43,636 bases of DNA from a virus (IMGVR_UViG_3300048592_000242:1-43636), one strand, 5' to 3'; positions 1-43,636 are shown, counted from the first letter of the stretch. Notes: a model not told the origin generated them from the sequence alone. Translations and numbers: made by a program.

Positions 1-127
1 CTGCGCGGCATGCTGACGGCCGCCGAGCTGCGCTATGTGCAAGGGCTCTGGACCTCGGTGAACTCGCTCTGGGGCGACGTGGTGGCGCTGCAGCGGGCCA
101 TGTCGGGCCTGCCGCCGGAAAAGGTCG
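1..127. repeat. 127-bp terminal overlap identical to 43510-43636 (circular contig)
   Basis: ctgcgcggcatg...gaaaaggtcg occurs at both ends, and the reading frame continues across the junction. Confidence 0.97.
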
Positions 128-1659
128 AGGCCCAGTCGTTCAAGGTGGTGTCGGCCGATGGTGTGCCGATGGAACTGGAAGGCGGCTACTGGCCGCTGGC
201 CTACGACCGCGACCGTTCGGCCGTGGGCGAGAACCAGACCGGCGAGGACGCGCTGCGCGTGATGATGGGCCAAGGGTTCACGAAGGCAGCCACGCCCAAG
301 GGCTACCAGAAGGCCCGCGTCGCCGAGTTTGAGGCTCCGCTGCAACTGGACTTCGGCGCCGTGCTGTCCCGGCATCTGGACCAAGTGATGACCGACATCG
401 CCTACCGCGGCGCCGTGCGCGACGTGATGTCGCTGCTGAACGACCAGCGCGTGAAAGAGTCGATCCTGGCCAAGCTCGGCCGGCCGGCCTACGACTCGCT
501 GCGGGGCATGGTGTCCTATTCGGTGTCGGGGTCGAGCCGGGTGGCCGGCACGGCGGCGTCTGGCTGGCAGAACCTGGCCGACGGCATCCTGTCGAACATG
601 ACCGTTTCGGCGCTGGCGCTCCGGCCCGACATCGCGCTCGGCAACTACACCTCGCAGTTCGTGCAGGGTCTGGACCGGACCGGGCTCCGGGCGCTGCTGC
701 GCGGCATGTGGCGGACCTATACGCCGGGCCGGGGCGACATGACCGCCGAGATCAAGGCGCTGTCGCCGTTCATGGCCGAGCGCCTGGACGAAACCGACTT
801 CATCTATTCGCAGGAACTGGCCCGGACCCGGCGCGAACGCGGGCTGGGCGCGGCCTACAAGCGCGTGATGATGTCCCTGCACCGCGGCGCCGACCATGAG
901 GTGAGCCGGGCAGTGTGGTGGGGCCGGTTCCAGAATGCGATCGACGCGGGCGAAACGCAGGCCGAGGCCGTGCGCCTGGCAGACAAGACGATCCGCCAGA
1001 CCCAGACCGCGACGGGGCGAAAAGACCTGTCCACGTTCGAGCGCGACCCTGGGTTCCGGCAGTCCCGCCAGTTCATGGGGCCGATGTTCGTCATTTTCGG
1101 GCGCCTGAACGCCGCAGCGCGCGGCCAGGGGCAGGCTCGGACGATTGGCCCGAGGGTGGCCACGTTGATGCTGCAGGTGTTCATGGCGCCCGCCCTGTTC
1201 GCCCTGATGGCCGGCCGCTGGCCCGAGGACGGGGACGACGATGACGACGAGATCGGGCTGAACGAGTGGGCCGTCTGGCTGGCGGCGAACACGGCCATGT
1301 TCCCGCTGCAGACCCTCCCGTTCCTGCGTGACGTGGGCTCGGGCATCGAGTCGGCGCTGACCGGCAACCCGATCAACCCGCGCGCGGCCCCGGTGTCGGC
1401 GGCCGGAGCGAACATCGTCAAGGCCGGGAACTCGATCTGGCAGAACCTCAAGGACTACCAGGAAACCGACGAGATGGACTGGTATCAGATGACGCGCGAC
1501 CTGACCACGATGGCAGCCCCGTTCGTGGCGGCGCCCGCGTCGCAGGTGCGAATCACGACCAAGGCGATCGAGGCGTTCAAGGACAACCCCGACGCCGGGG
1601 CGCTTGAGATGACCTCGATGGCCGTTTACGGCAAGATGCCCCCGACCAGCAGCGAATAA
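1..1659 (+). CDS. C-terminal part of the giant ejection/internal virion protein (continues from 36565 across the junction)
   Basis: Same frame as 36565-43636 via the 127-bp overlap; hydrophobic C-terminal helices; position just before the fibre gene. Confidence 0.88.
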   Translation: MRGMLTAAELRYVQGLWTSVNSLWGDVVALQRAMSGLPPEKVEAQSFKVVSADGVPMELEGGYWPLAYDRDRSAVGENQTGEDALRVMMGQGFTKAATPKGYQKARVAEFEAPLQLDFGAVLSRHLDQVMTDIAYRGAVRDVMSLLNDQRVKESILAKLGRPAYDSLRGMVSYSVSGSSRVAGTAASGWQNLADGILSNMTVSALALRPDIALGNYTSQFVQGLDRTGLRALLRGMWRTYTPGRGDMTAEIKALSPFMAERLDETDFIYSQELARTRRERGLGAAYKRVMMSLHRGADHEVSRAVWWGRFQNAIDAGETQAEAVRLADKTIRQTQTATGRKDLSTFERDPGFRQSRQFMGPMFVIFGRLNAAARGQGQARTIGPRVATLMLQVFMAPALFALMAGRWPEDGDDDDDEIGLNEWAVWLAANTAMFPLQTLPFLRDVGSGIESALTGNPINPRAAPVSAAGANIVKAGNSIWQNLKDYQETDEMDWYQMTRDLTTMAAPFVAAPASQVRITTKAIEAFKDNPDAGALEMTSMAVYGKMPPTSSE

Positions 1660-1688
1660 CACCGCGCGAATAACCCCGGAGAATTGAG

Positions 1689-2348
1689 ATGACCGTCGCC
1701 ACCACCACCGACCGCAACCGCTACGACGGGACGGGATCACAGTCCATTTTCCCGTATACGTTCCCGATACTGCAGGACTCCGACCTTGAGGTGAGGCTGA
1801 TTGATTCGGCCGGCGAGGTGACGGTGCTGGTGCTGGACACCGACTACGAGATGACCGGCGCGGGGACGGATGAAGGCGGCGACGTGGAGATCATCGGGAC
1901 GCTGCCCGCGGCCGACGAGCAAATTTTCCTTATCCGCAAGGTGCCGTACACCCAGCCGACCGACTACAAGAACGAAGGCCGGTTCTTCCCGCGCACGCAC
2001 GAGAAGTCGTTTGACCGGGCGTGCATGCAGATTCAGCAGCTTTCGGCGCGCCTGCCTTTCGCGGGGTCGGTGGCCGGCGATGGTTCGGCGCTCAAGATTC
2101 CCACGGGCTGGTCGGCGGCCAGGACGGGGACCGGCACCTATGAGGTGACGCATGACCTGGACTTCGCGTCGCCGAACGATTACGTCGTGACGGCGACGAC
2201 GTGCGACGGTGACGTGTATTTCGTGATGTCGGTCGAGAAAACCGCCGACACGTTCACGGTCTACGTCGTGGATTCGACGCATAGCTTGGACGACGCCGAC
2301 TTCAACTTCATCCTTGTTCGCGTGGATGAAGGTCAGGGGGCGGCGTAA
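1689..2348 (+). CDS. Short tail fibre/fibre adaptor with T7 gp17-like N-terminal attachment domain
   Basis: MTV...RYDGTGSQSIFPYTF...HEKSFDRACMQIQQL is typical of podovirus fibre N-termini; GGAG RBS; only 219 aa. Confidence 0.8.
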   Translation: MTVATTTDRNRYDGTGSQSIFPYTFPILQDSDLEVRLIDSAGEVTVLVLDTDYEMTGAGTDEGGDVEIIGTLPAADEQIFLIRKVPYTQPTDYKNEGRFFPRTHEKSFDRACMQIQQLSARLPFAGSVAGDGSALKIPTGWSAARTGTGTYEVTHDLDFASPNDYVVTATTCDGDVYFVMSVEKTADTFTVYVVDSTHSLDDADFNFILVRVDEGQGAA

Positions 2349-2367
2349 CTGGCGCGGGGCGTGGGGA

Positions 2368-2396
2368 AGGGCGGCCGGCCACGACCGGCTCGCCCT
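2368..2396. terminator. GC-rich hairpin between convergent late and leftward operons
   Basis: agggcg-gccgg-ccacga-ccggc-t-cgccct inverted repeat; lacks a clean U-tract. Confidence 0.5.
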
Positions 2397-2424
2397 GAAT
2401 TAACGGGCAAATTAACGGGCTGGT

Positions 2425-2616
2425 TTACTTGCCCGCCTGCATCTTCTTGATCTGGTAAACCCGTTGCTTGCTGATGCCGTGCTGCTTGGCGACGCTGGCG
2501 AGCGAGGCGCCCGGCTTGGCTAGGTCGTCCATGACTTGCTGGCGGCGGGCGGCGCGCTCGGAAAGCCACGCCTGCCGGGGCTGGTTGCCATGCTGGTCAG
2601 AACCCGCCGGGGCCAT
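2425..2616 (-). CDS. Small helix-turn-helix DNA-binding protein
   Basis: SLASVAKQHGISKQRVYQI HTH motif; purine-rich RBS inside the end of recT. Confidence 0.7.
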   Translation of the reverse strand: MAPAGSDQHGNQPRQAWLSERAARRQQVMDDLAKPGASLASVAKQHGISKQRVYQIKKMQAGK

Positions 2617-3541
2617 AGCCTTCTTCCTCCTTGTTGTCGGCCTGCGGGTCGCCAGCCGGCATAACCTCGCCTTGGATCACCTCGCCAGTGCCGGTGTCCA
2701 CGGTTTCCGACTGCGCGGCTGCGGCCACGGTTTCGAGTCCGCGGGGACGGCGGGGGCCGGTGGTAGTTGGCGCGGCCGGGCCGGAAAGCTGAGCCGCCGA
2801 TGCCTGCGCGCCGGCCGCCTCCACCTCGTCCTCCTTCGTCACGAGCCGGTTGAACCGTTCGAGCGCGGCGTCATCGTTGTCGTCGGTCAGGGGCAAAACC
2901 TTGAACAGCGCTCGGGCCACGGTCTTTTCGCCCATCTCGGAAGTCCATTTGTCCCAGACCGCTTTCGTCTGGGCCACGTCGCGGCGCTTGTTGATCTGCG
3001 CCATGTCGTACACGAGCCGGTACTTCTGGTTGTCCCGCAGGCGCGTGGCGATGGCGTAGGCGCCGATCAGGGCGCCGCGTTCTTGGCCCAGCCGGGGCGG
3101 CTTGTGGCTGATTGATTCCACGTCACCGCATTCGTAGTCGAAGGCGTCGTTTTCGTAGACCGAGCGCGCGATCAGGTCGAACCCGAACTCCGACGCGAGT
3201 TTGCGAAGGCCGCCGATCATGTCGCGGAACTGGGCGGTCTTGACCCAGACATCGCGGCCGGCGCCGTCCTTGCGCTTCTCGTTCACGATGACGATGGCGC
3301 CCTCGCGCTTGTCCGGCATGAGGCCCAACTGGGCGCCACGCAGGCAGGCGTTGTAGACCGACTGGCGGTCCACCTGCTGGTCGAGCAGTTCCGGCATGTT
3401 CTGCAGCGCGTTCATCACGACGCGCGTGAACCTGGCGGGGTCCACGCCGGGCGGTAGCGATGCCTCAATCTGCGGGCGCATGCGCTCGATGTTGGCCACG
3501 AGGTCGGCCTTGGCTTCTCGTACAACGACGGCGGTGTTCAC
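2597..3541 (-). CDS. recT: RecT-family single-strand annealing protein
   Basis: QIEASLP..RFTRVVMNA, GAQLGLMP, VYENDAFDY, W....EMGEKTVARALFKVLPL; same operon as a YqaJ exonuclease. Confidence 0.92.
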   Translation of the reverse strand: MNTAVVVREAKADLVANIERMRPQIEASLPPGVDPARFTRVVMNALQNMPELLDQQVDRQSVYNACLRGAQLGLMPDKREGAIVIVNEKRKDGAGRDVWVKTAQFRDMIGGLRKLASEFGFDLIARSVYENDAFDYECGDVESISHKPPRLGQERGALIGAYAIATRLRDNQKYRLVYDMAQINKRRDVAQTKAVWDKWTSEMGEKTVARALFKVLPLTDDNDDAALERFNRLVTKEDEVEAAGAQASAAQLSGPAAPTTTGPRRPRGLETVAAAAQSETVDTGTGEVIQGEVMPAGDPQADNKEEEGYGPGGF

Positions 3542-3735
3542 GGGGTCGGCTCCTTGATGGCGGATTCGATGGGGACGCCGGCCTGCAGCGCGTCCACGAG
3601 TTCCTGCTGGGTGGGGACGGTGGCGGTGATCTCGGGCTTGATGGAATCGCGGACGAACTTCTCGGCGCCGGCTCGGGTGTGGGCTTTCACGAGGCGGTCG
3701 GCGGCGCCTGCGGTTTCGACAAGGTAAATCTTCAT
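3538..3735 (-). CDS. Hypothetical protein, 65 aa
   Basis: ATGA overlap with recT; GGAGG RBS. Confidence 0.8.
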   Translation of the reverse strand: MKIYLVETAGAADRLVKAHTRAGAEKFVRDSIKPEITATVPTQQELVDALQAGVPIESAIKEPTP

Positions 3736-3768
3736 GTGGTGCGGCCCTCCTGGGCGGTGGTGGTGTGG

Positions 3769-4521
3769 TTAATGGATAGTTGCTTTTTCGCCAAGAACTT
3801 GAATCATTTGCCGGCAGTCATACCCGTCGTGGACAATTTCGCCAAGTTCTCTCTTTCCTACAAGGTGCGGCCTAACAATCACTAGTCCGCCAGATGCAAT
3901 TCTGCGGACGTGGCCGCGGCGCCAGTGAAGGCGAACCCCGGTTCTTCCGAACTTCGTCTCATCGGAAAAGTGCCGTTCTTTTATTGTCACTACATTGTGC
4001 TTTATCAGCGGCGGGCGTCCGTTCTTTTCTCGCTTTTTATTTATCGCGGCCGGCGGGTATGTTTCGCTAATGTCCGCCATACCTGACGATAGAAGCCCCA
4101 ACCATTTATACAAGATTCCGGCTATGCCTCCGGTAAATTCCGTATCAAACAGATGCTCTATCCCTATGACGGGTGAAATGCCAAGTCTCCCCGGCTCACT
4201 GGAAAGCGCAAAGACAATGTTTTGAATATTCGCATCATTGTCTGCAACAAAACAGTTAAGGCCAACGCCGCACTTTTCTCCATTTTCGCCGGCATGAAAT
4301 GTGCATAGCATAAGGATTGAAAATTCATTGGCTTTGGCAAAAAATGCGGTACTAAAATACGGTAGGAAAATAATCCCTGACGCTGCTAGTTGGCCACCAA
4401 AATCGGCCGCCTCGTCAGGCACTTTTTTTGGGTCCGGCATTTTGAATACGGTAGCGCCGTCCTTAGCTGCGGCGGCAATTATTTTTTCAAAATGTCTTTT
4501 TACTATTTTTTGATTTGACAT
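3769..4521 (-). CDS. Low-GC hypothetical protein with C-terminal H-W-R-R-G-H motif (probable acquired gene)
   Basis: 250-aa ORF coupled to the exonuclease stop; visibly AT-rich; RLHWRRGHVRR...VRPHLVG. Confidence 0.75.
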   Translation of the reverse strand: MSNQKIVKRHFEKIIAAAAKDGATVFKMPDPKKVPDEAADFGGQLAASGIIFLPYFSTAFFAKANEFSILMLCTFHAGENGEKCGVGLNCFVADNDANIQNIVFALSSEPGRLGISPVIGIEHLFDTEFTGGIAGILYKWLGLLSSGMADISETYPPAAINKKREKNGRPPLIKHNVVTIKERHFSDETKFGRTGVRLHWRRGHVRRIASGGLVIVRPHLVGKRELGEIVHDGYDCRQMIQVLGEKATIH

Positions 4522-5474
4522 CACTTGGCCTTCTTCACCGACACGCGAACATTTCTGAACCCCGCCCGCGTATACGCCTTGATCTCGGCCGGCCCGGTCA
4601 GGCCAGCCGAAACGGAGTAGCCATCCACGAGAACCTTCTCGGCGTCGCCGATAGCCAAAAGCAGATCGGCCTTGCGAACCTGCTTTTCTTCCTCGGCGTC
4701 CTTCGCCAACCGGGACGCCTCGGCGTACTCCTGAACGGCCGCGATCACCTCGGGGTTCGACCGCGCGTCGAGCAGCTTGCCCGGCGCGGCGTACTGGTTC
4801 AGGGCGATCACGGCCTGCGCGTCGTCGGGCATCACCGGGTCCGGCGCGCGACCGGCGTCAAGGTCGGCCCAGAACTGGCGGGCCGCGGTCAGGATGCCGG
4901 CGTGAACCTGGGGGTCGGCCGTGCGCTCGATCACCTCGATCCGGTTGCCGCCGACCAGCACGCCGATGTACGCGCGGGCCAGTCCCGACACGAGCATCTG
5001 ATGCTGCACCTGCAGTTCGATGTGCGCGGGCGCTTCGATGAAATCATCCTCGATGGTCCAGCCGTCGCGGAAGGCGAGGAAGTCCACGCATTTGATTTCG
5101 AGGATGGCGAGCCGGTCGGGCGATTGCGGAAAAATCGGCGGCTCGGGCCGGTCGAAGCGATTGATGGCGTAGTCGAACGATGCGCCAAGCCGCGCGTCGG
5201 GCAGGCGCATGTAGTCCTTGAACGGCGCGATGCACCAACCCATGTCGTCGGCGATGCCGTGCGCGACGGCCATTTCTAACCGCCGCCCCCACGCCATGCG
5301 CGGGTTATCCGCGAGGCGGACCACCTCGGCATCGCGTTTCTGGTGCCACAACTCGAACTTCGTCTTGTACGGCGACAGGCCGAACAGTGCAGCCACGTCC
5401 GTCGAGGTCAGGTCTTGCGTTCGCAACTGTAGCCAGTGGGCTTCGTCGCGGGGCGTAATCGTCTGGCGTTCCAT
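4521..5474 (-). CDS. YqaJ/lambda-exonuclease-family recombination nuclease
   Basis: WLQLR..DLTSTDVAALFGLSPY, ASFDY, LEIKC, QVQHQM; RBS gagagggg before ATG 5474. Confidence 0.92.
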   Translation of the reverse strand: MERQTITPRDEAHWLQLRTQDLTSTDVAALFGLSPYKTKFELWHQKRDAEVVRLADNPRMAWGRRLEMAVAHGIADDMGWCIAPFKDYMRLPDARLGASFDYAINRFDRPEPPIFPQSPDRLAILEIKCVDFLAFRDGWTIEDDFIEAPAHIELQVQHQMLVSGLARAYIGVLVGGNRIEVIERTADPQVHAGILTAARQFWADLDAGRAPDPVMPDDAQAVIALNQYAAPGKLLDARSNPEVIAAVQEYAEASRLAKDAEEEKQVRKADLLLAIGDAEKVLVDGYSVSAGLTGPAEIKAYTRAGFRNVRVSVKKAK

Positions 5475-5506
5475 GTGTTCCCCTCTCATCTCGCAACGCC
5501 CTTCGC

Positions 5507-5523
5507 GTTGCGTTATCCGCAAC
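5507..5523. promoter_or_regulatory. Palindromic operator GTTGCG-N5-CGCAAC, copy 1
   Basis: gttgcg ttatc cgcaac; same arms at 5798 and 12216. Confidence 0.8.
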
Positions 5524-5550
5524 CTTACGCCCCTGATTTCTGGCCGTCAA
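5522..5550 (-). promoter_or_regulatory. Leftward sigma70-like promoter for the recombination operon
   Basis: Minus strand TTGACG-17 nt-TAAGGT. Confidence 0.7.
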
Positions 5551-5570
5551 GTGTTTTACTTCTTGGCCGC

Positions 5571-5599
5571 TTGCGGCCCACGCCCGGTAGGCGTATGTT
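5571..5599 (+). promoter_or_regulatory. Rightward sigma70-like promoter in front of the structured intergenic RNA
   Basis: TTGCGG-17 nt-TATGTT. Confidence 0.55.
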
Positions 5600-5602
5600 C
5601 AA

Positions 5603-5781
5603 GCTGCGACCTACGGGGCGCGGATAAGCGGGGAGAGTCCTGGCCGAAGGACTGTGACGGTTTATCCCCCGCAGCCAGGGGTCCGGTCATTGCCGCGTTG
5701 CGGCGGGGCGCGTTTCACGTCCTACTCCTGCCGGATCGACCTAGCCGGGTGGCCCCCTCGTGAAAGGGGCCGGTTTATCCC
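5603..5781 (+). ncRNA. Putative structured small RNA or leader
   Basis: Nested stems gctgcg/cgcagc, c-UACG-g tetraloop, ggataagc/gtttatcc, agtcct/aggact, ggtccgg/ccggatc, gccgc/gcggc, ggcccc/ggggcc; upstream promoter; no convincing ORF. Confidence 0.5.
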
Positions 5782-5786
5782 GACGC

Positions 5787-5816
5787 TTGACAACCACGTT
5801 GCGCTTCCCGCAACAT
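5787..5816 (+). promoter_or_regulatory. Promoter of the Cro-like gene, overlapped by operator copy 2 (5798-5814)
   Basis: TTGACA-18 nt-CAACAT containing gttgcg cttcc cgcaac. Confidence 0.7.
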
Positions 5817-5822
5817 CGGCCC

Positions 5823-6065
5823 ATGAGCAAACTGACTCCCGGCGATCTGGTCAACCAACTTCTCACGCAGGCCGAAGTGGCGCGCGTGTGCGGCGTTTCC
5901 CGCGTCACAGTCTGGCGCTGGTGCCAGCCCCGACCGGAAGGGACTGGCGGCCGTGTGCCGGAGCCCTACCACGAGGCCATCGTGAAACTTGCCCGCGCGG
6001 AAGGTATCGAACTGGCGGCCGAGGAACTGCACCTAGGCCGGGCCAAGAAAAGGCGGGCGGCGTGA
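5823..6065 (+). CDS. Cro-like HTH transcriptional regulator (80 aa)
   Basis: TQAEVARVCGVSRVTVWRW...GTGGRVP; no peptidase domain. Confidence 0.85.
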   Translation: MSKLTPGDLVNQLLTQAEVARVCGVSRVTVWRWCQPRPEGTGGRVPEPYHEAIVKLARAEGIELAAEELHLGRAKKRRAA

Positions 6066-6583
6066 AAACCATCTTCCTGTCCGCCGGCCATTCCACTACC
6101 GACCCCGGCGCCACGGCGTTCGGGCGGACCGAGGCCCAGATCGTCGCTGACTTCCGAAACATGCTGGCCCACTACCTTGCGGCGGCCGGCGTCACGTTCC
6201 AGACCGACGGCACCGGGCAGGAGAACCTGCCGCTGCGCGAGGCGGTCAAGCTGGCGGCCCGTCATCCCATCGCCGTCGAGTTCCACCTCAACGCAGCCGG
6301 CACGCCCAAGGCGACCGGCGTGGAAACGCTGTCCGGCCCGGCGAACAAGGACCTGGGCGCCCGCATCTGCGCCGCCGTGGCCCGCGTGCTGGACATCAAG
6401 AACCGCGGCGCCAAGCCCGAGAACGCCGGCCAGCATCACCGCCTGGCGTTCGTGCAGGCCGGGGGCATCATCGTGGAACTGTTCTTCCTGACCAACCCGG
6501 CTGACCTGCTGATCTACGAGACGAAGAAGTGGCTCGTGGCGCGGGCCGTGGCCGAGGTGCTGATTGCGGAGGCGGGGGCGTGA
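6062..6583 (+). CDS. Endolysin, N-acetylmuramoyl-L-alanine amidase (Amidase_3 type)
   Basis: IFLSAGH..DPGA..TE, VEFHLNA, GVETL, IVELFFLTN; GTGA overlap with the Cro-like gene. Confidence 0.92.
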   Translation: MKTIFLSAGHSTTDPGATAFGRTEAQIVADFRNMLAHYLAAAGVTFQTDGTGQENLPLREAVKLAARHPIAVEFHLNAAGTPKATGVETLSGPANKDLGARICAAVARVLDIKNRGAKPENAGQHHRLAFVQAGGIIVELFFLTNPADLLIYETKKWLVARAVAEVLIAEAGA

Positions 6584-6587
6584 TTGC

Positions 6588-6628
6588 GTCCGGGGTTAGC
6601 GGGGTTCAACCCGTTACCGGAACCGGAC
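6588..6628 (+). terminator. Stem-loop after the endolysin
   Basis: gtccgg...tagcggg-gttcaa-cccgtta...ccggac; no U-tract. Confidence 0.35.
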
Positions 6629-6693
6629 AAACCGACCCCGCGCAGGCCGCCATGCGGTATTATCAGGCCACCGTCACCGTTGAGGGCTGGGCC

Positions 6694-7068
6694 ATGCGAA
6701 CCGCCAGGAAGTTGTCGCCAGTGGGGTCGGCGATTCTGATGCTCGGGTTGCTGCTGATTGCCGTCGCGTTCGCGGTCCCTGCCTACGCTCAAGCCGGACA
6801 CCTCGCCGGGCCGCCGGCCGTCAGTTGGACCTTCTGGGTCAACCTCGCGTTTGGCGTCCTGTTGGCCGTCGTGGGCGCCTACGTCAAGGGCCAGAACGGC
6901 AGGCTGGAAAAGCTCGAGAACAACTACGCGGCCCTGCACCAGATGGTGCTGCGTGACTACCATTCCAAGCACGACCTCGCCGACATCCTGGCTGAGATCA
7001 AGTCGTCGGTGAAGGCGTTGCACCATCGGTTCGACGCCATCCTTGACGCGGGGAAACGCAATGGCTGA
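6694..7068 (+). CDS. Membrane protein of the lysis cassette (signal/TM segments plus coiled coil)
   Basis: Two hydrophobic stretches, AYA-QA signal-like site; start uncertain (6652 is an alternative). Confidence 0.6.
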   Translation: MRTARKLSPVGSAILMLGLLLIAVAFAVPAYAQAGHLAGPPAVSWTFWVNLAFGVLLAVVGAYVKGQNGRLEKLENNYAALHQMVLRDYHSKHDLADILAEIKSSVKALHHRFDAILDAGKRNG

Positions 7069-7360
7069 CGGCGTTCCGAACGACCAGGATCTGGCTCGGT
7101 TCGTTCGGGCCGTCGAGCAGTTGGATTCGGTGCTGACACGCACGGGCTCGAACTCGGGGAACCAGTCCACGATCACGCTCAACGCGGGCGGCGCCGCTGT
7201 CTGGGTTGCCGTATCGGCCTGCGCCGTGATGCTCGCCATGAACTGCGCGTTGATGGTATTGCTTGTGAATCACGACCGAAAGATTGACGACATGGAGCAT
7301 TACATAAACGCCATTTATCAGGCCGCCCCGCAACTTCGTCAAGAAGAACGAGCGAACTGA
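7061..7360 (+). CDS. Single-TM membrane protein of the lysis cassette
   Basis: Hydrophobic AVWVAVSACAVMLAMNCALMVLLV; overlaps upstream stop. Confidence 0.65.
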   Translation: MADGVPNDQDLARFVRAVEQLDSVLTRTGSNSGNQSTITLNAGGAAVWVAVSACAVMLAMNCALMVLLVNHDRKIDDMEHYINAIYQAAPQLRQEERAN

Positions 7361-7851
7361 CCGTAGTATATTTTTGCAGCCCCGCAATACGCGGCGTGCG
7401 CTTCTTCTGCGGTTTGAAAGGTTCCAAGGCTTTTGGTTTTCCCATTAACGCGAATGCAGGAGCGAAACCTAGAAAGGCGGGTGTCGAAGTAAACTCCTTT
7501 GTATCCCGTCTTGTTTGTGGTTGGGCGTTTAACGTTCCTCATGTTTTCAGTTTTTGTTGCAAGACGAAGGTTCTTGATGGAGTTGTCGTCTCGGCTTCCG
7601 TTGATGTGGTCGATCTGAAATGCGCCAGGATCTTCGCCGGTCACATATAGCCAGGCGACTCGGTGCGCCAAGTAGATGCAGCGATCAATAGAAATGGTGC
7701 GGTAGCGGCGGGCATCAGTAGCGGTACCGGCAACGGCTCCAGCAGGGCATCGCTGCGCTACTTGAACCGCCCAGCGAAATACGCCAGTCTCTGGGTCGTA
7801 GTTGAGCAGTTCTCGGACTCTTGATGCAGGCGGTAGCGGTTTAATTTTCAT
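7339..7851 (-). CDS. Free-standing HNH homing endonuclease with AP2-like C-terminal domain
   Basis: RELLNYDPETGVFRW, YLAHRVAW, IDHINGSRDDNSIKNLRLA, TGYKGV...LGTFQTAEEAHAAY; lower GC; antisense to cassette. Confidence 0.93.
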   Translation of the reverse strand: MKIKPLPPASRVRELLNYDPETGVFRWAVQVAQRCPAGAVAGTATDARRYRTISIDRCIYLAHRVAWLYVTGEDPGAFQIDHINGSRDDNSIKNLRLATKTENMRNVKRPTTNKTGYKGVYFDTRLSRFRSCIRVNGKTKSLGTFQTAEEAHAAYCGAAKIYYGQFARSS

Positions 7852-7879
7852 GTGTGTACTATAAGCCGGAGAATCATAT

Positions 7880-8197
7880 ATGGCTACCCCGATCATCATC
7901 ACCCCCGTCCCGACCCCGCCGACGCCGACGCCCCCGACCAAACCCAAGAAGATCGAGATGGTCGAGGACGCCTGGCTCTGGGCGCACAAGTGGTCCACCT
8001 GGCTCGCCGTGCTGTCGGCATCGGCTGCTGCCGGGCTGGCCGCCTACGCCATCATGCCGCTGCGCGTGCAGAACCTGATGCCCGACTGGGCGCTGGCGAC
8101 CCTGGGCGGCGTGGCCATCGTGTCGGCGCTGCTGGTGCCGCTGGCCACGTCGGTCAAGCAGAAGAAGCTCGTGGCTCGCGTGGAGTCGGGCGAGTGA
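7880..8197 (+). CDS. Putative holin (2 TM)
   Basis: VEDAW.WAHKWSTW, two TM segments, basic tail; GGAG RBS; precedes spanins. Confidence 0.75.
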   Translation: MATPIIITPVPTPPTPTPPTKPKKIEMVEDAWLWAHKWSTWLAVLSASAAAGLAAYAIMPLRVQNLMPDWALATLGGVAIVSALLVPLATSVKQKKLVARVESGE

Positions 8198-8667
8198 TCG
8201 CCGGGGCGGCCATCTGGGCTGGCGTCAAGACCGCGGCGGGGGCGGCCCACAAGGTGGCAGCGGCGATTCCCCTGCGCGTCTGGCTGGGGTTGCTGGGCGC
8301 GGTGCTGGCGTTCGCGTTCATCTGGTGGGTCTACGCCGAGGGCAAGCAGGCTGGCCGTGCCGAAATGTCCGCGAAGCTGGCCAACGTAGAGTCCGCGCTG
8401 GCGCTGGCTCGCGCCGACAATGAATCGAACCAGGACGCGATCGCACGACTGGTGAAAGCAAACCTCGAACTCGCGGAAGGGCGAGCCGTGGACCAGGAGG
8501 CCGCGCGGGAAGCGGTGGCCCAGGCAGAAAGGGAGCGCGACGCCCTGGCTGCTGATCTGGCGAAGCGTCGCAAAGAACGAGGGGAAGTGTATGACCGCGA
8601 TCCAAGTGCTGCAGCGTGGGGCCGTGAGCGTGTGCCTGACGGCATCCTTGCTGGCCTGCGCGAATAA
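8194..8667 (+). CDS. Inner-membrane spanin (Rz-like)
   Basis: N-terminal TM, Ala-rich coiled coil, C-terminal W...RVPD; overlaps a lipoprotein gene. Confidence 0.8.
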   Translation: MIAGAAIWAGVKTAAGAAHKVAAAIPLRVWLGLLGAVLAFAFIWWVYAEGKQAGRAEMSAKLANVESALALARADNESNQDAIARLVKANLELAEGRAVDQEAAREAVAQAERERDALAADLAKRRKERGEVYDRDPSAAAWGRERVPDGILAGLRE

Positions 8668-8887
8668 GGGAACGACGAAAACCGAAACCGTCGAGATCCG
8701 CGTGCCGGTGTATGTGCCGGTGCCTGCTGAATTGACGCGGGAGGTGGCCGAGCCTCGGCTGGCCGACAAGCCGACGAACGCTGACCTGGCCGACTGGGCC
8801 GACGCCCTGCGCGCGGCGCTGCGTGAGGCGAACGGGAAGTTGCGCGAGGTGGCGGGGTTGCAGCCGGAGCAGGATGCGGGGAAATGA
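8591..8887 (+). CDS. Outer-membrane spanin lipoprotein (Rz1-like)
   Basis: Lipobox LLAC, Pro-rich VPVYVPVPAELT, overlaps Rz. Confidence 0.8.
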   Translation: MTAIQVLQRGAVSVCLTASLLACANKGTTKTETVEIRVPVYVPVPAELTREVAEPRLADKPTNADLADWADALRAALREANGKLREVAGLQPEQDAGK

Positions 8888-9393
8888 GCCGGGTCGAAAA
8901 GATCGGGTCGGCCACCCTCTACCTGGGCGTAGCTACGTGCCGGGCCTGTCTGTTCGCGTGGAAGCCAGCGGGCGACCGGACAACTGAGAAGTGCCCCTCC
9001 TGCGGCAAGCGCCGAGACGTTCGGAAGCGCGCACACACACCAAACGTTGCCGGTCTCAAGGAGTGGCGCGCAAAGAATCCAGGCTACGCCACCGAGAAGT
9101 CCCGGCAATACCGGAAAATCGCCCTGAGAGTCATTGGCGGCGGGGTTGTCGCCTGCGCTGAGTGCGGCTGCGACGACGAGCGCCTTCTGGAAATCAACCA
9201 CAAGGACGGCGGAGGCGGGAAGGAGATGCGCGCCAAGACCAGTCCGCGCTTCTATCGGGATATTGCCCGACTGGTCCGCCCAGCAACCGACCTCAACCTG
9301 CTGTGCCGCGTGTGCAACGCAGCACACTACCTCGAAAGCAAATACGGCGACTTGCCGTTTCTCATCGTGTGGGGTGCCCGCCGTGTCCGTTGA
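8884..9393 (+). CDS. Zn-finger/HNH-like endonuclease with a methylase-like first 15 aa
   Basis: CxxC motifs, LEINHKDGGG...NLLCRVCNAAH. Confidence 0.7.
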   Translation: MSRVEKIGSATLYLGVATCRACLFAWKPAGDRTTEKCPSCGKRRDVRKRAHTPNVAGLKEWRAKNPGYATEKSRQYRKIALRVIGGGVVACAECGCDDERLLEINHKDGGGGKEMRAKTSPRFYRDIARLVRPATDLNLLCRVCNAAHYLESKYGDLPFLIVWGARRVR

Positions 9394-10165
9394 AAAAGTG
9401 GTGATCGGAAACGCGACCCTTTACAGGGGTGATTGCATGGAAGTTTTGCCCACGCTCCCGAAGGTGGACGCGGTGATTACTTCGCCGCCCTACAACTTGG
9501 GCGGCAGGCCGTGGGCCAACCTGGGCAACTGGAAGCAGGGCGATTCGGCGGGCGGCAAAAGCAAGTGGCGCAACGGGAGCGACGGCGGCGCGGGCGTCCA
9601 GTATGAAACTCACTCGGACGCGATGCCGTGGGCCGAATATGTGGCGTGGCAGCAGGAAGTTCTGTCGATGCTGTGGGCGCTGCTCAATGATCGCGGCTGC
9701 ATCTTCTACAACCACAAGCCCCGCGTGATCGGCGCGAGGCTGTGGACGCCGCAAGAGCTTATCCCCGACTGCGTGATTACGCGCCAGATCATCATTTGGG
9801 CGCGGCCGGGCGGCATGAACTTCAACGCCACCGCATTCCTGCCGACCCATGAATGGGTGATGCTGCTTGCCAAGCCTGACTTTCGGCTTAGGTCGCGGGC
9901 TGCTTCTGGCCTTGGTGACGTTTGGAGCATGGCCCCGGATCGGAACGAGCACCCTGCTCCGTTCCCTGTCGCGCTGCCAGAAAAGGCGCTGGAAACGATA
10001 GACGCGCCAACGGTGCTAGATCCATTCATGGGTAGCGGAACAACCGGCGTTGCCGCACACAGGCAGGGGCGCGCTTTCATTGGCTGCGAAATCAGCCCCG
10101 CCTATTTCGACATCGCCTGCCGCCGCATAGAGGACGCGCAGCGGCAGGGGAGGTTGGTGCCATGA
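9383..10165 (+). CDS. Orphan N4/N6 DNA methyltransferase (beta class)
   Basis: TLYRGDC, ITSPPY, HPAPFP, VLDPFMGSGTTGVAA, IGCEI. Confidence 0.93.
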   Translation: MSVEKVVIGNATLYRGDCMEVLPTLPKVDAVITSPPYNLGGRPWANLGNWKQGDSAGGKSKWRNGSDGGAGVQYETHSDAMPWAEYVAWQQEVLSMLWALLNDRGCIFYNHKPRVIGARLWTPQELIPDCVITRQIIIWARPGGMNFNATAFLPTHEWVMLLAKPDFRLRSRAASGLGDVWSMAPDRNEHPAPFPVALPEKALETIDAPTVLDPFMGSGTTGVAAHRQGRAFIGCEISPAYFDIACRRIEDAQRQGRLVP

Positions 10166-11547
10166 CCGTATCCCTCCGCGACTACCAATCCGCCAACATC
10201 GACGAAATCCGCCAGCTACAACTCGGCGGCGAGAAGTCGGTCTTGTGGCAACTCCCGACCGGCGGCGGCAAGACGGCCGGCGCGACGTACATGGCAGGCC
10301 GGGCCGCCCAGCGTGGGCGCCGGGTCTGGTTCGTGTGCCACCGCAAGGAGCTGCTGCGCCAGTCGAGCGAGGCATTCACCGACGCCGGCATCCGGCACGG
10401 CTTCGTCGCGGCTGACGCGCTGTACGACCGGCGCCTGCCTGTCCATATCTGCGGGATCGACACCCTGCGCCGCCGGCTGGACCGCGTGGCCGAGCCAGAC
10501 CTGATTATCTGGGACGAGTGCCATCACATGGCCGCGGCGTCGTGGTCGGCCGTCTTTTCGCGGTTCCCGAAAGCCCGGCACGTCGGCCTGTCGGCCACGC
10601 CCGAGCGTCTGGACGGCAAGGGGTTGGGCGAGTTCTTCGGGGCGATGGTCCTCGGCCCGTCCACGGCCGACCTGATCGAGCGCGGCTACCTCTCCCCGTA
10701 CCGCCTGTTCGCGCCGGCCACGCAGATCGACCTGTCGGGCGTTCACATGCAGGCCGGCGACTACAACCGCAAGGAACTGTCTGCGGTGATGTCCAAGCCG
10801 TCCATTGTCGGCGACGCGGTGAACCACTACCTGCAGCGCGCGGCGGGCCGTAGCACGCTCCTGTTCGCCCATTCGGTGGAGTTCTCGGAACAGATGGCGG
10901 CCAGGTTCCGCGATGCCGGGATTCCGGCCGTGCATGTGGATGCCAAGACCGACGGGGCGTTCCGGTATCAGGCCATCAAGGATTTAGAGAACGGCCATCT
11001 CAAGGTGTTGTGCAACGTGGACCTGTTCGGCGAGGGCGTGTCGGTGAACAACGTGGCCTGCGTGATCCAGATGCGGCCGACGCAATCGCTGTCGCTGCAC
11101 CTGCAGCAGATCGGGCGCGGGCTTCGCATGTCGCCGGGGAAATCGGACTGCATCATTCTTGACCCGTGCGGGAACTCGGGGCGGCATGGCCTGCCGGATG
11201 ATCCGCGCGAGTGGAGTCTGCTGGGTCGGCAGGGGGCGAGGAAGAAGTCGGATGGTGGGGATGCGTGCCGCCAGTGCCCCGCTTGCTATGCGATAAGCCC
11301 GGCCGCCGCGTCCAAGTGCCGCGACTGTGGAAAGCCGTTCCCGATAAAGGCGCGCGAGATCGAGGAAGTGGCCGGCCAGCTTTCCGAGGTCGAGGTGGCC
11401 AGGGCGAAGCGGCAGGCCGCGAAAGACCAGGCCGCTGCCGAGACGTTGGAGGATTTGATTCGTCTCGGGCAGGCGCGCAATATGAAGAATCCGGCGGGAT
11501 GGGCCCGCCATGTTATTCAGGCCAGACAGGCCAAGGGGAGAGTATGA
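10162..11547 (+). CDS. Superfamily 2 (DExH) helicase with C-terminal Zn ribbon
   Basis: LRDYQ, LPTGGGKT, DECHH, LSATP, QQIGRGLR, CPAC/CRDC. Confidence 0.95.
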   Translation: MTVSLRDYQSANIDEIRQLQLGGEKSVLWQLPTGGGKTAGATYMAGRAAQRGRRVWFVCHRKELLRQSSEAFTDAGIRHGFVAADALYDRRLPVHICGIDTLRRRLDRVAEPDLIIWDECHHMAAASWSAVFSRFPKARHVGLSATPERLDGKGLGEFFGAMVLGPSTADLIERGYLSPYRLFAPATQIDLSGVHMQAGDYNRKELSAVMSKPSIVGDAVNHYLQRAAGRSTLLFAHSVEFSEQMAARFRDAGIPAVHVDAKTDGAFRYQAIKDLENGHLKVLCNVDLFGEGVSVNNVACVIQMRPTQSLSLHLQQIGRGLRMSPGKSDCIILDPCGNSGRHGLPDDPREWSLLGRQGARKKSDGGDACRQCPACYAISPAAASKCRDCGKPFPIKAREIEEVAGQLSEVEVARAKRQAAKDQAAAETLEDLIRLGQARNMKNPAGWARHVIQARQAKGRV

Positions 11548-11783
11548 GCATCGTGTGGAAACCCGTATGTGCGACCATGCTGCAATCGGACGATACCGTG
11601 TACCAGATCAGCCGGACGCCGAAAGCGGAAGGCGGGCGCCTGATCTATCGCGCGTGGCATCGCAAGTCGAACCGCATCCTGGCCGCGGTCGAGTGCGCCG
11701 ACGAGGTGGGCGACCGGGCCGCGGCGACGCGGGATTGTAAGGATGCGTGTGAACTTGATGCGCGGGGCGAGGTGCCGGCGTAG
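11544..11783 (+). CDS. Hypothetical protein
   Basis: ATGA overlap; GGGGAG RBS. Confidence 0.7.
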   Translation: MSIVWKPVCATMLQSDDTVYQISRTPKAEGGRLIYRAWHRKSNRILAAVECADEVGDRAAATRDCKDACELDARGEVPA

Positions 11784-12172
11784 TGTCCGGCCCGATGAAG
11801 GAATCCGAGTTGCAGCGAAAAATCCTGCTGGCCTGCAGCCGCGGGCCAACGCGCCTATTTCGCCAGAACGTCGGCGTCGGATTCGTCGGCCAGTCGGAAC
11901 GGTTTGACCGGCCAGGCATCGTGACCGTGCAGCCGGGCGACGTGCTGATCCGCAATGCGCGCCCGTTCCATGCCGGCGTGACTGGCATGGCCGACCTTGG
12001 CGGCTGGACCACGCGCAACGGGGTCGCTGTCTATACGGCTGTCGAGGTCAAGACCGCAACCGGCCGCCTATCCCCCGAGCAGCGCAATTTCCGCGACCAG
12101 GTGCTGGCGGCCGGCGGGATAGCTGGCGAGGTCCGGTCGGTGGAGGATGCCGAGGCGTTGTTGCGCGGATAG
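11783..12172 (+). CDS. VRR-NUC nuclease
   Basis: ESELQRKI, GMADLGG, AVEVKTATGRLSPEQ, GGIAGEVRSVEDA. Confidence 0.92.
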   Translation: MSGPMKESELQRKILLACSRGPTRLFRQNVGVGFVGQSERFDRPGIVTVQPGDVLIRNARPFHAGVTGMADLGGWTTRNGVAVYTAVEVKTATGRLSPEQRNFRDQVLAAGGIAGEVRSVEDAEALLRG

Positions 12173-12215
12173 AACGCCGGGCCGGGTCACGGGCGAAAAT
12201 AGTTTGTCCGTGATG

Positions 12216-12241
12216 GTTGCGTTTCCCGCAACACTTGACGG
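12216..12241. promoter_or_regulatory. Operator copy 3 overlapping the AACACTTGACGG motif, upstream of the small-gene operon
   Basis: gttgcg tttcc cgcaac acttgacgg. Confidence 0.75.
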
Positions 12242-12287
12242 ATACTTGTCGCACGGCCGAAGGGGCCGCCTGACCGAGTAAGCCAGA

Positions 12288-12818
12288 ATGAAGATCACGA
12301 TGGAGTTCCACGCTTCCGAACTGAATGCCGCGATGCTGGCGGCGTTGAACGTTTTGCTGGTCGAGGACAAGCGCGAGGAAATGCGCGGCCTGGGCGCCGA
12401 CGAGGGCGTGGCCGAACTTCCCGGCGACGGCGCTGCGTTCGGCGAAGTGTGGGGCGTGCCGACCGACGAGACGCTGACCGCCTCCGAGATGGCCGCCCGC
12501 GCTGACGCCGCCGACGCGCGCGTGGTGGGCGACTGGACTGCGCCGCGGGCCAAGGCCGGCATGGCGGTCCCCTGCGACCCCGTTACGATGGAGCCGCTGC
12601 CGATCAAGCGTTCCGAGGTGGTGCTGCAGGTGGGGGACGTGGTGGAATTCAATGACGGCAAAACTGGTGTCGTCTGCACGGTGGGAGATCACGGCCAGCA
12701 ACCGTGCTGGACCGAAGGCGCGTACTGCACCACGCGCGACGGCATCGCCATCGGCACAGGCGGCGAGGTCGCCCGCGTCATCTCCGTCAGCACCCGCCCC
12801 ATCATCGAGGACAACTGA
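12288..12818 (+). CDS. Hypothetical protein
   Basis: First ORF after operator; codon pattern matches genome. Confidence 0.7.
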   Translation: MKITMEFHASELNAAMLAALNVLLVEDKREEMRGLGADEGVAELPGDGAAFGEVWGVPTDETLTASEMAARADAADARVVGDWTAPRAKAGMAVPCDPVTMEPLPIKRSEVVLQVGDVVEFNDGKTGVVCTVGDHGQQPCWTEGAYCTTRDGIAIGTGGEVARVISVSTRPIIEDN

Positions 12819-12819
12819 C

Positions 12820-13014
12820 ATGCGCCAGCCGACCCCGCACCGTCCCGAGTTCAAGATCAACGACGACAATCTGTCCTACGTCCACCGGGCGCTGCTCGAG
12901 GCCGAATACATGGCGCTGCGCGAACGCCGCAACACGCGGACCGGGATCGTGTTCATGGCCGGCCTGTTCGTCGGGATCGCCGTGACTGGCTTGATCGTGT
13001 TGTGGCCGCTGTGA
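12820..13014 (+). CDS. Small membrane-anchored hypothetical protein
   Basis: GAGG RBS; C-terminal TM. Confidence 0.7.
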   Translation: MRQPTPHRPEFKINDDNLSYVHRALLEAEYMALRERRNTRTGIVFMAGLFVGIAVTGLIVLWPL

Positions 13015-13036
13015 GCGCCCAGGAAAGGAGAATCGA

Positions 13037-13249
13037 ATGAACCTGTCGCCTGACGAGCAGTACGACCTTGACGCCCGCGTGGAAGCGGCCCGCGACAAGC
13101 TGTTCCACGACCGCGACCGCCTGCTGGCGATTTACGCCAGTTTCGACACGGATGTTCTGTATTACCGGCTGACCGGCGAGTTCCATTCGGATTACTTCGA
13201 TTCGCTGGACATCGACGCGCTGGAAAAAGTAGCGGGGATTTCGTCGTGA
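13037..13249 (+). CDS. Small acidic hypothetical protein
   Basis: Strong AAGGAG RBS. Confidence 0.8.
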   Translation: MNLSPDEQYDLDARVEAARDKLFHDRDRLLAIYASFDTDVLYYRLTGEFHSDYFDSLDIDALEKVAGISS

Positions 13250-13512
13250 TCGGCGCCGCGCTGGCGCTCTTGGGCTCGGCCCTCGTGATCCGATTCCTTG
13301 CCTGGATGTGCAAGCCCGTCCAGTTCCACGACCTGACGCGTCCCGGCTCGTATCTGGACCAGGTGACGCGCGAGCGCGATAACTCGCTGGCGCTGGCCGG
13401 GTACGCCGCCCGCATGGAGGCCCGCGGGCTGGCGCCTGTTCGGCGGGTCGTGTGCAGGCCAGATCCGGCGCAGATCGCCGACTGGGAGAATGACGGGGGT
13501 GCGATCGCATGA
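13246..13512 (+). CDS. Hypothetical protein
   Basis: GTGA coupling; hydrophobic N-terminus. Confidence 0.65.
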   Translation: MIGAALALLGSALVIRFLAWMCKPVQFHDLTRPGSYLDQVTRERDNSLALAGYAARMEARGLAPVRRVVCRPDPAQIADWENDGGAIA

Positions 13513-13700
13513 GCGCCCGCCCGGTATTGACCTGCGCCAAGTGCGGCTCGGAACTGCCCGTCCACCACTTCCCCGGCGCCCACCCGGAATGGCAGGCGGT
13601 GTTTACCTGGCGCGATGGCGTGCGCGTGTGCGCCGACCCCTGCGTGACGGTATCGGCCCCGCAGCCTATCAACCCGCCGAGTGCGGAAACTGGAGATTAA
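13509..13700 (+). CDS. Small Cys-containing hypothetical protein
   Basis: ATGA coupling; CAKC motif. Confidence 0.65.
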   Translation: MSARPVLTCAKCGSELPVHHFPGAHPEWQAVFTWRDGVRVCADPCVTVSAPQPINPPSAETGD

Positions 13701-14341
13701 TGATGAGAGTCCGCAGAGAAAAAGGGTTGATCCAATTCTTCGACAACGGGCCGATGCACTACGGCGAAATCGCCTACATCGTCACCCGCCCCGGTGGCTT
13801 GCAGGCCGAGATTGAGTTCCCGTCCGACTGGCACGAAACGGCGCGGGGCTGGGTCCGGCTGGGTTTCGGCCTGTTCAAGGTGGCGTTTTCCTTCCCGTGG
13901 TCGAAGGTGGTCCCCGACGAATACCAGTGCAGCGGACCGCGCTACGGTTTCACGTTCTTTGACACTTCCCTGCATCTGCATTGGGGCAAGGACACCGGCC
14001 GCCGCACCGACCCCAGCAAGGTGATTGATATGCCTTGGGCGTGGCGGCACAAGGAGCATCGCATCCTGTCCGAAAAGGAAACGCACCCCTACCGCTACGT
14101 CCTGCGGAGCGGCGAAGCCCAGGAGCGCACGGCCACCATCAACGCCGAACAGCGCACATGGGTTCGCCCCTGGCTTCCGTGGAAGCTGGTGCGCAAGTCC
14201 ATCAACATCACTTTCAGCGATGAAGTTGGCGAGCGCAGCGGGTCGTGGAAAGGCGGCTGCATTGGTTGCAGCTACGAAATGAAACCCGGCGAAACCCCGC
14301 TGGAAACGCTGCGCCGCATGGAACGGGAGAGGAAGTTTTGA
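13700..14341 (+). CDS. Hypothetical protein, Trp-rich
   Basis: TAATG overlap; GGAG RBS. Confidence 0.75.
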   Translation: MMRVRREKGLIQFFDNGPMHYGEIAYIVTRPGGLQAEIEFPSDWHETARGWVRLGFGLFKVAFSFPWSKVVPDEYQCSGPRYGFTFFDTSLHLHWGKDTGRRTDPSKVIDMPWAWRHKEHRILSEKETHPYRYVLRSGEAQERTATINAEQRTWVRPWLPWKLVRKSINITFSDEVGERSGSWKGGCIGCSYEMKPGETPLETLRRMERERKF

Positions 14342-14352
14342 ACGCCAACCCC

Positions 14353-14673
14353 ATGACCACAAAGGAACTGCTGGCGCTGGTGGAACGGTGGCGGGATACG
14401 GAAGCCGCTGACCGTGAAATTTTGCACCACGGCGGCCTTGATGCGGAGGAACACAACTGGCACATGGCCAGCGCCGCGACGTTCAAACTGTGCGCCGACG
14501 AACTCGCCCCCATCGCCACCGCCCTGTGCGCCGAGGTGGAGGCGCTGCGGAAGGATGCGGAACGACTGGCCCGCGTGCTGGCCTTCCTGCAATCCGACAG
14601 CGCCGCCATCACGTTCCAAACGCTGCGCCAGTACCGGAACGCCGCCATAGACGCCGCCAAGGAGCCGAAATGA
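14353..14673 (+). CDS. Hypothetical protein
   Basis: In chain of coupled ORFs; C-terminal RNAAIDAA; start may be TTG 14338. Confidence 0.65.
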   Translation: MTTKELLALVERWRDTEAADREILHHGGLDAEEHNWHMASAATFKLCADELAPIATALCAEVEALRKDAERLARVLAFLQSDSAAITFQTLRQYRNAAIDAAKEPK

Positions 14674-14939
14674 ACACGAAGGTTGAGGAAGCGTTGGCGC
14701 TACTGGACGCCGAGGTTGCCGGTTGTGGGCGACTTGAGCCGGAGGACTGCGAAAACTGCGCCCGCATCAAGAAAGCCCGCACCACCCTCGCCGCCCACAT
14801 CGCCCAGCAGGACGCGACGATTGCGCGGATGCGGGATGCGTTGGAAGCCTGCATTGACTACGGAAGCATGACGGACGACGGCTGGGTGACAGACAAGGCC
14901 CGCGCCGCACTAAACCAGGAGAACGCAAATGGGACCTGA
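14670..14939 (+). CDS. Hypothetical protein
   Basis: AAGGAG RBS; ATGA overlap; ends KARAAL. Confidence 0.7.
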   Translation: MNTKVEEALALLDAEVAGCGRLEPEDCENCARIKKARTTLAAHIAQQDATIARMRDALEACIDYGSMTDDGWVTDKARAALNQENANGT

Positions 14940-15066
14940 CGCCGAATCGCTGTCGCTGGCTGATTTCATTCTGGCCGACAACCCGACGCTGACCATTGAC
15001 CGCTACACACTGGCCTATTCGGTTATGGCGTGGGCTGACAAACAAGAACAGGAGCCGTCCGCATGA
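14929..15066 (+). CDS. 45-aa hypothetical protein (not in ORF track)
   Basis: AGGAG RBS; MGPDAESLSL...; fills the gap and overlaps the next ATG. Confidence 0.6.
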   Translation: MGPDAESLSLADFILADNPTLTIDRYTLAYSVMAWADKQEQEPSA

Positions 15067-15389
15067 CCCCCATGACGAGAGAGGCAGCGCGGGAAGTGTT
15101 GTCGGCGCATCAGCTATGGCGGCGCGGCGGTGACGGCCCGCAGACCGACCCGCTGATTCTTGGCCAAGCCCTCGACCTCGCCATCGCGGCGCTGGGCGGT
15201 GGGGAGGCGGTGGATATCCCTGAAGCCGTGTTGGACGATGCCAGCGGCAAGTTCGACATCAACCTGCGCGGCGTCACGCTTACCACTAGCAGGGAAGCTG
15301 CGGCCATGTGGAACCTGCTGCGCCAGCTGGTGCTTGACGGTAACTTCCACCCCCTTCCCGCCCCGCCAAAAGGAGAGAGCCATGAGTAA
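15063..15389 (+). CDS. Hypothetical protein
   Basis: AGGAG RBS; ATGA coupling; HQLWRRGG motif. Confidence 0.7.
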   Translation: MTPMTREAAREVLSAHQLWRRGGDGPQTDPLILGQALDLAIAALGGGEAVDIPEAVLDDASGKFDINLRGVTLTTSREAAAMWNLLRQLVLDGNFHPLPAPPKGESHE

Positions 15390-15693
15390 CGGCATTAGCA
15401 TCAAGAAGGAAGCCAACGAGTCGCCGGACTACAAGAAGCCTCACGCCAGCGAACTGGCCGATAGGTGCGCCGGCATTGCCCGTTGCATGACCTACAACGA
15501 AACGGAAACCGAATCCGCAGCCAAGCACACGCTGCGCGAGGCGTCCTATTTCATTGATAGCGAGATTGTCCGGCTGCACAAGAAGCGCGACGGCCTTCTG
15601 GCGATCAACGCACGGGGCAAGTCCCGATTCCTGACGCTGCGCGAACGGCTGGCGGTTTGGCTGCTGCGCGGCAAGACGGAGATTCGGCCATGA
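15382..15693 (+). CDS. Hypothetical protein
   Basis: AAGGAG RBS; coupled to neighbours. Confidence 0.7.
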   Translation: MSNGISIKKEANESPDYKKPHASELADRCAGIARCMTYNETETESAAKHTLREASYFIDSEIVRLHKKRDGLLAINARGKSRFLTLRERLAVWLLRGKTEIRP

Positions 15694-16346
15694 CCCCCAC
15701 CGACGCGGCAATCGCGCAGGCGAACGAACTGATGCCGTGTCCGTTTTGTGGTGGCGCGGCTGAACTTCACGAAGGCCAAAAGCACGGGCGCGGTTGGGCG
15801 CAGGCATCTTGCGCGGATTCGCTTTGCGGCACGTTCAAGTCTGGTATCGGCCGGACAAAGGAACTGCGCCAAGCCGAAGCCATCGCCGCCTGGAACCGCA
15901 GAGCCACCCCGCCCGAGTCCGGCGGGCAGGGGGAGAACGGGGTGCTGCACGTTGAATGCCGCCAATGCGATGAGTGCGGCCACGCCGGAATTGACGACAC
16001 CACTGATGCAACAGCCTGCAGCTACTGCGACTGGCGTGGCTCTGACCCCGGCGAGGACAAGTGCCCTGAATGCAACAGGGTCGGAACCATGACCTCCGGT
16101 TGCCCAAATTGCGGCGGCCGATACATCTTCCTTGCCGACGCCGACTTCTCCCACCCCCCGGCGCAGGCCAGCGCGGCGGTGACGGAGAGGGTGGCGAGGG
16201 CGATTGCCGCCGTGAACAACGGACACCCGGACCACACGCCGCAGCCGACCATTGACGCTTTCTGGGGCTTGCTCGATGCAGACCAGCAGGACCGTTACCG
16301 CCGCATGGCCCACGCAGCTATCGGCGCGATGGGGGGTGGGGAGTGA
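15690..16346 (+). CDS. Lar-like (restriction alleviation) Zn-ribbon protein with extra CxxC domain
   Basis: LMPCPFCGG...AIAAWNRR followed by CDEC, CSYC, CPEC, CPNC. Confidence 0.7.
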   Translation: MTPTDAAIAQANELMPCPFCGGAAELHEGQKHGRGWAQASCADSLCGTFKSGIGRTKELRQAEAIAAWNRRATPPESGGQGENGVLHVECRQCDECGHAGIDDTTDATACSYCDWRGSDPGEDKCPECNRVGTMTSGCPNCGGRYIFLADADFSHPPAQASAAVTERVARAIAAVNNGHPDHTPQPTIDAFWGLLDADQQDRYRRMAHAAIGAMGGGE

Positions 16347-16525
16347 ACCAGCCCGTCGTTCGACCAGGCTCCCGCGTCGTGGCCGAGATCCCGGCAGGCG
16401 CCAAAACCTTCCCTACCATTTACGAGGGCGCGCCCGCATGGATCGTGGCTCGCCCCGACTTCGCGCCCTACTATCTGTTGGCCGACGGGACGCGGCGCGA
16501 GATCGAAACGAGGCCCGCGACATGA
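16343..16525 (+). CDS. Hypothetical protein
   Basis: GTGA/ATGA coupling on both sides. Confidence 0.65.
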   Translation: MNQPVVRPGSRVVAEIPAGAKTFPTIYEGAPAWIVARPDFAPYYLLADGTRREIETRPAT

Positions 16526-16809
16526 CCCGCGCCCAGTACGCCGACATCACGAAAAGCCAGCAGCGCGCCATCGACGCGTTCGACGTGGAGATACAGACAA
16601 TGCTCGTGCGCCTGCGGAACCTTGCGCCTGGCGCGACGCTGGATGTCTACATGACGCCGCTTCGCGTGTTGTATAGCAGGCAGCACCTGGGCGCGAAACT
16701 CGTGGGAACCTACAACGCCCGCGTGCCGCGCACCGATTTCTGGGACGACTGCCATGCCCTGACCCTCGAGCATGGCTGGGACATTCGGCCGGCTTGCCAA
16801 CCGGCCTAA
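16522..16809 (+). CDS. Hypothetical protein
   Basis: ATGA coupling; GAGG RBS. Confidence 0.65.
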   Translation: MTRAQYADITKSQQRAIDAFDVEIQTMLVRLRNLAPGATLDVYMTPLRVLYSRQHLGAKLVGTYNARVPRTDFWDDCHALTLEHGWDIRPACQPA

Positions 16810-16924
16810 TACGGGCAACACTTCACCGCCGGGACAGGGGGCGGCCACCCCTTGCACGAAACGGCGTGCCACGACGCGCACGACGAGCTAACCGGCACTT
16901 TTCCGATCATCGCATCACGTCCTC

Positions 16925-19336
16925 GTGGGGAAACCAGTGACGACCGACCTTCCGGGCTCCGCGCCCCGCACCATCGACTTCGACGGCATCCGTGCCGCCA
17001 ACCCGATCGCCGACGTAGTTTCGAGATACCTGGAACTGACGCGCGCCGGGTCCGAATACAAGGCCCGATGCCCGTTCCACGACGAGCGCACGCCCAGCTT
17101 CTACGTCAACCCCCGAAAAGAAAAAGCCTTCTGCATGGGCTGCGGCTGGCACGGCGACGCCATCGACTTCGTGGCCGAGTTCGAGAACATCAGCGTGGCC
17201 GAGGCTGCGACCCGGCTGGGCGGCGGACACCTGCCCACCGAGCGCCCCGCGCCGGCGCCGTTGCCACCGGACAAGTCCTCGGAATGGACCCCGATCACGC
17301 CGGTCCCGCCCGACGCCCCGCACTACGACCCCGCGCGCACGTTCAATCCCAAGCGCGACAAGACCGTGGCGTACCGGCCGATCGCCACCTGGCCGTACCG
17401 CGACGCCCGCGGCGACCTGCTTGGCTACGTCATCCGGTTTGAGATTGACGGCGCCAAGCTGACCCCGACCATCACGTTCTGCCAGCATGCCGACGGCCGC
17501 CGCGCCTGGTGCGCCCGCCCGTTCCCGACGCCGCGGCCGATCCTGGGGCTCTACGACCTCGCCAAGCGCCCCGCGGCGCCCGTGGTCGTGGTGGAGGGCG
17601 AGAAAGCCCAGCACGCCGCCGCGCAGGGGCTTCCCGGCATGGTCTGCGTGACGTGGCCGGGCGGGACGAACGGGGTCAAGCATGCGGACCTGTCGGCGCT
17701 CGATGGCCGCGACCTGGTGCTGTGGCCGGATGCTGACGCGCCGGGACTGGGCGCCATGCTGGAAATCGCCGGCCGCGTTCAGGCCAGCCGAATTCGCTGG
17801 ATCGACACCGATGGGCTGGCCAAGGGGTTCGACGCGGCTGACGTGCCGGCGGGTGAGATGGTGGCGTTCTGCCGCGCCCGGGTCAGGACCGAGGGGCCGC
17901 GGCAACCTGACCCGCCCGCAAAAGAGAACGGCCCGGCTGGGGAAGGGTCCACGTCAAGCGGGGGAGCGCCGGACGCAGCAGCCAGCCGGGCCGCCAGGGC
18001 GCAGGATAATTCGCCGACGACCGCAGTTGCAACGCTTGACGCCGAGGTGGAACCCGAGCCCGGCCCGGCCGAGCCCGGCCCCACGCCAACGCTGCCCGCC
18101 ACCCAGCAGGGTGAACTGGTCGATCTTCCCCCCACGCCGGCCCCGTCCACAAGCGTTCACGACCGCATGGTGTCCTGGTCGAGCCTGGATCTGGCCATCA
18201 GCGACAAGGGCGTGCCCAACCCGAACATGGACAACGCCGCGCGTCTGCTCGAACGGCACCCGCACATGCAAGGCCGGTTCTGGTATGACGAGTTCCAAGA
18301 TCGGGTCTATTCGACCTGGAACGCCCAGCAGGAACCGGCCGAGTGGTCGGACTCTGACGACGTGCGCCTCGCGCTGTGGATGCAGCGCACGATGGGGATA
18401 GGCCGCATGGCCGTCGGTACGGCCCGTGACGCGGTTACCGCCGTGGCAATGGCCCACCGCCGCAACGAGTGTCGGGAATGGCTGTCCTGCCTTACTTGGG
18501 ACGGCGTGGAGCGTCTGTCGGCCCTGATCCCGGCCGGCTTCGGCGCCGTGTCCAGCGATTACACTGCGGCCGTCGGCCGGTGTTGGCTCGTGTCGATGGT
18601 CGCCCGAGCCCTAACGCCTGGCTGCAAGGTGGACACCATGCCGGTGTTCGAGGGCAACCAGGGGAAGCGCAAGTCTACGGCCCTGCAGGTTCTTGTCGGC
18701 GCCAAGTGGTTCGCCGAGGCGGCCGAGTCGCCCACCTCAAAGGATTTCTTTCAGGCGCTGCAGGGCAAGATGCTGGTCGAGATTGGCGAGATGGACTCGT
18801 TCAGTAAGGCCGAGGTTCACACGATCAAACGGGTCATCTCGTGCCAGACCGACCGCTATCGGGCACCCTACGGTCGCCGCGCAGAGGACCATGCGCGCCA
18901 GGGTGTGTTTGCCGGCACCACGAACCGGGATGACTGGAACCGGGACGAAACCGGCGCGCGGCGCTTCTGGCCGATCACGACCGGCGAGGTGGACTTGGCC
19001 TGGCTGGTGGCCCACCGCGAGCAGTTGTTCGCCGAGGCCGTTGCCCGTTTCCGCCGCGGCGAACCTTGGTGGGACGTGCCCCAAGCCGACGCCGAGCGCG
19101 AGCAAGAAGCGCGCCGGCAGGTGGACGCCTGGGAGGGGGAGATCGCCGAATGGTCGCTCGGGATGCGCGAAACGACCGTCGCCCAGGTGCTGGAAGGGTG
19201 CCTCAAGATCACCCCTGACAAGTGGGACCGTCCGTCGCAGATGCGCGCCGCGGCATGCCTCAAGGTGCTGGGTTGGAACAAGGCCGACGCTTGGCGAGGT
19301 GGCAAGGTTGTCAAGGTTTGGAAGCGGGACGAGTGA
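16925..19336 (+). CDS. Primase-helicase: CHC2 Zn finger + TOPRIM + VirE/VapE-type P-loop ATPase
   Basis: CPFHDERTPSF..FCMGCG; VVEGEK, WPDADAPG; EGNQGKRKST, GTTN, TGARRFWPI; start may be GTG 16937. Confidence 0.92.
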   Translation: MGKPVTTDLPGSAPRTIDFDGIRAANPIADVVSRYLELTRAGSEYKARCPFHDERTPSFYVNPRKEKAFCMGCGWHGDAIDFVAEFENISVAEAATRLGGGHLPTERPAPAPLPPDKSSEWTPITPVPPDAPHYDPARTFNPKRDKTVAYRPIATWPYRDARGDLLGYVIRFEIDGAKLTPTITFCQHADGRRAWCARPFPTPRPILGLYDLAKRPAAPVVVVEGEKAQHAAAQGLPGMVCVTWPGGTNGVKHADLSALDGRDLVLWPDADAPGLGAMLEIAGRVQASRIRWIDTDGLAKGFDAADVPAGEMVAFCRARVRTEGPRQPDPPAKENGPAGEGSTSSGGAPDAAASRAARAQDNSPTTAVATLDAEVEPEPGPAEPGPTPTLPATQQGELVDLPPTPAPSTSVHDRMVSWSSLDLAISDKGVPNPNMDNAARLLERHPHMQGRFWYDEFQDRVYSTWNAQQEPAEWSDSDDVRLALWMQRTMGIGRMAVGTARDAVTAVAMAHRRNECREWLSCLTWDGVERLSALIPAGFGAVSSDYTAAVGRCWLVSMVARALTPGCKVDTMPVFEGNQGKRKSTALQVLVGAKWFAEAAESPTSKDFFQALQGKMLVEIGEMDSFSKAEVHTIKRVISCQTDRYRAPYGRRAEDHARQGVFAGTTNRDDWNRDETGARRFWPITTGEVDLAWLVAHREQLFAEAVARFRRGEPWWDVPQADAEREQEARRQVDAWEGEIAEWSLGMRETTVAQVLEGCLKITPDKWDRPSQMRAAACLKVLGWNKADAWRGGKVVKVWKRDE

Positions 19337-19375
19337 CGACGGTGTGAAATGTTATGCACAGACCGTCAAGTGTTT

Positions 19376-19567
19376 AGGTAGCAAGGTAGCAAGGAAAAAA
19401 ACCATATGTTTCACTACCTTATCTATAATCCTTGCTACCTTGCTACCTTGCTACCTTAAAAGAAGATTATTAGGAATATGCAAAACGCCCCATCCCTCAC
19501 ACACATACGCGCACGCGCGCGAAGGGGCTTTTAGGAAAACAGGTAGCAAGTGGCAAGGGTAGCAAGG
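19376..19567. repeat. Iteron-like 8-bp repeats (GGTAGCAA/TTGCTACC) around AT-rich tracts; probable replication origin
   Basis: aggtagca x2 (19376-19391), ttgctacc x3 (19432-19455), further copies 19541-19567; directly after primase-helicase. Confidence 0.8.
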
Positions 19568-19615
19568 CGGGCATTTTGCAAGGCCACGCCGGACCCCGAC
19601 ATAAACCGTCAAGCG

Positions 19616-19644
19616 TTGCGTCTGCCAACCCGCGCGAATAGGAT
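19616..19644 (+). promoter_or_regulatory. Sigma70-like promoter for the terminase operon
   Basis: TTGCGT-17 nt-TAGGAT, 6 nt before the terS ATG. Confidence 0.55.
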
Positions 19645-19650
19645 TCAGCC

Positions 19651-20112
19651 ATGCCAGCCAAGACCGCCATCACCACCGTCAAGCGAGGCCCAGGCCGCCA
19701 GTCCACGTTCACGCAGGACATGGCTGACCTGATCTGCGACGAACTCGCCAAGGGCGTCCCGCTGGCTGAACTGTGTCGCCGTCAAGGGTCGCCGTGTGTG
19801 CGGACGGTGTACGACTGGGAGGAAGCCCACCCGGAGTTTGCCGCAGCCATCGCGCGGGCGCGCAAGGCCGGTTTCGACTGCATCGCCACCGACACGATCA
19901 CGCTGGCCGACATGCCGCCGGCCTACAAGACCACCGAGGGCGGCCAGTCCATCGACCAGGGCGACGTGGCGAACCGCAAGTTGCAGATCGAAACCCGGCT
20001 CAAGCTGCTGGCTAAGTGGGATCCTCGGCGGTACGGCGACCGCATCGCCCACGAGCATTCGGGCAAGGTCGGGCTGGAATCGCTGGTGGCTGGCGAGCCC
20101 GCGGCCGAGTGA
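19651..20112 (+). CDS. terS: Terminase small subunit
   Basis: GRQSTFTQDMADLICDELAKG, TVYDW, KLQIETRLKLLAKWDPRRYGD; precedes terL. Confidence 0.9.
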   Translation: MPAKTAITTVKRGPGRQSTFTQDMADLICDELAKGVPLAELCRRQGSPCVRTVYDWEEAHPEFAAAIARARKAGFDCIATDTITLADMPPAYKTTEGGQSIDQGDVANRKLQIETRLKLLAKWDPRRYGDRIAHEHSGKVGLESLVAGEPAAE

Positions 20113-21569
20113 GCGAGATCGACCGGGCCAGGGAGCGCATACGCCGCTGGCGCGCTGACCCCGTGGCGTTCGTGGTGGACAACTTCGGCGTGCAGCCCGA
20201 TGAGTGGCAACGCGACGCGCTGGCGCTGGCGGGCGGCGAGCCCAACCCGAAACGACGGCTGGCCATGAAAGCCTGCACTGGCCCAGGCAAGTCGGCGACG
20301 CTGGCCTGGCTGGGCTGGCACCGGCTGGCGTGCTTCGCGTCCAAGGGCGAGCATCCCAAGGGCGCCGCGCTGTCGGTCACGGCCGACAACCTCAAGGACA
20401 ACCTCTGGTCCGAACTGTCCAAGTGGCAGTCACGCTCGCCGTTCCTGATGTCCGCGTTTACCTGGACCAAGGAGAAGATCTACGCGAACGACCACCCGGA
20501 AACCTGGTTTCTGTCGGCGCGCTCGTTCGCCAAGGACGCCAACGCCGAGGCGATTGGCCGCGCGCTGTCGGGCCTGCATTCCCAGTTCCCGTTCATCCTG
20601 CTCGATGAAACAGGCGACATGCCTGTTCCGGTCGGCAAGGCCGCGCTGCAGATATTCACGGGCAACCCGACCGACGCCGCGGTGATTCAGGCCGGCAACC
20701 CGACCTCGAACACGGGGCTGCTGTACGACTCCTGCACGAACGGCTCGTGGCCGGTCATCACCATCACGGCGGACCCGGCCGACCCCAAGCGCACGCCGCG
20801 CGTGTCGGTGGAACACGCCCAGGAGATGATCGACACCTATGGCCGCGACAACCCGTGGGTCATGGCGACGATCCTCGGCCTGTTTCCGCCGGCCGGCTTC
20901 CGGTCGCTGCTCGGCATTGAGGACGTGCTGGCCGCCCAGCGTCGGCACTACACCGAGGACGACTACGGGTTCGCGGCGCGCGTGCTTGGCATCGACGTGG
21001 CGCGTGAGGGCGATGATCGCTCGGTCATCTTCCCGCGGCAGGGACTGGTCGCGTTCCCGCCGATCGTCATGCGAAACGCAAAGTCGCTCGAAGGCGCTGG
21101 CACCGTGGCCACGAAGAAAAAGCAATGGGGTTCGGACGCCGAGTTCATCGACAACACGGGCGGCTTCGGTGGCGGCTGGATCGACCAGCTCAACGTACTG
21201 GGCCATAGCCCGGTCGGCGTTCACTTCGCCGGCAAGGCCAACGACGCGCGGTACGCGAACAAGCGGGCCGAGATGTGGTTCCTGATGGCCGAGTGGGTCA
21301 AGAACGGCGGCGCGCTGCCGCCGATCCCTGAACTGGTGGGCGAGTTGACCACGCCGACCTATTCGTTCAAGGGCGACACGCTGCTGATCGAGCCCAAGGA
21401 GCAGATCAAGGCACGGCTGGGCCGGTCGCCCGACTATGCCGACGCCCTGGCGCTGACGTTCGCGCAGCCTGTCGTGGCCGGGCCGCGCGACGAGGCCGGC
21501 CGGTTCCTTGAGCGCATGGGGCAGTTGGGTTCGCGGGTGCTGACGGAGTACGACCCGTTCAGTCGCTAG
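20109..21569 (+). CDS. terL: Terminase large subunit
   Basis: ACTGPGKS Walker A, ILLDE Walker B, AGNP, GIDVAREGDDRS, SPDYADALALTF. Confidence 0.95.
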   Translation: MSEIDRARERIRRWRADPVAFVVDNFGVQPDEWQRDALALAGGEPNPKRRLAMKACTGPGKSATLAWLGWHRLACFASKGEHPKGAALSVTADNLKDNLWSELSKWQSRSPFLMSAFTWTKEKIYANDHPETWFLSARSFAKDANAEAIGRALSGLHSQFPFILLDETGDMPVPVGKAALQIFTGNPTDAAVIQAGNPTSNTGLLYDSCTNGSWPVITITADPADPKRTPRVSVEHAQEMIDTYGRDNPWVMATILGLFPPAGFRSLLGIEDVLAAQRRHYTEDDYGFAARVLGIDVAREGDDRSVIFPRQGLVAFPPIVMRNAKSLEGAGTVATKKKQWGSDAEFIDNTGGFGGGWIDQLNVLGHSPVGVHFAGKANDARYANKRAEMWFLMAEWVKNGGALPPIPELVGELTTPTYSFKGDTLLIEPKEQIKARLGRSPDYADALALTFAQPVVAGPRDEAGRFLERMGQLGSRVLTEYDPFSR

Positions 21570-21621
21570 GCCAGGCCGCGCCGTGAACCCTTTACGGCAA
21601 ATAGAACAACCCCGACTCCCG

Positions 21622-21651
21622 TTGACGCCGCAACCCCGTTGGCGCAACAAT
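21622..21651 (+). promoter_or_regulatory. Candidate promoter for head genes
   Basis: TTGACG-18 nt-AACAAT with CGCAAC half-sites in the spacer. Confidence 0.4.
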
Positions 21652-21680
21652 GGCGCAACGCGACCCGAGGGAATCCCGGC

Positions 21681-21893
21681 ATGTGCAAGCCCAAGACGCC
21701 CAAGCTGGCCCCCATGCCGATTCCGCCGCCGCCCCAGTCCACTGTGACCGAGGACGAGGCCGTACTGCGAGAGTCGCAGCGCGAACGGCGCCGGGCGGCG
21801 TCCAGGTCAGGCCGAGGTAGCACGATCCTGGCCGGCAACTCGACCGAGGGTATGCCGCCGACGGGGCAGAACAAGGTTCTCTTGGGTACCTGA
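21681..21893 (+). CDS. Small Pro-rich virion protein (positional/sequence analogue of T7 gp6.7)
   Basis: MCKPKTPK..., GRGSTILAG, ends VLLGT; just upstream of portal. Confidence 0.75.
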   Translation: MCKPKTPKLAPMPIPPPPQSTVTEDEAVLRESQRERRRAASRSGRGSTILAGNSTEGMPPTGQNKVLLGT

Positions 21894-21898
21894 CCGAC

Positions 21899-22039
21899 AT
21901 GGCCAATCCGAACCAGATCCCCGCGCACATTCGCGCCCTCGCGTTCGGCGACCCGCCGGCCCGCAATCACCTGTTCATCGGCATCCGGGCCGCGCTGCTG
22001 TCGCCGCCGGGCTCGCTGCTGTCGTTCTTCCGGGCCTGA
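21899..22039 (+). CDS. 46-aa hypothetical protein (not in ORF track)
   Basis: MANPNQIPAH...FFRA exactly fills the gap to the portal gene. Confidence 0.5.
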   Translation: MANPNQIPAHIRALAFGDPPARNHLFIGIRAALLSPPGSLLSFFRA

Positions 22040-22042
22040 CCT

Positions 22043-23803
22043 ATGGCCGACTCCCGCGCCCTGGCCAACAAGAAAGACGACGCGCCGGCTGAACCGCTGT
22101 GCAAGCGCATCGAGCGCCGGCTGGCGCAGATGAAGAACGAGCGCGCGTCATACGAGCCGCACTGGCGCGAGCTTGAGGAAAACTTTGCGCCGCGCACGGG
22201 CCGCTGGCTGCGGGACCAGGCGTTCGCCAACTCCGACCGCGGGCGTAAGCAACACACGAAGATCATCAACTCGACGCCGCTGTTCTGCGTGGACACGCTG
22301 GCCGCGGGCATGACCTCGGGCAACACGTCGCCGGCCCGCCCCTGGTTCCGCCTGACGACGCCAGATCCTGGCCTGGCCGAACTGGGCGCGGTCAAGACGT
22401 GGCTGTATGCGGTGGAGGTGCGCCTTCGGGACGTGTTCAGTCGCTCGAACCTGTACCGCGTGCTTCCCAGCATTTACCGCGACCTCGGCGTGTACGGCAC
22501 GGCCTGCATGCTGGCCATCGAGGACGACGAGGACGTGGTGTCGTTCGACCATCTGGAAATCGGGTCGTACTGGCTGGCCCAGTCGGCGCGCAAGAAGATC
22601 GACGTGATGTACCGCGAGTTCAGCATGACCGTGCGCCAGATGGTGCAGGAGTTCGGGCTGGACAACGTGTCCCTGTCGGTGCGAAACCTCTACAAGAACG
22701 GCCAGTTCGAGGCGTGGCGCCCGGTGCGTCATGCGATCGAGCCCGGCGAGCCCGGCGCGAAAATGGCCTGGCGCTCGGTTTACTGGGAAGTCGGGTCGGA
22801 CAAGACGGAACTGGCCGTGCGCGGGTTCAACACGAACCCGATCCTCGGTGCGCGCTGGACCACCTCGGGCGAGGACATTTACGGTTCGTCGCCGGGCATG
22901 GCTGCGCTGGGCGAGGCGAAGTCGCTGCAGTTCAAGGAGAAGCGCAAGGCTTCGGCCGTGGACAAGGTAGTGGACCCGCCGCTGGTGGGGCCGACCTCGT
23001 TGCGGAATCAGCGCGTGTCGATGCTGCCGGGCGACATCACCTACGTTGATGTGCAGTCTGGCATGCAGGGGCTCAAGTCGGTCCACGATTGGCGCCCCGA
23101 CCTGAACGCGATGCGCGAGGACATCCAGCATTCCGAGTCGCAGCTCAAGCAAATGTTCTACGTCGATCTGTTCCTGATGATGCAGGGCGACACGCGCTCG
23201 AACATCACGGCGCGCGAGATCGAGGAACGGCACGCCGAGAAGATGCTGATGCTCGGCCCGGTCGTGGAGCGCGTGAACGACGAGGTGCTGGATCCGCTGA
23301 TTGACCGCGTGTTCGACATTCTGATTCGCCGGTCCATGCCGTACTGGCAGGGGCTGGTGAACGGCGAGCCCGACCTGCCGCCGCCGCCGCCGGAACTGGC
23401 CGACATCGACCTCAAGGTGGAGTTCATCTCGGTTCTGGCCCAGGCCCAAAAGGCCGTCGGCATCTCGGCGATGGACAACCTCCTGATGTTCGCGGGTCAG
23501 GCGCTGCAGGTGCAGGCTGGCGCGATGCAGGTCGGCGGCGGCGTGGCCGACAAGATCGACTTCGACCAGATGGTGGACGAGCGCGCCGAAATGCTGGGCG
23601 TGTCGCCGCGGATCGTGCGCTCGGACGACGACGTGCAGGCGCTGCGGGCTGAACGCGCGCAGGCCCAGCAGCAGGAAAAGACCCAGGCCGCAGCGATGCA
23701 GATGGCCACGGCCGCGAAGGAACTGGGGCAGGCCAAGCTCGGCGGCCCCGAGGACAAGACCGCGCTGGGCCAGGCGCTTGAAGTCGCCGGGGTCGGCCCG
23801 TGA
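22043..23803 (+). CDS. Portal (head-to-tail connector) protein
   Basis: TLAAGMTSGNTSPARPWFRL, YGSSPG, TAREIEER.AEKMLMLGPVVER, VEFISVLAQAQ. Confidence 0.95.
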   Translation: MADSRALANKKDDAPAEPLCKRIERRLAQMKNERASYEPHWRELEENFAPRTGRWLRDQAFANSDRGRKQHTKIINSTPLFCVDTLAAGMTSGNTSPARPWFRLTTPDPGLAELGAVKTWLYAVEVRLRDVFSRSNLYRVLPSIYRDLGVYGTACMLAIEDDEDVVSFDHLEIGSYWLAQSARKKIDVMYREFSMTVRQMVQEFGLDNVSLSVRNLYKNGQFEAWRPVRHAIEPGEPGAKMAWRSVYWEVGSDKTELAVRGFNTNPILGARWTTSGEDIYGSSPGMAALGEAKSLQFKEKRKASAVDKVVDPPLVGPTSLRNQRVSMLPGDITYVDVQSGMQGLKSVHDWRPDLNAMREDIQHSESQLKQMFYVDLFLMMQGDTRSNITAREIEERHAEKMLMLGPVVERVNDEVLDPLIDRVFDILIRRSMPYWQGLVNGEPDLPPPPPELADIDLKVEFISVLAQAQKAVGISAMDNLLMFAGQALQVQAGAMQVGGGVADKIDFDQMVDERAEMLGVSPRIVRSDDDVQALRAERAQAQQQEKTQAAAMQMATAAKELGQAKLGGPEDKTALGQALEVAGVGP

Positions 23804-24162
23804 CGCGGGCGGCCATGACCCCGGAAGCCGGGCGCCGCGCCGCGCTGCGCGAGCGCATGGCGGCCGAACAGGCGCGGGCGGACCTGCAGTCGGTCATGGG
23901 CTCGGAAGCCGGCCGGCGGTTCATGTGGTCGCTGCTCGGCGACTGCGGCATGTACCGGGCATCGTTCAACAATTCCGGCTCGATCACCGCGTTCAACGAG
24001 GGCCAGCGCGACATCGGCCTGCGGCTCGTGGCCCGGATCACCCAGGAATGCCCCGAGCAGTACCTGGCCATGCAAGGGGAAGCGATCGCGGCAGACCGGA
24101 AGGCATCCGAGAACGCGGAACTTGACGACAACCTGAACAACGGGGAACATGATGATGGCTGA
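23800..24162 (+). CDS. Conserved post-portal protein (BPP-1 Bbp19-like)
   Basis: VMGSEAGRRFMWSLL...AFNEGQRDIGL. Confidence 0.8.
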   Translation: MTRAAMTPEAGRRAALRERMAAEQARADLQSVMGSEAGRRFMWSLLGDCGMYRASFNNSGSITAFNEGQRDIGLRLVARITQECPEQYLAMQGEAIAADRKASENAELDDNLNNGEHDDG

Positions 24163-24853
24163 ACCGACCGACACCGCGACGGACACCACCCCAGCGGCAA
24201 GCACGGACACGGCGGCAAGCGGTACCGGCGAGGCGAACACTGTCCTCGGCGGCGCAACGGCACCTGCCGGCGAAAAGCCGGGCGACGGTGCTGCCACGAC
24301 CACGGACAAGCCCGGCGATCAGGGTGCGGACGGCGGCGACGGGAAGGAAGGCGAGAAGTCGCCCGACAAGCCCGACGACAAGCCCGCAGGAGCGCCGGAG
24401 AAGTACGAACTTGAACTGCCCGAAGGCTTCACGCTTGACGACCAGGTGCTGGCCGAGTTTGACCCCGTGCTGCGGGAACTCAACCTCGACAACGCCCAGG
24501 CGTCCAAGTTGGCGGGGCTGTACGGCAAGCTCAAGCAGTCGGAAGCGGCGGCGTATGGCGAAACGGTGCAGGAGTGGGGCAAGCAATCCGCGGCAGACCC
24601 GGAAATCGGCGGCAAGGCGTTCACCGAGAACGTCGAACTGGCCCGGACCGCGTTGGCCGCACATGGCTCGCCCGAACTCAAGGGGCTGCTGGACTCGACG
24701 GGGCTGGGAAACCATCCCGAGGTGATCCGGTTCTTTGCCCGCGTTGGCAAGACGATTCAGAAAGAAGATGGCGTCGTGAAAGCGGACCGTTCTGGCGGAA
24801 GCCGGGCGAGCGCGGCCTCGGTGCTGTACGACAAAACCCCCTCCAAATCCTGA
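24149..24853 (+). CDS. Capsid scaffolding protein
   Basis: Low-complexity N-terminus, APEKYEL, DPEIGG, GLGNHPEVIRFF, ASVLY; precedes capsid gene. Confidence 0.85.
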   Translation: MMMAEPTDTATDTTPAASTDTAASGTGEANTVLGGATAPAGEKPGDGAATTTDKPGDQGADGGDGKEGEKSPDKPDDKPAGAPEKYELELPEGFTLDDQVLAEFDPVLRELNLDNAQASKLAGLYGKLKQSEAAAYGETVQEWGKQSAADPEIGGKAFTENVELARTALAAHGSPELKGLLDSTGLGNHPEVIRFFARVGKTIQKEDGVVKADRSGGSRASAASVLYDKTPSKS

Positions 24854-24867
24854 TGAGGTAAACGAAA

Positions 24868-25914
24868 ATGGCAACCCTGACCTCGCGCTCCGGCGCCGTC
24901 ACCCTGCTCGACATGGCCAAGGCCGTCGATCCCGAAGGCAAGATCGCCAAGGTGGCGGAACTGCTCTCGCAGACCAACGAAGTCCTGACCGACATGCCCT
25001 GGTTCGAGGGCAACCTGCCGACCGGCCATCGCGGCACCATCCGTACCGGCCTGCCGACCCCGATCTGGCGCAAGCTCTACCAGGGCGTTCCCCCGTCCAA
25101 GTCGCTGCGTGCGACCGTGGACGACGCCTGCGGCATCCTCGAAGATCGCAACGAGATCGACAAGGACGTGGCCGACCTGAACGGCAACTCGGCCGAGTTC
25201 CGGCTCGATGAAGGCCAGGCGACCGTCGAAGGCATCAACCAGGCGATGGCGCAGGCGCTGATCTACGGCGATGCGTCGCTGAACCCGGAGCAGTTCAACG
25301 GCCTGTCGGTGCGCTACAACACCATCAACACCGCGACCTCGGAAGTGGCCAAGAACGTCATCTCGGCCGGCGGCTCGGGCTCCTGCACCTCGGTCTGGCT
25401 GATCGTCTGGGGCCGCAACACGGTCCACGGCATCTACCCGAAGGGCTCGATGGCCGGCCTGGACCACCAGGATCTCGGCGAGATCGACGCCTTCGACGGC
25501 TCGAACAACCGCTACCGCGCGTATGCCGACGTGTGGAAGTGGAAGTGCGGCCTGCACGTCAAGGACTGGCGCTATATCGTCCGCATCGCCAACATCAGCA
25601 TGACCGACCTGCTGGCCCAGGGCACCACGCAGGCCAACACGGCGGCCACCTGGCTCCCGAAGCTGATGGCGAAGGCGCTGGCCCGCATCCCGTTCAAGGG
25701 CATGGGCAAGGCGTGCTTCTACGCTTCGCGGACCGTGAAGGAGATGCTGGCCGTCGGCGCGCTGGACAAGTCGCAGAACGCGCTGGCCATCCAGCCGGCC
25801 ATGAACCAGTACGGCGAGCTGTCGGAAGCCTTCACCCAGACCGACCTCACCTTCCTGGGTGTGCCGATCCGCACCGTGGACCGCATCCTCGAAACCGAAA
25901 CCGCCCTGACCTGA
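24868..25914 (+). CDS. Major capsid protein (BPP-1/epsilon15-type)
   Basis: AELLSQTNEVL.DMPW.EGN, RTGLP, YIVRIANI, FLGVPIR; GAGGT RBS; strong codon bias. Confidence 0.93.
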   Translation: MATLTSRSGAVTLLDMAKAVDPEGKIAKVAELLSQTNEVLTDMPWFEGNLPTGHRGTIRTGLPTPIWRKLYQGVPPSKSLRATVDDACGILEDRNEIDKDVADLNGNSAEFRLDEGQATVEGINQAMAQALIYGDASLNPEQFNGLSVRYNTINTATSEVAKNVISAGGSGSCTSVWLIVWGRNTVHGIYPKGSMAGLDHQDLGEIDAFDGSNNRYRAYADVWKWKCGLHVKDWRYIVRIANISMTDLLAQGTTQANTAATWLPKLMAKALARIPFKGMGKACFYASRTVKEMLAVGALDKSQNALAIQPAMNQYGELSEAFTQTDLTFLGVPIRTVDRILETETALT

Positions 25915-25929
25915 CCCCGGAGAACCAAC

Positions 25930-26415
25930 ATGGCTTACGTTGACCAGCAGATCGAGTTCTCGGACTCGCAGGCGGTGACTTCCACCGCAATTTCCACGAA
26001 CGTCTACGACCTGTTCTCGATGGGTCTTGGCGCCGGCACCACCGATGTCACCCCGAACACGCGCCTGAACATCGGCTCGGGCGAGGACGTGTACCTCGTG
26101 GTGAATACCGCCGTCGCCGCCACCGACTCGGGTTCGGACGCCACCCTGACCGTCACCCTGGAAACGGCGGACAACGAGGCGCTCTCGACCAACGCGCAGG
26201 TCGTGGCCACCTCGGGCACGCTGGCGTTCGCGGCCTTCTCGGTCGCGGGCACGAACCTGCTCAAGATCAAGATCCCGTCGTTCGCGATGCGCCGGTACAT
26301 CGGCATTCGCTACACGGTGGCCTCTGGCCCGCTGACCGCCGGCAACTTCGACGCGTTCATCACGAACACCGTCGATGACCAGCGCATCTACAAGTCGGGC
26401 TTCACCGTCCAGTGA
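25930..26415 (+). CDS. Capsid cement/decoration protein (Bbp16-like)
   Basis: D...FSDSQAVTSTAISTNVYDL, RYIGIRYTV, TAGNFDAFI; follows capsid gene. Confidence 0.85.
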   Translation: MAYVDQQIEFSDSQAVTSTAISTNVYDLFSMGLGAGTTDVTPNTRLNIGSGEDVYLVVNTAVAATDSGSDATLTVTLETADNEALSTNAQVVATSGTLAFAAFSVAGTNLLKIKIPSFAMRRYIGIRYTVASGPLTAGNFDAFITNTVDDQRIYKSGFTVQ

Positions 26416-26421
26416 CCTACT

Positions 26422-26452
26422 GGGGCGGGCTGGGAAACTGGCCCGCCCCTTC
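26422..26452 (+). terminator. Intrinsic terminator-like hairpin after capsid genes
   Basis: ggggcgggc-tgggaaactg-gcccgcccc-ttt. Confidence 0.7.
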
Positions 26453-26467
26453 TACGCGAGGTGATGT

Positions 26468-26704
26468 ATGGCAAAGGTAGTTGCACTCGAGCCCGGTCAC
26501 GACGGGCGGGTTTACCGGCAGGCGGGCGAGGTGTTCGACGTGCCCGATGCGCGGCTCAAGGACGGCTCCGGCTGGTTCGTGGAGGTGGACAAGGCTCCGC
26601 CCCCGGCCGCGGCCAAGAAGAACAAGCTGCCGCCTGGCGCCGGCCCGCTGAAAGGCTCGGCGATCCGTGACCCGGAGCCGGACTCGGATGCTGGCGTGAT
26701 CTGA
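26468..26704 (+). CDS. Small head-associated hypothetical protein
   Basis: GAGGTG RBS; YRQAGEVFDV motif. Confidence 0.75.
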   Translation: MAKVVALEPGHDGRVYRQAGEVFDVPDARLKDGSGWFVEVDKAPPPAAAKKNKLPPGAGPLKGSAIRDPEPDSDAGVI

Positions 26705-26707
26705 TTT

Positions 26708-26732
26708 AAGGGCTGGCTCCGGCCGGCCCTTT
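26708..26732 (+). terminator. Hairpin, possible terminator
   Basis: aagggctggc-tccg-gccggcccttt. Confidence 0.5.
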
Positions 26733-26758
26733 CACTATCTGGACGAGGACGATTCGAC

Positions 26759-27055
26759 ATGGCTGAACTTCTTGCAATCGGGACGGCGGCGGCGGATTCG
26801 GACGAGTTCTCCGTGACCGCGGCAGCGCCAGTCGCTCTCTACATCAAGACCACGGCGAACGCGCCTGCTGACGGCGTGACGTTCATCCTGCAGTACAAGA
26901 AAGCCGACGGTACGACCTGGCAGAACATCGCGGCGCTGGACGCGAGCAACATCCTTGAGAAAGGAAACATCGTCGGCGCCGGCACGTTCCGCGTGAGCCG
27001 CGTGGCCAGCGTGCTGAATGCGGCAGGCATGGACTACGAGGGCGCTGCGGCGTGA
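26759..27055 (+). CDS. Small beta-rich virion protein, possible spike base/decoration
   Basis: 98 aa, alternating beta-strand pattern; GAGGA RBS; coupled to next gene. Confidence 0.6.
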   Translation: MAELLAIGTAAADSDEFSVTAAAPVALYIKTTANAPADGVTFILQYKKADGTTWQNIAALDASNILEKGNIVGAGTFRVSRVASVLNAAGMDYEGAAA

Positions 27056-28470
27056 TCCTGTCGCCTGTGCTGCGGCCAATCCTGGGCGGCGTGGTTCGCG
27101 CCATTGGCGCCCCCGGCACCGGCGGCGGGGGTGGGCCGGCCTATGAGTCGTTCGATACTCGCCAGTGGGCGACTGCGCTCTATGACCCTGCCGGCTACGT
27201 CGGCAGCGGCGTTGACCTTGGCGGCAAGACGCACCCGACGCCACCGACGTACAGCGGCGCGGCCCCGCAGCGGTTTGAGCGCACCTATATGCCGTTTTAC
27301 GGGCAGTCCTTGTCCGTTGGCGGCTCGGGGTTCCCGGCCCTATCCACGGAAGTCAGTGCCGTCGATGAAATGTGGGTGCGCGGTATGCGCCCGGAGGATG
27401 ACTATCACACCGAGAACGCCGCGATATGGTACGCCTCGGTGGTGCCGGCTGCGGAAAGCATCAGCCCGCGCTATGCCACGCAGGGCGAAACGCCGGGGCG
27501 TGGCTTTGCCGATGCGGTGCGCGAATTCGTCCGCAACGACTACGCCAGCGAGGGCTTGAAGTTTCACCTTGTCGCGCCTGGGCAGGGCGGCATCGAAATC
27601 ATCAAGCTATTGAAGGGTGACGTAAGCGGCTACTACGCCCGGATGCCGACGCAGATGGCGGCGCTGGCTGCGCTCAAGTCCGGCGTGGAAACCGTGGGCA
27701 TGGAGGCGATGCCGTTCATCCACGGCGAACGCGATTACCTGCTGGCGACCACGCAGGCCAATTACCTGTCCCGCCTGACCACGCTTTGCGCGGACATTGC
27801 CGCCGACGCCATCACGGAGTTCGGGCAGGCCAACACCGTGCAAGTGCTGGGAACACAGGTGGCATCGCACATCGTCAACAACAATCAGGTCAATGCACAG
27901 ATTGCCTTGGCCCAGCTTGAGGCCGACACCACCATCAGCAACTTCCACCTCGTTTGCCCCATGTACCCACTGCCGTTCAAGGGAGCCGACGTTCACCTGT
28001 CGGCCTACGGTTATGTGTGGCTGGGCGCGTATATCGCACTGGCCTACAAGCGCATCATCACCGACGACGTGGGCTGGGAAATCGTCAAGCCGCTTAGTTA
28101 CTCGACCGTGGGCGCGGTGTGCGAAATCACCTACAACGTCCCGACCGTGGCCGGCATCACGAACGAATTGGTGTGGGACACCACGCAGGTTCCCGCGCAG
28201 ACCAACCACGGCTTCCGGCTGTTCGATAGCGGCGGCTCCCCGCTGACCATTTCCTCCGTCGCAATCTCGGGCGGCGATACGGTGGTCATCACCGCCGCCG
28301 CGCCTATTCCGGTCGGGGCGTACATCGACTACGCCCGCCAAGGCGACGCGACCAAGGGGCTGGGCAACCTGCGCGACCGGGCCGGCGAAGTGCTACGGGC
28401 GCAGACCCGCAACTTCGACTTCCCGCTGCACAACTGGGCCGTCATCAGCGCATCGGGAGCTATCGCATGA
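27052..28470 (+). CDS. SGNH/sialate O-acetylesterase-like protein, probable virion appendage
   Basis: GQSLS, GQGG, IHGERD and DVH blocks; N-terminal hydrophobic peptide plus Gly linker. Confidence 0.75.
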   Translation: MILSPVLRPILGGVVRAIGAPGTGGGGGPAYESFDTRQWATALYDPAGYVGSGVDLGGKTHPTPPTYSGAAPQRFERTYMPFYGQSLSVGGSGFPALSTEVSAVDEMWVRGMRPEDDYHTENAAIWYASVVPAAESISPRYATQGETPGRGFADAVREFVRNDYASEGLKFHLVAPGQGGIEIIKLLKGDVSGYYARMPTQMAALAALKSGVETVGMEAMPFIHGERDYLLATTQANYLSRLTTLCADIAADAITEFGQANTVQVLGTQVASHIVNNNQVNAQIALAQLEADTTISNFHLVCPMYPLPFKGADVHLSAYGYVWLGAYIALAYKRIITDDVGWEIVKPLSYSTVGAVCEITYNVPTVAGITNELVWDTTQVPAQTNHGFRLFDSGGSPLTISSVAISGGDTVVITAAAPIPVGAYIDYARQGDATKGLGNLRDRAGEVLRAQTRNFDFPLHNWAVISASGAIA

Positions 28471-29273
28471 CTACTGGACTGAAAGCACTGGTTCCGGGGG
28501 CGGACTACTCCGATAGCGCCGTGGGGACGATTGGCCCGTACACGTCGGTAGACCTTGAGGGGCTGTTTGACCTGCGGGTTGACCATGAGTACGGGCGCTA
28601 CAACCACGCCGGCCTCAACGCCAACCCGTGCCTGCTCAACCGCGCGTCCCCGCCGACGTACACCTCTGGCCATATGCAGACCACGGCGGTCGGCCAGATG
28701 GCGTTCCCGCATGGCCCGCTGCACAACAGCGACAACACCATGTTCGGCATCTTTGAGATTCACCGGGTGGGCGGCTCTATCCCGCAGTCGCCGTGCGGGC
28801 TGTCTATCTCTACATCCCCCCACATGCGCGGGCAGTTCCTGTTCGCCAACGGCCCGAACTTCCTGCGGCTCTACACCTACACCCGCGCCGCGCCGGACAA
28901 CTTCTTGTCCGCAGGCACCCAGCGGTTTGCCAGCTACACCCTGCCGGGCGGCGGGTCGCTGGACAATCAGATGGCGCTGGTGGTGGGCGTCATCCGCAAT
29001 GGCGCGGGCCTCGACCTGTACATTCCGGGCGTCAATGCCGCCGCCCCGGTCGGCACGCTGTCCCTGACCGGCTCCGACCTTGTGTTCTTCGGTTCCGAGC
29101 CGGCCCAGCAGAACTTCCATGACCTGCGCTACCGGGCCAGCGGATTCGCCGGCAGCACGGAAAAGCTGCGTTGCTTTGGCTACGCGCACCGGGCGCTGTC
29201 CCTGTCGGAAATCAACACCCTGCACGCCGACCTCACCGCGTACTACGCCACCCACTCGCTGACCTTCATATGA
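28467..29273 (+). CDS. Hypothetical beta-rich protein, possibly lectin/LamG-like
   Basis: Coupled to esterase; C-terminal YAHRALSLSEI resembles ConA/LamG ends. Confidence 0.55.
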   Translation: MTTGLKALVPGADYSDSAVGTIGPYTSVDLEGLFDLRVDHEYGRYNHAGLNANPCLLNRASPPTYTSGHMQTTAVGQMAFPHGPLHNSDNTMFGIFEIHRVGGSIPQSPCGLSISTSPHMRGQFLFANGPNFLRLYTYTRAAPDNFLSAGTQRFASYTLPGGGSLDNQMALVVGVIRNGAGLDLYIPGVNAAAPVGTLSLTGSDLVFFGSEPAQQNFHDLRYRASGFAGSTEKLRCFGYAHRALSLSEINTLHADLTAYYATHSLTFI

Positions 29274-29518
29274 CCCAGCCCAAGACCAGCAAGGCCCGCA
29301 CGCGCTACGTCGTGGCCTACAACCGCAGACTGCGCCGCTGGGCGGCCACGGTGAAGGGGCAGTCGCGCCGCGAGTACCGCACCCAGCGAGAAGCCATCAC
29401 CGCCACCGCCGCCATCGCACGCACCAACCAGCCCGCCGAACTCATCATCAAGGCCCGCAACGGCGTGATCCGCGACAACCGGACCTACGGCGCGGACCCG
29501 CGAAGGAGTAAGGGATGA
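29270..29518 (+). CDS. DUF2188-like small basic protein
   Basis: W...VKG...YRTQREAI..A..IAR...ELIIKARNGVIRDNRTYGADP. Confidence 0.75.
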   Translation: MTQPKTSKARTRYVVAYNRRLRRWAATVKGQSRREYRTQREAITATAAIARTNQPAELIIKARNGVIRDNRTYGADPRRSKG

Positions 29519-29751
29519 AGTCAATCCTTCACGAAAGCGAGGAAGTGGCGAACAACGAGCGCCGGCTCGGCCAGGCGCAACGCTATTTCCCGGCGACCGT
29601 GGTCCTGCTGGACGGCCAGCGCATGCCGGCCCTGTTCACGCAGGAGCAGGTGCAGACGGCCATCGACCGGGCGCGGTACAACCCGGAGGACATGCCGCGG
29701 CTGTCGTGGTGGGACCGGGCCAAGCGGGTTTTGAGCCAGCCGCGCGAGTAG
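29515..29751 (+). CDS. Hypothetical protein
   Basis: AAGGAG RBS; ATGA coupling. Confidence 0.7.
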   Translation: MKSILHESEEVANNERRLGQAQRYFPATVVLLDGQRMPALFTQEQVQTAIDRARYNPEDMPRLSWWDRAKRVLSQPRE

Positions 29752-29796
29752 CCCGGCCGCGTAGTAAGATGCCACCACGACAAGGACAGGACGAAC

Positions 29797-30444
29797 ATGG
29801 CCAGCGTCATCGACATCTGCAACCGCGCCCTGTCCCGTGCCGGCGCGAACAATACGATTCAGGACTTGACCGAGGATACGACCGAGGCCGATCTGTGCAG
29901 CCGGAACTATGCGTCGTGCCGGGACGAGGTGTTGGAGGACTACGCCTTTAACTTCGCCCAGCGTGTCGTGACCCTGGCCGTCGTGTCGGGTGTCACCGTG
30001 CCAGGCTGGGGCTACGTCTACCGCTACCCGACCGACTGCCTGATGGCGCGGGTCATCACTGACGAGATGGGGCAGCGGCTTCCGTCGGACGTGTTCCGGC
30101 ATGACATCTGGGAGTTCGACTGGATCACGCGGCGCATGCCGTTCCAGGTGATGGCCGATCCCGTGACCGACGGCGCGAAGATCATCGTGACCGACATGCC
30201 GAACGCTTACCTGTGGTACACGAAGCGGGTGGAGGATCCCAACCAGTTCTCGGCCCTGTTCCGATCGGCGCTGGCGTGGAAACTCGGCATGGAACTGGCA
30301 CTCGGGCTCAAGGCCGGGACGCAGCTTGCCCAGAACTGTGACAACAAGTATCGCGGCGAGATTTCGCTGGCGCAGGCCAAGTCGCTGAACGAGGCAGTGC
30401 CTGACCGCCCGCCCGCGTCCCCGACGATTCAGGCGAGGAACTGA
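29797..30444 (+). CDS. Tail adaptor (tail tubular protein A-like)
   Basis: MASVIDICNRALSRAG, FNFA, YVYRYPTDCL, FRSALAWKL. Confidence 0.88.
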   Translation: MASVIDICNRALSRAGANNTIQDLTEDTTEADLCSRNYASCRDEVLEDYAFNFAQRVVTLAVVSGVTVPGWGYVYRYPTDCLMARVITDEMGQRLPSDVFRHDIWEFDWITRRMPFQVMADPVTDGAKIIVTDMPNAYLWYTKRVEDPNQFSALFRSALAWKLGMELALGLKAGTQLAQNCDNKYRGEISLAQAKSLNEAVPDRPPASPTIQARN

Positions 30445-30448
30445 CGCC

Positions 30449-31735
30449 GTGGGCCAGCCTCTTATCCAACCGACGTTCTCCGGCGGCGAACTGTCCCCGT
30501 CGTTGCAGGCGCGCGTGGACATCGAGCGATACGGGAACTCGGTCAAGACTGGCAAGAACTTCCTCGTGCGCCCGTATGGCGGCATGGTGAACCGGCCGGG
30601 TTTTGAGTACCTGGGGAATTCCAAGTCGCAGAACGGCAACGCCTACCAGGCGCGGATCATCCCGTTCGTCTACAACACCGACATCGCCTACGTCGTGGAG
30701 TTGACCGACGAACTGGCCCGGTTCTGGTTCGATGGAGCGCTGGTTCAGGCCACGACCTCGACGGCCTACAACGGCGCCACGGTGTACGGGGTTGGCGATC
30801 TGGTGGTTTCTTCGAGCATCGTGTATCGCTCGCTGCAGGCCGCGAACACGGGCAACACGCCGGCATCGTCGCCCCTGTTCTGGTTGCCGAACCCGCCGTT
30901 CGAGTTGGCCACGCCCTACGACGTGGCCGACCTGTACGCGATCAAGTTCACGCAGTCGGCCGACGTGGTGTTCCTGACGCACGAGGACTATCCGCCGCAG
31001 AAGCTATCCCGCGTCACGCCAAACTCGTTCACCATCGAGGAATTCGTGACCAAGGAAGGCCCGTTCCGCGACGTGAACGCGAACGAGGCGTTCAAGATTT
31101 CCTCGTCGGCGACGGGCGGAAACGTCACGATCACGGCGAACGCGGACATTTTCACGGCCGACATGGTGGGCCTGCTGCTCTACATGGAGGCGAAGTCGCT
31201 GGGCCAGGTCAAGCCGTGGCAGCAGGGCGACCGCGCGGTGACGGTGGGTACGATCCGGCGCTCTGACGGCAAGTCGTACCGCGCCACGGCGATCGCGTCT
31301 GGCGGCACATGGGTTGAGTCTGGCTCGTTCCGCCCGGTCCACCAGCAGGGCCGCGAGTGGGACGGCCCAGGCGACACGCGCACGAACGGCACGCAGACCT
31401 GGGCGGTCGGCATCGAGTGGGAATACCTCGATTCGGGGTACGGCATCGTGCGCCTGACGGGCTACACGAATGCGACGACCATGACCGGGACGGTCGTTCG
31501 GACGCTTCCCGGCGGCGTTGTGGGCGGACTCGGGGCGCCGGCCAACACTTGGACGTTCTCGGGCGACGGCGTGGACACGACGTTTGCCGTGACCGGCGCC
31601 ACGTCTTACTCGAACGCCGACTACCAGGTGACGATCGACGGCGTGCTGGTGCAGCCCGACCCGAACTATGTCCCGCCGGTCCCGCCGATTGATGGTGGTG
31701 GCCCTGGCGGCGGTCCTGACTTCATCGAGCCTTGA
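30449..31735 (+). CDS. Tail nozzle (tubular protein B-like), N-terminal part
   Basis: QPTFSGGELSPSL..RVD, NFLVRPYGG..RPG, FTQSADV. Confidence 0.88.
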   Translation: MGQPLIQPTFSGGELSPSLQARVDIERYGNSVKTGKNFLVRPYGGMVNRPGFEYLGNSKSQNGNAYQARIIPFVYNTDIAYVVELTDELARFWFDGALVQATTSTAYNGATVYGVGDLVVSSSIVYRSLQAANTGNTPASSPLFWLPNPPFELATPYDVADLYAIKFTQSADVVFLTHEDYPPQKLSRVTPNSFTIEEFVTKEGPFRDVNANEAFKISSSATGGNVTITANADIFTADMVGLLLYMEAKSLGQVKPWQQGDRAVTVGTIRRSDGKSYRATAIASGGTWVESGSFRPVHQQGREWDGPGDTRTNGTQTWAVGIEWEYLDSGYGIVRLTGYTNATTMTGTVVRTLPGGVVGGLGAPANTWTFSGDGVDTTFAVTGATSYSNADYQVTIDGVLVQPDPNYVPPVPPIDGGGPGGGPDFIEP

Positions 31736-31747
31736 GAGGGTAGCGAC

Positions 31748-33403
31748 ATGGCACAAGGCTGGAACGTCAACCCCGTCACCGACATCATCACCTTCTTTGA
31801 GCCGCCTGCAACTGGCACGAACAACATCGTCGTGCAGCAGTACGCCGTGCCTGCGACGGGCGGCGCGACAGACGTATTCGCGCTGTCGGCGTGGGGACCG
31901 AAGTTCGGCTATCCGTCGGACGTGGAGTTCTTCGCCGACCGGCTTTTCTTCGCTGGCAACACGGCCCAGCCGCAAACGGTTTGGGCGTCCAAGAGTGGCA
32001 ATTATCCCGACTTTGGCAAGACGGTCCCGAGCGTGGACGATGACGCCATCACGGCCACGCTGAACGCGCGGCAGGTGAACGCGATCAAGGACTTGGTGCC
32101 GCTGGACAAGCTGCTGCTGCTGACGGCGGGCGGCGAGTGGAAAACGGCGGCCGGCCAGGATGACGTTCTGACGCCAAGCACGATCGCGTTCAAACCGCAG
32201 TCGTACAACGGCGCATCCGAGGTGCCGGCGCTGGTGATCGGCAACACGGCCCTGTATGTCCAGAACCGCGGCTATATCGTGCGCGACATCGGCTACCAGT
32301 TCGAGTCGGACGGTTACACCGGGAACGACCTGACGGTGTTCGCGTCGCATATGACCGAGGGCAAGCCGATTGTTTCGTGGTGTTACCAGCAGGTTCCCTA
32401 TTCCATTGTGTGGTCTGTCCGCGATGATGGCGTGCTGCTGGCGCTGACGTACATGAAGGAACAATCGGTCGTCGCATGGACCCCGATGGAAATTGACGGG
32501 TTTGTGGAGTCGGTCTGTGCGATTCCCGAGGGCGGCGAGGATGCGGTTTACATCGTGGTCGTGCGCGAAGGTTTCCGCGCGATTGAACGCCTGACCACGC
32601 GCATGATTACCGACGTTCGGGAAGCGAAGTTCCTTGACTCGTGCCTGACCTATGATGGACGGAACACGGATGCGGACCGCATAATGACGGTCGTTGCCGA
32701 CGTTCCTGGCGACTGGTCTGTGGGCGCAGGCGTGTCCTTGAGTTGCGTCGGCGTTGTTGAGCCGTTCTCGGCTGGCGACATTGGCGACAAGGTGGTGATG
32801 GGGTACAACGCGGGCACGAACGCCGTGGTGCGAATCACTGCGTACAATGATCCGTCGCTTGTATTCGGCGTCATTGAAACGCCAGGCGTTGACACGTTCA
32901 GCCTGTACGCGACCAGCGACTGGGGCATCGCCCGCGACGTGCTGACGGGGCTCGGCCATCTGAACGGCCGGACGGTCGGCGTGCTTGCTGATGGATTCGT
33001 GCAGGAGCAGCAGACCGTATCGGGCGGCTCGATCACGCTGACCGAGCATGCGGTTCTGGCCCATGTCGGCCTGCCCTACGATTCGGATTTTGAAACGCTG
33101 GAAATCAACATTCCCGGCGTGACCACGACGCGGCTGCAGAACAAGATCGTCAAGCGTGTCGGCGTCATCGTGCAGGACTCTCGCTCGATTCAGGTCGGCC
33201 CGACGTTCGACAAACTCAAGAAGCGCGAGTCGCGGCTGGTGTCTGACGACCCGAATGGCCTTCCGTCGTTGTTCCAAGGAACGGTCCCGGTCTGGATCGA
33301 ATCGGGCTGGGTGGCGCAGGGGCGGGTTTGCATCCGGCAGTCGGATCCGCTGCCTCTGGCCCTGCTCGGCGTGATCCCCGAGATGACGGTGGGCGATCTG
33401 TGA
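31748..33403 (+). CDS. Tail nozzle, C-terminal part (same frame as 30449-31735)
   Basis: GYPS.VEFFADRLFFAG, VWAS.SG.Y.DF, VVAW, LDS, GLGHLNG, VGLPY, PLPL. Confidence 0.88.
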   Translation: MAQGWNVNPVTDIITFFEPPATGTNNIVVQQYAVPATGGATDVFALSAWGPKFGYPSDVEFFADRLFFAGNTAQPQTVWASKSGNYPDFGKTVPSVDDDAITATLNARQVNAIKDLVPLDKLLLLTAGGEWKTAAGQDDVLTPSTIAFKPQSYNGASEVPALVIGNTALYVQNRGYIVRDIGYQFESDGYTGNDLTVFASHMTEGKPIVSWCYQQVPYSIVWSVRDDGVLLALTYMKEQSVVAWTPMEIDGFVESVCAIPEGGEDAVYIVVVREGFRAIERLTTRMITDVREAKFLDSCLTYDGRNTDADRIMTVVADVPGDWSVGAGVSLSCVGVVEPFSAGDIGDKVVMGYNAGTNAVVRITAYNDPSLVFGVIETPGVDTFSLYATSDWGIARDVLTGLGHLNGRTVGVLADGFVQEQQTVSGGSITLTEHAVLAHVGLPYDSDFETLEINIPGVTTTRLQNKIVKRVGVIVQDSRSIQVGPTFDKLKKRESRLVSDDPNGLPSLFQGTVPVWIESGWVAQGRVCIRQSDPLPLALLGVIPEMTVGDL

Positions 33404-33873
33404 GCCGGGTGGTCGAAGTCGTGCCCGCCCAGGCCGAGCATATCGTGGCCATCTCGGACCGGCTGCGGCCGGCGGACGTGGCGGAACTGTGGGCCGGGAG
33501 CCGGTCGGAACCCCTTGACGCGCTCGTTCGGGCGGTCCGGGTTTCGTCGGAGTCTTGGGCTGGCGTGGTGGACGGGGAAACCATCTGCCTGTTCGGAGTG
33601 GCCCCGGTGTCGGTGCTGGGCGGCCGGGGCTCGCCTTGGATGCTGGGAACCGACGGGGTGGACCGGCATGCCGTGACGTTCCTGCGGCGCTGCCGGGCCG
33701 TCGTTTCCCGCTGGCGCTCGGTGTATCCTACGCTTGAGAACGTGGTGGACGAGCGCAACGTGGCCGCCCATCGCTGGCTCCGCTGGCTGGGGTTTACGCT
33801 TGACGAGCCGCGGCCCTACGGCCCGGACAAGATGCTGTTCCGCCCGTTCCACATGAAACCCGAGGTGGCCTGA
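33400..33873 (+). CDS. GNAT-fold virion assembly protein (T7 gp13-like)
   Basis: LRPADVAE, PWMLGT, LENVVDERNVAAHRWLRWLGF. Confidence 0.85.
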   Translation: MSRVVEVVPAQAEHIVAISDRLRPADVAELWAGSRSEPLDALVRAVRVSSESWAGVVDGETICLFGVAPVSVLGGRGSPWMLGTDGVDRHAVTFLRRCRAVVSRWRSVYPTLENVVDERNVAAHRWLRWLGFTLDEPRPYGPDKMLFRPFHMKPEVA

Positions 33874-33874
33874 A

Positions 33875-34450
33875 ATGTGCGAGCCGACTACCCTTGCGAT
33901 CATCGGTCTGGGCCTGACCGCCGTGGGCGGATACCAGCAGTACCAGGCTGGGCGCGCGAACGCCGACTACCAGGAGCAACTCGGCGAACGAAACGCCGAG
34001 ATCGGCCGACGCCAAGCCGCGCAGGAGCGCGACATCGGCAACATTGACGAGGAACGGCACCTGCGGAAAGTCCGGCAGATGCTGGGCGCCCAGCGCGCGG
34101 CCGGTGCGGCGAACGGGCTGGACATCAACTCGGGCTCGGCGCTGGACCTGCAGGCGGAAACGGCGGGGTTCGGTGCGGCTGATGCCAGCACGATTCGCTC
34201 GAATGCGCTGCGCCGCGCATGGGGGTTGGAGGTGGGCGCGGTGAACGACCTGAACGCTGGCCGGGCCGATGCCGCGGCTTCGAGGAACGCAGCGACGGGG
34301 ACGCTGATTACTACGGGCGCTAGCCTCGTTGGCCAGTTCGGGCAGGCCCGGTCGAACGGGCTGTTCTCGCGGCCGCGGTCGGGGTCGGCATCCGGCGCTG
34401 GGGCCGCGGCGGTAGGCGTAGGCCGCGGCGTCTACGGGTTCGGGGGCTGA
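33875..34450 (+). CDS. Small ejection/internal virion protein (T7 gp14-like position)
   Basis: MCEP start, GAQRAAGAANGLDINSGSALD, Ala/Gly-rich. Confidence 0.8.
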   Translation: MCEPTTLAIIGLGLTAVGGYQQYQAGRANADYQEQLGERNAEIGRRQAAQERDIGNIDEERHLRKVRQMLGAQRAAGAANGLDINSGSALDLQAETAGFGAADASTIRSNALRRAWGLEVGAVNDLNAGRADAAASRNAATGTLITTGASLVGQFGQARSNGLFSRPRSGSASGAGAAAVGVGRGVYGFGG

Positions 34451-34451
34451 C

Positions 34452-36560
34452 GTGGCGCGTGTCCCGCAGTACCAGCAGCAGGTCGATGTCCAGAACGAGC
34501 CGCGCGCCCGTGAGCAGAACGTGGGCTCGGCGGCGGCGTTCGGCGCGGGGGTTGGCCAGGCGGTGCAGCAGGCCGGCCAGGTGGTCAACCAGATCGCGGC
34601 GCGCGAGCAGGAAAAGGCGGACATCGCGGCGCTGATGGCGGCCGACCGGGAGTTGGCCGACCTTGAGCTGCAACTGTTCCATGACCCGGACGCTGGCGCC
34701 TACAGCAAGCGCGGCCGGGACGCATTCGGAACGCCCGACCAGGTGTTCCCGACGTGGGACAAGACCGTTTCCACTATTCAGGGGCGGCTGACTCCGGCCC
34801 AGCGCATGGCGTTCGAGAAGCAGGCCCAGGGGCGCCGGCAGTCGCTGGAAACCGGGCTGGCGCGGCACATCACGGCCGAGTCGGATAGGTTCTACGCGCA
34901 GGAGGCTGACGCGACGGTGGCCACCTCGGCGGCGGCGGCGGCGGCGAACTACAACGACCCGGCCCGTGTCGCCCTTGAGGCTGAACGCGCCGTGCGCGCG
35001 TCGATGTCGCTGGACGACGGCGCGGCGCCCGAGGTCATCAAGGTCCGCGTCATGGAAGCGCAGTCGTCGGTGTACGCCGCGGCGGTTGAGCGCCGGCTGC
35101 AAGACGACCCGGTGGGCGCCATCGCCTACTTCGAGGAAGTGATGGACAAGTTGTCGCCGGGTCAGTTGTCGCGCATGGAACCTGTGATCCGCGAGGCGCG
35201 CAAGACGCAGGTGGTGTTCGCGGCGGCCGATGCGGCGTTGAGTGGCGGGAACGTGGCGCTGACTTCTTCTTTTGACGGCGCGGTGGAGCAGGTGCTGGCG
35301 ACCGAGGGCGGCTACGTCGCCGACGATGCCGGCAAGGGCGAAACGAACTTCGGCATCAACACGACGGCGAACCCCGGCGTGGACATCAAGGGGCTGTCGG
35401 AAGATCAGGCGCGGGAAATCTACAAGACCAAGTATTGGGACGCGATCGACGCCGACTCCCTGCCGCCGGAAATCCGCGGCATGGCGTTCGACGCGGCCGT
35501 AAATCAGGGCGTCGGCAAGGCGAAGGAGATGCTGCGCGAAGCGGGCGGCGACCCGGCAAAGTTCCTGGCGCTGCGCCGCGCGCACTACGAGGAACTGATA
35601 GACAAGGATCCCGAGAAGTACGCCCAGTATGCCGAGGGCTGGGAAAAGCGCGTGGCCCAGTTCGAGCAGGGCGGCATGGGTGCCCCGCCGGCCACACTGT
35701 CGCAGGCGCTGCGGTCCCCTGCTGTGACGAACCTGCCGCCGGACGAGCGCAAGCAGGCCGAGTTGCGGATTCGGCAGGAATGGCAGACCGTCGAACTGGC
35801 CCGGCGCGAGGCGGCAGACGCGCGGCTGAACGAGGGATTCGCGTTCATCCAAGGCGGCGGCACGGTGGCCGGCCTGCCCCCGGCGCTGCGTGCGTCGATG
35901 GAGCCCAAGGAGATCGCGGACCTTGAGCAGTACGAGCGCGTTCGCCGGTCGAACGGCGGCGCGGTGGAAACCGACCTGACCCGGTATGGCGAACTGCTTG
36001 ACTTGGCCGTGTCGCGTCCGCTTGAGTTCGCGTCGATGTCGTTGGTGCCCGACCAGAAGAACCTTTCGGACGCCGATTACAAGGCGCTGGTGAAGGCGCA
36101 GGCGTCGGTGAAGGCGGGCCGGCCGGACGCGCTACTGGCCGAGCGAAAGCTGGTGACGGAAGTGGCCACGCCGGTCCTGCGGGAATTGGGGATTCTGGCG
36201 CCGGTCAAGGGGGCGCCGACGCGATCGCAGCCGAAGAAAGGCCAAGAGAGGAAGTACGAGCAGTTCACGAACGCCGTGCAGTCCGAGGTGTCCGCGTACC
36301 GCCAGCAGTTCGGGCGCGACCCGACGGTGGACGACGTGCAGGGCATTGTTGACCGGCTGGTGATCGCGCAGACGGTGACGACGCCGACTGGCTGGTTTGG
36401 CACGGACGAGGAACAGACGGTGTATAGCTTCGAGGCTGTGGGCGCGCCGCTGGCTCCGCGAAATGCCAAGGTGCGCGAAGTCGGAAAGGTATACTCTACG
36501 CCACGAGGCCCGGCGCTGTGGATGGGCGAGGGATGGGCTCTTGTAACCCCGACGGAGTGA
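34452..36560 (+). CDS. Ejection protein with internal GH108-type lysozyme domain
   Basis: MARVPQY start; EGGYVADD..GETNFGI, IYKTKYW, FDAAVNQG, GWEKRV. Confidence 0.85.
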   Translation: MARVPQYQQQVDVQNEPRAREQNVGSAAAFGAGVGQAVQQAGQVVNQIAAREQEKADIAALMAADRELADLELQLFHDPDAGAYSKRGRDAFGTPDQVFPTWDKTVSTIQGRLTPAQRMAFEKQAQGRRQSLETGLARHITAESDRFYAQEADATVATSAAAAAANYNDPARVALEAERAVRASMSLDDGAAPEVIKVRVMEAQSSVYAAAVERRLQDDPVGAIAYFEEVMDKLSPGQLSRMEPVIREARKTQVVFAAADAALSGGNVALTSSFDGAVEQVLATEGGYVADDAGKGETNFGINTTANPGVDIKGLSEDQAREIYKTKYWDAIDADSLPPEIRGMAFDAAVNQGVGKAKEMLREAGGDPAKFLALRRAHYEELIDKDPEKYAQYAEGWEKRVAQFEQGGMGAPPATLSQALRSPAVTNLPPDERKQAELRIRQEWQTVELARREAADARLNEGFAFIQGGGTVAGLPPALRASMEPKEIADLEQYERVRRSNGGAVETDLTRYGELLDLAVSRPLEFASMSLVPDQKNLSDADYKALVKAQASVKAGRPDALLAERKLVTEVATPVLRELGILAPVKGAPTRSQPKKGQERKYEQFTNAVQSEVSAYRQQFGRDPTVDDVQGIVDRLVIAQTVTTPTGWFGTDEEQTVYSFEAVGAPLAPRNAKVREVGKVYSTPRGPALWMGEGWALVTPTE

Positions 36561-36564
36561 CGCT

Positions 36565-39500
36565 GTGCCGACTGTTCCCCTGTTGAGCGATGAGGAAATG
36601 TATGGTCCGGCGTCGAACGACGAGGTGGCGCCGCCGCCCGCCGCCGCCCGCGCGCCCGTAGAACCGCCGGCCGGCTTCACCGCGCCAGCATCGCCCGGCG
36701 GCCTGCTGACCGATTCCGAGGTGTTCGGAACCGACGACCTCAAGGTTCGCGTCCGCCAGTCCGCCCGCGCGGCGTCTGGCAAGACGGCCGACCAGGTGCT
36801 GGGCGCCGAGGCGCTTGGCGACCGATTCGGCGTACCGGCGGCGGTGGCCGGCCGGAACATGGACGAGCTCAAGCGCCGGGCCGAGGTGGACGATTTCGCC
36901 TCGCTGGCGGACACGAACCCGCGCCTGGCCGAATGGTTCGCCGACGACCCGGACGCGGTGGCGGTCGCCCGCGATGACGTGGGCTCGCTGACCCGACTGG
37001 AACAGATGCTCGCGTTCTCGAACCCGATTACGGCCGGCATGGCGATTGGCGACCAGATCACGGGGCAGAACACGACCCGGCCGATGCTGGACGTGCAGGG
37101 TGCGCTCGTGTCCGGGCTGGGCCAGCCGATCGGGGCGGCGGTATCCGGCGCGGGCGCCATGATTGACGTGCGCCAGAACTCGATCGAACGGCTGGTGCGC
37201 GGCATTCTGGGCGACAACATGGCCGACCTGTCGGCGTTTGAGTTGCCCGACTACCTCAAGCCGGCCGAACTGCTGAACGACGCGGGCAACCTGATCGGCG
37301 ACGTGACCTCGGCCGCTGCGCCGCCGGAGGAGCGCCAGGGGCTCGCCACGGACATCATCTCGGGCTTGGGCCAGGTGGCGACCTATTCGGCCGTCACGCT
37401 CGCTACTGGCGGCACGGGCGGGCTTCTGCTGGGTGCCGGGCAGGGCGCCGACATTCAGGCCGACCGGGCGCGTGAGGCTGGCACCTACGGCACGGGCGCA
37501 TCGGACACGGCGATTGCCGGCGGCGCAGCCATCACGTCGGTCACGGAACGGCTGGGGCTCAAGTGGCTGTTCCGGCAGTTGCCGAAGTCGGTTCAGGCGA
37601 GCATGCAGCGCAAGGTGGCCGACATTCTGCTGGCCGGCGCGGGCGAGGCGACGCAGGAAATCACCGAGGGCGTAGCCCAGGATGCCGTCACGAAGGCGCT
37701 GGTGGACTCCGAATACGAGATGTTCCGCGGACTGGACCGTGAGGCGCTGGCGGCGGGCGGCGTCGGCCTGATCGTGCGCTCGATGCTGCACGTCGGCCGG
37801 GGCCGCATGGATTCCGAGCAGGCCAAGAACGAGCGCGGGGAGATTGCCGAAGTCGGCCGGCTGGTGGACGGGATGGGTCTGCGCGAGTCGGATCCGGGCC
37901 GGCTCAAGGCGGCGCTGGCCAGGCTCAAGACGGCCGGCTGGAACGATGTCTGGGTGCCCGTGACCGAGTGGCAGACCCTGTTCCAGACCGCGCAGGAATC
38001 GGACGCGGCGCGACTGGCGGCCGGCGTGACGGATTCGGACTACGCCGCGGCGCTGCTGTCGGGCGGCAAGCTGCGCGTCCCGACCGAGGGGTTCTATACG
38101 GGCCTGACGCCCGAGCAGCGCAAGCCGCTGTACGAGCATGGGCGCCGGACGCCGGACGGTATGACCCCGGCCGAGGCGGACGGGTACGACCCCGAGGTGG
38201 CGCTAGCCGAGATGATGGCCGAGATGGGCGTTGAAGGCCGGCCGGCGGGCGACCCGTCGAACGCGGTGTACGACGATTTCCGGCTGCAGCTTGAGCGCGC
38301 CGGGGCGTCGCCGGACGTGGCGGCGGCCCAGGCCGAGCAGTTGGCCGCGTTCGTGCGGACGGCCCAGGCGCGTTCCGGCGTGGCGATTGACACGGCCCGG
38401 CTGGCGGTGGTGGCCGAACTGGACCCGCGGCTGCAGGCCGTGCTGCGTGGCCCGCGCGCCGAGCCGGCGCTGGATGCGCTGATCGCGGGCGCGCGGTCGG
38501 GCCGGGTGTTCAATGAGCGCGAAGTTCAGGGCATGCGGCTGGTGTCGCTGCTCGTGAAGATGGGCGGCATCAACCCCGAGGCGGCCGGTGCCGGCGACTT
38601 GAAGGCGATGGACGCGCAGAAGCTGCGGCCGGGCCTGCTGAACCTGGCGGGCATGACGCTGGACGATGCGCTGCAGGCTGCGCGCGACGAGGGCTACATC
38701 ACGTCCCCGTTGTCGAACGAGGGCGAGGTGTACGACGGCGACGCGCCCGACATCAATTCGCTGCTGGAAATGATTTCGGGCGATCTGTCTGGGGTCGGCC
38801 CGGTGTACGCGCCCGAGTCGCTGAACATGGACCGGGCCGCTTTTAACGAAGGCGTGGCGGCGCTGCGCGACGAGTTGATGGCGAAAGGAATCACGCCCGA
38901 GCGGCTGGCCGAGATGTCGGACGCCGAGGTGCGGGCGGCGCTGGGGTTTGGTGGCGAGGTGGAGGGCGATGTGTTGGAGCAGGGCGGCGACCTACGCGAT
39001 CTGATCGCCACGCACAACCTGTCTGCCGAGAAGCTGATGCACGCGCTCCGCATGGGTGGGCTCGCCGTGCCTTCTCTGGCGATCACGAAAGGCGACTCCG
39101 CGATCACCGGGTTCGGCGACATCACGCTGATCGGCGACCGCGGTCTGATTGACCCGCGCGCTGGCGCCAAGGCGTTCGGCGCCGACATCTACTCGCCGCG
39201 CTACCCGGAGGTGTCGTTCAAGCTAGATAGTCAGGCAGCGAAGGATCTGCTTGCCATCTTGAAGCCGTACCGCGCAGCCGACGAGCGCGTGTATGTTGAC
39301 ACGAACAATGCCGCCGATTGGTTGCGAAGCGACGACGCTTTCCGCAAATACATGGAGGCCAGTGGAGAGGATGGCGGGCGCTACGCCGATCTTCGTGCCG
39401 GCGCCGAAAAACTGCTGCGCCAGGTCGGGGCGAAGGAGCAGATTTTCGACGGCTTCACGAATAGCGGGAATCGCCGATATAAGCCGCACAACCTCGAAAC

Positions 39501-42500
39501 CGTCGTCAAGATTCTGAAAAAGGAACTGCGCGGCGGCGAGAACTTTAATTACGGAGTCGGGTCGCTGCGAGCAAAATACACGCCGCAATTCCGGTCCGTC
39601 GAGGCCATCAAGAAGGAGAAGAATCGGCTGGTATCGGCCGACGACTTCGCTGCAATCAAGAAAGAGATTGACGAGGAATTTTTCTCGCTTGTCGAAGAAC
39701 TGCGCGCCTACGCGCCGCAGGCGCGCGACTATGGATTCGCAGACACGGTTATCAATGTAATGGAGGACGCGGCGAAAATTGGCGTACCGCGCGCGCTGGC
39801 TGACTACGGCATAAAGGAGGTTCCGGCCGAGTTGCAGCGCGATGTCGCCGCTTTCCTCGGCAAGATGCGCGACCTTCCGACGGAATACTTCGAGGTCAAG
39901 CAACTTAGGTCGGTAGGCGTCAATGAGTTTCGAGCAGCCGCGGTCCCGACCGGGACGCCGCAGGAAGTGATCGACGCGCTGAACAAGAGCGGACTGGATG
40001 TGGTCGAATACGAGCGCGGCGACGACGCGGCGCGGCGCGATGCCGTGCAGAAGGTGGCGCGCGAGCAGGATGTTCTTTTCCAGTCCCAGCAGCCGGCCGG
40101 CATCGACCTCACGCCCAGCCCCCGCACCCGCCGCATCACCTCCGGCCCGTCGTCGCTGACCTACTCGGTAGACGAGGCGGGCGCGAAAATCATCCTTGTC
40201 CGCACGACGAAAGAATCCCGAGGCCAGGGCGGCGCGCGTCAGGTCATGCAGGAATTCCTGCGGGCGACCGACGCGGCCGGCCTGCCCGTCACGCTGACCG
40301 TGGCCGAGCAGGATTCCACGACGGACGCGGGGCGGCTGGCTTCGTTTTATGAGTCGCTGGGGTTTGTGCGGGGGGAGGGGGATTCGATGGCGCGTGCTGT
40401 TGGGGCGCCGTCCGGTCCTGTGTCCGCCGGTGACCAGACGCAGACGGGGGAGTTTAAGGCGTGGAGCGAAGGCGCACCCGTTCTTGATGGCGAGCAGTTG
40501 GCCACTGAATACGAAGGTGGCCCGGCTGTCCTGACCTTGCTTCATGGAACGACCGCTGATTTCGATGCGTTTGACCGCGCCCGCGCCAACCCCGAGTCCG
40601 ACATGGGCGCCGGGTTCTATTTCAGCAACAACCCTGCTGACGTGGCGCCCAACTACGCCGGTACCGGGCCGGACTTGATCAACAAGATCGAGCGCGAAGC
40701 CGAGCGCATAGCGGGCGAGGAAGATCTGGAATATGACGACCCGGACGTTCGCGCCCGCGCGCGTGCCAAGTTCGTCGCCAATGAAGGTTCCACGCTCAAG
40801 GTTTTCGTCAAGACCGAGAACCCGGCCATCGTCGGTGGCGACAACGAGACGCGCTTGACCTACGAGGAAAGCTACGACGAGGAAACCGACGAATACGGCG
40901 AGCCCGAGGGGACGCTGGTTGATTTCGTGGATGCGCTTCGCCGCGTGTCGGCTGATTTCAACGACGTGAACATCGAGGAATCAATTTCCGTTCTGTTCTC
41001 GGAAGGCATTGACGGCGACATCGGACTTGAATCCGTCATTGAAACCTTGCGCGGCTCGGAAGGGATGGCCTACACGACGGACAATGACGGCAACGTGGCG
41101 GTGAATGAACTGATCCGTTCCGCGTTGGAGATGGCAGGGTTTGACGCCATCATCGACTACACGGTGGACAAGAAGTTCGGGAGCCAGCGCGACGGCGGAA
41201 AGAAGATGGACGGCATGAACGCGAATACCGTTCACGTCATCGCGTTCAACCCCACGCAAATAAAATCCGCCACCGGCAACCGCGGCACGTTCGACCCGAA
41301 CGACCCGTCCATTCTCAACCAGGACAAGCGCGGATCCCTAACCATCAACCGCTACCCCGGCGGCGCCCGCGCGTTCGTCATCAAGCTCGGCGAGAAAAGG
41401 GACTTCTCCACGTTCCTGCACGAGTCGGCGCATTTCTACCTGGAAATTCTGCGCGAGATCGACGCGGAACTGCGGGCGATTCCGCCGACGGGGCTGACCG
41501 AATCGCAGGCGCGAGTCATCGCCGACCACGACAAGCTGCTCGCCGAACTGGGCGTGCCGGACTTCGATTCGATTACCGTCAAGGAACACGAGGCGTTCGC
41601 CGAAACCTACGAGGCGTATCTGCGCGAGGGCAAGGCGCCGTCGGTCAGGCTGGCCCGTGCATTCCAGAAGTTCGGCACCTGGCTCAAGATGGTGTACCGC
41701 ACCCTTCGTGGCCTGCCGAATCAGCAGTTGAACGACGAAACGCGCGGCATCCTTGACCGCATGCTGGCCACCGACGACGAGATCGACGCGGCACGTTCCG
41801 CCCAGTCGCTCGGCGCCCTGTTCGCCACGCCCGAGGCGGCTGGCATGACGCCGGACGAGTTCGCCCAGTATCAGGAGGCGCTGCGCGTCGCCCGCGATTC
41901 GGCCGTGACGGGCGAGGCCGCCGAGCAATACCGCTACGAGGTCGCGGAAACCAAGCGGTGGCGCACCGAGGAAATGGCGCGTATTCGCGCCGAGGTGGCC
42001 GTGGACGTGGACGCGTCGCCGGGCATGCGGGCCAAGTACCTGCTGCGCGCCGGCACGCTGCCGGACGGCTCGCCCCTGCCCGCCGGCCAGTCGCCGATCA
42101 AGCTCAACACGGCGGCCGTGACCGATAAGTACGGCAAGGAGTGGGTCAAGAAGAACCTGGCGTTTATGACGGCCGGCGACGGTGTGCACCCCGACCTGGC
42201 CGCCCCGGTCCTGGGCTTCAAGGACGGCGAGGCGCTGCTGCACGCGCTGGCCAACACCCCGAACCGGGCCGACGCCATCAAGGCCGAGGCCGAGCGCGTG
42301 TGGCGCGAACGGCACCCGGACCCCATGACCGACGGGGAACTGTCTGACCGCGTGCAGGCGCGTGTCCACAATGACGCGCAGGCCGAGGTGATGATCCGCG
42401 AGATTGCCGCCCTGAACGCGCGCGCCGGCCGTCCCGATGGCAAGCCGACCGTGCTGGCCGTGATGAAACAGGCCGCCGAACGCATCGCAGGCGCCCAGCG

Positions 42501-43636
42501 CGTGGGCTCGCTGAACCCCGGCCAGTACCGCACGACCGAGGCCAAGGCCGGCCGGGACGCTCTCAAGGCCGCCGCCGCCGGGAAGTGGGACGAGGCCGTG
42601 TCCGCCCGCCGCCGGCAACTGTTCGCCGGCCTGATGTACCGCGCCACGCTGGACGCCAAGGAGCGCGCCGAGGCCGTGCGCGACAAGATGGTGAAGCTGG
42701 CCAAGAAGCCCGCCCAGGAGCGATTCGCGCGTGCCGGCTGGGAATCCTACCTTGAGCGCGTGAACGACATCCTGCACGCCTACGACGTGCGCCGGCTGTC
42801 GGAAAAGGAACTGGGCCGCCGCCGGTCGATGCGCGCCTGGATCGAGGCCCAGCAGGAAGCCGGCGACGTGACGGCGATCAGCGAGGAACTGCTGGCCCGC
42901 GTCGAGGCCCAGTCCACGACCAACTGGCGCAACGCCACGGTGGACGAACTGGACGGCGTGGGCGACGCGCTGACGAACATCGAGCATCTGGCCCGGCTGA
43001 AAAACAAGCTGCTGGCCGGCCGGCGCCAGGCGGAAAAGGACGATGCGATCGAGGAACTGCTGGCACGGGCGAATGATTCGCTGGCCGATACGGTCGTGCG
43101 GCCGGTATCGCGGGCCGACCTGACGCTGCCCCAGCGTGCCGTGCGCCAGGTCGAGGCCAAGCGCGACGAAGTGACCCGCCCGGAAAACTTCATTGAGGCG
43201 CTGGATGGCGGCGAGTCCGGGCCGTGGCACGACTTCATCTGGTCGGCGATGGAGTCGGCCGAGGCCAAGATGGCGGCACTGCGCCGGGACATCGGGTCCA
43301 AGCTCAAGGCGCTGCGAACGGAGATGCCGACCAGCATCGTGTCCCTGCTTGGCGAGCCCGTGACCGTGTTCGGCATCCCGACCACGCGGGCCAGCCTGAT
43401 CGGCGCCGTGCTGAATACCGGGAACGCCGGCAACCTGCAGCGGCTGCGGGACGGCGGTATCGCGTTCAACGACCAGAAGTTGCGCCTGACCGACGCCCAA
43501 GTGGCCGAGCTGCGCGGCATGCTGACGGCCGCCGAGCTGCGCTATGTGCAAGGGCTCTGGACCTCGGTGAACTCGCTCTGGGGCGACGTGGTGGCGCTGC
43601 AGCGGGCCATGTCGGGCCTGCCGCCGGAAAAGGTCG
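36565..43636 (+). CDS. Giant polyvalent ejection protein (~2867 aa with 1-1659): unknown/ART-like, GNAT, ART-PolyVal and HExxH domains
   Basis: GTG 36565 after GGAG; frame open in the stretches I translated and no terminated same-frame ORF in the track; HNL..PS..YFEVK, RGQG..FYESLGF, LHGT..GFYFS..QIKSATGN, HESAH. Confidence 0.88.
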   Translation, partial: MPTVPLLSDEEMYGPASNDEVAPPPAAARAPVEPPAGFTAPASPGGLLTDSEVFGTDDLKVRVRQSARAASGKTADQVLGAEALGDRFGVPAAVAGRNMDELKRRAEVDDFASLADTNPRLAEWFADDPDAVAVARDDVGSLTRLEQMLAFSNPITAGMAIGDQITGQNTTRPMLDVQGALVSGLGQPIGAAVSGAGAMIDVRQNSIERLVRGILGDNMADLSAFELPDYLKPAELLNDAGNLIGDVTSAAAPPEERQGLATDIISGLGQVATYSAVTLATGGTGGLLLGAGQGADIQADRAREAGTYGTGASDTAIAGGAAITSVTERLGLKWLFRQLPKSVQASMQRKVADILLAGAGEATQEITEGVAQDAVTKALVDSEYEMFRGLDREALAAGGVGLIVRSMLHVGRGRMDSEQAKNERGEIAEVGRLVDGMGLRESDPGRLKAALARLKTAGWNDVWVPVTEWQTLFQTAQESDAARLAAGVTDSDYAAALLSGGKLRVPTEGFYTGLTPEQRKPLYEHGRRTPDGMTPAEADGYDPEVALAEMMAEMGVEGRPAGDPSNAVYDDFRLQLERAGASPDVAAAQAEQLAAFVRTAQARSGVAIDTARLAVVAELDPRLQAVLRGPRAEPALDALIAGARSGRVFNEREVQGMRLVSLLVKMGGINPEAAGAGDLKAMDAQKLRPGLLNLAGMTLDDALQAARDEGYITSPLSNEGEVYDGDAPDINSLLEMISGDLSGVGPVYAPESLNMDRAAFNEGVAALRDELMAKGITPERLAEMSDAEVRAALGFGGEVEGDVLEQGGDLRDLIATHNLSAEKLMHALRMGGLAVPSLAITKGDSAITGFGDITLIGDRGLIDPRAGAKAFGADIYSPRYPEVSFKLDSQAAKDLLAILKPYRAADERVYVDTNNAADWLRSDDAFRKYMEASGEDGGRYADLRAGAEKLLRQVGAKEQIFDGFTNSGNRRYKPHNLETVVKILKKELRGGENFNYGVGSLRAKYTPQFRSVEAIKKEKNRLVSADDFAAIKKEIDEEFFSLVEELRAYAPQARDYGFADTVINVMEDAAKIGVPRALADYGIKEVPAELQRDVAAFLGKMRDLPTEYFEVKQLRSVGVNEFRAAAVPTGTPQEVIDALNKSGLDVVEYERGDDAARRDAVQKVAREQDVLFQSQQPAGIDLTPSPRTRRITSGPSSLTYSVDEAGAKIILVRTTKESRGQGGARQVMQEFLRATDAAGLPVTLTVAEQDSTTDAGRLASFYESLGFVRGEGDSMARAVGAPSGPVSAGDQTQTGEFKAWSEGAPVLDGEQLATEYEGGPAVLTLLHGTTADFDAFDRARANPESDMGAGFYFSNNPADVAPNYAGTGPDLINKIEREAERIAGEEDLEYDDPDVRARARAKFVANEGSTLKVFVKTENPAIVGGDNETRLTYEESYDEETDEYGEPEGTLVDFVDALRRVSADFNDVNIEESISVLFSEGIDGDIGLESVIETLRGSEGMAYTTDNDGNVAVNELIRSALEMAGFDAIIDYTVDKKFGSQRDGGKKMDGMNANTVHVIAFNPTQIKSATGNRGTFDPNDPSILNQDKRGSLTINRYPGGARAFVIKLGEKRDFSTFLHESAHFYLEILREIDAELRAIPPTGLTESQARVIADHDKLLAELGVPDFDSITVKEHEAFAETYEAYLREGKAPSVRLARAFQKFGTWLKMVYRTLRGLPNQQLNDETRGILDRMLATDDEIDAARSAQSLGALFATPEAAGMTPDEFAQYQEALRVARDSAVTGEAAEQYRYEVAETKRWRTEEMARIRAEVAVDVDASPGMRAKYLLRAGTLPDGSPLPAGQSPIKLNTAAVTDKYGKEWVKKNLAFMTAGDGVHPDLAAPVLGFKDGEALLHALANTPNRADAIKAEAERVWRERHPDPMTDGELSDRVQARVHNDAQAEVMIREIAALNARAGRPDGKPTVLAVMKQAAERIAGAQRVGSLNPGQYRTTEAKAGRDALKAAAAGKWDEAVSARRRQLFAGLMYRATLDAKERAEAVRDKMVKLAKKPAQERFARAGWESYLERVNDILHAYDVRRLSEKELGRRRSMRAWIEAQQEAGDVTAISEELLARVEAQSTTNWRNATVDELDGVGDALTNIEHLARLKNKLLAGRRQAEKDDAIEELLARANDSLADTVVRPVSRADLTLPQRAVRQVEAKRDEVTRPENFIEALDGGESGPWHDFIWSAMESAEAKMAALRRDIGSKLKALRTEMPTSIVSLLGEPVTVFGIPTTRASLIGAVLNTGNAGNLQRLRDGGIAFNDQKLRLTDAQVAELRGMLTAAELRYVQGLWTSVNSLWGDVVALQRAMSGLPPEKV
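43510..43636. repeat. Terminal overlap identical to 1-127
   Basis: Exact match by inspection. Confidence 0.97.

Follow-up and report, generated by a model that had tools for sequence, protein, structure and literature searches.

Short peptides ending in glutamine occur in a giant phage protein at the borders of unrelated enzyme domains and just ahead of a putative metallopeptidase. Do they constitute a signal, and if so, which enzyme reads it? The protein is encoded in the window analysed here, a stretch of viral DNA of 43,636 nucleotides (IMGVR_UViG_3300048592_000242:1-43636) that represents a circular BPP-1-like podophage. All features described below are located on the plus strand.

The giant protein and its putative peptidase

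The two ends of the window overlap by 127 nt and the giant gene crosses the circular junction. Its open reading frame starts at 36565 and reaches the end of the window (36565..43636, aa 1–2357), while the remaining C-terminal part is found at 1..1659; both parts were matched by phrog_9880. Joining 36565-43509 to 1-1659 yields the complete protein of 2,867 aa, with a single hydrophobic segment at aa 385–405 of the C-terminal part. The gene is located downstream of the genes for the nozzle, IVP-A, the T7 gp14-like IVP-B and the lysozyme IVP-C, and upstream of a tail fibre gene. Proteins of the Bbp10/IVP-D type are recognized by sequence homology and by their place after IVP-A, B and C. The giant protein occupies this place, and its homologous peptidase region is 35% identical to that of BPP-1 Bbp10 (tblastn, E 1e-41). 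We classify it as a predicted ejection protein of the Bbp10 type, with a variable cargo slot before a conserved zincin-like domain; homology and synteny suggest that it is packaged and ejected.

Polyvalent proteins combine several unrelated domains in one polypeptide and belong to a late virion gene setting (Iyer et al. 2017), and both features are found here. In Pfam searches LPD22 (PF18834, aa 68–149, 36766..37011, E 1.2e-15), PBECR5 and ART-PolyVal scored above the cutoff and GNAT below it. The domain mix, the homology to Bbp10 and the gene position bear out the initial annotation, in which a polyvalent ejection-type protein had been proposed. A single-sequence search retrieved 4 related loci and three alignment searches at least 240 more, with the best 80 taken from each. 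In 65 of 199 homologues an optional block (aa 630–795, 38452..38949 in the window) lies ahead of the cargo slot.

The zincin-like domain (41326..41664) comprises an RG strand, an FVIKL strand, the HExxH motif HESAH (41419-41433, first His aa 1619) and the conserved downstream Glu1676 (41590-41592) as predicted third ligand. The H, E and H and the downstream E were invariant in alignment A2, the 150 rows of which had been chosen for HExxH. Among 160 loci retrieved by a pattern lacking HExxH, 158 contain this motif and 159 contain ExxAxxxExY, the ExY part of which overlaps the search pattern. Hence, the zincin-like site initially read from HExxH and the downstream Glu is near-invariant in homologues, and a check for motif decay found no homologue with a long-dead peptidase. 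Locus L193 possesses HQAGH, next to a near-identical relative with HEAGH, and L041 has retained HExxH with an insert behind it.

Fold comparisons gave weak matches. The best VIA fold matches included zincins at Z 4.7 (rmsd 4.1, 109 aligned) and Z 4.3 (rmsd 6.6, 101 aligned), and the sole match in a sequence search of solved structures was SprT/Spartan (E 0.09). Foldseek found no match in the PDB at E ≤ 0.001, the BFVD structure search returned uncharacterised family members only and no Pfam peptidase model matched the window protein. Among the 25 listed of 45 Pfam families matched across 104 members, the only peptidases were Peptidase_M3 (E 0.03 in 3 members) and Peptidase_S51 (E 0.003 in 2 members). 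In the AlphaFold model of the window protein, block means of 88–97 were obtained across the strands and the HExxH helix, HESAH and E1676 being placed on helices, and the motif preceding the domain appeared as low-confidence coil (block means 55–61). Two sheet strands follow the motif in this model; a motif strand was not placed. For a natural homologue with a long linker, the four residues before the Gln were modelled as a β-strand, which must pair with the peptidase sheet.

Cargo modules and the motif at their borders

The N-border of the cargo is marked by junction motif 1, DVLEQ (aa 802–806, 38968-38982). Cargo module 1 (aa 807–1173, 38983..40083, 40.5 kDa) consists of the predicted RNase PBECR5 (PF18814, aa 811–971, E 3e-22) and an unannotated C-terminal half and ends in junction motif 2, DVLFQ (aa 1169–1173, 40069-40083), at the internal border. 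Motif 2 is kept in 12 of 13 aligned homologues, its F and Q are invariant in alignment A3 (10 rows cut around the motif), and homologue alignments of module 1 stop at Q1173. Cargo module 2 (aa 1174–1586, 40084..41322, 44.2 kDa) joins a GNAT-like part (PF13508, E 0.0025, below cutoff) to ART-PolyVal (PF18760, E 9e-14). It ends in junction motif 3, SILNQ (aa 1582–1586, 41308-41322), at the C-border ahead of the peptidase. There is no junction motif at the GNAT/ART border of the window protein, where G-D-Q is located at aa 1289–1291 (40429-40437). The module of about 360 aa and the ART domain named in the initial annotation thus stood, the former with PBECR5 inside, while GNAT was matched below the cutoff.

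The ART H-Y-D clade is defined by a His in strand 1, a Tyr in strand 2 and an Asp in strand 5. Among about 119 ART homologues H1327 is present in 97% and Y1352 in 100%, and the candidate third residue N1554, an N in the window, is D in 48%. The less GC-biased codon usage noticed early on was reproduced, with a GC3 of 0.77 in the cargo (601/780 codons; 0.755 in module 1) versus 0.89 in the flanks (1402/1577, p=1.7e-13). In homologues, the slots measure about 140 to 2,176 aa and contain LPD3, PBECR3/5, MuF_C, RadC, GGDEF, GNAT, ART and HATPase families, along with many candidate modules that lack a Pfam match. Because these families are unrelated, the motif is not a property of any single cargo. 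The family names suggest that the cargo may act against the host. Cargo variation falls exactly between the motifs, consistent with the exchangeability of the cargo as initially postulated.

Bare LxQ is found 10 times in the giant protein versus 9.6 times expected, which is chance level, and plain counting in the window protein was rejected as uninformative. A weight matrix was derived from 231 border sites of homologues, with the window excluded. It ranked Q806, Q1173 and Q1586 on top (14.4, 14.3 and 13.7) and Q474 fourth (9.2). A third-best score of 13.7 was reached in 0 of 1,000 shuffles; the score of Q474 lies within the shuffle range because a top score of at least 9.2 occurred in 380 of 1,000. 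Q474 terminates QTLFQ (aa 470–474, 37972..37986) within the conserved N-terminal core, and its [LFY]xQ is kept in 59 of 63 BLAST-aligned and 109 of 153 profile-aligned homologues. It is possibly a fourth site or else a structural element, and need not be a signal of the same kind. The three junction motifs, the HESAH His at 41419, HEAF at 41587 and QTLFQ at 37972 were all positioned correctly in the initial annotation.

The pattern [LFY]xQ was picked post hoc, with the data already seen. Of 199 homologues, 188 have it ahead of the peptidase, against 24% (1334/5461) and 31% (1658/5291) of control windows. At the N-border, 45 of 50 cargo alleles have it no more than 30 aa from where the block ends (17% and 25% in controls), and 12 of 15 cargo-free alleles possess exactly one copy. 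Of the 87 long alleles lacking the optional block, only 54 have a copy at most 35 aa from the end of the core. Internal junctions have it at most 5 aa away in 9 of 17 clusters (7.4% background), the other 8 lacking a close motif, and it lies upstream of homologous ART starts in 12 of 16 cases. When close relatives differ in their cargo, both partners possess the motif (15/15 groups). The residue following the Gln is loose, with Pro in 9–11%. The linker from the Gln to RG mostly measures 2–7 aa, with a range of 0–28 and at most 2 aa in 55 of 179 homologues. The motif is common to prophages of distant Proteobacteria, and among cultured members it precedes HExxH in BPP-1, AF, HU1, Carin1, Jess A and Tabio.

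The motif follows the carrier and not the module. ART modules end in [LFY]xQ in 46 of 47 Bbp10-type carriers versus 4 of 64 other carriers, in which Ser is the commonest residue at this position. In a quick tree with SH-aLRT support, calculated from the ART body without its tail for 119 of 120 proteins, the carrier types were interspersed, with 15 changes of which at least 4 were forced, and the tail tracked the carrier. Although the LxQ count equals the chance level, the border enrichment, the shuffles and the carrier test make the chance occurrence of a common tripeptide an extremely improbable origin of Q806, Q1173 and Q1586, and it was rejected.

A further reading holds that the motifs are mere relics or joints of DNA recombination through microhomology, devoid of a function in the protein, and the initial annotation had likewise considered recombination joints. 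Genes for RecT and YqaJ are present in the phage, and in 11 of the 15 swap groups the DNA break was located −5 to +10 aa from the Gln, as such joints would predict. However, the Gln codons of the motif are 65% CAG and 35% CAA (76/24 in the core), all six Leu codons are in use, the positions beside the motif hold at most 0.44 bits, and no DNA repeat shared by the motif copies of the window was found. Synonymous codons are thus free, as in the core, which points to selection at the protein level and not for a DNA joint; moreover, the ART tail switches with the carrier. We consider a recombination relic very unlikely, and DNA joints as initially suggested were not supported. Cargo swaps nonetheless occurred at the motif or a short way 3′ of it.

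Candidate readers of the motif

The reading that we moderately favour is that the zincin of the protein itself recognizes [LFY]xQ as a signal and probably cleaves the protein there. Both the identity of the reader and the step from binding to cutting are inferred. The zincin would recognize [LFY]-x-Q at both ends of the slot and at many of the joints between modules and cut the modules free, the scissile bond lying either after the Gln or before the hydrophobic residue. The window protein would thereby yield a PBECR5 fragment of 40.5 kDa and a GNAT-ART fragment of 44.2 kDa; cutting would probably accompany or follow ejection, and one copy might cut another in trans. In this phage, which encodes RecT and YqaJ, new modules would be acquired by recombination on the motif or slightly 3′ of it and would be retained only when they terminate in the signal. 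Several observations speak against self-cleavage: the linkers of at most 2 aa are short for a cut in cis, the residue after the Gln is loose, 8 of 17 internal clusters and the GNAT/ART border are free of the motif, a conserved copy resides within the core (aa 472–474), and the zincin fold matches are weak.

Some of these observations would suit the main rival, a β-strand that docks onto the peptidase or completes its fold, as first strand of the zincin sheet or bound at an exosite, and stays uncut; successive copies of the motif would then exchange during packaging or ejection. Very short linkers and a loose position after the Gln are in keeping with it, a three-stranded sheet is described in the text of Iyer et al. 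(PMC5512222), and N4 virion RNA polymerase is packaged uncut according to the same text. In the models, the window protein has two strands after the motif and the long-linker homologue adds the motif as a third; this strand could just as well supply the first strand that the three-stranded zincin sheet otherwise lacks. However, one domain needs one strand, whereas copies persist at the N-border (45/50) and at internal joints, where the flanks have fully diverged. No such strand was placed in the AlphaFold model of the window protein, whose linker is short, and nearly all loci (158/160) have retained the catalytic Glu, so that we regard an uncut docking strand as unlikely.

Less likely still is a reader other than the zincin, such as a separate head-maturation protease, a scaffold or a host protease, with the zincin acting on something else, e.g. 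a host protein. A phage-specific enzyme would equally give carrier-specific motifs, and prohead proteases cleave many head proteins (PMC10052503, as far as its text on processing goes). The candidate in the window is a scaffold-like protein (24149..24853) that carries the label 'protease' in PHROG 458. Automatic names of some Atlas clusters read 'putative peptidase', but the nearest Pfam-named Atlas cluster of this reading frame is the T7 capsid assembly protein, a scaffold. In 120 IVP-C and 126 IVP-B homologous reading frames we found no [LFY]xQ column conserved at 30% or more; for the scaffold the check yielded a single match, too few to judge. The capsid proteins of BPP-1 are described as uncleaved in the portion of PMC3863775 concerned with them. 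The presence of the motif in prophages of distant Proteobacteria argues against a host enzyme.

Extending the preferred reading, self-cleavage by the zincin, we see even chances that polyvalent ejection proteins in general are polyproteins that process themselves according to a protease code specific to the carrier, in which the zincin of each clade reads its own signal and transferred modules are re-tagged. [LFY]-x-Q would then be the junction signal of the Bbp10 clade, and free enzymes from an open-ended, exchangeable repertoire would be delivered from the capsid at infection. Cleavage would also explain why unrelated folded enzymes are carried inside a protein thought to help build the DNA conduit. 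The motif can serve as a parsing rule that splits unannotated giant proteins into candidate counter-defence enzymes. Pseudomonas phage AF, Caulobacter phage Jess A, Cobetia phage Carin1 and BPP-1 are cultured carriers of the signal.

Relation to known systems

Picornavirus 3C and potyvirus NIa process their own polyproteins at hydrophobic-x-Gln sites, and the cassettes of polymorphic toxins are bordered by VENN in CdiA and DPxG in Rhs. What they share with the present protein is that brief conserved peptides mark the borders between modules and flank variable cargo. In contrast to 3C and NIa, which are cysteine proteases, the proposed enzyme of the giant protein is a putative zincin, and unlike in CdiA and Rhs, the cargo is internal and arrayed rather than C-terminal. 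T4 gp21 is a prohead protease. The prohead protease gp245 of SPN3US processes ejection proteins, according to the relevant part of PMC10052503. Such systems cleave head-packaged proteins at short motifs, as proposed here, but for the giant protein we identified no credible separate protease and no conserved motif in the neighbouring internal virion proteins.

By gene order and its T7 gp16-like position, the giant protein is comparable to BPP-1 Bbp10 and IVP-D of the epsilon15 subgroup (PMC4819975) and likewise to the IVP-D homologue gp35 of Xanthomonas phage Xacm4-11 (bioRxiv 10.64898/2026.02.16.706137). The portions of these accounts that deal with the proteins describe a core or ejection role only and do not mention a peptidase, a cargo slot or processing; our searches found no literature on the processing of Bbp10-type proteins. 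N4 virion RNA polymerase, with HExxH in its C1 subdomain (PMC13434306), and P1 DdrB are virion proteins with a zincin-like MPTase domain, as is the giant protein. According to the main text of PMC5512222, DdrB is processed before packaging, while N4 vRNAP, ArdC and TraC1 are packaged or transferred uncut, in which N4 vRNAP differs from the self-cleavage proposed here.

Polyvalent proteins with such MPTase domains were described in 2017 by Iyer, Burroughs, Anand, de Souza and Aravind (PMC5512222), whose text proposes injection, autoproteolytic domain release and an analogy to RNA-virus polyproteins. In the main-text passages covered, no junction or cleavage motif is named, and we found none in print for polyvalent proteins in our literature searches. 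Polyvalent proteins and their proposed self-processing have thus been known since 2017, and the junction motif appears to be new; the earlier release proposal came without a testable site, to which exact candidate sites and predicted fragment sizes can now be added. The giant protein shares with the proteins in PMC5512222 the late giant reading frame, LPD22, PBECR, GNAT, ART-PolyVal and the HExxH...E peptidase, and goes beyond the main text of that study in its fixed slot, its defined signal and the tracking of the carrier by this signal.

Phage and giant ejection gene

The contig represents a complete circular phage with a 127-nt overlap between its ends. Its head and ejection genes encode a portal, a GP7-type capsid, Bbp16 cement, Bbp19, a nozzle and the internal virion proteins (IVPs) IVP-A, T7 gp14-like IVP-B and GH108 lysozyme IVP-C, a set which identifies a BPP-1/epsilon15-type podophage. 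Two genes (30449-31735 and 31748-33403, + strand) correspond to the two halves of the phrog_376 nozzle. A further gene (27052-28470, +), flanked by the head genes on one side and the tail tube gene on the other, encodes a tail-fibre-like protein that carries a SASA sialic-acid acetylesterase domain. The PHROG 458 label "protease" of a scaffold-like ORF (24149-24853) may be wrong. Other genes encode an anti-CBASS protein of the Acb3 family (13490-14341, +; PF25187, E 9e-47, two matched stretches) and the recombination proteins RecT and YqaJ, between which a low-GC 251-aa ORF (3769-4524, -; GC about 0.48-0.55) without Pfam match is inserted.

The final gene of the ejection operon extends over 36565-43509, resumes at 1-1659 and encodes 2,867 aa. 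Its HExxH peptidase region matched 49 phage records, among them BPP-1 Bbp10 (35%, E 1e-41), Pseudomonas AF and HU1, Xanthomonas CP2 and Tabio, Carin1 and Jess A. Bbp10 was listed as an IVP-D homologue in the T7 gp16 position by Hardies et al. (PMC4819975), and the 2,300-aa gp35 of Xacm4-11 is regarded as a core-protein candidate (10.64898/2026.02.16.706137); hence, we infer that the protein is ejected. Pfam placed LPD22 at aa 68-149, PBECR5 at aa 811-971, GNAT at aa 1212-1268 (below cutoff) and ART-PolyVal after the GNAT part. Following the family predictions in PMC5512222, this cargo would comprise RNase, acetyltransferase and ADP-ribosyltransferase activities. All coordinates of the initial annotation were correct on rechecking, and the lower GC bias it noticed in the cargo was confirmed (GC3 0.77 versus 0.89 in the flanks, p 1.7e-13).

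Motif at the cargo borders

We gathered 256 loci, taking the best 80 from each of three large scans. Together with the window they yielded 257 peptidase matches, with HExxH near the expected place in 254. After removal of entries with <70 aa upstream or >80% identity, 199 homologues were kept, the window included; the pattern [LFY]xQ was picked after inspection of their sequences. It occurs 21-60 aa upstream of HExxH in 188 of the 199, compared to 24% of same-size control windows downstream (1334/5461) and 31% upstream (1658/5291). The 11 others mostly carry near-matches, e.g. MFQ or VDQ. The linker from Q to RG measures 0-28 aa, mostly 2 or 5-7 (179 measured).

At the other end of the cargo, a block corresponding to aa 630-795 is present in 65 of the 199 homologues. 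Fifteen of these lack cargo, and in 12 of them a single motif lies between block and peptidase. Among the cargo-bearing alleles, 45 of 50 have the motif no more than 30 aa from where the block stops, versus 17% and 25% of control windows; the signal is weaker among long alleles lacking the block, of which 54/87 have it 35 aa or less from the end of the core. The 50 cargo slots span 140-2,176 aa and contain LPD3, PBECR3, PBECR5, MuF_C, RadC, GGDEF, GNAT, ART, LPD23, LPD5, LPD1, HATPase and unannotated modules. Inside them, 55 clusters of alignment ends were found, 17 also with nearby alignment starts; the motif lies within 5 aa of 9 of these 17 and of 4 of the remaining 38, against a background of 7.4%.

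A weight matrix from 231 border sites, the window left out, ranked DVLEQ (38968-38982), DVLFQ (40069-40083) and SILNQ (41308-41322) on top and QTLFQ (37972-37986) fourth. None of 1,000 shuffles contained three equally good sites, while the QTLFQ score was common among them. QTLFQ is conserved within the core (59/63 by BLAST, 109/153 by profile), where most homologues keep [YLF][FLW]Q with a more hydrophobic middle residue, and may be a fourth site or a structural element. The GNAT/ART joint of the window protein lacks the motif, which is present at 12 of 16 homologous ART starts.

That cargo varies at these motifs, as the initial annotation had proposed, was borne out by an indel test set beforehand: of 33 groups of close relatives, 15 contained pairs with unrelated upstream sequence, and in each of these the motif was kept by both partners. 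DNA identity traced back from the peptidase stops between -5 and +10 codons from Q in 11 of the 15. Selection acts on the peptide, and the swaps are supplied by recombination.

Carrier-specific tails and the predicted peptidase

From 611 large proteins with this ART module we took the best 120: 50 carry the Bbp10-type peptidase, the other 70 lack it, and 9 have no terminal signature. Within this set the ART tail ends in [LFY]xQ in 46 of 47 Bbp10-type carriers versus 4 of 64 others, which mostly have I-[RT]-x-S in the same register. Recurrent ends in the non-Bbp10 carriers (P0003-P0122) are IRYS/IRFS, ITRS, ILKS, IRYQR and ITKA, which may be junction codes of other carrier clades. On a quick ART-body tree (tail removed, 119 rows, SH-aLRT support only) the carrier label changes 15 times, with strong branches requiring no fewer than 4 of these changes, and the well-supported sisters P0060/P0075 and P0017/P0038 are unlike in both carrier and tail. 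The tail is thus re-tailored upon carrier change, which suggests that whatever reads the motif is encoded by the carrier or by its phage.

Among 160 loci found by a pattern without HExxH, HExxH is present in 158 and a downstream ExxAxxxExY in 159. In the AlphaFold model the site consists of two strands and two helices, predicted with confidence, and the motif is low-confidence coil. Fold searches gave weak zincin matches (best Z 4.7, rmsd 4.1, 109 aligned), and no firm peptidase match was obtained with Foldseek or Pfam. For L052, a natural homologue whose linker is 14 residues long, the model places a beta-strand (block pLDDT 67) on the four residues preceding Q, with a predicted contact to the peptidase sheet. 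In two ORFs (L041:5969 and L016:4215) an insert separates HExxH from the third-ligand helix by 174 and 134 aa, respectively, versus 47-57 usually; that of L041 begins with an ART-like FHGT. Loci L005, L006 and L016 have an additional, different HExxH domain upstream of the core peptidase, in or near the cargo slot.

Possible functions of the motif

The zincin-like domain probably recognises [LFY]xQ and cuts there. Cleavage would free a PBECR5 fragment of 40.5 kDa and a GNAT-ART fragment of 44.2 kDa, leaving 84 kDa on the N-terminal side and 1,281 aa on the C-terminal side. A processing site is favoured since it predicts one motif copy in empty alleles plus one more per added module. Against cutting, short linkers disfavour action in cis, Pro occasionally follows Q, the motif is missing at some joints, and N4 vRNAP, ArdC and TraC1 remain whole (PMC5512222). 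The L052 strand may lie in the cleft as substrate, or it may form the first strand of the domain's sheet, which Iyer et al. (PMC5512222) describe as three-stranded. The latter would suit a docking or fold-completing strand, yet a purely structural strand would need just the copy adjoining the domain; we consider this role rather unlikely.

Recognition by another factor is more doubtful still: ORF 24149-24853 (+) is labelled a protease but is closest to the T7 scaffold, homologues of IVP-B and IVP-C lack a conserved motif, and the BPP-1 capsid proteins are uncut (PMC3863775). A DNA relic, akin to the recombination joints initially suggested, is improbable, as the motif is no repeat in the DNA and the window copies differ: all six Leu codons are used, and motif Gln codons are 65% CAG and 35% CAA (core 76/24). 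Plain LxQ occurs 10 times in the window protein versus 9.6 expected, so that the border claim rests on the homologues; that the motif arose by chance is scarcely credible.

Autoproteolytic release and the polyprotein analogy were already proposed in PMC5512222, where we found no junction motif named; its supplementary alignments may show it. No published report of the motif or of Bbp10-type processing was found in a search that most subscription journals lay outside. There is strong support for a real feature here, namely a polyvalent ejection protein in which the cargo occupies a defined slot and the junction signal is specific to the carrier. The standing release hypothesis can now be reduced to a simple experiment in cultured phages. 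The systems for comparison are 3C, NIa, VENN, Rhs and T4 gp21.
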